NCBI GenBank assembly: GCA_964016885.1 | Contig: OZ024743.1 | Span: 197,470,001-197,534,000, forward strand | Length of the DNA stretch: 64,000 nucleotides | Direction of reading: 5' to 3' | From: Eledone cirrhosa | Taxonomy: Eukaryota | Shown: piece by piece, positions 1 to 64,000 of the stretch | Layout of the letters: each line of letters opens with the position of its first letter | Numbering within the stretch: the first letter of the stretch is position 1 | Notes under the pieces: model-generated | The model's database searches: none | What the model was told of the DNA's origin: nothing | The model's input: the letters and a program-made list of their open reading frames with translations, nothing else | Position numbers and translations under genes: made by a program

Positions 1-499
1 TTCAGTTTTGGTTTTAAGTTTTACCGGTTGCGGATTTCTAATGCTTTTCAAAAATAATTTTGAGATAGAGCGCCCGTGATGTTTGCCCTAATCTGATTAG
101 TTTTGGAAATACTACCTGATTTATGTAAAAAAAGTGGCTCCAAATGTATGAAAAAATTCTTGTGGTCAAAACAATTTTGATTCGTCGGTAGAAGTCATGT
201 GAATGTTAAAAATTGATTTTGCGCCAAATGTAGGTTTGTCTCGGGTGATTGAAAAGTCACTGAAAAATAAGTCTTTCAAGACAAATGTGTGTGTGTGTAG
301 TAGTAGTAAAGAGGTTCGTTGTTGTGATAATGGTCAGCAGGGATGTGTGTGCGAACCGCAGCCTGTTGACAGTTCAAATGCCTATTAAGACAAGTGTGTG
401 TGTGTGTGTGTGCGTGTGTGTGTGTGTGTGTGTAGCAGAGTAATTCGTGGTAGAGGGATGGTCAGTAGGAATGTGTCTGTACGTGTGATATATATATAT

Positions 500-534
<35 letters not shown>

Positions 535-537
535 TAT

Positions 538-1150
538 ATGAATAAATTTGTCCTTCATCAGTGATCTTCCAACCTTCATTGGTATTTCATCGCTTTAAAG
601 ACCATATACGCCGGTTGGTGCGACCAACGGCTAGAGAAAGTCGTTGGGACACGTAAATAGGGGGAACGAGCGAGACAGTAAACACCTGTGCGAGATTCCT
701 TCCTCACTCACACTTCGACCAGGTCGTATGGTCTTTATTCTCTCTCGTCTACGATTTCATAGAACTTATGTTCATCGATTTCAGGGACTTGACTCCTTCT
801 TCCTCCCGTTTGGCCTGTGCGAAATTCTTTCCTTACTCACATTTCGACCAGGTTTGATGGTCGTTATTCTCTCTCGTTCACGATTTCACAGAACTTATGT
901 TCATCGATTTCAGGGACTTGACTCCTTCTTCCTCACTCTTCGTTGCATTACCATCTTTGATTGTTTACTGTCTCGCCCGTTCCCCCTATTTACGTGTCCC
1001 AACGACTTTCTTTAGTCGTTGCTCGCACCAACCGGAGGTATATGGTGTTTAAAGCGATGAAATACCAATGAAGGTTGGAAGATCACTGATGAAGGACTAA
1101 ACTTATTCATATGTAACCCATTTGCAATCACGCAGCACGACATGTTTTCA
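538..1150. mobile_element. Inverted-repeat element in microsatellite (arms ~538-690 and ~960-1110) with an internal ~128-bp direct duplication; probable PLE-type remnant
   Basis: tccttcatcagtgatcttccaaccttcattggtatttcatcgctttaaa (551-) is the reverse complement of 1048-1096; 685-805 repeats at 813-934; a diverged relative lies at ~49930-50230. Confidence 0.6.
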
Positions 1151-1153
1151 TAT

Positions 1154-1269
<116 letters not shown>

Positions 1270-1522
1270 CTATATATCTATACATATATCTATATATATA
1301 CATATACATATATATATATCTATACATATATCTATATATCTATATATATATATTTATCTATATCTATATCTATATATATATATAATTTTATATATATATA
1401 TAAATGCACATATATATATATATATATATAACGGAGGAAATGTGGTAAAGAACCAGGTGGACCATAACGCACCAAAGTACTCAATACTTAGGGTCGTAGA
1501 GTGGGTAATAGGAACGAGTAAG

Positions 1523-1618
1523 ACCCCGACGGCTGAGCTCAAGCCGTTTCGACGGCTAATTCTGGACTAAATGAACATTTTTATCCTGGTATTTGAATAG
1601 CCGAGCTTCTCAAGGGGT
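1523..1618 (-). ncRNA. Type I hammerhead ribozyme, U3-A8 core variant (PLE left arm)
   Basis: Minus strand ACCCC-UUGAGAA-G..CGGCUA..UAGCCG.C-GAA-ACGGCU(UGAGCUC)AGCCGU-C-GGGGU; all three stems pair; GUC cleavage triplet. Confidence 0.8.
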
Positions 1619-2699
1619 AATTCCATACATGGTAAAAGTGGTTGTCACAAAGATTGGTCAAAAGTTTGTTGTTGAGACATAATAATTCTATGATGGCAAT
1701 TTGTGGAGGGAAGGGGTAGCTGAACCTGCCAGTAGGAGAAAGAGGGAGAGGGGGTGGAGGACACCCATTCATGTGTTGATAGTGCCGACTACGGCTGGGC
1801 ATGAGGTCAAAGAAGATACTAGGGAGAGGGAGGGGAGGAGGTCGAAACAATAAGTAGAACAATATGGGGTAAATATATAGAAAAATACCGAGAGTGTTAA
1901 AAAGCAATTAAATGTAAAAAAAAACAAAACAAATTCTGGTTACTACGACCTAAGTCTCTCACTGGTACTGCTAGGCTAAAGAAAGGTATACTAGGTGGGA
2001 CGGAATTATAATGAGACCCTTTTAAGAGGTATAAGTAATAAACCGAGTATATCTTACGGTGACGGGTCAACAAGTGAGGGGCCAAAATACTCAAGAAACT
2101 ACCACGAAATAATAAATAAAGGTTTCTACCCCAGGCACAAGGCCAGCAACCACCCAGTTCAAAAAAGTAAACTAATACGAAATAATAATTCAGAGTCCCG
2201 AAAAAAATACTAATATTATCTCTAAGGGTGCCGCCACGATACAAAAGTTCTAGTGCAAGCTTCATAAAAGCTCGTACGAAGTATATGTAAAATATGATAC
2301 GAAAAATTAATTCAGAATCCCCCCCCCCCCCCCCAAAAAAAAATACTGATATACCAGAAATTAAAGCAAAGATACCACTAAGAAATATAGAAAGCACGGA
2401 AAAGGGGCAGCGGTCGGATAAGAGGGCAAGTATCCGGGGGTCTAACACATCTGCTATAAAAAGCGGAGTCGGCCAAATCTATCATAGAATAGGGGAAGGG
2501 ATGGGGGTACTGAGGCTACAAAGGATCGAGGGGCTGCCTCGGGTGGGCGAGAAAAAGACGACGACAAAGAAAGAGAACTGGGGTGGAAGGACTAGGGAGG
2601 GATGGGGGGAAGAAGGAAATATAGAGGAAGCGATAAAAAGATATAAAAGAGGATCTTACGTCTACCTTTGCAAGCAGGGGTTACCCATTACAGGGTTAC

Positions 2700-4105
2700 C
2701 CATAGAGAGTTACTATGCTTCAATCACCTTACCGCTATTTACAGCTGCCTTGGACTTCGCCGAAGCACTTTTGCCCATCACCGACCAGGAAAGAAACATC
2801 ATCCTCCACGCCAGGAAGACAGTGTTACTCTTCGACAACTCCAAATGGATAAAGAGAGCTCCCGACTCACCCTTCGACGTCAGCATGGGCGCGACGGATT
2901 CGGCTGAGGTCACAGATCTTATAGGATTATTCCTAATAGCCAAACTCACTGATATGTTTCCTGCATTCGGCGGTGTATTGTACCGTGATGATGGGCTCCT
3001 TACCCTTAAAGGGTACAACCCCAGTAGTACAGATCGTGTCAGTAAACAATTAATCAGCTTCTTCCGCGACTGGGGATTTAAAATAACCCTACAAACGTCC
3101 CTGACCCGAGTAAACTTCCTGGACGTTACCCTTGACCTCGATAATGGTCTGTACTACCCATACAGGAAACCTAACGACAACCTGCACTACATCCACCGCC
3201 GGTCAAACTATTCCTAGGAACATCACCAATAACCTGGTTAAAAACATCTCCCTCCGCATATCCCGTTTGTCAGCTAATGAGCAGATATTCGAGGAACATA
3301 CGCCTTATTACAACCAGGCCCTCAAGCGGAGTGGTTTCCGGGAGGAAATATCCTACTGTCCAGCTTCCATTAGCGGAACCAGCAGACGACACCGCCGCTC
3401 ACGCAATGTAACATGGTTCAATCCTCCCACAACGCCGAGGTGACAACTCCTATCGGGAAAATCTTCTTTAGGCTCATTGAAAAACACTTCCCACTACAAC
3501 ACCGCTACCACAACATAATTAACAAAAATACCATCAAACTCTCTTACAGCACCACACCAAACTTTGCACAAAACATCGTCTCCTCTAACAACAAAAAACT
3601 CAACCCCTATGGAAGAAATAACCTAAATAGCAGTGGAGAGCCGACCAGGAGGTGCAACTGTCCTGATGGATCCATTTGCCCCCTCGACAACAGATGCAGA
3701 GATCGTAATGTGATCTACCAGTGCAACGTGAGGACGGACACCTCCAACAAAGCTTATATAGGATTAACCGCATGTGACTTCAAGACCCGGCTATACCAAC
3801 ACAGACATACCTTCCGAAACCCGGCCCGGCGTCACGCCACTACACTTTCGGGCCACATATGGGACCTCAAGGATAACAACATTACCTATGATCTCACTTG
3901 GAGCTTACTGTCCAGAGCCAACTCTTACACGGGAGGGCGCCGTCCGTGAAATTTATGCTCGGAGGAAACTTTACAAATGCTGTTTTCGACGGACCAACTC
4001 CTAAACAAGAAAGATGAACTGGTTACTGCATGTAAACACAGATTGCGTAGGACTTACCTCGCCCTCAAACCCCATAATGACCCGGGGGGTAGACTAGGGC
4101 TATAA
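2700..4105 (+). pseudogene. PLE reverse transcriptase plus GIY-YIG endonuclease, 5'-truncated, two frameshifts (~3210, ~3430), in-frame TGA at 3947-3949
   Basis: RT motifs IESYYASI, MGATDSAEVTDLIG, YRDDG, FLDVTLDL, YRKP; linker WFNPP and CNC..CPL..C; endonuclease VIYQC..KAYIGLT..FKTRLYQH; frame continues past the TGA as NLCSEE..LLNKKDEL to TAA 4103-4105. Confidence 0.92.
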
Positions 4106-5191
4106 CACCCCACTTGCCGATTTTGTAATGGGTAACCCCTGCTTGCAAAGGTAGACGTAAGATCCTCTTTTATATCTTTTTATCGCTTCCTCTATATTTC
4201 CTTCTTCCCCCTATCCCTCCCTAGTCCTTCCACCCCAGTTCTCTTTCTTTGTCGTCGTCTTTTTCTCGCCCACCCGAGGCAGCCCCTCGGTCCTTTGTAG
4301 CCTCAGTACCCCCACCCCTTCCCCTATTCTATGATAGATTTGGCCGACTCCGCTTTTTATAGCAGATGTATTAGACCCCGGATACTTGCCCTCTTATCCG
4401 ACCGCTGCCCCTTTTCCGTGCTTTCAATATTTCTTAGTGGTATCTTTGCTTTAATTTCTCGTATATCAGTATTTTTTTTTGGGGGGGGGGATTCTGATTT
4501 AATTTTCCGTATCATATTTTACATATACTTCGTACGAGCTTTGATGTAGCTTGCACTAGAACTTTTGTATCGTGGCGGCACCCTTAGAGATAGTATTAGT
4601 ATTTTTTTTCGGGACTCTGAATTATTATTTCGTATTAGTTTACTTTTTGGCACTGGGTGGTTGCTGGCCTTGTGCCTGGGGTAGAAACCTTTATTTATTA
4701 TTTCGTGGTAGTTTCTTGAGTATTTTGGCCCCTCACTTGTTGACCCGTCACCGTAAGATATACTCGGTTTATTACTTATACCTCTTAAAAGCGTCTCATT
4801 ATAATTCCGTCCCACCTAGTATACCTTTCTTTAGCCTAGCAGTACCAGTGAGAGACTTAGGTCGTAGTAACCAGAAATTGTTTATTTTTTTTTTACATTT
4901 AATTGCTTTTTAACACTCTCGGTATTTTTCTATATATTTACCCCATATTGTTCTACTTATTGTTTCGACCTCCTCCCCTCCCTCTCCCTAGTATCTTCTT
5001 TGACCTCATGCCCAGCCGTAGTCGGCACTATCAACGCATGAATGGGTGTCCTCCACCCCCTCTCCCTCTTTCTCCTACTGGCAGGTTCAGCTACCCCTTC
5101 CCTCCACAAATTGCCATCATAGAATTATTATGTCTCAACAACAAACTTTTGACCAATCCTTGTGACAACCACATTTACCATATATGGAATT

Positions 5192-5287
5192 ACCCCTTGA
5201 GAAGCTCGGCTATTCAAATACCAGGATAAAAATGTTCATTTAGTCCAGAATTAGCCGTCGAAACGGCTTGAGCTCAGCCGTCGTGGT
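5192..5287 (+). ncRNA. Type I hammerhead ribozyme, U3-A8 variant (PLE right arm; stem I mismatch)
   Basis: Same motif as 1523-1618 but the 3' strand of stem I reads GUGGU. Confidence 0.7.
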
Positions 5288-5585
5288 CTTACTCGTTCCT
5301 ATATATATATATATATATCAACTAGAAATTGATTGACATATATATATATATATATAAAATAAAAACATGAAACAATCACAGGCGATAATTTGTAAAATAT
5401 GTAAGCACACACAGCTAGGTAGGATCTATTCATTGGAATCTTTGAGCTTATTCTACGGTGGATATGGCGCATGTCACTGACATGACTCCCCTAATTTAAT
5501 TTTGGATATATATATATATTTAAAAACAGGAAAAGAATGACTTCACTTGCAGTTATAAACAAATTGATTTAATTTTATAATATTA

Positions 5586-5622
<37 letters not shown>

Positions 5623-5746
5623 ATTAAATAAATGGAAACTATATTTATAAAACCATATTTATTTCATTATATATATTTCAGGGATATCATATTAACAATA
5701 TGTTATGCCTTACTCGTTGTTAACCCAACAATTTAAATATAACTTT

Positions 5747-5807
<61 letters not shown>

Positions 5808-5995
5808 AATGGAAGTACAGCCAAATCGAAGCTTTGGCTGCCGCTAAGCTAACGAATGCAATCGGAATGTGCAGCTAAGCACTAAATAAGGTATTTTACC
5901 TTAGAGTGATGACATTACGTTTAGACAGCTTTGCAGATTGAATATAGCGACCGGTAAGCCAGCCGCAGGGAGCAAAGCAACGAGAAACCTGACTC

Positions 5996-6028
<33 letters not shown>

Positions 6029-6073
6029 TGTATGTATGTATGTATGTATGTATGTATGTATGTATGTACGTAT

Positions 6074-6685
6074 GTCAGGTCACCAGTTGGTGCTAATGGT
6101 AACATGTATTCCAGTACAACCTGTCCCATGGTCGGGTCGTTGGCGACTAAACTGGCAACCCCACCAAGGTCTCTTGGTGAGGAGAGTGACTTTGGACATC
6201 CTGCAGGACTAAAAACAAAACCTGTCAAAGGGCAAAGGAGCTCTTAAGAGTCAATGGCCATCCAAAATCACCGGGAGAGATGACCCCTTAGCCTTTGTCA
6301 AGGCAGAGTTCTAGGAGAAGGAAAACTCTGATATAACACCTGCAACTCTGATGGTATCCAATGATGTTGACATGTTCTTCTTTTTGGTAAATATCATCTT
6401 GGTTAAGAGAGTGGGACTGGCTTTGTGCAGTGCCTCTGCTCACTATAAAAGCTTCATGGCACAGGCATTGCTTTATATCTGGAGATCTCTCTGCACTTGT
6501 CGTCACATGGTACCATGGGCCCAGCACTATGTGTCAATAATTGTCACAAGTGTAGTGTTTGTACCAGAGTTTTCAAGTCGCTGGCTGGACTAAAAAGTCA
6601 CACTCGCTCAGCGCATCGGTAGGGGTTCTCCTACATGGATATAAAGTAGTGGCCGTACTCGAAAACGAGTTGGCAGCCACCACCA
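6074..6685 (+). mobile_element. ~610-bp non-autonomous retroposon, probably RTE-derived (5'UTR fused to 3' end), in (ATGT)n
   Basis: Near-identical copies at 30644, 34181 (-) and 48452; the 3' part encodes a C2H2 finger [22 protein letters not shown] at 6551-6622. Confidence 0.8.
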
Positions 6686-6731
6686 TGTATGTATGTATGT
6701 ATGTATGTATGTATGTATGTATGTATGTATG

Positions 6732-6817
<86 letters not shown>

Positions 6818-6821
<4 letters not shown>

Positions 6822-6988
6822 AAATGGCTTCTACAGGACTAGAACTATTTCATGCAGGGCTTCCTGGTGATTTCCCCAGGATGAAACAGTTCTAGTCCTG
6901 TAGAAGCTATTTCTATATTAAATATTTATACTCTGCTATGTATTGAGTACCTTTCTGTGGTTACCCCCGATTGAACCCGGGATAAACT

Positions 6989-6990
<2 letters not shown>
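6818..6990 (+). mobile_element. Short fold-back PLE-type remnant with hammerhead (6859-6907, A6G mutant core)
   Basis: GCUUC-CUGGUGA-UUUCCCCAGGAU-GAA-ACAG..CUGU-A-GAAGC; same family as 27651 and 33205. Confidence 0.75.
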
Positions 6991-7071
<81 letters not shown>

Positions 7072-7138
7072 TTATATATATATACATATATATACATATA
7101 TATATATATGTATTCACACAGACACACACACACACACG

Positions 7139-7170
<32 letters not shown>

Positions 7171-7409
7171 ATGTATGTGTGTATTACAAATCTTTATAAA
7201 TGGAAGGTAATATGCCTAATGTATTTTACAGTTTAGGCTTCATAAAAGCTTCAAATTCCATTGTGGACTTTACCTATGTGTTTAATGCCTGATGTGAAAC
7301 AGATGGTAAAGGGGTATATATTTCGAAAGTACTTAGTTGACGAACATTCGTCAAGCTACGTATAAGAAAGAAGCTTTTGCTTTTCTTTGTAATATTAATT
7401 CATTACCTA

Positions 7410-7610
7410 AGGCGGTGGATTGCCAGTATCGGTAGAGCTGATTTATGTCATTGAGGAATTACGGCCCTTTATGATCTGGGATCAAATCCTGCCGAGGTTA
7501 TCTTTGCCTTTCATCCTTATGGGGTCAATAAAATAAAGCACCAGTAACGTGCCTATAGTCGATTTAATCGATTTTTCCTTCCAAAATTTTGTCTAAATCA
7601 GAAACCAATA
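7410..7610 (+). mobile_element. tRNA-derived SINE, family A
   Basis: Head ggcggtggattgccagtatcggtagag, B-box-like tcaaatcc, body ctttgcctttcatcc..ggggtc.ataaaataaag.accag; about ten copies in the window. Confidence 0.8.
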
Positions 7611-7631
7611 TTAATTCGTAAGTGAGGGGAA

Positions 7632-8185
<554 letters not shown>

Positions 8186-8189
8186 GCCG

Positions 8190-8350
8190 TGACGGCGATG
8201 AATTTGTTTTGAAAGGTTTTTGATATGAAATCATGTGTCGAAACAAATATTGTTATACTTGGGGAGGGTCATATTGTTATAATATTGCCAGAAATAACAT
8301 AGAACACACTCATTGTTTTGTTGGTTTTCGCTTCTGTATCTTTTATATCT
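8190..8350. mobile_element. Diverged single-arm copy of the 29801-30141 family
   Basis: cggcgatgaatt..gtgtcgaaaca.atattgttata.ttggggagggt shared with 29803 onward. Confidence 0.7.
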
Positions 8351-8579
8351 CCATAGTTAATTTATTTGAAAATCAATGTTTATTATTTATTGACCATTGG
8401 TTAAAAATACAGATATAAATATATATAGTCTATCAAAGTTCTTTCGTTGCACATCTGCAACATCATCAGTGGTACTATTATGTTTCCCCCCATTGTATCG
8501 TAATGTCTACGCCATTTTCTTTTCATAATATAATGCAATACAATTTTTAATGGCGTATATATATATATATATATATATA

Positions 8580-9205
8580 TACCAAGTATACAGAGCCATA
8601 GTCCGTAGTACCCTCCTATATGGCTCAGTCTTGGGTCACTTATCGCCATCCTTTTCGACTCCTCGAGTGCTTCCACCAGCCCTGCCTCCACGCAATTCTC
8701 AGTATCCACTTGAGAGACTTTATCACCAATGTTGAAGTCTTTGAACGGGCGGAGGTTACCAGCATCGAATTCCCAACTACGCTTGGCAGGGTACATTTCC
8801 AGAATGAAGGAATACCGCCTGCCCAGGATCACGCTGTACGGTGAAATCTCCACTGGCCATCGTGTCAGTGGACATCAAGGATGCGATACAAGGACTATTT
8901 GAAAAAAATCCCTTGTTGTCTGTCCCATCGACCATTACCGGTAGTCCACTCTAGCTGAGAACTGTGATGTTTGCGTCTCAACATCAACCATGCTGTCTCC
9001 TCCTTCGAAAACACCAACAGATCCACCCTCAAGGAGAGAAGGAAGAGGAGGAAGAACCACAACGCTAAGTCATCAAGCACTTACCAGAACTGCAGCTGCC
9101 GCCGCTGCGACCGTATCTGCCTGTCTCGCATTTGCTTGAAATGCTACGAGCGTGTCTGCAGTTTACGTGGACCGCCCCTTTCATGATCTTTGCTTTCCAT
9201 GCCGT
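8580..9205 (+). mobile_element. RTE-clade LINE 3' fragment, degenerate
   Basis: YRAIVRSTLLYG, SWVTYRH..LECFHQPCL..IL, TNVEVFERAE, C-terminal CRRCDRICLSRI..C. Confidence 0.85.
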
Positions 9206-10374
9206 GATACATGTGTGTATGACGTGATATATGTGTGTATATATATATATATACTTCGTTTTCGTATTTCTTTTGCAAGATTGGCAGTATGCTCCTCTCA
9301 AGGTATAACAACATACAGATATGTATGTGTGTATGTATGCGTGTGTGTGTGTTGATAAAATACCGAAATATTTTTTAACTCTGTACTTCCCTATTATTTT
9401 TTTCCATGGAATGTTATTTTTGTCGAGGGAGGGGGGGCTATACCCCCCCCCCTCATATCTCCCGTGACTCTGCGGTCCATGATGATATACAGTGATCGTG
9501 TCAAACGACTGGTTTCATATATATAAAAAAATTAATATGCGTAATATAGTATGAGGGGGGTGGGGGGGGGTATCCTCCCTTTAGCAACTGAGCTCTTCAG
9601 TTCCAATCCTCCTGTTTATGCTAGCTTTCTTCCTTTATGTTACATATACCCAAGAGAAACCCATTAATGCTATGATTTCTCATTCCCCCTTTTAGCTCTT
9701 TGTGTCTAATAAATTAAAAAAAGAATATTCCTAGTGTAATGAATCAGAATTTTGTTGGATATAGAATATCGAAGGAACTTTAGATTCTGTAAAAATTCTA
9801 TTTTATGAGTATTCCACTAGCTCCCCCGTGTACTTAAACGAGTAATTAAAATATCTGTGTTGTAAAGCATTGGCAGATATTTTAACATATATTTCGTAAA
9901 TCAATATCATATTTAATTATACTAAATTTCAGGTTTAACCATAATTTATTACGTGTTATAAGCTGTAAAATTTCTGCCTTTCGTAATTCTATTGAGGTTG
10001 GACAATTTAACTCGCGATTTTCACCAGATGGAATAATTTCTGTTAAAATTTTAATTCAATAAAAAATTGAATATTGAAAACCGGCTTAATAATCATTTCC
10101 CTCAGACTTTTTATTTTTTGTACACAGAAATATAGTGAGCCAATGATGGATCAATCCTCTATGCGGTCACCCAGACTGCAAGAAATAGCAGTCAAATCTC
10201 CATCAAATTCAATTTTATTGAATGAAAAAAGTAAAGGACACATTGAAAAATTTAACGGAAAAAGAAGATATTATTAACCTTGTGTGTGAAAATATGTGAA
10301 CAGAAATAGTTAAGGACTCCATAGGATGGATTGTACCTGTACAGTCTGGTCACATACTGTGTCACTCTAATCCA

Positions 10375-10740
10375 TGAGTTGGCTGCCCGCAGGTGTGAGC
10401 CTCACTAGCTGGAATGGTTCTTCCAGCGCGTATCCTTCACCATCCTCCGGGGATGCGCCTTCTCTATTCTGTCGGCCGGGACCGCAAGGTGGCCAACGCG
10501 TGGGTTCCCATTTGCTCATAATACTGAGAGATGGGGAGAGCGGGATTGTCCGGCCGCTTCCTCTTTGCATCGGTCACCGTTGAAACCTCAGGCGTACTCG
10601 GACCCTGTATTTCCGCAAAATCGGAACGTCAGCAACCCGCCCGCGGAAGTATCCCACATGATGAGGTAGCTGCTGCAGCGGGTTTCACAGGACATTGACC
10701 GCGGGAATGCTTTTGCGGTCTTATCTGCGCGCATGGTCCC
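10375..10740 (+). mobile_element. Two degenerate 3' fragments of a CRE-like non-LTR element (restriction-like endonuclease)
   Basis: WFFQRVSFTILRGCA.SIL and LLQRVSQDIDRGNAFAVL resemble the QRLSxxIQRGNA C-terminal motif; relatives at 11090-11345 (-), 25040-25650 and 53970-54250 (-). Confidence 0.6.
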
Positions 10741-12067
10741 AACACCACGATCCCCTAAACCCAGAGTCCCCCCCCCTTTCTTCTGTGACCCAAGAGTCCT
10801 TGCTTCTCCACCTCTTCCTCTCATTTATGAAGCCTTTTTGATACCAACCTGGTTTTATGATATAAAACCCAATGTTGATGTATTTATTCATAATCAATTA
10901 TATTCCAATCTATTCATTCATCTTATAATAACTATTTGATACAAAACCACCTGACACCACGCCTGGATCTATGATATAAAACTGTTTATTTTAAAGTGTT
11001 TATATTTATCTGAAAACCTTCTATCATAATTTTATGTAAAACCTTTAAGTTATGTTACAAACACCAGCTCAACCTTTTTGATACTAAACTACCTGAAACC
11101 ACCCATTGGAAGGAGGGATCGCATATTGTAGAGCTAGCTTATGTTTCTAACCCTATCCAGGGTCCTGCTTTCATTGTCTGACATTAATGACATTTTAAAA
11201 AGTTACCATTCACATTCATCCTGCGTGTGGCCAACTCTGCCTTGATAATAGTGAGTAGGGAGGTGGTTCGGGAATTAAGAACCCCGGAAGTCTCCACTAC
11301 TATAGTTTCGACCACAGAACTTGTCGAAGAGCGACCGATACTTTCTTTAGCTTACAATCTTCGGCTTGACTACTAAACCTGATAACGAGGTCTCGAAATT
11401 ACAACAGATATTTTCTCATCTGCTTCTCCTACACGGTATTGTAGTTTATACATTGATATCTATTCCGTGTCACGTACTTACATGTCTTTAGATTAGGTAC
11501 GAATGACTAGGTCAGTAATTAACAGCTTTAAGAAAGTCATTAATGGTAATTACTTTATGCCCCGTGAATTTCTCATTTGTTATGCTTCTAACAATGGTAG
11601 TCAAGAGCTGTCTGGCAGCAGATGACACACACACATATACACATACTAAGTCAGTCGATGACGCACTCAAATAATCATCCGATGATACACACACACAGAC
11701 ACACACACACACTCACACATCACAAACATTTACATAGACACTCACGCACATTTTTATACACACAGTCGGCAGCAAACGCGCACTCACATATATACACAGT
11801 CAACTACAAACACACACACACACACAGTCAGTCGATAACACAAACACATACACATGCAGTCAGTCGATGATTCACACATACACACACCTGTACCAAAATT
11901 GTGGACAGAAGGAGTCTTTCAAAACAGAACAATTTTTAGCGCGAATCTAAAATAACGATTAAAAGTAGTCGCTGTTATTATCACGTAAAGTACCAGTAAT
12001 GCACTGGGTAATTGCTGGCCTTGTGCCAAAAGTAGAAACAGTTATTATCACGTAATCAGATGTGTAG

Positions 12068-12645
12068 CACTCATCAACAAAACAAGAATATACCTCTTGG
12101 CAATTCTCCCATGATTTCTGAAAGACCTGCCGCAGTGTGAATATATGGTCGGCTGTGATGCATCCGGGGAGAAAACCACACTCTTCATAAGCTAGCTTGG
12201 ACTCCACAATCTCCCTGCATCTCTTTGCCAAACACTTAGCTTGGACTTTACCGGGGATGTCCAAAAGGGATATTCCTCTATAACTGGAATGATCTCTCTT
12301 GTCTCTCTTTTTGAAAATTGGGATTATCATTCCCGATTGCCATTGCTTATGTCCCTTATCAGAGACCCAGGCTATCCAGCACACACGAGAGATATCAGCT
12401 CCGATATTATGGGCATGTCGATAGAATGCCTCAGAAAGAATTGCTGGACAGATTTTACGGGCAAAACCAACCGGCAAGGGACCCAGGGGTAGACCCCGAG
12501 CAAGATGTTTGGATAACATCCATGAGCTTGGCTAGTCTCGCTTGTGGATCCAGCCGGATTGGTTGGAAACGGTTGCCCTGACAAGACCCGATGGAAGGAG
12601 TGCTTGAGGACTCTGCCTCCATGACTTTTGCAGGAATAAGTAGGC
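12068..12645. mobile_element. LINE remnant with inverted RT piece (12068-12350, minus) joined to a plus-strand 3' end (12385-12645)
   Basis: Minus: IIPIFKK.DK....YRGISLL, ECGF.PG..TADHIFTLRQV, CFVD; plus: QLRYYGHVDRM, ending in (GAA)n. Confidence 0.8.
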
Positions 12646-12835
12646 GAAGAAGAAGAAGAAGAAGAAGAAGAAGAAGAAGAAGAAGAAGAAGAAGAAGAAG
12701 AAGAAGAAGAAGAAGAAGAAGAAGAAGAAGAAGAAGAAGAAGAAGAAGAAGGAGGCGGAGGAGGAGGAGCCGAAGAAGAAGAAGAAGAAGAAGAAGAAGA
12801 AGAAGAAGAAGAAGGAGAAGAAGAAGAAGAAGAAA
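12646..12835. repeat. (GAA)n tail of the LINE
   Basis: Read directly; the same 3' end with (TTC)n occurs on the minus strand at 58395-58635. Confidence 0.95.
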
Positions 12836-13013
12836 AACAGAGGTAGAAGGAAAAATAGGAAAAGAAGAAGATTAATAATTTCATTCTAGGCTATCTTCCA
12901 GATTCCACAATATATGTTAACATATTTTAAAAATTGTATTTAACACTAAATAACGGTGGGCAATATCAGCAAATTATTTATGCATAATAAAAGAAGGAAA
13001 GGGAAAAAGCCTC

Positions 13014-16000
13014 TTGGGTCATGATTGGCCATGTGTCTTGCACACGTTAGTGACTAACAGGCTATGGGCTTACTTGGGTCATGATTGGACATGTGTCTTG
13101 CACACGTTACTGACTAACTGGATAGGGGCATATTTGGGTCATGATTGGCCATGTGTCTTGCACACGTTACTGACTAACTGGATATGGGCATATTTGGGTC
13201 ATGATTGGCCATGTGTCTTGCACACGTTACTGACTAACTGGATATGGGCATATTTGGGTCATGATTTGCCATGTGTCTTGCACACGTTACTGACTAACTG
13301 GATATGGGTTTATTTGGGTCATGGTTGGACATGTGTCTTGCACACGTTACTGACTAACTGGATATGGGCATATTTGGGTCATGGTTAGACATGTGTCTTG
13401 CACACGTTACTGACTAACTGGATATGGGTTTATTTGGGTCATGGTTGGACATGTGTCTTGCACACGTTACTGACTAACTGGATATGGGCTTATTTGGGTC
13501 ATGAGTGGCCATGTGTCTTGCACACGTTACTGACTAACTGGATATGGGCTTATTTGGGTCACGATTGGCCATGAGTCTTGCACACGTTACTGACTAACTG
13601 GATATGGGCTTATTTGGGTCATGGTTGGACATGAGTCTTGCACACGTTACTCACTAACTGGGTATGGGCTTATTTGGGTCATGATTGGCCATGTGTTTGT
13701 ACACGTTACTGACTAACTGGATAGGGGCATATTTGTGTCATGGTTGGTCATGAGTCTTGCACACGTTACTGACTAACTGGATATGGGCTTATTTGGGTCA
13801 TGATTGGCCATGTGTCTTGCACACGTTACTGACTAACTGGATATGGGCTTATTTGGGTCATGATTGGCCATGTGTCTTGCACACGTTACTGACTAACTGG
13901 ATATGGGCATATTTGGGACATGATTGGCCATGTGTCTTGCACACGTTACTGACTAACTGGATATGGGTTTATTTGGGTCATGATTGGCCATGTGTCTTGC
14001 ACACGTTATTGACTAACTGGATATGGGCATATTTGGGTCATGGTTAGACATGTGTCTTGCACACGTTACTGACTAACTGGATATGGGCTTATTTGGGTCA
14101 TGGTTGGACATGTGTCTTGCACACGTTACTGACTAACTGGATATGGGCATATTTGGGTCATGATTGGCCATGTGTCTTGCACACGTTACTGACTAACTGG
14201 ATATGGGCTTATTTGGGTCATGGTTGGACATGAGTCTTGCACACGTTACTGACTAAATGGATATGGGCTTATTTGGGTCATGATTGGTCATGTGTCTTGC
14301 ACACGTTACTGACTAACTGGATATGGGTTTATTTGGGTCATGGTTGGACATGAGTCTTGCACACGTTACTGACTAACTGGAGATGGACTTATTTGGGTCA
14401 TGGTTGGACATGAGTCTTGCACACGTTACTGACTAACTGGATATGGGCTTATTTGGGTCATGATTGGCCTTGTGTCTTGCACACGTTACTGACTAACTGG
14501 ATATGGGCTTATTTGGATCATGGTTGTTGGACATGAGTCTTGCACACGTTACTGACTAACTGGATATGGGCTTATTTGGGTCACGATTGGCCATGTGTCT
14601 TGCACACGTTACTGACTAACTGGATATGGGCTTATTTGGGTAATGGTTGGACATGAGTCTTGCACACATTATTGACTAACTGGATATGGGCTTATTTGGG
14701 TCATGATTGGCCATGTGTCTTGCACACGTTACTGACTAACTGGATATGGGCTTATTTGGGTCACGATTGGCCATGTGTCTTGCACACGTTACTGACTAAC
14801 TGGATATGGGCTTATTTGGGTCATGGTTGGACATGAGTCTTGTACACGTTACTGACTAACTGGGTATGGGCTTATTTGGGTCATGATTGGCCATGTGTCT
14901 TGTACACATTACTGACTAACTGGATAGGGGCATATTTGGGTCATGATTGGCCATGTGTCTTGCACACGTTACTGATTAACTGGATATGGGCTTATTTGTG
15001 TCATGGTAGGACATGAGTCTTGCACACGTTATTGACTAACTGGATATGGGCTTATTTGGGTCATGATTGGCCATGTGTCTTGCACACGTTACTGACTAAC
15101 TGGATATGGGCTTATTTGGGTCATGATTGGCCATGTGTCTTGCACACTTTACTGACTAACTGGATATGGGCTTATTTGGGTCACGATTGGCCATGTGTCT
15201 TGCACACGTTACTGACTAACTGGATATGGGCTTATTTGGGTCATGGTTGGACATGAGTCTTGCACACGTTACTGAGTAACTGGGTATGGGCTTATTTGGG
15301 TCATGATTGGTCATGTGTCTTGTACACGTTACTGACTAACTGGATAGGGGCATATTTGGGTCATGATTGGCCATGTGTCTTGCACACGTTACTGACTAAC
15401 TGGATATGGGCATATTTGGGTCATGATTGGCCATGTGTCTTGCACACGTTACTGACTAACTGGATATGGGCTTATTTGGGTCATGGTTGGACATGAGTCT
15501 TGCACATGTTACTGACTAACTGGATATGGGCTTATTTGGGTCATGATTGGTCATGTGTCTTGCACACGTTACTGACTAACTGGATATGGGTTTATTTGGG
15601 TCATGGTTGGACATGAGTCTTGCACACGTTACTGACTAACTGGAGATGGACTTATTTGGGTCATGGTTGGACATGAGTCTTGCACACGTTACTGACTAAC
15701 TGGATATGGGCTTATTTGGGTCATGATTGGCCTTGTGTCTTGCACACGTTACTGACTAACTGGATATGGGCTTATTTGGGTCATGGTTGTTGGACATGAG
15801 TCTTGCACACGTTACTGACTAACTGGATATGGGCTTATTTGGGTCACGATTGGCCATGTGTCTTGCACACGTTACTGACTAACTGGATATGGGCTTATTT
15901 GGCTCATGGTTGGACATGAGTCTTGCACACATTACTGACTAACTGGATATGGGCTTATTTGGGTCATGATTGGCCATGTGTCTTGCACACGTTACTGACT

Positions 16001-19000
16001 AACTGGATATGGGCTTATTTGGGTCACGATTGGCCATGTGTCTTGCACACGTTACTGACTAACTGGATATGGGCATATTTGGGTCATGATTGACCTTGCG
16101 TCTTGCACACGTTACTGACTAACTGGATATGGGCTTATTTGGGTCATGATTGGCAATGTGTATTGCACACGTTACTGACTAACTGGATATGGGCATATTT
16201 GGGTCATGATTGGCCATGTGTCTTGTACACGTTACTGACTAACTGGATATGGGCTTATTTGGGTCATGATTGGCCATGTGTCTTGCACACGTTCCTGACT
16301 AACTGGATATGGGCATATTTGGGTCATGATTGGCCATGTGTCTTGTACACGTTACTGACTAACTGGATATTGGCTTATTTGGGTCATGATTGGCCATGTG
16401 TACTGTACACGTTACTGACTAACTGGCTATGGGCTTATTTGGGTCATGATTGGCCATGTGTCTTGCACACGTTACTGACTAACTGGATATGGGCATATTT
16501 GGGTCATGATTGGCCATGTGTCTTGCACACGTTACTGACTAATTGGCTATGGGCATATTTGGGTCATGATTGGCCATGTGTCTTGCACACGTTACTGACT
16601 AACTGGATATGGGCATATTTGGGTCATGATTGGCCATGTGTCTTGCACACGTTACTGACTAACAGGCTATGGGATTATTTGGGTCATGATTGGCCTTGTG
16701 TCTTGCACACGTTACTAACTGGATATGGGCATATTTGGGTCATGATTGGCCATGTGTCTTGCACTCGTTAGTGACTAACTGGATATGGCTTATTTGGGTC
16801 ATGATTGGCCATGTGTCTTGCACACGTTACTGACTAACAGGCTATGGGCATATTTGTGTGATGATTGGCCATGTGTCTTGCACACGTTACTGACTGGATA
16901 TTAGCATATTTGGGTCATGATTGGCCATGTGTCTTGCACACGTTAGTGACTAACTGGATATGGCTTTTTTGGGTCATGATTGGCCATGTGTCTTGCACAG
17001 GTTACTGCCTAACAGGCTATGGGCATATTTGTGTCATGATTGGCCATGTGTCTTGCACACGTTACTGACTGGATATGGGCATATTTGGGTCATGATTGGC
17101 CATGTGTCTTGCACACGTTAGTGACTAACTTGATATGGCTTATTTGGGTCATGATTGGCCATGTGTCTTGCACACGTTACTGACTAACAGGCTATGGGCA
17201 TATTTGGGTCATGATTGGCCTTGTGTCTTGCACACGTTACTGACTAACAGGCTATGGGCATATTTGGGTCATGATTGTCCATGTGTCTTGCACACGTTAC
17301 TGACTAACTGGATATGGGCTTATTTGGGTCATGATTGGTCATGTGTCTTGCACACGTTACTGACTAACTGGATATGGGCTTATTTGGGTCATGGTTGGAC
17401 ATGAGTCTTGCACACGTTACTGAGTAACTGGGTATGGGCTTATTTGGGTCATGATTGGTCATGTGTCTTGTACACGTTACTGACTAACTGGATAGGGGCA
17501 TATTTGGGTCATGATTGGCCATGTGTCTTGCACACGTTACTGACTAACTGGATATGGGCATATTTGGGTCATGATTGGCCATGTGTCTTGCACACGTTAC
17601 TGACTAACTGGATATGGGCTTATTTGGGTCATGGTTGGACATGAGTCTTGCACATGTTACTGACTAACTGGATATGGGCTTATTTGGGTCATGATTGGTC
17701 ATGTGTCTTGCACACGTTACTGACTAACTGGATATGGGTTTATTTGGGTCATGGTTGGACATGAGTCTTGCACACGTTACTGACTAACTGGAGATGGACT
17801 TATTTGGGTCATGGTTGGACATGAGTCTTGCACACGTTACTGACTAACTGGATATGGGCTTATTTGGGTCATGATTGGCCTTGTGTCTTGCACACGTTAC
17901 TGACTAACTGGATATGGGCTTATTTGGGTCATGGTTGTTGGACATGAGTCTTGCACACGTTACTGACTAACTGGATATGGGCTTATTTGGGTCACGATTG
18001 GCCATGTGTCTTGCACACGTTACTGACTAACTGGATATGGGCTTATTTGGCTCATGGTTGGACATGAGTCTTGCACACATTACTGACTAACTGGATATGG
18101 GCTTATTTGGGTCATGATTGGCCATGTGTCTTGCACACGTTACTGACTAACTGGATATGGGCTTATTTGGGTCACGATTGGCCATGTGTCTTGCACACGT
18201 TACTGACTAACTGGATATGGGCATATTTGGGTCATGATTGACCTTGCGTCTTGCACACGTTACTGACTAACTGGATATGGGCTTATTTGGGTCATGATTG
18301 GCAATGTGTATTGCACACGTTACTGACTAACTGGATATGGGCATATTTGGGTCATGATTGGCCATGTGTCTTGTACACGTTACTGACTAACTGGATATGG
18401 GCTTATTTGGGTCATGATTGGCCATGTGTCTTGCACACGTTCCTGACTAACTGGATATGGGCATATTTGGGTCATGATTGGCCATGTGTCTTGTACACGT
18501 TACTGACTAACTGGATATTGGCTTATTTGGGTCATGATTGGCCATGTGTACTGTACACGTTACTGACTAACTGGCTATGGGCTTATTTGGGTCATGATTG
18601 GCCATGTGTCTTGCACACGTTACTGACTAACTGGATATGGGCATATTTGGGTCATGATTGGCCATGTGTCTTGCACACGTTACTGACTAATTGGCTATGG
18701 GCATATTTGGGTCATGATTGGCCATGTGTCTTGCACACGTTACTGACTAACTGGATATGGGCATATTTGGGTCATGATTGGCCATGTGTCTTGCACACGT
18801 TACTGACTAACAGGCTATGGGATTATTTGGGTCATGATTGGCCTTGTGTCTTGCACACGTTACTAACTGGATATGGGCATATTTGGGTCATGATTGGCCA
18901 TGTGTCTTGCACTCGTTAGTGACTAACTGGATATGGCTTATTTGGGTCATGATTGGCCATGTGTCTTGCACACGTTACTGACTAACAGGCTATGGGCATA

Positions 19001-21265
19001 TTTGTGTGATGATTGGCCATGTGTCTTGCACACGTTACTGACTGGATATTAGCATATTTGGGTCATGATTGGCCATGTGTCTTGCACACGTTAGTGACTA
19101 ACTGGATATGGCTTTTTTGGGTCATGATTGGCCATGTGTCTTGCACAGGTTACTGCCTAACAGGCTATGGGCATATTTGTGTCATGATTGGCCATGTGTC
19201 TTGCACACGTTACTGACTGGATATGGGCATATTTGGGTCATGATTGGCCATGTGTCTTGCACACGTTAGTGACTAACTTGATATGGCTTATTTGGGTCAT
19301 GATTGGCCATGTGTCTTGCACACGTTACTGACTAACAGGCTATGGGCATATTTGGGTCATGATTGGCCTTGTGTCTTGCACACGTTACTGACTAACAGGC
19401 TATGGGCATATTTGGGTCATGATTGTCCATGTGTCTTGCACACGTTACTGACTAACTGGATATGGGCTTATTTGGGTCATGATTGGTCATGTGTCTTGCA
19501 CACGTTACTGACTAACTGGATATGGGCATATTTGGGTCATGATTGTCCTTGTGTCTTGCACACGTTACTGACTAACTGGCTATGGGCATATTTGGGTCAT
19601 GATTGGCCTTGTGTCTTACACACGTTACTGACTACCTGGATATGGGCTTATTTGGGTCATGATTGGCAATGTGTCTTCCACACGTTACTGACTAACTGGA
19701 TATGGGCTTATTTGGGTCATGATTGGCCATGTGTCTTGCACACGTTACTGACTAACTGGATATAGGCATATTTGGGTCATGATTGGCCTTGTGTCTTGCA
19801 CACGTTACTGACTAACTGGATATGGGCTTATTTGGGTCATGATTGGCCATGTGTCTTGCACACGTTACTGACTAACTGGATATGGGCATATTTGGGTCAT
19901 GATTGGCCATGTGTCTTGCACACGTTACTGACTAACTGGCTATGGGCATATTTGGGTCATGATTGGCCATGTGTCTTGCACACGTTACTGACTAACAGGC
20001 TATGGGATTATTTGGGTCATGATTGGCCTTGTGTCTTGCACACGTTACTGCCTAACAGGCTATGGGCATATTTGTGTCATGATTGGCCATGTGTCTTGCA
20101 CACGTTACTGACTGGATATGGGCTTATTTGGGTCATGATTGGCCATGTGTCTTGCACACGTTACTGCCTAACAGGCTATGGGCATATTTGGGTCATGATT
20201 GGCCTTGTGTCTTGCACACGTTACTGACTAACAGGCTATGGGCATATTTGGGTCATGATTGTCCATGTGTCTTGCACACGTTACTGACTAACTGGATATG
20301 GGCTTATTTGGGTCATGATTGGCCATGTGTCTTGCACACGTTACTGACTAACTGGATATGGGCATATTTGGGTCATGATTGTCCTTGTGTCTTGCACACG
20401 TTACTGACTAACTGGCTATGGGCATATTTGGGTCATGATTGGCCTTGTTTCTTACACACGTTACTGACTACCTGGATATGGGCTTATTTGGGTCATGATT
20501 GGCAATGTGTCTTGCACACGTTACTGACTAACTGGATATGGGCTTATTTGGGTCATGATTGGCCATGTGTCTTGCACACGTTACTGACTAACTGGATATA
20601 GGCATATTTGGGTCATGATTGGCCATGTGTCTTGCACACGTTACTGACTAACTGGATATGGGCTTATTTGGGTCATGATTGGCCATGTGTCTTGCACACG
20701 TTACTGACTAACTGGATATGGGCATATTTGGGTCATGATTGGCGATGTGTCTTGCACACGTTACTACCGAACTGGATATGGGCATATTTGGGTCATGATT
20801 GGCCATGTATCTTGCACACGTTACTGACTAACTGGATATGGGCTTATTTGGGTCATGATTGACCATGTGTCTTGCACACGTTACTGCCTAACTGGATATG
20901 GGCATATTTGGGTCATGATTGGCCATGTGTCTTGCACACGTTACTGACTAACTGGATATGGGCATATTTGGGTCATGATTGGCGATGTGTCTTGCACACG
21001 TTACTAACTAACTGGCTATAGGCATATTTGGGTCATGATTGGCCATGTGTCTTGCACACGTTACTGACTAACTGGATATGGGCTTATTTGGGTCATGATT
21101 GGCCATGTGTCTTGCACACATTACTAACTGGCTATGGCTTACTTGGGTCATGATTGGCCATGTGTCTTGCACACGTTACTGAATTACTGGATATGGGTTT
21201 ATTTGGGTCATGATTGGCCATGTGTCTTGCACACATTACTGAATAACTGGATATGGGCTTACTTT
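13014..21265. repeat. 60-bp tandem satellite, ~137 copies, with higher-order duplications
   Basis: Unit tttgggtcatgattggccatgtgtcttgcacacgttactgactaactggatatgggc(a/t)ta; identical ORF pairs offset by 2148 bp (15260/17408, 16103/18251, 16865/19013). Confidence 0.98.
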
Positions 21266-21312
21266 TGCAAGGGTGTTTCGTAGAAGACCGGCTGTGAAAC
21301 ATTCGTGTAAGT

Positions 21313-21630
21313 CAGCTCCAGATTTAATAGGGGGGGGGGGGGGGGGGGGTAAAGGGGAAATTGCATTGGGACCCCTGCAGTAGGGGGCTTCACCAGCGAC
21401 GGTCGTAGAATTTATTTTTGTGCTTTCAGCTAAGCCTTTTAGAATTTTTGAATTTAATACCTGTATGTATGATTTTTCAATTCCAATTACTTGCGCCAAG
21501 CAAACTTTGATATGTAAAATTTAGTGGGGTTTGCTGTGTAATCTAATTTGAGCCCCCCCCCCCCCCAAAAAAAAAAACAACAACAACCACTTGAAGTGCC
21601 ACGGGCCCCCAAGGTCTAAATGCAACCATA
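21313..21630 (+). mobile_element. hAT-type MITE
   Basis: Degenerate TIRs; flanks gtgtaagt/gtgtacat resemble an 8-bp TSD; relatives at 35797 and 46714. Confidence 0.7.
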
Positions 21631-21669
21631 GTGTACATCACCCCTCTTTATGACACCGATGTTGTCCAA

Positions 21670-22567
21670 TCTCTATATATAAAACTGTGGTTGTCTGTCT
21701 GTCTATCGATTTTTGGCACACATCTCCTCTTAGAATCTCTCACGGAATTGCACCGAAATTGCTATACTTGTACATTGAGCCCTAGCGAAGACATCGGAAA
21801 AAAAAAATTTCAAATTAACCCACCCTATGTGACGAAATCGAATATAATGTATCGATTTTTGAGCGTAAGTGATCAGTTATTTCCCTTTGTTCTGTTTACA
21901 TTGAGCGTCTTACGTAAAAAATTACGCTGGCTTTAACAGTTGTCGAGCCAGCAAAATATTGACCTGCAAAATTCATCAGTTCGAACACTAAGCTTCCGTT
22001 TTGCTTCATTTCCATTTAAAAGCATTTTAAAACAATATTTTTACTTGAAAACAAGTCTATTGAAAGACTACGTAAAACAAGCAAATATTTCGTCGTTAGG
22101 CGTGCAGACAGACAGTCGTGCAGAGAGGTGATATACGCGTGCAGACAGACAGTCGTGCAGAGAGGTGATATAGGCGTGCAGACAGACAGTCGTGCAGAGA
22201 GGTGATATAGGCGTGCAGACAGACAGTCGTGCAGAGAGGTGATATAGGCGTGCAGACAGACATAACTGATAATTTGGTTACGCTAATGTTTTTCTCTGCG
22301 TTGCAGTGTTTACATTTTCGATCTTTGTTAATAAATAACCAGTGCAGTTTCTATCCCCAGCATCCTCTTTTGTTATAACATTCGGGTTATCGTTATGTTT
22401 TCTTAACTTCATAAGGCATATTGTTGGTTGAGGGAATATTAATCAAAAACACCACATGCAAGTCTGCACAGTAGACACTACAGTTTTTAAGCCAAGAAAG
22501 AAACTTAACATTGTAACTTTAACACAGCTACTGAGCGACCCCGAGCAACGCCGGGCTTTACTGCTAG
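21670..22567 (+). mobile_element. Non-autonomous Helitron containing a 37-bp tandem repeat (22098-22261)
   Basis: 5' TC..tatatataaaa; 3' hairpin cccgagcaacgccggg then CTAG; inserted between A and T. Confidence 0.8.
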
Positions 22568-22599
22568 TCTAAAATAAGGCAAATACAGATAGTTCTTGG

Positions 22600-22780
22600 C
22601 ACCAATATCATTACAACTTACTTCTATTTCCACCCGAGTGAACTAGAGCAATATGTAAAAAGTGTCTTGCTTGAATACAACGCACCCCCACCTCACGCAC
22701 ACACTCTCACAAATCGGGAATCGAACTCACGACCATACTATTGTGAACCCAGCACTCTAACTACCAGGGCACGCGACTTC
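22600..22780 (-). mobile_element. tRNA-derived SINE, family B (CORE-like body)
   Basis: Minus strand ggtagttagagtgctgggttcac..gagttcgattccc..caagcaagacacttt..ttgctctagttcactc; relatives at 45555-45810 (-) and 58895-59030 (+). Confidence 0.7.
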
Positions 22781-23341
22781 ACATAACTAAGGCAACAAGA
22801 AAAGTTGCGAAGTTTCAAATCTTTTTCCTAGGTATTAAAACAGAAAATTGTTATAGTTTATTGTTCGTACCACGCAGAGTCCAGCGTTGAAAAAGAAATT
22901 CTACTTTAGCCTGTTCCTTGGTGCCCCAAGCACGTATTTATATTGTTTAATTGTTAAGGGTGAAAAGAAAAGTCGACCTCGGTGATATTTGAACTCGAAA
23001 CACAAAGACAAATGATTTAACATCACGTGATTTTTTTTTCTGGTGTTTTACCCATTCTGTTATTCACTACCAGCACCACCAGCAGCCTTGTTCGTCTTTG
23101 AGAGAATATAAGATTATCTCTATAGCATATATATATATATATGTGCGTGTGTAATATACACACACACATATATATATATATATGTATATATATACACACA
23201 CACAAACACACACACACACACATATATATATATATGCATACATACATACATATATATCTGTTTACTTGTTTCTCATGTTTTTTAAATATACTCAATAAAG
23301 AAACCAACAAAATCTTATGAGCATTGCTTTCTCTCTCTCTC

Positions 23342-23440
<99 letters not shown>

Positions 23441-24313
23441 CACACTTTCTGCCTGTTCTCTTTCTTTTCTTGTCACTTATAGCCTTTCCAGTCACAGGGG
23501 TATAATGAGAAGAATAGAAAAAGAGAACGAAATAAAAGAAAATGTTTGTCTGAATAGACTACATACAACTATATTAGCTGGATATTTATCAAATAAATAG
23601 AACACTTGGTATTTCGGCTGAGATCAAATGCCAACTATGTATCTCTTCATTTTCTTTTTTCTTGCCCTTCGTCTTTTTATCTCTCTTCGACTTGTCGTCA
23701 TTGTTGTTGTTGTTCTTGTTGTTATTATTTTGCTGAATTTCTCATTAAATGAAATCAGCCAATTTACGAGTGACTCTCTCTCAAAAGTGGTCCTGATTTA
23801 AAGAACCAGGACGAGAATAGGTATTTAGTTTGTCGAATTTGTGTATCAGTACCGACAAGAAACTTGAATAATCACATCAAAGTTATGCACAATAAACCCT
23901 TCACTTTCTTCAACACGAAGAAAAAGCGATTATTATTATAGTTGATGTTGTTAATGATGAAGATGATGTTGTTTGCTGATATTTGTGAAAGTATTTCTTT
24001 TTTGTCTTCTCTTTTATTTATTATTATTATTATTATTTTTTTTTATTTTATTTTTTTTTGCTTATTATTTGCCCTCCCAGCTTCTTATTCAATTTTGAAA
24101 TCTCATAAAAAAAGTGTATGAAGATTACAGAACATTTTACCGTCTGTTGTATTGGTCAATCTCGTTATTAGACTGTTTTCCTTCTAATAGAAAATATATT
24201 GTAATTAGCTTTCATTTCTATAATGTCAGTTTTCTTTGAAACATCACCCGCTTATATATTTTACATACATACATACAAACTTAAATATATACCTGATTAT
24301 ATATATACACACA

Positions 24314-24375
<62 letters not shown>

Positions 24376-24415
24376 TTATATTTTTATGCATGTCATATAT
24401 ATATATATATATATG

Positions 24416-24469
<54 letters not shown>

Positions 24470-24477
24470 GACATATA

Positions 24478-24511
<34 letters not shown>

Positions 24512-24515
24512 CGAC

Positions 24516-24580
<65 letters not shown>

Positions 24581-24666
24581 CATACATGCACACATTCATT
24601 CTTCCATCAATACATATACATACGCACATATAAATATATTTATATGTATGCATCCATACATGTCTG

Positions 24667-24761
<95 letters not shown>

Positions 24762-25039
24762 GCGCGTGTGTCTGTATGCACGCAACGCCATACCATAATA
24801 CCACAGGACATCTATCTTCTATCATCATGTTTTTTTTTTATTTGTTATTATTTAATGTAAAACTAAATGACTCATATTTAGACCAAAGCTATGTTTAGGA
24901 AACGGATTCTTTTTATCAATTGATATTAATTTTTGCATTATAAAGTACTGTAATCTCGCCCTTGACAGTTAGGCCTAGTCTTGCTCAACCTGGCCTTGCT
25001 TGGTCAATTATACGTCGAACTGAGTAGCGTAAACATACC

Positions 25040-25650
25040 ACATTGTCCGGTAACAAGATGACTCAACACTAGCAGTGGAGACTTCCTGTGTCCTTGGCTC
25101 TAAGACCACCCTCCTACTCACCACCATCAGCTTCTGGTGTCTTTGGCCCTATGCCCACCTCCCTACTCACCACCATCAGCTTCTGGTGTCTTTGGCCCTA
25201 TGCCCACCTCCCTACTCACCACCATCAGCTTCTGGTGTCTTTGGCCCTATGCCCACCTCCCTACTCACCACCATCAGCTTCTGGTGTCTTTGGCCCTATG
25301 CCCACCGCCCTACTCACCACCATCAGCTTCTGGTGTCTTTGGCCCTATGCCCACCTCCCTACTCACCGCCATTGGCACCCCGTAGCAGCAGAGACTTCTG
25401 CTGTCCTTGACCCTAGGACCACTTCCCTACACACCAGCATCGGTATGGAGTTGGCTACCCACAGGTGTGCACCTCGGGAGCTGGAATGGCTCTTTCAACG
25501 TCTCTTCCTCACAATCCTCCGGGGAAACGCCTTCTCTATTCTGTCGGTCGGGGCTGCGGAACGACCAGAGTTTGGGCCCCTATTTGCTTATAATAGTGAA
25601 AGATGGGGAGAGCGAGTTAGACAGAGGCAGTGGCAATGGGAATTTGATTC
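25040..25650 (+). mobile_element. CRE-like LINE 3' fragment with an internal 49-bp minisatellite (~25107-25370, ~5 copies)
   Basis: PVAAETSAVL..RELEWLFQRLFLTILRGNAFSIL; repeat period 49 (catcag at 25125, 25174, ...). Confidence 0.7.
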
Positions 25651-25739
25651 CATTATCTTCAGACCTAATATTATATATTTATTTACCAGACCATTTATAC
25701 CTTGGTAACTGAAGAGTTGATTTCTAAATTTGGGGGAAA

Positions 25740-26284
25740 TGTGGATTACTTCGACCCAGTACGTGACTGTGGTTATCACATCTATTCTGGAATGATGAAA
25801 GGCAAAGTTGACCTCGGAGAGATTTGAACTCAGAATGTAAAGAGCCAGAACGAATAATTCAATGGCATTTTATCTAATGCTCTACCAATTCTACCAATCC
25901 ACCACCCTTTACATGACCCAATTGTTTATTTTTAATTGAGGCACAATTACGGGCAAGAGCAATTCAATACTTGACTACTACTTTATTTAATCGACATCGA
26001 AAGGATGAAAAGCAAAGTTGACCTGGGCGGTATTTGAACACAGAATATAAACAGTCAGAGCAAATAATGGTTTCTGATTTAAGCACAAGGCCAACCATTT
26101 TTAGGGAGGGGAAAGTCAATTAAATAGACCCCAGTGCATTACTGGTACATAATTTTATCGATCGCGTAAAGATGAAAGGCAAAGTTAACCTCGGCGGGAT
26201 TTGAACTTAGAACATGAAGGGCCGTAACTCTATGCCGCAAAGCTTGTTGTTCGACACTCTACCGATATTGCCAATCCACTGCCC
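25740..26284 (-). mobile_element. Cluster of three family A SINE copies
   Basis: gatgaaaggcaaagttgacctcgg..gatttgaactcaga motif at ~25794, ~26004 and ~26171. Confidence 0.8.
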
Positions 26285-26399
26285 ATAATCTTTGGACAGT
26301 TGTACGATATTAATTCAAAAGTTATGTGTCATAGTCACTCTCAGTCAAATGAGCTGAGGCACTATTTCGAGGTCACGAATCGACGCTTTATATTTCTTT

Positions 26400-27030
26400 T
26401 TACCCATGAACAGCAAATTGCTCAAGTTACGGAGTTTGTATATCTCGGTCACAAACTATCATCAAACAACAATGGAATCGTTGCTGCGTAGTGTCGCATC
26501 GCTCTAGGTTGGGCAGCTTTCAACAAGAACAAAGAAGTACTAACATCAAAACGAGTTTCCTATCATTTGAAGGCTAAGATCTTCAATACTTACATCCTAC
26601 CAGTTGTGTTATATGGTCTTGACTATGTGTTAATTGGACGACAAGGTTACTTCAGAAGCTCTCTACATTACAGAACCACATCATGAAACTTATGACTGGC
26701 AAGCGGCTCAGCGACCGTATCTGTATCAGTGAGCTGCTCAACATTACCAGACTTAGACCAATTACATCAATTGTCAAGTCAAGAGTACTTAAACTATACG
26801 GTCATATAAAAAGATCAACTCCTGGTGTGAGTAGGTTATGCCTGGAAGGAAGGTTGGCTGGTAAGAGAAGCAGAGGCCGGCAGCCAAAACGATGGCTTGA
26901 TAACGTCAACTTATTGACTGGACTTGATCGTTGCTCTTTAAACTCTGCTGTTGGTGATCGAACTTTGTGGAGAAACATATCTCATGTTGATGCACAGTCC
27001 GCAACTGGCGGAGTTTAGCGTCACAAGAAA
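26400..27030 (+). mobile_element. RTE-like LINE 3' fragment
   Basis: VTEFVYLG, RIALGWAAF, KIFNTYILPVVLYG, LKLYGHIKR, GKRSRGRQPKRWLDNV. Confidence 0.85.
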
Positions 27031-27521
27031 TGAATAGCCAAAAGTTGCTACAACTGTTGAAGGACAAACTCGTAATACTCTATGTTCATGCATGATTGTG
27101 TTCCATGCCAGAGAGCAAAGATTGAGCCAGATTACCTTTAGAATGTTAAAGTCATAACACTAGAATGGCCAAGGTTATTCATTTCTGTGTTGTTTTAATT
27201 TCACCCTTCGTATGTATAAATTCCAAAGCAACAATCCTTCTTTCTACGTCTGGATATTTCAATATCTAGTTAGTCACACACATACACACACGCGTATATA
27301 TATATACACAGAAAACACGCAAATATACATAGACACAAACACACCCGTACGCGGATACAGTCTCACTTACCCACAATTTTACATATATACTCACTGGACA
27401 TACACACAAAACACACACAGACACACACACACACATATATATATACATATATATATATATATACATACATATTATGGTCCACCTGGTTCCTGACCACACT
27501 TCCTTCGTTATATATATATAA

Positions 27522-27579
<58 letters not shown>

Positions 27580-27650
27580 CATATATCTGTGTGAGTGTGT
27601 GTGTGTGTGTGTGTTTGTGTGTTCTGTATATATATATATATATATATATA

Positions 27651-27834
27651 GTTTTAGTATAGATGAGATTCTACAGGACTAGAACTGTTTCATTCTTTAG
27701 AAATCATTGATGATTTCTAAAGAATGAAACAGTTCTAGTCCTGTAGAATCACATCTATACAAAAACTTTTATACTCTGCTATGTATTGAGTACCTTACTT
27801 ACTGTGGTTACCTCCGATTCAACCCGGAATAACT
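27651..27834 (+). mobile_element. Fold-back remnant (palindrome 27651-27766 plus tail) with hammerhead truncated at the core
   Basis: ..aaatca-t-tgatgatttctaaagaatgaaacag..ctgtagaatc; same family as 6818 and 33205. Confidence 0.8.
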
Positions 27835-28559
27835 TATATATATATATATAAACACTCACATACATACACAGAATGCACCGCTAAACCATAAAGTCTTCAA
27901 CTATAACTTTAATTCGAGACCTCTAGTCTTGCAGTTTTCTACTAGTGCAGCTAGCTGTTCTTCGCGACAATGTCTTCACCATTTTCTTTGTGGATTACAG
28001 CTGAGATAAACCGCCTTGCCAAGGGCCTATGGCCTGTCCTTGTCTTTTACCTTCTATTTTCCCGTTTATTATGTGAAGTATTTATGTAAATAAAAGTGTG
28101 ATAATTTATTGAAAAATATAATGCTTGTAAGAGCAGTGTTGGGCCTGTATGTCACAATCATTTTTGAATCATCCTGCGTTAGTGCTATCCCAGATACCAG
28201 CATGTCAAGTTTGCACTATTGAAAAAAATTCTCTTTCAACAAGTATAATTTGTCCCCCACCCCCCCCCAAAAAAAAGATGTATCTATATATGTATTTATA
28301 TATACATATGAATATGTATATATGCCGGTTGGTTTTGCCCGTAAAATCTGTACAGCGATTCTTTCCGGAGACATTTTAACCACATGCCCATAGTATCGGA
28401 ACTGTGATCACTAAATTCAGAAAAGTAGCGGCTCTATTTGAAGAGACTCTCTGATCTCCGAATTACGCATTCAATCGAGTGCTGCAATGTCTTGCAAACC
28501 CACTGCTGTATGTTTAGCCTGAAACAAAAATGATATAATGAAAATATTTATTTTATTCA

Positions 28560-28684
<125 letters not shown>

Positions 28685-29028
28685 TATATATACTCACAGT
28701 TGGGTGCGGATGCATTCATGTATATATGTGTGTGTCCGCATGTATCTGTGTGTTTCTAAATATATTAATAACTCCCTCTGGTCGAGCAATCTTTGAAGTG
28801 TGGGGACAACTGGAAAGCTTCCATTACTCATACTTCTCGCCTTCTTCACTACCTCTTCTGCGGCCTCGATATGAATACCCCCTCCGCCTCCGTGGTATTT
28901 TCTTCGTGGTTATAAGAGGCTTAGCTCTGTTTCTCGACCGTTATATCGCGTGACTATCTCCCCCTCCGCCTTTTGGGATTCTTTCTCACGTCGTGTAGAC
29001 GCGTTCTTGAGACTAGTAAAATGAGGTA

Positions 29029-29116
29029 TCCTCTTGATAAGTTGGCAGACCTCGCAAGGACTCTATATCTTTGATATATTGTTTTTGTTTATGCCACGAA
29101 ACTACGTAGTCGAGGA
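29029..29116 (+). ncRNA. Type I hammerhead ribozyme, U3-A8 variant
   Basis: UCCUC-UUGAUAA-GUUGGCA..UGCCAC-GAA-ACUACGUAGU-C-GAGGA; palindromic stem III; GUC. Confidence 0.85.
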
Positions 29117-29619
29117 ATTTAGGAGCAGTTTGGGTATGATACATTTTATTACTAATTATATCTAAATGTTTCTTATCTCTTCATAATGTATTTTTAACTC
29201 TGATACTGGTTCAGTCTGGTTCAAACTGAATTGGTCTGTCCCAGTCATTCATTGAGCAACATCGGTGAAGTTGGCACCCTTAACTCACAGTTGGGTGCGG
29301 ATGCATTCATGTATATATGTGTGTGTCCGCATGTATCTGTGTGTTTCTAAATATATTAATAACTCCCTCTGGTCGAGCAATCTTTGAAGTGTGGGGACAA
29401 CTGGAAAGCTTCCATTACTCATACTTCTCGCCTTCTTCACTACCTCTTCTGCAGCCTCGATATGAATACCCCCTCCGCCTCCGTGGTATTTTCTTCGTGG
29501 TTATAAGAGGCTTAGCTCTGTTTCTCGACCGTTATATCGCGTGACTATCTCCCCCTCCGCCTTTTGGGATTCTTTCTCACGTCGTGTAGACGCGTTCTTG
29601 AGACTAGTAAAATGAGGTA

Positions 29620-29707
29620 TCCTCTTGATAAGTTGGCAGACCTCGCAAGGACTCTATATCTTTGATATATTGTTTTTGTTTATGCCACGAAACTACGTAG
29701 TCGAGGA
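29620..29707 (+). ncRNA. Type I hammerhead ribozyme, U3-A8 variant (second copy)
   Basis: Identical to 29029-29116. Confidence 0.85.
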
Positions 29708-29800
29708 ATTTAGGAGCAGTTTGGGTATGATACATTTTATTACTAATTATATCTAAATGTTTCTTATCTCTTCATAATGTATATATATATATATATATAT

Positions 29801-30141
29801 AGCGGCGATGAATTAGTTTTGCGAGGTTTTTTAGATGAAATCGTGTGTCGAAACAGATATTGTTATATTTGGGGAGGGTTATATTTGCGTAATATTGCCA
29901 GAATTAATAACAGAACACACTCACTGTTTGGTTGGTTTTCGCTTCTCGCTGTCTTTTATATATATATATCTGCGATCTAACTTACTCGGTCCTCAATGGC
30001 AACATTGAGGACCGAGTAAGTTAGATCGCAGATATATATATATATAAAAGACAGCGAGAAGCGAAAACCAACCAAACAGTGAGTGTGTTCTGTTATTAAT
30101 TCTGGCAATATTACGCAAATATGACCCTCCCCAAATATAAC
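29801..30141. mobile_element. ~280-bp near-perfect palindrome (29862-30141) plus tail, in (TA)n
   Basis: Arms meet at caatg-gcaa-cattg (29994-30007). Confidence 0.8.
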
Positions 30142-30293
<152 letters not shown>

Positions 30294-30298
30294 TATAC

Positions 30299-30329
<31 letters not shown>

Positions 30330-30356
30330 CATATATATATACATATATATATATAC

Positions 30357-30400
<44 letters not shown>

Positions 30401-30403
<3 letters not shown>

Positions 30404-30594
30404 AAAAAGTATGACCCCGACGGCAGCGCTGAAGCTCTTTCGACGGCTATTTCTGGACAGAAATAGCCGTCGAATCGGCTTGAGCTCTGCCGTCGGGGGT
30501 CATACTTTTTCCTATTACCCACTCTACTACCCTAAGTATTGAGTACTCTGGTGCGTTATGGTCCATCTGGTTCCTTACCACATTTCCTTCGTTA
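30401..30594 (+). mobile_element. Mini fold-back copy of the 3' end of the 1430-5302 PLE family
   Basis: Palindrome 30401-30513 centred in HHR stem II; tail matches the reverse complement of 1430-1510. Confidence 0.85.
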
Positions 30595-30643
30595 TATGTA
30601 TATATATATGTATCTATGTATATATATATATATATATATATAT

Positions 30644-31143
30644 GTCAGGTCACCAGTTGGTGCTACTGGTAACATGTATCCCAGTACAACCTGTCTCATG
30701 GTCGGGTCGTTGGCGACTAAACTGGCAACCCCACCAAGGTTTCTTGGTGAGGAGTGTGACTTTGGACATCCTGCAGGACTAAAAACAAAACCTGTCAAAG
30801 GGCAAAGGAGCTCTTAAGAGTCAATGGCCATCCAAAATCACCGGGAGAGATGACCCCTTAGCCTTTGTCAAGGCAGAATTCTAGGAGAAGGAAAACTCTG
30901 ATATAACACCTGCAACCCTGATGGTATCCAATGATGTTGACTTGCTCTTCTTTTTGGTAAATATCATCTTGGTTAAGAGAGTGTGACTGGCTTTGTGCAA
31001 TGCCTTTGCTCACTATAAAAGCTTCACGGCACAGGCATTGCTTTATATCTGGAGATCTCTCTGCACTTGTCGTCACATGGTACCATGGGCCCAGCACTAT
31101 GTGTCAACAATTGTCACAGGTGTAGTGTTTGTACCAGAGTTTT
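30644..31143 (+). mobile_element. RTE-derived ~610-bp retroposon, 3'-truncated
   Basis: Matches 6074-6573. Confidence 0.85.
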
Positions 31144-31287
31144 TTATTCACCAAACTGCAAAACCTGATAACTTTGATATGAAAATAAAATAAAATAAAA
31201 TTTGAAAAAATAGAATATGGTGGGAATTTTCTAAAGAAGAGAATGTTATATTAAGTTTTAAAACAAAAACTGTAAATAACAGACACG

Positions 31288-31447
<160 letters not shown>

Positions 31448-31521
31448 CACACACACACACACACATATATATACACACATATATACACATATATATATAT
31501 ATACATATTTATATCTATAGC

Positions 31522-31586
<65 letters not shown>

Positions 31587-31816
31587 CGCTACTAACAATA
31601 TTAACGAGAACAGCATCAACAATTTAGATGACGACGAGGACAACAACAGCAACAACAACAACAAAAATATGAATGTCGAAATCAATAATTAGAATAGATG
31701 GCTGAAAAAATTTAATATAACAACAACAACAACGTCAACAACATCAACAAGTCTTAGAAAACATACAAAACCGTGGCAAAACCTACCTTTCTCTTATTCT
31801 TGAACCACATCAGCAA

Positions 31817-31856
<40 letters not shown>

Positions 31857-31891
31857 TTACTGCTGCTGCTGCTGCACTGCTGATACTGATG

Positions 31892-31925
<34 letters not shown>

Positions 31926-31941
31926 AAGCACCACCACCACA

Positions 31942-31978
<37 letters not shown>

Positions 31979-32061
31979 TTACAAGCACCACCACCACCAC
32001 CACCACCACCACCACCACCACCAAAACCACCACTACTACTACTGCTACTACAAGCACCACC

Positions 32062-32102
<41 letters not shown>

Positions 32103-32154
32103 AAGCACCACCACCACTACTACTACTACTACTACTGCTACTACAAGCACCACC

Positions 32155-32195
<41 letters not shown>

Positions 32196-32226
32196 AAGCA
32201 CCACCACCACCACCACCACCACCAAA

Positions 32227-32261
<35 letters not shown>

Positions 32262-32286
32262 AACCACCACCACCACCACCACCCAA

Positions 32287-32318
<32 letters not shown>

Positions 32319-32343
32319 AACCACCACCACCACCACCACCAAA

Positions 32344-32384
<41 letters not shown>

Positions 32385-32403
32385 ACCCACCACCACCACC
32401 AAA

Positions 32404-32477
<74 letters not shown>

Positions 32478-32502
32478 AAGCACCACCACCACCACCACCA
32501 AA

Positions 32503-32575
<73 letters not shown>
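31817..32575. repeat. Compound (CTA)n/(CCA)n microsatellite
   Basis: Alternating triplet blocks joined by caagca or caaaac. Confidence 0.95.
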
Positions 32576-32577
<2 letters not shown>

Positions 32578-32932
32578 CGTTAAATAAAAAAAACGAAAGA
32601 AAACCAGCCCCTCAGTGACTAACATAAGGGAAAATATTTGTAAGATATTGAGGTAATTGAATAACACTTGTAGGCAATCTTACGGTGGCACAAAATAAAA
32701 TTAGATAAAACCCACCTAGTAAACAGACTGTTGTATGGCCCGCAAACAGAATCCCTCCTAGGTTGCTTCTGTTTATTGAAATTTTACATTTTAATTCACT
32801 TGTTGTCTCCTTTTATGGATATTTATTTTATTTAATTAGAAACCGATTAAAAATACTCTGAATTGCATTTGGTTCCTCCACTCTATAAACAGACACAAAT
32901 ATACGCATATACGTACTGACATACATAGGTAT

Positions 32933-32985
<53 letters not shown>

Positions 32986-33055
32986 AAACTATGCATACAA
33001 TCATACGTACATAGATTTCATACATACACATAAATACATATATACATACACACAC

Positions 33056-33138
<83 letters not shown>

Positions 33139-33204
33139 TACATCACATACACACACACACAGACATATATATATGCATATAAATATACATATATATATAT
33201 ATAC

Positions 33205-33397
33205 GTTATTCCGGGTTGAATCGGAGGTAACCACAGTAAGTAAGGTACTCAATACATTGCAGAGTATAAAAGTTTTAATATAGATGAGATTCTACAGGAC
33301 TAGAACTGTTTCATTCTTTAGAAATCATCAGGAACCTGATGATTTCTAAAGAATGAAACAGTTCTAGTCCTGTAGAATCTCATCTATATTAAAACTT
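33205..33397 (-). mobile_element. Fold-back remnant with an intact hammerhead (33288-33336, minus)
   Basis: GGUUC-CUGAUGA-UUUC(UAAA)GAAU-GAA-ACAG..CUGU-A-GAAUC. Confidence 0.85.
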
Positions 33398-33438
33398 ATA
33401 TATATATATATATATATAATATATGCATAAATAAAACT

Positions 33439-33519
<81 letters not shown>

Positions 33520-33749
33520 GATATATATATATGTAGGAAAATATCCATATATTCATAACAAGTGTAAATGCTCAGAATATATATTTATATGAAACAGAAT
33601 CAAAATAATTGAACTTTTATATCACCGAATTAGCTATTTTTTAGAGTTGTCAATTGTGTTAACTAATTTTATATCTGGTTTCTAGGTAAATGATATATTT
33701 ACACGTGTGATTATTTGTATAATAAAAAATTGATATACTTACCTATACA

Positions 33750-33857
<108 letters not shown>

Positions 33858-33988
33858 CAAGAAAGTAAGTGTTGGTAAAATCCAGTACTTCAGTATGCGG
33901 ATTGGGACCACTGAACGAAGATATAAGTTCCGGAGTTATAATAGTGACGAAACATAAGTCAATTGCATGAACTCATAATGCTTTATTT

Positions 33989-34044
33989 ACTGCTATATAT
34001 ATTTCGATGATAACCATTGAATGGCTATGACTTCATCAGGCAGT
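33989..34044 (-). ncRNA. Minimal type I hammerhead ribozyme
   Basis: ACUGC-CUGAUGA-AGUCAUAGCCAU..AUGGUUAUCAUC-GAA-AUAUAUAU-A-GCAGU; A/C mismatch at the base of stem II. Confidence 0.75.
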
Positions 34045-34180
34045 TAGTCAGTTCTTAGATATGCCAGCTCTGTGTTTATAGTGTTGATGGTATCATATTG
34101 TATATATCGATTTTGTTGTTATTTCTGTTTACCTTTTACGTATATATATATATATATATATAAGTATGCGTATTTTATAT

Positions 34181-34788
34181 GGTGGCTGCCAACTCGTTTT
34201 CGAGTACGGCCACTACTTTATATCCATGTAGGAGAACCCCTACCGATGCGCTGCACGAGTGTGACTTTTTAGTCCAGCCAGCGACTTGAAAACTCTGGTA
34301 CAAACACTACACTTGTGACAATTATTGACACATAGTGCTGGGCCCATGGTACCATGTGATGACAAGTGCAGAGAGATCTCCAGATATAAAGCAATGCCTG
34401 TGCCGTGAAGCTTTTATAGTGAGCAAAGGCACTGCACAAAGCCAGTCCCACTCTCTTACCCAAGATGATATTTACCAAAAAGAAGAACAAGTCAACATCA
34501 TTGGATACCATCAGGGTTGCAGGTGTTATATCAGAGTTTTCCTTCTCCTAGAATTCTGCCTTGACAAAGGCTAAGGGGTCATCTCTCCCAGTGATTTTAG
34601 ATGGCCATTGACTCTTAAGAGCTCCTTTGCCCTTTGACAGGTTTTGTTTTTAGTCCTGCAGAATGTCCAAAGTCACCCTCCTCATCAAGAAACCTTGGTG
34701 GGGTTGCCAGTTTAGTCGCCAACGACCCGACCATGGGACAGGTTGTACTGGGATACATGTTACCAGTAGCACCAACTGGTGACCTGAC
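34181..34788 (-). mobile_element. RTE-derived ~610-bp retroposon, full length
   Basis: Reverse complement of 6074-6685. Confidence 0.85.
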
Positions 34789-34830
34789 ACATACATACAT
34801 ACATACGTGTGTATATACACACACATCCGC

Positions 34831-34863
<33 letters not shown>

Positions 34864-35796
34864 ATATATGAACTTATACATATTCATGGATATGCAAATT
34901 GTAATTGGGCAACAATATTTCTTGTAGTCATGTTTATTAAAAAAACCACGATTATTTATCTATATATCTACCCAACTAACTACACCCTCAGACATAAACA
35001 CAATGTACAGATACACACATATATTCATTCATGATTCTAATCTAGTCACCTACATTTTTCTCGAAATATAAAATACGCAAGTTAATTTTAATCTTTGTGG
35101 CTTGGTTTATTTATGACATTCCATTTAAGACATTTTTGTATATATTTAAGTATTATTGCTCTGGAATTTTAATTTTTTTACTATTTTATTGAGTCTTTTG
35201 CTAAACTCTAACATGAAGAAATATTGTCGTTATATCTACAAAATATATATTTATATTACTAATATCATTATGGCTAAATATAACAAATACATTGCATACT
35301 GTAATAGAAAAAAAGTACACATCTACGTAAGCCATACCACAGGCACCCATTTGAAACTGCTGAAATTTATTCATCTGTCCACTGAAAGAGTCTATTTTTC
35401 CAAAGAAGTGTTTTATAGTGTGAGCTTTACACTATCCCAAGGAATTAAACGGAGCATACAGCCAATAACTTTAGGAAAAGTTTCGAACAGCAAATTTACT
35501 CCTTCAGATCTAGAGAAACTTGACCTTTCAGCACTACGAAAGTGAACTGTCTAGCTTAGACTGGAACATATTCAACAAGACACATTGCTGTCCACGTTTA
35601 AGCATGTAACTCCCGTTTTTGTCTTTCTGAAAAACCGTACATGGAACTGTTCACTATATCCCTTAAAAATAAGACTGAACTTTCATACTGGTCTCATCAA
35701 CAGAACGCCTTAGTTGATTTTGAGCTATTAGATAGCATTATTTCATAATTTTCACTGAAATTTTACTGAAATCATACAGGAATTTCTAATTGCAGT

Positions 35797-36102
35797 CAGG
35801 GTTGGATTTAGACATTTGGGGCCCCGGGGCACTTCAGAGTTTTTTTTCGGTTGGGGTGGGGGGTGGGGGGTGGGGGTGGGGGGGCACATAAATGAAAAAA
35901 ATTAGAATACACACCAATCTCCCAATTTTACATATCAAAGTTAGCTTGGCAGGTATCAAATTTAAAAATTCTAACCATCCTAAAATTAAAAAGCACAGCT
36001 GAGGGCTCAAATAAATTGCTACGACCGTCGATGGTACCCCCTTCCCCAATGCAGGGGCACCGGGGCATGTGTCCCCTTTGCCCACCAATAAATCTAGGAC
36101 TG
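35797..36102 (-). mobile_element. hAT-type MITE
   Basis: cagggttggattta..taaatctaggactg; flanks attgcagt/attgatgt. Confidence 0.75.
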
Positions 36103-36354
36103 ATTGATGTGACAGTCGCTAACAATATCCCAAAACAGGATTGAAATTAATCCAGATGATCTTCACAGGAGTGGATATACTAGGGTTAATCTAAGGAAGA
36201 ATGAAGCTGAATATAAGTGATGGGCCGCCTAAGTGTAAAGGAGTGTGAAACTAATGAAGAGAAAAAGGAAAGTAAGAGAAGAAAGAGGGGAAGAAAGTAA
36301 GAAAAAAGAAGAAAGAAAAATGTTTACTTCTACCTAAGTATACTGGGGTTTCCT

Positions 36355-37252
36355 CTATCTTAGTCGGCAAAATAGGAAAAGTGTTACAGCCGTGGTCCAC
36401 CCACCCGGGACGTGAAGGGGTTTGAAGGTAAGGTATGTCCTACGCACTCTGTGTTTACATGCGGTAACAAGTTCATCTTTTTTATTTAAGAGTTGGTCCT
36501 TAGCAAACAGCATTTGGATCGTTTCCTCCGAGCATAAATTACACGGACGGCGACCTCCCGAGTAAGAATTTGCCTTGGAAAGTATGCTCCAACTTAGATG
36601 GTAGGTGATGTTATTGTCTTGGAGGTCCCAAATATGGTCCGAAAGTGCTGTTGCGTGTCGCCGGGCCGGGTTTCTAAATGTATGTCGGTGTTGGTAATAC
36701 AGGGTCTTAAAATCGCAGGCGGTTAATCCGATGTAGGCCTTGTTAGAATTTTCCATCCTTACATTGCACTGGTAGACCACGTTACATTCTCGGCATCTGT
36801 TGTTGAGGGGGCACGATGATATATCCGGACAGTTACACCTCCTAGTTTGATCTCCACTAATATCATTGTTGTTTCTTCTGTTAGAGAGGAGTTTTTTGTT
36901 GTTTGTGCAAAGTTGGGTGTACTGCTGTAGGAAAGTTTGACAGTGTTTCTGTTGACGATATTGTGGTAGCGGTGTTGTGGTGGGAAGTGTTTGTCGAGGA
37001 GTCCAAAAAAGATCTTCCCAATTGGTGTTGCAACCTCGGCATTGTGGGGGAGGGTTGAACCACGTTACGTGGCGTGTACGGCGGCTTCGCCTGCTGGATC
37101 CGCTAGAAGGGCTTGGATAATATGAGATGTCCTCCTGGAAGCCGCTGCTCTTGAGGGACTGGTTGTAATATGAACCGTGTTCGTTTAAAATCTGCTCGTT
37201 TTCAGACAGGCGAGATATGCAGAGGGAGATATTTTAAACTAAGTTGTTGGTA
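36355..37252 (-). pseudogene. Second PLE fragment (linker plus GIY-YIG), diverged relative of 2700-4105
   Basis: VYQCNV..KAYIGLTACDFKT..QHRHTFRNP..RRPCNLCSEETIQM..LLNKKDELVTACKH. Confidence 0.9.
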
Positions 37253-37253
37253 A

Positions 37254-37330
37254 AACTCACGACCAGGATCGAACATCAAACCTTGATCACCAGCGTCTAT
37301 GATTCCTCCAACTAGGCCACCGAGAGAGCT
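37254..37330 (-). other. tRNA-like Pol III head (SINE head or tRNA pseudogene)
   Basis: Minus strand A-box tggcctagttgg and B-box gttcgatcc. Confidence 0.55.
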
Positions 37331-37708
37331 ACAAAGGTGTAATGAAAATTGATAATTATAAACTTACTTTCAAAATCAAAGTTAAAAAGATGTTGTGTCG
37401 TTCATGACTTTCCTAGAGCTATTAGTAATATTTAAGGTCGACATCTGGTCATTATTGAAAGTCTCTGGATTTCGCAAAATACATAATATTTTTTATTGGA
37501 GAAGGTAAGATATTTTTCCGCAAAAATTGAATTGCAATATTTTGTTTCCACTTATGTATTTTTCGAAAATGTTATTTATTCATTATAAAAATTAAATGAT
37601 AGCATTCTATATGTCCTGGCAATCAATAATTTTAGACCCAGCCCGCCACTATAATTATATATATATATACACACAAGTACACAAACAAGCACATACCCCC
37701 CCCCCCAC

Positions 37709-37743
<35 letters not shown>

Positions 37744-37829
37744 CGTAGGCATATATATAAATGTGTATATATACGTTATGAATATGTATCTATGCATATA
37801 CAAACACAAACATACACATATATATATAA

Positions 37830-38165
37830 ATACATATTTGTGTGTGTGTGTGCTTGTTCCTGTACTTGTGTGGTTCGGTGTAAATCACATCGTTTGTAAA
37901 ATTGCCATTTTTGCTAGTACACTGCTACAAATATATATGTATATGCCCGTGGGCAGGAATAAAGCTGTATAGTTCACAGCGATTAGAAACGATAAACATA
38001 ATAGTGAAATTCATGTTCTAGGATAATCAAGTTTAAATAGATTATCTAATTAAAATTTAGTACTAAATAATACAGTCGCAGCTGTAGAGAAATGTAATTT
38101 AATATAGCTTGTACTAATATCATAAATCTTATACCACTTTTAATATTTCACTCCCGTATAACCCT
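37830..38165 (+). repeat. Unclassified interspersed repeat (copies at 42950-43340 minus and 45995-46690 plus; distal part also at 42055-42290)
   Basis: tgcttgttcctgtacttgtgtggttcg..ctagtacactgctacaaat..cagtcgcagctgtagagaaatg shared. Confidence 0.8.
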
Positions 38166-38380
38166 TTTCATTTCTCACTCTTAGTAAGTATGCATACTTA
38201 TATTTAAGTAGCAGCCGTACTAAGAGTGAGAAATGAAATTTCGTTTCACTTTTTCCGTTTATCGTTTTCGGTACCCGGGCCGATTAACTCACTCGATATG
38301 CAAATTAGGCTGCTCAGCCGTTAATATGCATAAGGAAAGTATATACTTTCAGACGTTCAACCATCTGGCAGGAAGGTATG

Positions 38381-38421
38381 CGTTGCTGACGATAGCTAAT
38401 AAGCTTGAAACTAGTACAGCG
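38381..38421 (+). ncRNA. Minimal type I hammerhead ribozyme
   Basis: CGUUG-CUGACGA-UAGC(UAAUAA)GCUU-GAA-ACUAGU-A-CAGCG. Confidence 0.88.
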
Positions 38422-38811
38422 TTCCTTTGTCAGTGTTGAATAAATGAGCAACGATGGTTGCTAGACACTGTACGGCTTAATTCGGGTTGTTTGTTTACAA
38501 ACACACCGAGCATTATAATAAATGTTCGGTGAATCCATACGTACATGTATATATGTGTGCATGTATGTATATATATATATACATACTACTGTACGTCTGT
38601 ATACATATATGTATGTAGGTATACATACTTATATTTAAGTAACAGCCGTACTAAGAGTGAGAAATGAAATTTCGTTTCATTTTTTCCGTTTATCGTTTTC
38701 GGTACCCCGGCCGATTAACTCACTCGATATGCAAATTAGGCTGCTCAGCCGTTAATATGCATAAGGAAAGTATATACTTTCAGACGTTCAACCATCTGGC
38801 AGGAAGGTATG

Positions 38812-38852
38812 CGTTGCTGACGATAGCTAATAAGCTTGAAACTAGTACAGCG
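38812..38852 (+). ncRNA. Minimal type I hammerhead ribozyme (second copy)
   Basis: Identical to 38381-38421. Confidence 0.88.
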
Positions 38853-39899
38853 TTCCTTTGTCCGTGTTGAATAAATGAGCAACGATGGTTGCTAGACACT
38901 GTACGGCTTAATTCGGGTTGTTTGTTTACAAACACACCGAGCATTATAATAAATGTTCGGTGAATCCATACGTACATGTATATACGTGTGCATGTATGTA
39001 TATATATATATACATACTACTGTACGTCTGTATACATATATGTATGTAGGTATACATACTTATATTTAAGTAACAGCCGTACTAAGAGTGAGAAATGAAA
39101 TTTCGTTTCATTTTTTCCGTTTATCGTTTTCGGTACCCCGGCCGATTAACTCACTCGATATGCAAATTAGGCTGCTCAGCCGTTAATATGCATGAAGAAA
39201 GTATATACTTTCAGATATCCTGGTTGAAGAATAATTATACATATGTATAAATTTTATCTGTAACATATTATTTTATTTTATTTTTACCTTATATATACCT
39301 ATATACATAATAGTTATTCAAATATTTATAACAATAAGTACTTCAAAAGTTTTACATACATAATATGTTGGGATATTTGTTAACGTTTAGATTTGGGTAA
39401 TTAATCAACAGTATAATATTTCATTCTTTACGTGCCAGCTAAATCCTTTAAAATATTTTTCTCACAATTCAGAAGTTTAGAAATGATAACACACTTATCG
39501 AATTTATATAAATAATATATAATTAAATAGCAAATAATCCTGAAATCTGGAGTCTTCACATTAATATTATAAATTAAATATTTCCAAATTCTAACAGTTT
39601 AATTTTCGACCCCCCCCCCACACTTTATCTTTCCCTCCTTATAAATCTTTTTCCAGTGGCTATCACTGGCTGTTATGACTCATGAGACGTTTCCCTAGAT
39701 ATTATTGTATCATACAATTTAAAATTTTAGAACACTTTAAGTATGCAACGTTTTTTCTTACTCACACATTCTCTAATGAATTCATTACGTTTTCGCACTC
39801 TCACAAAGATATTATATAAGCAAAATTTTCTATCGAGTAATCACTACCTTGATTAAATCTTAACCATTTAACATCTCAGGGTATGTCATGTATCATTAT

Positions 39900-39952
39900 A
39901 TTTTGTCTGATGAGGACGTACTGTTGTACATCCGAAATATGTATAATAAAAT
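39900..39952 (+). ncRNA. Minimal type I hammerhead ribozyme in a short repeat (~39843-39998)
   Basis: AUUUUGU-CUGAUGA-GGACGUAC(UGUU)GUACAUCC-GAA-AUAUGUAU-A-AUAAAAU; family also at 54.8 and 55.1 kb. Confidence 0.85.
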
Positions 39953-39992
39953 GTAATTGATCAAAAGAACATCCATTTAATTAATACTTATA

Positions 39993-40023
<31 letters not shown>

Positions 40024-40565
40024 TTAGGGCGGGTAAAATTCCCGAGATCCATGGACGAGGTCTCTCCAGCGGTCTCTGTCCCTCATTATCGCTGCCATGT
40101 CCTGCGCCTCCAACAGACCAATGTCTGTCCTTAGAGCATCAACATATGTTAACCTTGGTCTTCCTCTTCCAATGTGTCCATGTAGGGGCTCCCACAGGAG
40201 CACTGAGTGCAATGTCAACTCTGGATGCCGGTGAGCATGTCCAGCTAACCCCAGTCTCCTCTGTGTCACTTTTTTAGCTGACTTTGGGAGGCACCCATAC
40301 AGCTCTGAGTTTTTCATCCTCAGTGTATACTGATTAATGTTCAGAGCCATCCTCAGCATTCTTGTGTAGCACACATCCACCATCTGAGTTAGTTTCTTGG
40401 TCAGTGTCCAAGTCTCAGACCCGTACAGCAGCACAGACTCCACTACAGCAATGAAGAGGCGGATTTTCAGGTCTTTACGAAGGTCCGACATCCACACCGA
40501 TCTCAAGCTGTGGCAGGCCGCCCAGGCCTTGCCCTTCCTCTCAACCACTTCATCTTCCGTAATCC
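40024..40565 (-). mobile_element. RTE-like LINE 3' fragment
   Basis: RKGKAWAA..KIRLF..VESVLLYGSETWTLT..YTRMLR..LAGH..GRGRPRLTYVD. Confidence 0.88.
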
Positions 40566-40740
40566 CAATATATATATATATATATGATTAAATTTGACTC
40601 AGAGGTAGGCGAGCAATGTGGCAGTATGCTACTACGTCCATCTTTGGTGAAAAGCATAGCAGATACTTTTCTGTTTTGTTTTTCTTTGCTTGTTTCCTTA
40701 AAGCTTACCATTATTCCGTAGATATACATCTATTGTGCAA

Positions 40741-40806
40741 TTTACACCTGATGAGGTCATCGGGTTTTTATGCAACCTGGTCACTGAAATGTGCATAGTA
40801 TTTAAA
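40741..40806 (+). ncRNA. Hammerhead ribozyme motif with weak stem I
   Basis: CUGAUGA-GGUCAUCGGGUU..AACCUGGUCACU-GAA-AUGUGCAU-A. Confidence 0.65.
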
Positions 40807-40857
40807 GTAATAAAAAATTAAGGAAATTCAACATATTTGGCCTCCTGTCATTTCACT

Positions 40858-40910
<53 letters not shown>

Positions 40911-40914
<4 letters not shown>

Positions 40915-41111
40915 GTAGAACACTGGAAGGTAATATCCGTAGTGGTAGAGCACTCAGTCCATGGGACGAGTTAGGTAGAAGTGGTTACACAACAGTTAGT
41001 TCACCATACCGAGAACAATTGTTTCACCTTAGCGGATCCTCAGCTGAGGATCCGCTAAGGTGAAACAATTGTTCTCGATATGGTGAACTAACTGTTGTGT
41101 AACCACTTCTA
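40911..41111. mobile_element. 136-bp palindrome (40976-41111) plus tail, in (TA)n; hammerhead core starts at the centre
   Basis: Centre cag|ctg at 41043/41044, then CUGAGGA-UCC(GCUAA)GGU-GAA-ACA..UGU-A. Confidence 0.8.
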
Positions 41112-41116
41112 TATAT

Positions 41117-41359
<243 letters not shown>

Positions 41360-41474
41360 CGTGTGTGTGTGTGCGTGTATGTGTGTGTGTGTGAGTGTGA
41401 GTGTGTGTGTGTGTGTGTTGGTGTGTGTGTATATGTGTGTGTGTTTGTGCAGAAAAGATTTTTATAGAAATATA

Positions 41475-42050
41475 CTAGCAGTGGTACCCAGCGTTGCACG
41501 GGATAAGGTATTGTGAAATATATAACCGCCTTAGCTAAGCTTAGTATTGCCACAACCACGGCTGGCAAAGAAGTAAGAGTCTGGTGGTACGTAAGTAAGC
41601 AACACTGTGGCTTAAAACGTGAGGAAGAAGTTGTGTGCACTTACCAACTGTTTGGGGAATGAGTGTGAGATTTGTCCTGAGCAAGGGTGGCAAAATAACC
41701 GGAGGCAGCAGACAGCCAGACATACAGACAGATATTATAAGGGCGCGTTCTGGACGCAGAGCGAATTGTAGGAAGTGACGTAATACAGACATATATTATA
41801 AGGGCGCGACATTATATGTATGTATATATCTAAAGAGAGAAAGACTAAGAATTATAGAGAGAGATCGCTAAATCGCCTAATGCAGTCCCTAGGGCATTGA
41901 TAATTTGAAATTTATTTTGCTCAGAACACTCCCTGAAACATAAATATTACATGTGTAAAGTTTGAAAACAGTCGGTTGGGTACTTCTCTAGTTTTAGGGA
42001 TTCAAACTCACACACACACAGACAGATATCCTCAGTTTTATATATATAGA
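41475..42050 (-). mobile_element. Non-autonomous Helitron
   Basis: Minus strand 5' TCtatatatataaaactg; 3' hairpin cccgtgcaacgctggg then CTAG; A|T site. Confidence 0.8.
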
Positions 42051-42299
42051 TAACAATAATTTCAATTGATATTGAAATTTTATATTGAATATATTTAATT
42101 TTGTTCTTGTTATATCTCGGTCGTACTGAACGAGTGAAGGGAATGCATTGAGATTTTGATAGTGGTCCTGAAGATACTCTGAATTATGAGGAGTTAGGAT
42201 ATAGGTTCCGATAATTCGGTGCAAGGCTTTGATTGTTACTCTGATGCCTTGAAATTTTCCTGGTATTTCTTGAGACAGGTATCAGGTGTCGATTAGGTG

Positions 42300-42675
42300 T
42301 TAGGATGATGGCAGAAGAAACGGGCTTGGAAAAAATTGCTGTTCACAGAATTTTAACACACCAAACATTTATGCAAAAGTTGAGCCCAAACATAGCACAG
42401 TGATTTGAGAATTTCTGTCGAATAAATGCATACATACTCTTCCACATCCACCTTACATCCCAGATCTAGCTCCGTTTAATTTGTACCTCTTCCCTAAGAT
42501 AAAATTGAAGTTGATATGTCATCACTTTGGGACGGTAGAAAACATACAAAAATTGTAACTGACGAGCTATGGACACTCACAGAAAATGACTTCCGGTAAT
42601 ACTATGATCAATGGAGAAAGCGTTGGAACTAATTTGTTACTTCCCGGGGTTCGTATTTTGAAGGAGATAACTTTT
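42300..42675 (+). pseudogene. Mariner transposase C-terminal relic
   Basis: LPHPPYIPDLAPFNLYLFPKIK and YDQWRKRW..V.SRGSYFEGD match the mariner YSPDLAP and GxYFE motifs. Confidence 0.85.
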
Positions 42676-43374
42676 AACGTGTAATTCACAGCCACTTGCA
42701 CGTTAATTTCACGAGCAGGCTGTTCCGTTGATCAGATCAACTGGATCATTCGTTGTCGTAAACGATGGAGTACAAGTTCATATCTTTCATCGTTTTCTAA
42801 TGTAAGAGGTTGCCTATGGTTTTAAGATAAAATTGTATTTGGAAGAATTTAAGAATAAGATTACCATAATCACTTTTAAGATAGTGTTTTGTACGTAACT
42901 TAAAATGTCTTACATCAACTTTTGGTGGAAGATTTAAAATAAATATTAACATTTCAAAACAAATAGTTTTGTATTGTACAGGTAGGGGCTTTTTCAGGTG
43001 GTTTGGTATCAAAAGGGTTATACGGGAGTGAAATATTAAAAGTGGTATAAGATTTATGATATTAGTACAAGCTATATTAAATTACATTTCTCTACAGCTG
43101 CGACTGTGTTATTTAGTACTAAATTTTAATTATACAATCTATTTAAACTTGATTATCCTAGAACATCAATTTCACTTTTATGTTTATCGTTTCTAATTGC
43201 TGTGAATTATACAGCTTTATTTCTGCCCACGGGCATATACATATATATTTGTAGCAGTGTACTAGCAAAAATGTCGATTTTACAAACGATGTGATTTATA
43301 CTGAACCACACAAGTACACGAACAAGCACACACACACAAATATGTATATATATATATATATTTATTTACGTACG

Positions 43375-43930
43375 TATAGCACGGAATGCATGTGTATAAA
43401 CACACACGCACCGTGTTATATTTTGACGGTATTGTATTAGCTCAATGTACGAGAACAGAGCTGTCATATGTAAAAGAACCCAAAGAACGCTTACATACTG
43501 AAACAGTTTTTATTTGCTTACAATGTTTCATTCATACCGTTGGGTGGGAATCATCAGAGCTTAATAAACACACTGCTGAGTATAAGCTCTACCAAGCTTA
43601 GTCACACGAACAATCGGAATACAATAGAGGGTAAAGATAGGGAGATCGGAGATGGCGAATAAGGAGAGAGTACATGCTGGGGTTGTTAAGCACCACAGCT
43701 AAATGCTAGGGCACAAGCAGATCTCACAAGATGCAGATACAATTGATGGCACACAAAATCAAAAATACAATAGCCCCACAATATTATTTCAGTTACTGTA
43801 AAACCAGCTGGCAAAGAGTTACTACACATGTATTAAGCTCAGATGATTCCTACCCAACGGTATGTATGAAACATTGTAAGCAAATAAAAAAAGTTTGAGT
43901 ATGTAAGCGTTCTTTGGTTTCTTTTACATA
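43375..43930. mobile_element. Inverted-repeat element (arms ~43465-43567 and 43831-43930); hammerheads at 43516-43560 (minus, intact) and 43837-43881 (plus, U4A)
   Basis: Minus: GCU-CUGAUGA-UUC..GAAU-GAA-ACAUUGU-A-AGC. Confidence 0.8.
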
Positions 43931-44032
43931 TATATATATATGTATATATATTCCCCATTTTGACGCTATAGTCACTTATATGTTATGGAATACTGTTAGC
44001 TTCTCGCTACAACAATTTCTATACTTTTCATT

Positions 44033-44061
<29 letters not shown>

Positions 44062-44063
<2 letters not shown>

Positions 44064-44703
44064 ATAAATATTTCGTATCTCCAAAGAAATACGGTTTTAG
44101 GAAGCCGTAGTTATGCAAACACAGGGAGGGGGGGCTAACGCCCTCTGGTGATGTCCAGCAGAAGCAAGAGGTACAAGCGTCTATGCATTTCAGGCTTAAC
44201 TGGCCATCGTCAGGACGGACCCTCCCACCGCTTGCAACTGCTGGACTTGAAGACAGGCGAGAATATATAGTTTTCTCATCTGTGTAAATGAGGTGATTAA
44301 TCTCATTTGCATATGAAGCTGCATAAGTTGGCTCAACTTATAATAGAAAAGAAATAGGATTTCGCTTCAAGTATAGCTTAATTATAAGTTGAGTCAACTT
44401 ATGCAGCTTCATATGCAAATGAGATTAATCACCTCATTTACACAGACGAGAACACTATATATTCTCGCCTGTCTTCTAGTCCAGCAGTTGCAAGTGGTGG
44501 GAGGGAGCGTCCAGACGATGGCCAGTTAAGCCTGAAATGCATAGACGGTTGGCCCCCTTGCGTCTGCTGGACTTCGCTAGAGGGCGTTAGCCCCTTGGTG
44601 TTTGTATAGCTACGGCTTCCTAAAACCGTATTTCTTTGGAGATACGAAATATTTATACATATTGTATAAAGCTATGCTTGAAGCGAAATCCTATTTCTTT
44701 TCT
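44062..44703. mobile_element. Head-to-head pair of a ~323-nt hammerhead unit in two circular permutations
   Basis: Arms 44062-44344 and 44381-44658; spacer 44345-44380 is the reverse complement of tail 44669-44703. Confidence 0.85.
44178..44217 (-). ncRNA. Minimal type I hammerhead ribozyme (mutated twin at 44508-44547, plus)
   Basis: CGUC-CUGACGA-UGGC(CAGUUAA)GCCU-GAA-AUGCAU-A-GACG. Confidence 0.88.
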
Positions 44704-44752
<49 letters not shown>

Positions 44753-44850
44753 CTCGTATGTATTTGGATAGATAGATATTTATATAAACGTATATATACA
44801 CGTACACATTTATATATATGCCTACACACCCACACAGACTCATATATATT

Positions 44851-44885
<35 letters not shown>

Positions 44886-44938
44886 CTGTGTCTGTGTGTG
44901 TGTGTATATATATAGAGAGAGATGCGCATGCATATATA

Positions 44939-45092
44939 TGTATGACAAGTAAGTATGTATTTGAAACACGTCTTAAAGGATTCTAAACCCCACTATCAGG
45001 TTAAAATTTCTTTAGTCGAAAATACGGCGAAAGCTTCTATTTCTATTTTGAAACTCGCTCGCTGTTTCAAAACCATACTTACTTGTCATATA
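44939..45092. mobile_element. Short element with ~30-bp terminal inverted repeats
   Basis: tatgacaagtaagtatg..tttgaaaca / tgtttcaaa..catacttacttgtcata. Confidence 0.55.
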
Positions 45093-45110
45093 CAGTATAT
45101 ATGTATATAA

Positions 45111-45326
45111 GGGCAGTGGATTGGCAGTATCGGTAGAGGGTCGGACGCCATGCTTTTCAGCATAGAGTTACGGCCCTTTATGATTTGAGTTGAAATCCCG
45201 CCTAGGTTAACTTTGCCTTTCATCCTTACGTGGTCGATAAAATAAAGTACCAGTCACGCACTGGGGTCGACATAATCGACTTTCCCCTCTCCCAAAATTG
45301 CTGGCCTTGTGCCTATATAAGAAACC
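45111..45326 (+). mobile_element. SINE family A, near full length
   Basis: gggcagtggattggcagtatcggtagag..aactttgcctttcatcc..gataaaataaagtaccag. Confidence 0.85.
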
Positions 45327-45554
45327 ATATATGTATGTATATATATATATGTCTATGTGCATCTCTCTCACTATACGCACACGCGCACACACAGAAATCC
45401 ACACATACATTCACACGCACACACACACACGTATATATTTATACATATACAAATGTAGATATGGTTGTGTGTGTGTAGGCATATGCAAATGTGTATGTGT
45501 GTATATACGTTTATATATATATATATATATATATGCATACATACAGACACAAGC

Positions 45555-45810
45555 CTGAGCAAGGTGTGTTTCCTTATAAAGGAAGAACAGCCGTCGCCCA
45601 TGCATATTAGTCTTCTCTCTTAACGTCACTGATGTTGTCCAAGGAAAAGACAATGATACAGCTTAGGAACTCATATCTACAGCTGAGTGAACTGGAGCAA
45701 TGGGAAATAAAGTATCTTTTTCAAAAACACAACGCACAACGTTCTCCTTGAATCAAACTCGTAACCATACGATTGTGAACTCAACGCTCTATCCACTATG
45801 CCACGTGCCA
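45555..45810 (-). mobile_element. SINE family B
   Basis: Similar to 22600-22780; tRNA-like head ggcacgtggcatagtggatagagcg. Confidence 0.7.
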
Positions 45811-45913
45811 TGTATATATACACACACACGAGTACACGAACAAGCACACACCCGCACACACCTGCACGCAAACACACGCAAACACACACGCAAACACACA
45901 CGCAAACACACAC

Positions 45914-45996
<83 letters not shown>

Positions 45997-46713
45997 AATA
46001 TTTGTGTGTGTGTGTGTGCTTGTTCCTGTACTTGTGTGGTTCGATGTAAATCACATCGTTTGTAAAAATTGCCATTTTTGCTAGTACACTGCTACAAATA
46101 TATATGTATATGCCCGTGGGCAGGAATAAAGCTGTATAGTTCACAGCGATATATGTATATGCCCGTGGCAGAAATAAAGCTGTATAGTTCACAGCGATTA
46201 GAAACTATAAACATAATAGTGAAATTCATGTTCTAGGATAATCAAGTTTAAATAGATTGTATAATTAAAATTTAGTACTAAATAATACAGTCGCAGCTGT
46301 AGAGAAATGTAATTTAATATAGCTTGTACTAATATCATAAATCTTATACCACTTCGAATATTTCACTCCCTATAACCCTTTTGATACCAAACCACCCGAA
46401 AAAGCCTCTATCTTTACAATTCAAAACTATTTTCAAGAAAGATATAACAAGAATTTCAATTGATTTTGAAATTTTATATTGAATATATTTAATTTGGTTC
46501 TTAATATATTTCGGCGAAAACGACCTTACTGAACGAGTTAAAGGAATGCAGAGAGATGTTGATGGTGGTTCCGAAGATACTCTGAATTATGAGGAGTTAG
46601 GAGATAGGTTCCGATAATTCAGTTCAAGGCTTTGATGGTTACTCTAATGTCTTGAATTTTTCCTGGGATTTCTTGAGACAGGTATCAGGTGCGATCCTCC
46701 GTCTTCCTGCTTT

Positions 46714-47007
46714 CAGGGTTGGATTTAGACCTTGTGGGGCCCGGGGCACTTTAGTGTTTTGGGGGCCCCTCATACACAAAAAAATAAAATACACATCAAC
46801 GCCCCACAATTTTCCATATCAAATATAGCTTGGCGCATGTAATTGGAATTGAAAAGTTATACATACAGGTATTAAAGTAAAAAATTTGAACCATCCTAAA
46901 ACTAAAAATACCAGCTGAGGGTAAAAAATAAATTGCTACGGCCGTCGCTGGTGGGGCACCCATTGAAGGGTACCCGTGACAATTGCCTCCCATTAAATCC
47001 AGCCCTG
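46714..47007 (-). mobile_element. hAT-type MITE
   Basis: TIRs cagggttggattta/taaatccagccctg; flanks cctgcttt/cctgcaat. Confidence 0.8.
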
Positions 47008-47326
47008 CCTGCAATTGTGTGAAATTATTCCGCATGCATTCAGTCATAGCACTGATATGGTGTGCAGGTATATAGGCAATGAATAGATTCCTGCAGAATT
47101 TATATTTTATACATGGCTAATTCTGTTTCCATCACTTGGCACCATTCTGAAAGTATTATGACAAACTAGACCACTCCTGACCCGTTGGGTCGCGTTCAGT
47201 TAAGAATAATTTTAAAATAATTAAAATATACAAACATGTATATAATGTGAAATGAAAGTGGAAGGCCCATATATATATGTGTGTGTATGTATATATATAT
47301 ATATATAAATGTGTGTGTGTATATAC

Positions 47327-47365
<39 letters not shown>

Positions 47366-47433
47366 TGTGGGTGTCTGTGATCTATATACACTGATCGTAG
47401 ACACACACATACACATATATATACGCACATACT

Positions 47434-47475
<42 letters not shown>

Positions 47476-48451
47476 ACAACCCCACTAGTTCTCTTCCATT
47501 TTCCTCTGTCTCCTCTCCATCTCTCTATGTCTCTCTTTCAATCTACCTTTTCACAACCACTATCTGTTCCTCTCTATCTTTCTCTCTCTTTGTTTATGAA
47601 GGTACCCGGAAAAGCCCCATATCTCGGGACCCGTGGTCCGATTTACGCGAAACCTGCTTTATTCCATTTGTATTCCCATTTCAGGGCAACTTCCTTTCAA
47701 AGTATTTTCCCATTATGCGCCCTTTTGGCTGTATTACATTACAGACAAACAAGCAATCACAGACTTTTAATATTATATAGATAGATAGATGTAATGCATG
47801 CGGACTTATGACTCGGAGAGGAACTTTTTTTTAGTTGCAAATCCATGGTCATTCGTGACCGAAGAGTGTCTTTACGCTTTTGTTCCTTAGATGTCATGCA
47901 TTGTCACAGGTTCTGTGTACCAGACCCCAAACACAAGGCATTTATTAATACAAATCTACAATAAAAGATCCAAAGTGCCAAACCCAGCACTATGAGTGGA
48001 AAGCGAACATCTTAACCATACAGCTATTATTAGGACTATATGGCTGTTTGCGTTAAACACATAACTAATGACGAATTTATGTATTACTGGCGTGTAAGCA
48101 TAAAAATAAGCTTCATGTTACTATAATTGTATTATGCTGTGTTATCGAAACAGATATAAAACCGTTGAATTTAGAAAAAAATGTTAGAGATAAATTGTCA
48201 GCAATTATTTACGATAAAGTAGTTATGTTAAGAAATAAGACGATAATACCTCATCTTCTTTAACAAAAGAAAGAGTTACACACATACATGCTACAGAGAG
48301 AAAGAGGGAGAGAGAGAGAGCGAGAGAGTGAGGGAGAGAGAGAGAGAGAGAGTGATGCTGCACACATACACATAATGCTGGTGTGTATGTGCGTATGTAT
48401 GCATATATGTATGTATGTATGTATGTACGTTTGTATGTATGTACGTATGTA

Positions 48452-48700
48452 TGTGCAGTGCCTTTGCTCACTATAAAAGCTTCACGGCACAGGCATTGCT
48501 TTATATCTGGAGATCTCTCTGCACTTGTCGTGACATGGTACCATGGGCCCAGCACTATGTGTCAATAATTGTCACAAGTGTAGTGTTTGTACCCGAGTTT
48601 TCAAGTCGCTGGCTGGACTGAAAAGTCACACTCGTTTAGCGCATCAGTAGGGGTTCTCCTACATGGATATAAAGTAGTCGAAACGAGTTGGTAGCCACCA
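48452..48700 (+). mobile_element. 5'-truncated copy of the RTE-derived retroposon
   Basis: Matches 6424-6685. Confidence 0.85.
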
Positions 48701-48711
48701 TGTATGTATCT

Positions 48712-48877
48712 ATGTGGTAAGGAACCAAGTGGACCAGAACGAACCAGAGTACTCGAAACTATGGGTAATAGGAAAAGAGTCAGGTCCCCGAAAGCTGAGC
48801 CCCGGCCGTTTCGACACCTATTTCTGAAATAGCTGTCGAAACGGCCGGAGCTCAGCCGTCGGGGACCTGACTCTTTT

Positions 48878-48881
<4 letters not shown>
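48712..48881 (-). mobile_element. Mini fold-back copy of the PLE 3' end (related subfamily)
   Basis: Palindrome ~48768-48882 containing CGAAACGGCCGGAGCUCAGCCGUC-GGGG; tail on the left. Confidence 0.8.
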
Positions 48882-48934
<53 letters not shown>

Positions 48935-48942
<8 letters not shown>

Positions 48943-49573
48943 TAAGTATGTGTGTGTGTGTCTGTGTGTCTGCGTATTACCTATAGGGGTCTACATTTTA
49001 CGACCGATTTTCATGAAACTTTACATAGATTAGTCATCGGGGAGTGTTTCCAATATATATCAGCGTATCGTTTTTTTTTTTTATTCCGAGGTCATTCTGC
49101 AGATAAAAATCGATAGGGGGGGGGGGGGGTCACCTTTTTTTAGGTATCGAAAAATAAGATTTTGGGCTCTAGCTCCCACATTAATCAACCTACTTTGTTC
49201 AAATTTTACACTACGCTAGATCTGATTATTTCACGTGTTAAAGTGGCTTTACATTTCGGATTTTTTGTTCAGGAACGGCGTGGCAGCCGCTTAAATATTC
49301 GAAAATACCACCTTTTCGCTCAAATTTCCGCCTTTTCGGCTTTAGCTCCCACATTTTTCAACCGATTTCGTTTAAATTCGAAACTCCCTCCCCCAGCATG
49401 GCCCTTAGTCAGTCACCCACGTTTCTCAGTGATAGGGGTCATCACCACTCTCCCACGCATGGCCTGTGTGTGGCCATAGATGAGTCATCGAGAAGCAGTC
49501 GCTAAGATCAACACCTTTTCATCAAAGCAGATATTATTTTACCTACCCAGGCAACGCTGGGTACTGCTGCTAG
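48935..49573 (+). mobile_element. Non-autonomous Helitron
   Basis: 3' hairpin acccaggcaacgctgggt then CTAG-T; 5' end merges into (TA)n. Confidence 0.7.
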
Positions 49574-49855
49574 TATATAATAAAAAAGGACGATTTGTTA
49601 TGTCTTCATTACGTTTATCGAGTAGTGACGCGCGTTTCGCTATCGATCAGCTAAAGGCTTGATCTGTATCGATCTAGTCCGACTCTGGAATCAACGGCTC
49701 ACCGGACCTCTGTTGTAGTGATGACAGAATTATTATTACACTCAGTTTAGTTCTACGCCTCTATACTTACTGGAAACTACGCATCGAGTGCTCACTCTGG
49801 TGAACCTACAGTAACTAAACATTACAATCCCTACACACACACACTTATATATATG

Positions 49856-49886
<31 letters not shown>

Positions 49887-50591
49887 GTATGTATGTATAT
49901 ATATATATATATGTGAAAAAATGGGGAGAAGAATACTGCATGGTTGCACATGGATAACATGTTATAAAATGAGTCCCTCATCAGTGATTTACCAACGGTC
50001 ATAGGTATTTCATTGCATTAAAAATCATATACCTCACGTTGGCGCAATAATAACTAAAATAAGTTATTAGGACAGTTAAAACGCGTAAAGCGAGTGAGAC
50101 AAGTAAACAACAGAGGAAAGCTAACCGAAGATGGGAAAGACACAGGCTACATAATTATTCTATCAGTATAAGCTGGGTGAATATATGAGCGAGTAGAACA
50201 TAGACCTTTCGAGATGAATCCAATGTAAGAAAGAAGGAAAATCGTTAACATCGCGAACGGGGGGAAGAGAGAAGGGGAGAAACAGTGAGTAAGTGGAAGT
50301 GTGAGGAAGAGGTCAGTAGAGAGAAAGTGTTAACTGACATGACAGAGGGGGCGAAAGAAAGTAAGAGAAACAGAGAGAACGAGGGAGCAGTAAGAGAGAG
50401 AGAAAAACAGAATCGCAGTTTAGGTATATATCCCTGTCACCTGTCACCCACCTTCTGGATTGTCTCTCTGTTGACCACTGGCCGCTGGTCTCTATCCTCT
50501 GAGGCATTTTTGCCCACCGCTTTCTTTGATAGTATTTATCTGTTTTAACGGCTTGATCAGATACAACATTGTTTTAATTATATCTATAAAA

Positions 50592-51235
50592 GAGCAGTGG
50601 ATTGGCAGAATCATTAAGGCACGAGACAAAATGTTTCGTATTATTTGGCTATGGCTCTCTATATTCGAGTTCAAATCCCATCAAGGTCAACTTTGACTTT
50701 TGTCATCCCATGGTGGATAAAATAAAGCACCAGTCAAGTACCGGGGTCAATTTAATTAGCTTTTCCCTGCCCTCGTCCCAAAATTTCAGGCCTTGTGTTT
50801 TAAGTAGAAATCATGATATACCAAGATTATCATATAAATTAAGGTTGGATAGATGCTGCTAGAATAAATTTCCAAGCAGTTAACATCTTTTCTGTTTAAT
50901 AGTATGTTTTAAACCAACTATCCTCTGTTCATCCTCTGTTCATCAACTGTACCATATCGATATATCTGACCTGGATCTTGGATTCAAATAATGAACCTCT
51001 TATTCACAGAGTCATGGATTTGTAAATCTCAGCCTAATAAATAAAAAGTAAATGATATTTATAATTAAGGTGGCGGATTGGCAGAATCGTCAGATAGAAT
51101 GCTTTCTAGTATTCATTTTGGCTCTTTGTGCCCTGAGTTCAAATCCAGCTACGGTCAACTTCACTTTTCATCCTTTTGATATGAATAGAAAAAAAAAATG
51201 CGCAGGTTCTGTACTGAGGTCAATTCTTCTTTCTT
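50592..51235 (+). mobile_element. Two family A SINE copies (50592-50812, 51068-51235)
   Basis: gattggcagaatc..gagttcaaatcc..gtcaactt..tcatcc. Confidence 0.75.
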
Positions 51236-51329
51236 TCCTCGTCTCTCTCCCTCTATGGAAGAAAGCAGCTGTGTTCAAACTGGAGTTGGACGGGCTCTGC
51301 CAGTTTTAAAATGCCCATGACATGTTTGT

Positions 51330-52130
51330 TACTACAGCACCCTTACAACCACATCAGGAGTTACAGGTCACAATATGTATAATTATTGCAGGATTATTAA
51401 CATCTGAATGATAATCATTCAATAGCAATGCACTGACGACTCTCCGCAACACTTTCTCAGTACAACGTCTATGCCACACTGTCCCAATTTAGATAACTAA
51501 GTTTTCTGGTGACTGCACACCGAACAAGGAGATTCTAAACTGTTTCAGACAGGCATTTGTATATTCTGAGAAGGTCAGAAAGAATCTTTCTAAACAACTA
51601 TCTCAGCCTACATTCTAAATACTTAGCAAACACATTATGGATTGAGAGACCTTTAATATCCAGTGTCTTTAGAAAATCCATCATCACCTGGCGAGATAGG
51701 ATTACAAAGACAGAAATATTCTGTTAAACTAACACCTGTAACTCTGAATCCACTCTATACCAGCACCATTTGAGGCGATCCTATAAGTACACATATCTGA
51801 CAACTCCCTCATAAAATCCACTCCAGCCAATCACGCCATAGTCAACATTTCACTGGAAGTTTAAAGCAGTTTAAAGACCAGCTGAAGACAACGCTGAAGA
51901 GAAACAATATCGACACTTCAAGAGCACACGACATTACCTATTGTTTACTTTAATTTCATTATTGAAAGGAGACTGAAGACACGAAAGAGAAATACAGTCA
52001 ACACTATCAGAAGTGAGAAAAATAACTTGCAAAGATACACCTGGCCTCTCCAACCAAACATTTACATTTCTCAACTGCAATTGAAGGTGTACATCAAGGA
52101 TTAGGATGAACAATCAGCAAAGGATAAACA
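51330..52130 (+). mobile_element. Highly degenerate RTE-like LINE fragment
   Basis: Patchy similarity in organisation to 8580-9205; many stops. Confidence 0.4.
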
Positions 52131-52345
52131 AATAAAGAAGAAAAATGGACAATTATAAGCATGATATGAAATAAGCAATGAAGTGAAATAAGCTACAAGA
52201 GGAAGTCAAAACCAGAGGGGAAACAGTTCAATGCAAACTTACCAATTCTGAATAATTTCTACCATTTTTACACACACATAAAAATAGTTTGAATTGAGAT
52301 CAAGAGATGCAAGGAACTACAAATAAGAAAAAGAAGAACAAAGTG

Positions 52346-52386
<41 letters not shown>

Positions 52387-52393
<7 letters not shown>

Positions 52394-52690
52394 TGTAAAT
52401 TCTGTTAAGAGTACTGCAATCGCTTGTCAGATTATAGAGTTTGGTGCACTTTTAGGCTACAGCCAGCCACACGAACCTGTAACATATCCTGAACAAGCAA
52501 TGCCTGTGCTTTGAAGGTTTTTTTAAGTAGGGAAAGGCCTTGCACTCAACCAATCCCACTCTCTGAACATCGAAAACACTACCCGAAAAGGAGAACTGGT
52601 CAACATCATCGGATGTTTCCGAAGCTGCAGTTTTTTTTCAGAGTTTCCCTCTCTTAGAAAGGTGTTGTGACAACAACTGGGGGCCTTTCC
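52387..52690 (-). mobile_element. Old diverged relative of the RTE-derived retroposon
   Basis: cagccagc, aagcaatgcctgtgc, cccactctct and gtcaacatcat shared with 34270-34540. Confidence 0.6.
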
Positions 52691-53114
52691 TATATATATA
52701 TATATGCGCGCATGTGTGTGTGTGTGTGTGTGGTTGTGTGTGCATATATGTATGTATGTGGGTGTGTAATAATGCATAACATCCTGCATACTAGAGAATC
52801 TAACATAAATTCATTGTAGATATAACTATAGATAAATAGAGAAAATTTAAACAAAGAAGAAAAATGTGGTTATTCTCTTTGCACACAGATATACACGACT
52901 CATTGGTCGTCCATTATATATATGATAAGTCTCTTATTCTCCTATAGTCCCCTGCTAATTATATCAAGTACAATCTAGAACAGTGTAATATGCATAGTGC
53001 TGTTCTGCCAAAGAGGCACCACAACGTATACAGGAAATCTCAGATAGATTTAATGCTCGTATAAATCGTGTATAAACCACATTATCTTTCCGTTTAGTAA
53101 TAATTTATGTTTAA

Positions 53115-53313
53115 TCTCGGTAGAGCATCGGACAACAAGCTTTATGGCATAGTTACGGCCCTTTACGTTCTGAGTTCAAATCCTGTCGCGTTTAGTTTTC
53201 CCTTTTATCCTTACGGAGTAGATAAAATAAAGTACCAGTAATGCACTGGGGTAGATTTAGTTCACTTTTCCCTCCCTCAATTTGTTAACCTTAAGCCTAA
53301 ATCAGAAACCAAT
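53115..53313 (+). mobile_element. SINE family A
   Basis: tcggtagagc..gagttcaaatcc..gataaaataaagtaccag..tcagaaacca. Confidence 0.8.
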
Positions 53314-53367
53314 ATATGATATAAAACGTTTGTGTCTGCAAACGAACAGTCATTAAACAATTAGTGC

Positions 53368-53433
<66 letters not shown>

Positions 53434-53969
53434 CTATGTCTCTGCATGTATATATTGCTATGTGTATATGTATGTGGACTCATGTGTGCGTACGTGTGTG
53501 TTTGTATGTTTCTGTACATATTTCTATGTGTATGTGGGTTCATATGAGTGTGTGTGTATTTATATGTCTCTGTATGTATATATTTCTATGTGTATGTGGG
53601 CTCATATGAGTGTGTGTGTATTTTTATGTCTCTGTATGTATATATTTCTGTGTATATTTATGTGGACTCATGTGTGTGTGTTTGTGTATGAGTCTCTGTG
53701 TGTGTTTGTTTGAATGTCTCTGTATGTATATATTTCTATGTGTATATGTATGTGGACTCATGTGTGTGTGTGTGTTTGTGCATGTGTGAGTATGAGTCTG
53801 TGTGTGTTAGTGTATGTACTGACATTCACTAAACGACTGATCACATGAATTGTTTCGCATTTGTCATTGTCGAAGTAGTCCTCGATATTTAAAAAGGTCG
53901 AGCTTTCCCATGGAAAATGAAACTATCACATGATCCACATGACGGGTACAATGAGTCCGAATGCGGAAG

Positions 53970-54250
53970 AGCCAAACTTCCATTGTCATAACCTCCATCT
54001 CTCTGTATAGAGAGCAAATGGGGTTCCACGCGCTGGCCGCCACACAGCCCCGGCGGACAGAATGGAGAAGGCGTTTCCCCGGAGGATGGTAAGGGAGAAA
54101 CGCGCTGGAAGAGTCATTCCATCTCGCGAGGATCACACCTGCGGCTGGCCAGCTTAGCGCCTATGGTGGTGAGTAGGGTGGTAGCCCAGGGCCAAGGACA
54201 CCAGAAGTCTCCACTGCCAAGGTCACAACCGCAAAGCTGTCGAAGAGCAT
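53970..54250 (-). mobile_element. CRE-like LINE 3' fragment
   Basis: Reverse complement resembles 25073-25125 and 25480-25620, without the minisatellite. Confidence 0.65.
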
Positions 54251-54574
54251 AGCATTAAAAAATAAATATTTTAATGAATACCCCCCCCCCCCCCCCCCCC
54301 CCCTCCTACCTTACTTTAAACACAGGAAACTCGGGAGAAGTCAATAGTTGATAACATCTATCTGTAGGTTTCTATTTTGTAGTTGATGCTACGATGTTTA
54401 TACAGATTCAAGAAGAATTACATTGATTTCAGTAAAGAATAATTGTAAAGATGCTTTAAGCATCTCCACATTCTTTAGATATGGAGTGAGAGAACAAACC
54501 AGGACCCCGACAGCTGAGCTCCGGCCGTTTCGACAGCTAGAACCGAACGGTTGTTTATGTATATATATATATTT

Positions 54575-55191
54575 AAGAGTTAAACAAGATTCAATGAATA
54601 CATCAAAGAATGAGTTTTACAATAGATTGGAAGCACTCTACAGATAATATTTTCCAGAGTTATTAATATTAATTCAAAATATTAACAAAATAGATATTCT
54701 TGTGATCAATTATATTTTATTATTGAGAGGTACTGAATTAAGTTCAACAGTACTACCTTGATTAAATCTACCATGTCAGGGTATGTCATGTATCATTTTA
54801 TTTTATCTGATGAGGACGTACTGTTGAACTTAATTCAGTACCTCTGAAATATGTAATATAATTGATCACAAGAATATCTATTTTGTTAATATTTTGAATT
54901 AATATATATATATATATATATATAAAACCAAATGTTAAACAAGGTTCATTGATTATTCAATGAATATAGTTTTACAATAGATTAAAAGCACTCAACAATG
55001 AGTTTTCTGGAGTTATTAATATTATACAAAATATTAATAAATGGAGACATTCACGTAATCAAAATGTTTTATTATATATATTTCGGAGGTACTGTGTTGT
55101 TTTTTCAGTACGTCCTCATCAGATAAAATACATAAATTGATGTATGACATACCTCAACTGAGCTGATGGTTATACATCAATTTATGTATTT

Positions 55192-55195
<4 letters not shown>
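54575..55195. mobile_element. Two adjacent fold-back elements of one hammerhead family; HHR at 54800-54862 (plus) and 55067-55128 (minus)
   Basis: UUUUAU-CUGAUGA-GGACGUACUG..CAGUACCUC(C/U)-GAA-AUAU..U-A-AUA; arms 54666-54753/54818-54905 and 55123-55145/55172-55194. Confidence 0.82.
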
Positions 55196-55223
<28 letters not shown>

Positions 55224-55549
55224 TATATACATGTCACGGGAAAGAATCGATGGAGATATTTTACGGGCAAAACCAACCGGCAAGAGTCCCAGGGGTAAAC
55301 CCTAGCAAGATGGCTGGATAACATCACCAGGTCCGAACGCAGTAGAGCGGAACACCCACGTACCTTAGGGAGGGTTTAGTCTACTGCTGAGATGGAGAAA
55401 TCTACTCACCTCACAATAAAGTCTACTTAAAAATATATCTCCACATTTTCATTATTGTTGTTGTTGATAGTAGTGCTGAATGAGGTAATGATAGTTGTAA
55501 TGTTGTTGTTGTTATTGTTGGTGATGATGGTGGCTGTTGCTGTCTTGTT

Positions 55550-57640
55550 GTGAGTGGTGGTGGTGGCGGTGGTGGTGGTCGCTGGTTTTGAGGATCTTGG
55601 CGATGCTGATGATGGTGGAGTATATAGCGGTGGTAGTGGTGATGGTAGGGGATGTAGTGTTGGTGTTGGTGTTGGTGGTGGTGTTGAGGATCTTGGCGGT
55701 GCTGGTGATGGTGGAGTATGTAGTGGTGGTGGTGGTGGTGTTGAGGATCTTGGCGGTGCAGGTGATGGTGGAGTATGTAGTGGTGGTGGTGGTGGTGAGG
55801 ATCTTGGTAGTGGTGGTGATGGTGGAGGATGTAGTGGTGGTGGTGGTGGTGTTGAGGATCTTGACGGTGCTGGTGATGGTGGAGTATGTAGTGGTGGTGG
55901 TGGTGAGGATCTTGGTAGTGGTGGTGATGGTGGAGGATGTAGCGGTGGTGGTGGTGGTGTTGAGGATCTTGGTGGTGGTGGTGATGGTGGAGGATGTAGT
56001 GGTGGTGGTGGTGGTGTTGAGGATCTTGACGGTGCTGGTGATGGTGGAGTATGTAGTGGTGGTGGTGGTGAGGATCTTGGTAGTGGTGGTGATGGTGGAG
56101 GATGTAGTGGTGGTGGTGGTGGTGTTGAGGATCTTGACGGTGCTGGTGATGGTGGAGTATGTAGTGGTGGTGGTGGTGAGGATCTTGGTAGTGGTGGTGA
56201 TGGTGGAGTATGTAGTGGTGGTGGTGGTGGTGAGGATCTTGGTAGTGGTGGTGATGGTGGAGGATGTAGTGGTGGTGGTGGTGGTGTTGAGGATCTTGAC
56301 GGTGCTGGTGATGGTGGAGTATGTAGTGGTGGTGGTGGTGAGGATCTTGGTAGTGGTGGTGATGGTGGAGGATGTAGCGGTGGTGGTGGTGGTGTTGAGG
56401 ATCTTGGTGGTGGTGGTGATGGTGGAGGATGTAGTGGTGGTGGTGGTGGTGTTGAGGATCTTGACGGTGCTGGTGATGGTGGAGTATGTAGTGGTGGTGG
56501 TGGTGAGGATCTTGGTAGTGGTGGTGATGGTGGAGGATGTAGTGGTGGTGGTGGTGGTGTTGAGGATCTTGACGGTGCTGGTGATGGTGGAGTATGTAGT
56601 GGTGGTGGTGGTGAGGATCTTGGTAGTGGTGGTGATGGTGGAGGATGTAGTAATAGTGGTGGGGATCTTGGTGGTGGTGATGGTGGAGGATTTAGTGATG
56701 GTGGTGGTGGTGTTGAGGATCTTGGTGGTGGTGGTGATTGTGGAGGATGTAGTGGTGGTAGTGATGGTGGAGGAAGTAGTGTTGGTGGTGTTGGTGGAGG
56801 ATGTAGTAGTGGTGGTGGTGATGGTGGAGGATGTAGTGGTGGTGGTGGTGGTGGTGGTGGTGGTGATGGTGGAGGATGTTGTGGTGGTGGTAGTGTTGAT
56901 CTAGGTGGTGGTGGTGATGGGGGAGTATGTAGTGGTGGTGGTGTTGAGGATCGTGGTGGTGATGGTGATGGTGGAGGATGTAGTGTTGGTGGTGGTGGTG
57001 TTGAGGATCTTGGTGGTGGTGGTGATGGTGGAGGATGTAGTAGTGGTGGTGGTGGTGGAGGATGTAGTAGTGGTGGTGGTGGTGAGGATCTTGGTGGCGG
57101 TGGTGGTGGTGGTGGTGGTGGTGGAGGATGTAGTAGTGGTAGTGGTGGTGGTGAGGATCTTGGTGGTGGTGGTGGTGGTGGTGTTGAGGATCTTGGTGGT
57201 GGAGGTGATGGTGGAGGATGTAGTGGTGGTGGTGGTGGTGAGGATTTAGTGGTGGTGGTGGTAATGGTGGTGGTGGTGAGGATCATGGTGGAAGATGTAG
57301 TGGTGGTGGTGCTGGTGGTGGAGGATCTTGGTGGTGGTGGTGGTGTTGAGGATGCTGGTGGTGGTGGTGGTGATGGTGGAGGATGTAGTGGTGGTGAGGA
57401 TTTAGTGGTGGTGGTGGTGGTGGTGGTGAGGATCATGGTGGAGGTTGTAGTGGTGGTGGTGGTGGTGGTGGAGGATCTTGTTGTTGTTGGTGGTGGTGGT
57501 GAGGATCTTGGTCGTGGTGGTTGTGGTGGTGTTGAGGATCTTGGTGGTAGTGGTGATGGTGGAGGATGTAGTAGTGGTGGTGGTGGTAGTGGTGGTGATG
57601 GTGGTGAAGATCTTGGTGGTGCTGGTGATGGTGAAGGTGT
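55550..57640. repeat. GGT-based compound minisatellite (~54-57-bp units containing gaggatctt)
   Basis: Read directly; gives stop-free Gly-rich (+) and Pro-rich (-) frames. Confidence 0.93.
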
Positions 57641-57905
57641 TGGTAGAGTTTAAAAATGTTTACGTATGTTTTGCTATAGAAAAGATACTATCACCGCCAA
57701 CTGGAGTTGAACAATCTTGTGTGAAAGGTTTTCTTTATTCCAAAAATCTTATTAAAGTTGGCAGAACACTAGGGAACAAACATTTCCATTGGGCATATAT
57801 ATATATAACCAATTATTTAAGTAAATCTTACAAATCTTAAACATGTAAAGGTTGCTCAGTACGTGTATGTTGATAATTCTGGCTATTACTAAGTATGTTA
57901 ATTAA

Positions 57906-58040
57906 TTGTTTCTACTTTAGGCACAAGGCCAGCAAATACCCAGTGCATTACTGGTACTTTATTTTATCGACCCCGTAAGGATGAAAGGCAAAGTCAACCT
58001 CGGCGGGATTTGAACTCAGATCGTAAAGGGACGTAACTAT
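57906..58040 (-). mobile_element. SINE family A fragment
   Basis: ctggtactttattttatcgacccc..gatgaaaggcaaagtcaacctcggcgggatttgaactcaga. Confidence 0.8.
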
Positions 58041-58065
58041 TTAATATAGGTAATTATATTCATAT

Positions 58066-58108
<43 letters not shown>

Positions 58109-58163
58109 TATATATATATATATAGCTTTTTTGTATAGCAAACCGTGTCACACTTCTTTCCTG

Positions 58164-58245
<82 letters not shown>

Positions 58246-58316
58246 CTATGTATATATTTCAATATATCTATGTATACATATATATATATATGTATATATA
58301 TATGTATATATATGTG

Positions 58317-58356
<40 letters not shown>

Positions 58357-58394
58357 AATTCTTTTTTCTTTTGCTTGTTGTTGTTGTTGTTGTT

Positions 58395-58633
58395 CTTCTT
58401 CTTCTTCTTCTTCGCCCACTTATTCCTGAGAGAGTCATAGGGACAGACTACTCAAACATTCCTTCCGGTGTGTCCTGTTCGAAGCAACCGTCTCCAGCTG
58501 ATCCGGCTCTATCCCCAAGCGAAACCAGCCATACTCATGGATGCTACCCAACCATATTGCTTGGGATCTACCCCTGGGTCATTTGTCGGTTGGTTTTGCG
58601 CGTAAAATATGTCCATCGATTCTTTCCTGAGAC

Positions 58634-58635
<2 letters not shown>
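58395..58635 (-). mobile_element. LINE 3' end with (GAA)n tail, same family as 12385-12645
   Basis: ggttggttttgc.cgtaaaa and tctacccctgggtc shared; smaller pieces at 28325-28400 and 55235-55330. Confidence 0.75.
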
Positions 58636-58690
<55 letters not shown>

Positions 58691-58821
58691 AATTTCTCTT
58701 ATCTTGTATGAATATGGTACAATATTTCTGTAGTAAGCATGTATGGACATATGTATACATATATGTATGATGTATGCGTGCGTATATATATGCATGTATC
58801 TATATATATATATATATATAT

Positions 58822-58858
<37 letters not shown>

Positions 58859-59806
58859 CATACATATACACACACATGTGAATGCGTGTATGTGTGAAGG
58901 TACATTGCTTAATGATCTGGGTGTTCTGCTTATGATCGTAAGGTCATGATTTCGAGTCCTGGCAGCATGCTGTGACCTTCAACAAGATAATTTGTTATAC
59001 GTTATTCCAGTCCAGTCAGTTGAACCTGTACAACAAAAAAGAATCAACTGTAGTACTGTGTTGCCGGTGCATTTTTTCGACAAGAGAGAATTAAAGGCAC
59101 TGTTGATGTTAGCGCCGAAACGAATATCGCCAAACATTTATATCTTTCCGACGTTACAACGACTCTCCCAATTCGCCGTCTATACATGTATATTGTATAG
59201 ACCCGTACCTCCTGATAGAGTTGTAGGGGCGTTGTATTGACATACGGCGTTTCTCGGGGATTTTAAATCTGGCAGAGCCTATCCTTCTCCAGGCCTGAGT
59301 ACAGCAGATTTCTTCCAGAGAAAGATAGAAAGCGAGAGAGAGAGAGGAAATGAGAAAGAGCTATAGAGGGAGAAACCACTAAACTGGTACTTTTTTATCG
59401 ACCTCGAACGGATGAAAGTTGACCTCGGCGGGATTTGAACTCAGAGAGCAGAGAGCTGGAAACATTCTATCCGACGTTCTAACTATTCTCCCCTTGCATG
59501 TATATACATGTATATAATTATCTATAAATATCTTCGCATCTATATACATGTATGAAAATTATATTAGTATCTATAAAGTATTTTATAATCATTCAGATAT
59601 ATGAAGCACATAAGATCTATAAAAAAATACATTCATCATTTCTGGTTGTCATCATTATTTTATAGTTGGATTAATTTTTACTGTTTTTTTTTTTTATACC
59701 AGGAAGAGAGAAAAAAAAGTTAGCAAAATTTAAACTTGATCAAAATTTAAATTTAAACTCAGATATCTATCCTACCATGAACACAAAACACAGTTAAAAA
59801 CATAAA

Positions 59807-59867
<61 letters not shown>

Positions 59868-59908
59868 GCACACCCACACACACATATATACATATATATA
59901 TATGTGTG

Positions 59909-59952
<44 letters not shown>

Positions 59953-59964
59953 GGTGTGGGTGTG

Positions 59965-59994
<30 letters not shown>

Positions 59995-59997
<3 letters not shown>

Positions 59998-60106
59998 CGA
60001 AGGAGTTGTGGTAAGGAACCAGAAGGACCATAACGCACCAGAGTACTCAATACTGTCCAGAAATAGCCATCGAAACGGCTTGAGCTCTGCCGTCGGGGTC
60101 ATACAT
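59995..60106. mobile_element. Minimal head-to-head remnant of the 1430-5302 PLE family
   Basis: Tail on the minus strand joined to the plus-strand HHR 3' half cgaaacggcttgagctctgccgtcgggg. Confidence 0.8.
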
Positions 60107-60107
60107 T

Positions 60108-60213
<106 letters not shown>

Positions 60214-61149
60214 AAGCTTTGATTTTTAGCTTGTTGAAATTATTTCGAAGATCAAAAGCAAACTGGTACGAATATTTCATAAAAGTGATTTGAGATCAGT
60301 TTAGAATTCACTAAACACCTCCTTCTTGTCTTCATAAATTGTCGGCTTATCTTATATAGTCTCTAGGTATTACACATTACCACCGCATTTGTAAACGCCA
60401 TATAAACTGCGTCAGGAAACCACGATGGAACACTATTGAAAACACTACTCCCACCCACATACACACAGACACACACACACAGACCACACAGAGACAGACA
60501 TACACACACACACACACACACACAAACATACACACACACTCACACACACACGTACACATGCACATATATATACAGACGCACACGCACATAAGCACATATA
60601 CATATAAGTATTCACAAACACAGATATAATTACAAATATACGCACTGAGATACTTTTACATGCATACACTTACACATTCACATGCACATATACACACAAT
60701 TACACAAACGTCTACAGACATTCTAAAACGTACACATACGCATATACGCACACGCATATGATATACTTACGCACGTATACAAACACTTAAAAGCATAAAA
60801 TTATACACACACATGCACTTTGGCGCGCATACATTAAAACCGAAAGACACACAGAAATAAATGTATTTACATACACTCACACACATCAAAACATTTCTGT
60901 GTAGCTTATTTATTTATTTAGGAGAGAGAACTTTTCACCTATCTTTAACACTTAATTAAATTTCCTATGTTTCAAAACTGCTTCATCATTTAATTACCAG
61001 TAAAGTAGGCTGGAACAGCCGTCGGACATGTTTCAATACACAGTCAAAAACAACATAAATCTGTATATTGAATTCTGGTGCACAGCTGCGTATTGGGTTT
61101 TGACAAAATATTTTCTATGTCGTAACCACGAAATACTATTTGGCTTCTT

Positions 61150-62359
61150 ACATTTCATTTTATTTTTTGAATTCTATTCAGCACTTGTCGGGCCATTTCA
61201 TTTTATTTTTTTGAATTCTATTCAGCACTTGTCGGGCCATTTCATTTTATTTTTTGAATTCTATTCAGCACTTGTCGGCCCATTTCATTTTATTTTTTGA
61301 ATTCTTTTCAGCACTTGTCGGCCCATTTCATTTTATTTTTTGAATTCTATTCAGCACTTGTCGGCCCATTTCATTTTATTTTTTGAATTCTATTCAGCAC
61401 TTGTCGGCCCATTTCATTTTATTTTTTGAATTCTATTCAGCACTTGTCGGCCCATTTCATTTTATTTTTTGAATTCTATTCAGCACTTGTCGGCCCATTT
61501 CATTTTATTTTTTGAATTCTTTTCAGCACTTGTCGGCCCATTTCATTTTATTTTTGGAATTCTATTCAGCACTTGTCGGCCCATTTCATTTTATTTTTGG
61601 AATTCTATTCAGCACTTGTCGGCCCATTTCATTTTATTTTTGGAATTCTATTCAGCACTTGTCGGCCCATTTCATTTTATTTTTGGAATTCTATTCAGCA
61701 CTTGTCGGCCCATTTCATTTTATTTTTTGAATTCTATTCAGCACTTGTCGGCCCATTTCATTTTATTTTTGGAATTCTATTCAGCACTTGTCGGCCCATT
61801 TCATTTTATTTTTTGAATTCTATTCAGCACTTGTCGGCCCATTTCATTTTATTTTTTGAATTCTATTCAGCACTTGTCGGCCCATTTCATTTTATTTTTT
61901 GAATTCTATTCAGCACTTGTCGGCCCATTTCATTTTATTTTTGGAATTCTATTCAGCACTTGTCGGCCCATTTCATTTTATTTTTTTAATTGTATTCAGC
62001 ACTTGTCGGCCCATTTCATTTTATTTTTGGAATTCTATTCAGCACTTGTCGGCCCATTTCATTTTATTTTTTTAATTGTATTCAGCACTTGTCGGCCCAT
62101 TTCATTTTATTTTTTTAATTGTATTCAGCACTTGTCGGCCCATTTCATTTTATTTTTTGAATTCTATTCAGCACTTGTCGGCCCATTTCATTTTATTTTT
62201 TGAATTCTTTTCAGCACTTGTCGGCCCATTTCATTTTATTTTTTGAATTCTATTCAGCACTTGTCGGCCCATTTCATTTTATTTTTGGAATTCTATTCAG
62301 CACTTGTCGGCCCATTTCATTTTATTTTTTGAATTCTATTCAGCACTTGTCGGCCCATT
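61150..62359. repeat. 43-bp tandem satellite, ~28 copies
   Basis: Unit gaattctattcagcacttgtcggcccatttcattttatttttt. Confidence 0.97.
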
Positions 62360-62727
62360 GGTGAATGAAAACTCCAGCATGCTGATGTTGGCTGGCTGTT
62401 AGCTTACCTGTTAGATGTGGTAGGCCACTGGGCTGGTAAAAAGAAACAATAGCTGTAGAATGCCGTCAAAAACTGAAGTCATAGGTGTTAAGGAAAATGT
62501 TAAGCAGCAAAGTAATGGACAATGGACTGGCCTATATTCAGTTCATGTGTTATTAGTAGCGCTAGAAAATGAGGAAACATACTTTTGAAATTATATTCTT
62601 CACCTATTAAAGTTTGTGCTTGTGTACTCTTATAACTGCACATGAAGTCACTTTATTGTTTTCTGACAATAACTCAATGCTGCAAAACTTGTTGTCCGAT
62701 GCTCTACCAATACTGCTAATACATATA

Positions 62728-62913
62728 ATTGTTTCTACTTTTGGCACAAGACCAGCAATTATCACAGTGTATTACTGGTACTTTATTTTATCGATCCTGT
62801 AAGGATGAAAGGCAAAATTAACCTCGGAGGGATTTGAACCCAGACCGTAAAGGGCCATAACTCTATGCTGTGAAGCAAGGTGTTCGACTCTCTACCGATA
62901 CTGCCACTCCACC
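62728..62913 (-). mobile_element. SINE family A
   Basis: ggatgaaaggcaaa..ggatttgaacccaga..ctctaccgatactgcca. Confidence 0.8.
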
Positions 62914-64000
62914 GATAGGTGAAATGGACCAGAGAAAATTACGTCATTTGTCTAAAAGGCACAACGCAGTAAAGCATGGGCATTTGACTAGCAACCTATT
63001 CATTTATTTGGTTATTGAAGTCAAATACTGCATTACCTTCTACTGTATTATACAAAAACTTTTCGAATCTAAAGATTAAACTGTGTAAATAAGTTCTTTT
63101 CTGTTTTCTTTTATTTTCTCTTCTTTTATTGGTCGTTTGAGAAGAAATTTTGAACCCGACCGATGAAGTAGAATGGTCTAGAATGTTTTAAAATATTTTA
63201 AGATAAGTATGTTGTTTCTATGAAAGAAGTATCATTTCATGTTATAGTCGTTTATTTAAGTCAGTCGTACAAGTCTTGTAATCGTTTATTTAGTTCAGTC
63301 TCACAGTTTTATCACAAGGTTTCCATATTGTTTCTTTGACTGGTTAGAGAACACATACATATCAATTTACTGATTTTTGTAGAATTCTCTTCAATCAAAG
63401 TGGTCACTTGAAGAATTAGTTTATTGTATAACGAACTGGTTTTACACAAGAATCAGATTTTATCAATAGAATCAAACGAGTAAAATAAAAAGAATCACAA
63501 CAACGAAAGAAAACAAACAAAAAGAAACAAGGTCAAATAAATAGTTCTCGTTTATAAGAGGGGTAACCTAAACACTGCTGCGACAATCGTAAAGAAAAGG
63601 GGAGATTCTAAGCACACCGACATAATGTTAAGTACGTTTTACTTGGAAGCAAGGGTCATATATGCACAAATAAGAACACTTTAGACTTCCATTTTTCAAA
63701 TATCAGATTAACTGATTGCTTATTTTACTGAAAAGAATCAAAACAACAATAACTGAACAAACAAAAAGAAAAGAAAAGAAAAGAAAAGAAAGAAACATAC
63801 TAAACAAAAACAGAGCAAAGGAAAAACAAAGATTTGGTAAGAAGGTGGATGAATTTCAGTAAGAAAGTAAACATTTATCATCGTATGAATATAATTTGAG
63901 AGATGCTTTTGGTTAACTATATTTTCTTCTATTTTTCTTTAAGTCTGTGAATAGAGATATGCAGCATCTACGTCAAATAAAGACATGACAAACACCCTTG

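Follow-up and report, generated by a model that had tools for sequence, protein, structure and literature searches.

A tandem array of 431-nt hammerhead units with a Penelope-type inverted edge, a likely animal non-LTR retrozyme

The tandem array at 38193-39215 of the 64-kb stretch of DNA analyzed here (the window) is likely, judging from its sequence features, an animal non-LTR retrozyme, that is, a nonautonomous Penelope-like element (PLE) of a kind already described across animals. We consider it probable that the array represents one insertion of such a retrozyme, a parasite of PLEs, whose circle was copied more than two times by the PLE machinery. TRF reported a period of 431, 2.4 copies, and 98% matches over 38184-39215, and the forward array proper covers 38193-39215, or 2.37 units of 431 nt. 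Unit 1 (38193-38623, plus strand; 431 nt, noncoding, ∼37% GC) directly adjoins unit 2 (38624-39054, plus strand; delimited by TRF and unit alignment), which is followed by a partial unit 3 (39055-39215, plus strand; 161 nt) that stops 32 nt ahead of its hammerhead core and carries neither a hammerhead nor a target-site duplication. The units are contiguous, with no LTR-internal-LTR layout and no element body between consecutive copies. No reading frame was found between or beside them, and the longest stop-free frame of the noncoding array has 78 codons. Seven differences over 592 comparable positions separate the units, so the copies are distinct and do not result from an assembly duplication. 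Units 1 and 2 agree with each other and differ from most of the family at three positions (38380, 38441, and 38487), which points to one template for both. The predicted cuts delimit a strongly self-paired monomer RNA of 431 nt (38417-38847, plus strand); this monomer and the 2.4 head-to-tail copies are as given in a preliminary description of the locus. The unit also contains an AT/GT-repeat hairpin (38533-38630, plus strand), from which all the microRNA matches of Rfam over the array arise; they were below threshold and a microRNA identity was rejected. The surrounding window is microsatellite rich and repeat dense, with 30 to 51% GC, and is most likely animal DNA.

We identified a type I hammerhead on the plus strand of each complete unit, at 38380-38422 (motif and Rfam alignment; predicted cut after 38416) and at 38811-38853 (same letters over the span; predicted cut after 38847). 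Its elements follow each other in the order GCGUUG, CUGACGA, U-AGCU-AAUA-AGCU-U, GAAA, ACUAGU, and an A separated by the cut from CAGCGU. In the first copy, helix I pairs 38380-38385 with 38417-38422, the core occupies 38386-38392, a U-U mismatch (38393/38406) precedes helix II (38394-38397/38402-38405), GAAA lies at 38407-38410, and the palindromic helix III lies at 38410-38415; a distal part of helix I (∼38371-38375/38426-38430) is found past an internal loop. The first letters of the two CUGACGA cores are 38386 and 38817; ACUAGU forms helix III, and cleavage is predicted between GUA and CAGCG. A hammerhead descriptor gave 7 matches in the window versus a mean of 0.065 (maximum, 1) over 200 block shuffles, and a strict version matched only the two array copies, with 0 matches in all 200 shuffles. 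The full Rfam model Hammerhead_HH9 (1-77) aligned to 38368-38439 with a weak score (18 bits, E value of 0.02, gathering score of 52). In this alignment, helix I has 6 bp and loop II has 6 nt, and an internal loop and a distal helix are present. No Rfam family reached its gathering score over the whole 64-kb window.

The passages of PMC4209133 (Cervera and de la Pena 2014) on metazoan ribozymes describe the canonical type I hammerhead as having a helix I of 6 bp, a helix II of 4 bp, and a helix III of 1 to 2 bp with a small palindromic loop. The "minimal" hammerhead in that text lacks helix III and loop 3 and has an enlarged helix II (7 to 8 bp in Schistosoma), an extra nucleotide after A9, and a G10.1-C11.1 pair. 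The array hammerhead differs from the minimal type, with a helix III palindrome, 4 pairs in helix II, U-U at 10.1-11.1, and 6 bp in helix I, so that by its sequence we class it as a canonical type I hammerhead with a short, weak palindromic helix III. The preliminary description had proposed a 41-nt minimal hammerhead in each complete copy, with the palindrome ACUAGU as stem III. The hammerhead and its palindrome are indeed present in both full units; its length is 43 nt once the terminal G-U pair of the 6-bp helix I is counted, and, as the helix III palindrome is present, the label "minimal" does not hold under the definitions excerpted from PMC4209133.

The monomer folds at -145 kcal/mol (z score of -8.1), with 71% of its nucleotides paired as a circle and a GC content of 36.9%. 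The unit minus the AT-repeat hairpin had a z score of -6.4, and among 15 control stretches, 2 reached about -4.6 and none went lower. For the stretch containing both hammerheads, a swapped dimer was predicted at -165.9 kcal/mol, compared to -148.8 kcal/mol for two monomer hammerheads; these models, in which the dimer is better by 17 kcal/mol, lend support to the probable dimer action suggested earlier. The swapped dimer would be nested, without pseudoknots, and would contain a 6-bp ACUAGU/ACUAGU helix III. The free fold of the same stretch, at -171.7 kcal/mol, lies 5.8 kcal/mol below the active dimer and is in an inactive register, which in the local two-unit RNA has pair probabilities of 0.90 to 0.97, versus ∼0.02 for the swapped helix I and 0 for the dimer helix III. 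This register is kept by the G38380-C pair, in which G is the rare allele common to both local units (38380/38811). When the rare G is forced to remain unpaired, helix III of the dimer forms in the best fold, and the full dimer is 1.3 kcal/mol away. Since the rare G at 38380/38811 favors the inactive register in these models, the array locus may be a poor cutter. All these values are predictions from nearest-neighbor folding models, which ignore magnesium and core contacts. In the text consulted of Li, Clavereau and Pollet (bioRxiv 10.64898/2026.07.22.740005), one of nine predicted Xenopus retrozyme dimers showed cleavage in vitro.

We then looked into the insertion junctions. At its left edge, the array starts with a head-to-head inverted copy of its own beginning (38166-38192, minus strand; 27 nt), which is the reverse complement of 38193-38200 and 38220-38238 and omits the 19 nt between these two source segments. 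A perfect 16-bp palindrome (38185-38200), centered between 38192 and 38193, marks the inversion junction, and the inverted copy shares a TTT microhomology with the target at 38166-38168. An inverted copy had been noted before, at 38166-38186, and likened to PLE-type integration; its presence is confirmed, its extent is larger (38166-38192, with the palindrome), and the likeness stands, as the sections of PMC3846280 on insertion structure name palindromic, head-to-head inversion junctions among the typical traits of Penelope elements and interpret them as self-priming. Inverted, 5'-truncated adjacent copies are treated as a general PLE trait in the excerpts of PMC8557442. The insertion cuts a dispersed host repeat (37812-38168, plus strand), other copies of which are located at 43365-43008 and 45968-46385; the interrupted repeat ends at 38168, and these two copies run ∼45 nt further, into sequence that is absent to the right of the array. 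No target-site duplication was found at the array junctions, where target sequence is missing instead, and no poly(A) tail was found at the array. The outer ends of the array fall at unlike positions of the unit (38238 versus the equivalent of 38353), consistent with a template whose 3' end is not fixed; in the PLE of the window, by contrast, both ends coincide (1508/5302). An 8-nt inverted match directly right of 39215 is probably due to chance.

The unit belongs to a large, diverse, and very abundant repeat family. Twenty sequencing runs contain the unit or part of it, 3 of them with at least half of its words; none is on record as RNA, and they have no bearing on expression. In the 4 runs mapped of the 23 listed (reference, 38110-38623), 11,018 contigs of run X1 and 66,101 of the 12,467,656 reads of the RAD run X21 (0.53%) fell on one unit. 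Genome copy number had been put forward earlier as a check, and these figures establish a multicopy family, though not an exact count; as a rough inference, the family has thousands of copies, summed depth being no copy number. Runs X4 and X6, which bear other organism labels, gave merely 21 and 9 contigs, which we do not take as presence in other species.

Variation within the family appears to spare the catalytic center. The test used 40 of the 85 variant entries and was designed post hoc, with the entries already seen: none of the corresponding 38 variable places falls in the 24 positions of the core, helix II, and helix III (hypergeometric P of 0.034), nor in those 24 plus the 8 Watson-Crick positions of helix I (P of 0.010). 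The six variants within the ribozyme, among the entries listed, are tolerated or improve pairing. They comprise C>U at N7 and U>C in loop II; G>A at 38380, which is found in nearly all family copies and makes an A-U pair; U>A at 38379, which adds a helix I pair in a subfamily; and U>G at 38383 with G>U at 38419, which, although not phased, likely swap one wobble pair from U-G to G-U. Based on these sequence variants, we suggest that the ribozyme is under selection at the family level.

The inversion recurs in the family, as 11 of the 15 joints listed connect opposite strands (9 in X21, 3 in X1, 1 in both), with the limit that single-start RAD joints in X21 could be library artifacts. Inversion joints also cluster at 38213-38215, where alignments probably stop at a block of subfamily mismatches. 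RAD read ends in X21 sit at AATT sites (38237, 38303/38306, and 38482), and ∼25,000 X21 reads exit the unit into mixed sequence behind 38240-38242, next to 38238, where the inverted copy ends on its outer side. We rejected 38240-38242 as the natural 3' end of the family, which is unproven, an AATT site being located there and religation chimeras explaining the exits. For 6 of the 11 opposite-strand joints listed, one end maps to 38377-38402, the 5'-proximal half of the hammerhead. Three near-perfect palindromes of the window (7666-7802, 33265-33402, and 40976-41111), which represent three other, mutually dissimilar families and have 68-bp arms each, are centered at most 4 nt from the start of a CUGANGA core, with a U-U at the base of helix II and (TA)n on one side; such centering in 3 of 19 palindromes has a P value of about 1e-4. 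These three palindromes are probably by-products of fold-back PLEs that stopped at a ribozyme core. Because 6 of the 11 listed inversion joints lie in the hammerhead 5' half and three palindromes are centered on a core, the folded ribozyme may, on the tentative reading of the junctions given below, be a stall point that triggers the fold-back.

The window harbors a broken PLE (1508-5302) with RT-like and GIY-YIG-like frames at ∼2693-3949 (RT from ∼2693, GIY-YIG at 3374-3949). These frames have Atlas scores of 0.94 to 0.95, in clusters with RVT_1 (42%) and GIY-YIG (40%); Pfam scans of the PLE-like frames and three homologues were blank. The element carries a CxCX5C linker, as described for the Hydra clade, and it has the inverted-copy layout of the array: at its 5' side, its 3' region is repeated in inverted orientation over 1.2 kb (1508-2692 versus 5302-4124; 97.5%). 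Near its outer ends, we saw no more of a hammerhead than the GAAAC...GUC half. A second GIY-YIG-type PLE fragment (36355-37251, minus strand), 78% like 3225-4108, is located 0.9 kb left of the array and is not linked to it. Comparison of the unit with the ends of this PLE and with the EN fragment revealed no detectable homology within the 64-kb window. Short palindromes at 29957-30044, 30415-30498, and 48768-48882 are built from terminal sequence of the same PLE family.

We propose the following pathway for the family. Its arrays would be transcribed, and two hammerheads would pair their ACUAGU palindromes into the 6-bp helix III of the folding models, with the inner helix I closed by the monomer's own ends. 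The paired hammerheads would excise 431-nt monomers, which a host ligase of the RtcB type could close into circles, by analogy with the axolotl and mussel retrozyme monomers that RtcB circularized in vitro in the work excerpted. Rolling reverse transcription of one circular template would yield the 2.37 copies, and a PLE reverse transcriptase/endonuclease would insert the product at the array site, where PLE self-priming (a fold-back at the 5' end) would leave the head-to-head inverted edge, again by analogy. The three shared minority alleles together with the unlike outer ends favor a circular template. On a broader scale, we raise, as a tentative and rather doubtful possibility, that the family junctions record a Penelope enzyme reverse transcribing circular retrozyme RNA, which would account for 2.4 copies, arbitrary ends, and a recurrent fold-back scar; the circle would then be copied across uncut or religated hammerhead sites. 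The lack of detectable homology between the unit and the PLE ends of the window, and the part of PMC3846280 that reports no cross-mobilization between PLE types, count against mobilization of the unit by a PLE.

Three other origins of the array were weighed against this reading. The array might be the tandem pseudo-LTR (pLTR) end of a 5'-truncated autonomous PLE, with a unit that never moves alone as a circle. PLEs are known for inverted edges joined through a palindrome, hammerheads whose helix III is a small palindrome occur in fly, rotifer, and shrimp pLTRs (excerpts of PMC4209133), and retrozymes are often pLTR derived according to the part consulted of bioRxiv 10.64898/2026.07.22.740005. 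We nevertheless find this origin unlikely: neighboring units abut without an intervening element body, no reading frame was found among or alongside them, and the unit resembles neither the PLE of the window nor the EN fragment 0.9 kb away. Moreover, the share of X1 contigs that continue into unlike sequence was 0, and the strongest loose ends among those listed were the unit's own continuation or subfamily variants. That the two units share their minority alleles fits local DNA duplication and rolling reverse transcription equally, and a single inserted unit might have been duplicated in place by satellite-type unequal exchange, with the hammerheads as passengers and no rolling copy. Such an origin would also agree with the local allele that favors the inactive fold and with the local amplification of PLE ends into arrays that Li et al. 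propose in the text excerpted. Sharp, mid-unit array ends, the interruption of another repeat, an inversion scar, and variation that appears to spare the core speak against it, and a circular template would be expected to leave just such a noninteger copy number and unlike ends; we therefore hold local duplication to be quite improbable.

A third origin, to which we assign very little probability, is a retrozyme that owes its insertion to a LINE-type reverse transcriptase, or to capture at a break under repair, rather than to a PLE. The window does contain RT fragments that we take to be LINE-like, for example at 40024-40587 (RTE-like label), their family being assigned from motifs and unconfirmed by Pfam, and the missing target sequence with a 3-nt microhomology would fit repair. 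The array has no poly(A) tail or target duplication, however. LINE twin priming produces nonoverlapping inversions, unlike the fold-back of the array. In the array, sequence downstream of the junction is present a second time in the inverted piece, as in the PLE insertions of the relevant sections of PMC3846280.

The preferred reading, an insertion of a PLE-dependent retrozyme, is in line with what has been reported for metazoan non-LTR retrozymes. Excerpts of PMC7229834 (Cervera and de la Pena 2020) define them as tandem noncoding units of 150 to 450 bp, with characterized circles of 170 to 400 nt and a target-site duplication of >4 bp that is optional ("when present"). Like them, the array consists of tandem, noncoding 431-nt units with one type I hammerhead per unit, a GC content of <50%, a predicted self-paired monomer, many copies, and PLEs in the genome. 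It also agrees with the definition in the available text of Li, Clavereau and Pollet (two consecutive units with a complete type I hammerhead; bioRxiv 10.64898/2026.07.22.740005). The unit is at the upper end of the size range in the excerpts of PMC7229834; its size is nonetheless unremarkable, because non-LTR retrozyme units of 51 to 972 bp are described in the bioRxiv text. Helix III is weak, as in amphibian retrozymes, whereas the typical invertebrate retrozymes in those PMC7229834 excerpts have a 2-bp stem and a tetraloop. The array shares with the axolotl HHR_Amex1 a helix III of one base pair with a palindromic tetraloop and with HHR_Amex2 the U-U mismatch at the base of helix II; these two weak features occur separately in the axolotl, compared here through the descriptions in PMC7229834, and are joined in the one ribozyme of the array. 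HHR_Amex1 and HHR_Amex2, which we group with newt satellite hammerheads, cleave far better as dimers in the same excerpts.

The array has a fold-back edge, and the words "inverted" and "inversion" are absent from the consulted main text of PMC7229834; within the excerpted main texts of PMC7229834 and bioRxiv 10.64898/2026.07.22.740005, no inverted edges on retrozymes are mentioned. Like the insertions of EN+ PLEs in the parts of PMC3846280, PMC8557442, and PMC4209133 that bear on them, the array combines a partial tandem with a neighboring copy that is inverted and 5' truncated, has a palindrome where the inversion is joined, and shows microhomology and no target duplication. Unlike these insertions, it has no RT-EN frame, its outer ends fall at different unit positions, and its hammerhead is not of the minimal type. 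Nonautonomous head-to-tail PLE derivatives, the Chlamys elements, figure in the excerpts of PMC8557442 on Chlamydomonas. Our literature search, a comparison of texts that cannot match sequence, found no description attributable to the array family.

The retrozyme papers, in the parts consulted, deduce PLE mobilization from cooccurrence and from the phylogeny of pLTRs, and they describe its mechanism as still to be resolved. The link to PLEs is drawn in this way by Li et al. in the excerpted text, and in the array it comes from junction anatomy, no pLTR relative having been found within the 64-kb window. On its own the array is one more family, and its value, a modest addition, is mechanistic: this retrozyme and its relatives bear a junction of the PLE type. 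Their copies are numerous enough for a census of junctions, which, if PLEs do copy the circle, would make both the mobilizing element and the PLE inversion route directly testable. The array also provides a natural ribozyme in which a palindromic helix III of one pair and a U-U at the helix II base occur together. With its naturally occurring one-letter variant, which according to the models would switch the fold, it offers a simple test of dimer-dependent cleavage.

We also searched for the same hammerhead architecture in unrelated sequences. The exact 33-nt pattern had 0 matches in metagenome contigs and a relaxed pattern had 0 matches in viral contigs, while a second relaxed pattern yielded 4 metagenome loci (L001 to L004), 3 of them distinct. 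We rejected these loci as family members, their similarity to the unit being confined to the ribozyme. Five sequences were compared for covariation (the unit, L001 to L003, and the window hammerhead at 44213; L004, the same as L002 there, was omitted); they had been picked by the core pattern, with helix I outside the selection. All 6 pairs of helix I show two-sided change, i.e., the letters differ and pairing is kept: pairing amounts to 91.7% of cells versus 68.2% when shuffled, a value reached in 0 of 500 shuffles, and slid registers of helix I give 20 to 38%. The L001 hammerhead (753-783) is like that of the array at 30 of 31 positions from core to cut and has a different helix I. L001 (1-1153) has a 78-nt terminal direct repeat (92%) and is probably a unit of ∼1,075 nt, tandem or circular. 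L003 carries two hammerheads (1226-1645 and 1992-2425), each within a long inverted repeat, a fold-back layout in an unrelated sample.

Several other features were observed in the window. Additional type I hammerheads, in which a short AU palindrome serves as helix III, are present at 39895-39957 (plus strand), 54500-55194, and 33990-34045 (minus strand), and those at 39907, 54807, and 55122 form one family within nested inverted repeats. A 600-bp palindrome (44061-44659; 87%) includes the hammerhead at 44213 (minus strand), with a U-U at the base of helix II and the palindrome AUGCAU. No tRNA genes were found in the window. Minisatellites occupy 13014-21261 (60-nt unit, 138 copies) and 61151-62359 (43-nt unit, 28 copies). 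A 2.2-kb (GGT)n-derived repeat at 55427-57649 contains, on its minus strand, a proline-rich open frame of 740 codons, which could be an extensin- or mucin-like exon or a mere repeat.

What the first reader, a model, noticed from the sequence alone, without database searches (positions are those of the whole stretch)
44062..44703. A ~323-nt ribozyme unit captured in two circular permutations
Seen: the plus arm runs 44381-44703. The minus arm starts with what is the plus arm's 3' tail (44380-44345 equals 44669-44703), continues without a gap into the unit start (..ttttct|attataagttg..) and ends at the equivalent of 44658. Each arm is about one full turn from a different start, and the HHR is mid-unit and uncut. 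Inference: both cDNAs were copied from a circular or tandem RNA and primed at different TA-like sites, a genomic footprint of a retrozyme circle being reverse transcribed.
Basis: partly seen in the sequence, partly recalled or inferred. Interest (0 to 1): 0.85.

Follow-up and report, generated by a model that had tools for sequence, protein, structure and literature searches.

The report
Retrozyme insertion with Penelope-type double priming
This is one mirror-image copy of an abundant 323-base non-coding repeat carrying a predicted self-cutting RNA motif; its shape matches the known footprint of Penelope-like jumping genes, which likely copy it from a looped or tandem RNA, and the 'one full turn per arm' seen here is not a rule across its sister copies.

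Summary
Window 44061-44703 is a back-to-back pair of arms of a 323-nt hammerhead-bearing unit, one arm reading tail-to-start without a gap. It belongs to a dispersed family (336 exact hits of a 37-nt motif). In 84 unselected loci the tail-to-start junction recurs 58 times. Arms end at two fixed sites about 39 nt apart (unit ~282 and ~321), usually against TA/CA repeats. Of 38 two-armed insertions with both ends intact, 36 have one end of each kind. This is the published Penelope-like element (PLE) pattern of inverted arm plus one-sided 30-40-nt tail, so this is a new family of animal non-LTR retrozyme. Arm lengths run 23-631 nt with no peak at one turn (8 of 126) and no pile-up at the ribozyme cut site, so two one-turn arms are not a circle signature; they meet at a short AT-rich microhomology. 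Both arms and successive turns share rare variants, pointing to one source unit, but DNA cannot separate a circle from a uniform tandem RNA. No RNA run and no partner PLE were found. The scan has reported this kind before, in this genome and others.

The parts
44061..44382 (-). Inverted arm: unit 286-323 then 1-279, ending at the family's short 3' end (no tail)
44345..44382 (-). Upstream partial turn (unit 286-323), contiguous with unit start; same junction as in 51 of 84 loci
44175..44220 (-). Predicted minimal type I hammerhead, core intact; U.U at the base of stem II (139T subfamily); predicted cut between 44182 and 44181
   Evidence: not matched by Rfam
44378..44382 (.). Back-to-back junction at an AT-rich microhomology: 5 nt on the family majority, 3 nt on this copy's own haplotype, with one substitution at 44380
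44381..44703 (+). Direct arm: one unit, ending at the long 3' end (with tail)
44505..44550 (+). Hammerhead copy with a core substitution at 44513 (U4 to A), likely inactive
   Evidence: effect of the change inferred from the conserved CUGANGA core
44653..44669 (+). Predicted hairpin (unit 273-289) whose loop holds the short 3' end, the inferred first reverse-transcription start
   Evidence: fold; ends
44663..44703 (+). About 39-41 nt tail between the two 3' end sites, present on this arm's end only
   Evidence: PMC11167929
44033..44060 (.). Left (TA)n/(GT)n target tract
44704..44752 (.). Right (AT)n/(GT)n target tract

Best explanation
This is a two-armed insertion of a 323-nt non-coding hammerhead repeat (an animal non-LTR retrozyme) that was likely copied into a TA microsatellite by the reverse transcriptase and nuclease of a Penelope-like element acting in trans. 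Shown: two fixed 3' ends about 39 nt apart, one per arm; variable 5' starts; reading past the unit junction and up to 2.7 turns; microhomology at the back-to-back joint; microsatellite flanks; arms of one insertion sharing variants. Inferred: the nuclease nicks both strands of the TA tract. One nick primes cDNA at the hairpin loop near unit 282 and the other at the tail end near 321, both inside the RNA. Each cDNA runs backwards round the unit for a variable distance. Their 3' ends anneal through 1-5 nt of chance complementarity and copy each other, giving the mirror-image shape with a tail on one side. The template is an RNA that can be read for more than one turn from one source unit. I put about even odds on a ribozyme-made circle (or end-held nicked monomer) against a uniform tandem transcript. 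The near-one-turn length of both arms here is chance plus a favourable AT-rich joint.
For: Ends: 55 short, 71 long, 31 other of 157 arms. One short plus one long in 36 of 38 unselected pairs with both ends canonical (binomial p 1.5e-9 against independence) and 58 of 60 over all loci. 161 of 192 canonical ends are followed by a dinucleotide run against 551 of 2480 background 30-mers. Microhomology of 2 nt or more at 44 of 65 flush joints against 16% at random; the other 20 of 85 joints have inserted bases. Junction read-through in 51 of 84 loci; 35 of 126 arms exceed 333 nt. Same source: site 139 identical in 37 of 38 arm pairs and 22 of 23 turn pairs; rare variants shared by arms 9 vs 1.05 and by turns 16 vs 0.9 in controls; shared by all 3-4 readings of one insertion 8 vs 0.04. 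The genome holds RT plus C-terminal GIY-YIG frames of 844-1096 aa. A purified PLE protein nicks both strands of AT-rich DNA and starts inside the RNA at two sites that define the tail (PMC11167929).
Against: No partner PLE sharing sequence with the unit was found in 50 GIY-YIG loci (best hit 29 nt, E 0.023), and none of 49 free 5' flanks runs into one. Rfam does not call the ribozyme. Variants shared by only some readings of an insertion are also in excess (20 vs 4.6), and L121 and L137 show DNA-level unit duplication, so conversion, duplication or mixed templates account for part of the sharing. In vitro, the PLE showed no strand preference for either start site and did not need ribozyme cleavage (PMC11167929), so the strict one-of-each rule and any role of the ribozyme are unexplained by that work. 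No target-site duplication could be read in the repeats.
Confidence: 0.8

Rival explanations
1. Same enzyme and ends, but the template is an uncut linear read-through RNA from tandem copies; no circle is involved and the ribozyme is a passenger. This differs from the best explanation only at the template step.
For: A 10.8-unit array exists (L137). No scar or start excess at the cut site (indels 3 of 914 vs 171 of 35,523; starts 4 of 157 vs 2.4). Arm numbers fall off beyond about 440 nt (9 of 126). L124 has two variants in the upstream turn of both arms only. In vitro, uncut RNA was the main substrate (PMC11167929).
Against: The one long array found carries 131T in 10 of 10 turns, an allele seen in 4 of 164 family readings, so it is not the main source. 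No other long array was among the 40 best candidates of a two-turn query (a lower bound). Subfamily markers are uniform across turns, and matched-turn sharing (7 cases) does not exceed mismatched-turn sharing (6) among three-reading sites.
Confidence: 0.4
2. One reading: each arm is one full turn of a circle, stopped when the enzyme met its own start.
For: True of this locus and of L066 (324/324 nt); short arms are somewhat dense at 256-325 nt (18 of 55).
Against: No peak at one turn (8 of 126; windows 10,4,7,7,6,8,5,3,3,7,8,1); 35 of 126 arms go well past one turn; arm lengths within an insertion are uncorrelated (rho 0.17, p 0.33, n 36); L066 and this locus share one microhomology register.
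Confidence: 0.05
3. The inverted arm arose by fold-back: self-priming on an antisense RNA (proposed for PLEs in PMC3846280) or an inverted DNA duplication after insertion.
For: Arms share haplotype and rare variants; a few loci (L036, L087) have two long ends.
Against: Fold-back predicts joints near-symmetric in the unit or at set palindromes, but the joined start pairs are scattered round the unit. A DNA duplication would not stop at the other fixed end in 58 of 60 cases.
Confidence: 0.1

Closest known systems
Animal non-LTR retrozymes (Cervera and de la Pena 2020, PMC7229834; Li, Clavereau, Pollet 2026, bioRxiv 10.64898/2026.07.22.740005)
   Same: 150-450-bp non-coding unit with a type I hammerhead, short palindromic stem III, stable predicted fold, monomers to multimers, PLEs in the same genome. 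Circular RNA as template for a PLE RT is their stated hypothesis.
   Different: Mostly dispersed 0.2-2-turn insertions with inverted arms rather than arrays. Circles and cleavage are shown for coral, mussel and axolotl but untested here. The parts I read do not describe two fixed 3' ends or inverted arms for retrozymes.
Endonuclease-bearing Penelope-like element insertions (Craig et al. 2021 PMC8557442; Arkhipova et al. 2013 PMC3846280; Frangieh et al. 2024 PMC11167929)
   Same: Partial tandem, adjacent inverted 5'-truncated copy, 30-40-bp tail often at one end only, AT-rich or microsatellite targets, microhomology at 5' joints, ribozyme upstream of the two start sites.
   Different: No open frame and no identified parent element; the whole element is the repeat unit.
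PLE minimal hammerheads and the circular-template proposal (Cervera and de la Pena 2014, PMC4209133)
   Same: Palindromic short stem III predicted to work as a dimer; opposite-strand pairs 100-700 bp apart were already noted; circles proposed as templates for more-than-unit copying.
   Different: Stem II here is 4 bp and stem I up to 7 bp, closer to the canonical animal type than to the 7-8-bp stem II of minimal PLE motifs.

Membership tests
Animal non-LTR retrozyme | Short (150-450 bp) non-coding unit in head-to-tail copies | tested here: met
   323-nt unit; 58 junction crossings in 51 of 84 loci; arms to 2.7 turns; one 10.8-unit array
Animal non-LTR retrozyme | Type I hammerhead in each unit | tested here: met
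   Family majority has full core and stems; core intact in 130 of 181 readings; descriptor 0 hits in shuffles; Rfam silent
Animal non-LTR retrozyme | Loci with two consecutive complete ribozymes (the 2026 preprint's 'active' criterion) | tested here: met
   7 of 157 unselected arms hold two cores, 4 with both intact; not met at the window locus, whose two motifs are on opposite strands
Animal non-LTR retrozyme | Stable self-paired fold of the monomer | tested here: met
   Circular fold -109.1 kcal/mol vs -72.1 +/- 4.3 for 60 shuffles; enforcing the hammerhead costs 6.5 kcal/mol; minus arm z -5.9
Animal non-LTR retrozyme | Self-cleavage and expression as circular RNA | not testable with these tools
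   No RNA holder listed
PLE-type insertion | Optional 30-40-nt tail between two 3' end sites | tested here: met
   Ends at ~282 (55) and ~321 (71) of 157 arms
PLE-type insertion | Adjacent inverted 5'-truncated copy, tail on one side | tested here: met
   58 back-to-back pairs in 84 loci; 36 of 38 short+long
PLE-type insertion | AT-rich or microsatellite target | tested here: met
   161 of 192 ends vs 22% background
PLE-type insertion | Target-site duplication | tested here: inconclusive
   Flanks are dinucleotide repeats
Autonomous PLE | Open frame with RT and GIY-YIG | tested here: not met
   No PLE protein match at E<=1e-4 in the window and none contiguous with an arm in 124 loci
Derivative of a named PLE | Homology to the terminal repeat of an autonomous PLE | tested here: inconclusive
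   None in 50 of 150 listed GIY-YIG loci, out of 10,595 candidates

The most novel reading that the evidence does not exclude
Every two-armed insertion is made from a single circular RNA engaged at two sites 39 nt apart by one PLE protein dimer. Each target strand primes one site, both cDNAs roll round the same undegraded circle by displacement, and their tips are joined by microhomology. This would explain the strict one-short-one-long rule and the variants shared by all turns and both arms, and would give one mechanism for the tandem, inverted and tailed shapes of all endonuclease-bearing Penelope-like elements.
Probability: 0.25. Interest if true: 0.7.

Novelty: new member of a known kind. 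Interest (0 to 1): 0.35.

Why it matters
How animal retrozymes move, and how Penelope-like elements make their tandem, inverted and tailed insertions, are both still open (stated in 10.64898/2026.07.22.740005 and PMC8557442). This family ties the two together with counts: two fixed start sites used one per arm, same-source arms, and copying past one unit. At 323 nt it is a compact substrate for an in vitro test of circle against line. The locus itself is a dead-end copy and the kind is known.

Tried and rejected
Rfam gave no hammerhead call; its weak microRNA matches only reflect the hairpin and AT repeats. One-turn peak: absent. Starts at the ribozyme cut site: 4 of 157 vs 2.4 expected; a few arms (L007, L010, L076, L089) begin at 162-165 but not above chance. 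Scar at the cut site: none. Master array: the only long one found has a private allele rare in dispersed copies and internal DNA duplications. Partner PLE: none matched among 50 loci; a decayed PLE frame beside L120 is separated from the arm by about 130 nt of other sequence, part of it a repeat shared with other flanks. Shared 5' flanks among 49 free ends gave 11 pairwise hits at differing start positions, not a common upstream continuation. RNA: no RNA holder listed. Three runs of unknown kind from one sample, laid as contigs, show loose TA ends at the same two end positions but may be the source sample, so they are not counted as support. A second ribozyme family ending in a similar 12-nt motif was considered as a link to a partner; it is too short to judge.

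Full report
Observation. The finding's coordinates hold. Taking 44381-44703 as unit positions 1-323, the minus arm reads 286-323 and then 1-279 without a gap. The arms differ at 20 of 284 compared sites and share three non-majority bases. Both ends abut TA/GT repeats. The unit holds a minimal type I hammerhead: stem I 125-131 with 164-170, core CUGACGA, a 4-bp stem II, GAAA, a palindromic UGCA stem III and a predicted cut after position 163. A descriptor for it finds 3 sites in the window and none in 100 shuffles. Rfam does not report it, so the call rests on the motif and on the description in PMC4209133 (passages). The plus-arm core has a substitution at 44513, and the two motifs face opposite ways, so this locus is a product rather than a source.

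The family. A DNA search of the own genome gave 86 matches from 40 scored candidates; these favour full-length copies. To avoid that bias I searched an exact 37-nt motif near the 3' end: 336 hits, 0 for the reversed control. I took all 100 listed places, which merge into 84 loci and 157 arms after dropping 7 duplicate loci and one locally duplicated arm. With the biased sets added, 124 loci and 229 arms were used for variant tests.

Ends. 3' ends are bimodal: 55 near 282, 71 near 321 and 31 elsewhere. Exact positions blur by a few bases because both sites resemble the TA target. 161 of 192 canonical ends are followed by a dinucleotide run, against 551 of 2480 background windows. Back-to-back pairs are the commonest form (58 in 84 loci). 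Of the 38 with both ends canonical, 36 are short plus long, 2 long plus long and none short plus short; over all loci it is 58 of 60. The short end lies in the loop of a predicted hairpin, 273-289. This is the PLE layout: a partial tandem, an adjacent inverted truncated copy and a 30-40-bp tail often on one end (PMC8557442, passages; PMC3846280, passages). A purified PLE protein cuts both strands of AT-rich DNA and starts inside its RNA at two sites that bound the tail (PMC11167929, parts 1-2 of 4 read).

Starts and joints. 5' starts fall all round the unit. Lengths of the 126 canonical arms run 23-631 nt, median 251, with 8 in 313-333 and 35 above 333. A two-turn query found arms up to 2.7 turns and one 10.8-unit array. 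There is no excess of starts at the ribozyme cut (4 of 157 vs 2.4) and no scar there. The tail-to-start junction is crossed 58 times in 51 of 84 loci with a constant sequence. Of 85 joints, 65 are flush, and 44 of these have 2 nt or more of microhomology against 16% at random; 20 have inserted bases. The window's joint has 5 nt on the majority sequence and 3 nt on its own haplotype (the register printed is one base off and I read the letters by hand). L066, the only one of 36 unselected short+long insertions with both arms near one turn, uses the same register. So the two-permutation look is general, and the one-turn lengths are not.

Circle or line. If all turns are read from one unit, its variants should appear in every turn and in both arms. 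The subfamily site 139 is identical in 37 of 38 arm pairs and 22 of 23 turn pairs, and the two alleles have similar divergence (0.030, 0.026). Rare variants are shared by arms 9 times (control 1.05, maximum 4) and by turns 16 times (control 0.9, maximum 4). At 2532 sites read three or four times in one insertion, 8 are non-majority in all readings (control 0.04). Against a clean reading, 20 sites are shared by only some readings (control 4.6, maximum 12). Sites 75 and 88 disagree between turns in 2 of 17 and 2 of 15 two-allele comparisons. L121 and the array show DNA-level duplication, and L124 has upstream-turn-only variants in both arms. The control also ignores age differences between loci. 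The array is not the main source (131T in 10 of 10 turns, 4 of 164 family readings). Seven of 157 arms hold two tandem cores, 4 with both intact, so loci able to release a monomer exist. I conclude that both arms come from one source and that copying passes one unit. A covalent circle, a nicked monomer held by stem I, strand transfer on a terminally redundant RNA and a uniform tandem RNA all remain open, with about even odds on the circle class.

Partner. The genome is rich in GIY-YIG matches (150 scored of 10,595 candidates). Frames of 938, 844 and 1096 aa have the RT motif before a C-terminal nuclease, and most of the 19 printed C-termini show a cysteine cluster before it like that described for the Neptune and Nematis clades (PMC8557442). 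No tree was built. None of 50 loci shares more than a 29-nt AT-rich match with the unit. Trans-mobilisation is therefore inferred from shape.

Known and new. Animal non-LTR retrozymes are short tandem units with type I hammerheads expressed as circles, and PLE enzymes copying those circles is the published hypothesis (PMC7229834, parts 2-4 of 6 read; PMC4209133). A 2026 preprint links them to PLE terminal repeats and says the mechanism is unresolved (parts 1-3 of 5 read; supplements not seen and may bear on element structure). A review gave background (PMC6765202, passages). Five literature searches found no count of the one-short-one-long rule or of same-source arms, but the library lacks most subscription journals and the qualitative pattern is in print. 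Earlier notes of this scan describe the same kind in this genome and others; none matched this sequence or place. They were read after my reading was set.

Verdict. This is a real feature and a new family of a known kind, best explained as a PLE-type double-primed insertion of a retrozyme. Interest 0.35.

Noticed in passing
window 38184-39215 (+): A second hammerhead-bearing tandem, 431-nt period, about 2.4 turns, 98.5% between turns, motifs at 38382 and 38813; relatives in many loci such as L129, L013 and L181.
   Followed up: partly
window 43008-43355 (-) and 45990-46385 (+): An inverted pair about 2.6 kb apart that encloses the finding and matches window 37900-38170, the stretch just upstream of the 431-nt tandem; possibly nested insertions in one microsatellite-rich spot.
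   Followed up: partly
window 43466-43566 and 43831-43931: A 101-nt inverted repeat, 93% complementary, 264 nt apart, just left of the finding.
   Followed up: no
L186:5078-5411; also L150, L185, L074, L013, L077: A third ~333-nt repeat with a hammerhead-like core that ends against (AT)n in a 12-nt motif resembling this family's short end.
   Followed up: partly
L137:3131-6435: 10.8-unit array of this family, 5'-truncated and ending at the short end, all 10 readable turns sharing one private base, with an internal block duplication.
   Followed up: yes
L171, L172, L173: Uninterrupted PLE frames of 938, 844 and 1096 aa; no hammerhead-like motif near their starts by my scan.
   Followed up: partly
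L057 and L059: Two insertions with the same back-to-back joint but the short and long ends swapped, suggesting a joint hot spot used twice.
   Followed up: partly
L176, L185: Coding PLE copies in this genome also sit as back-to-back inverted pairs.
   Followed up: no
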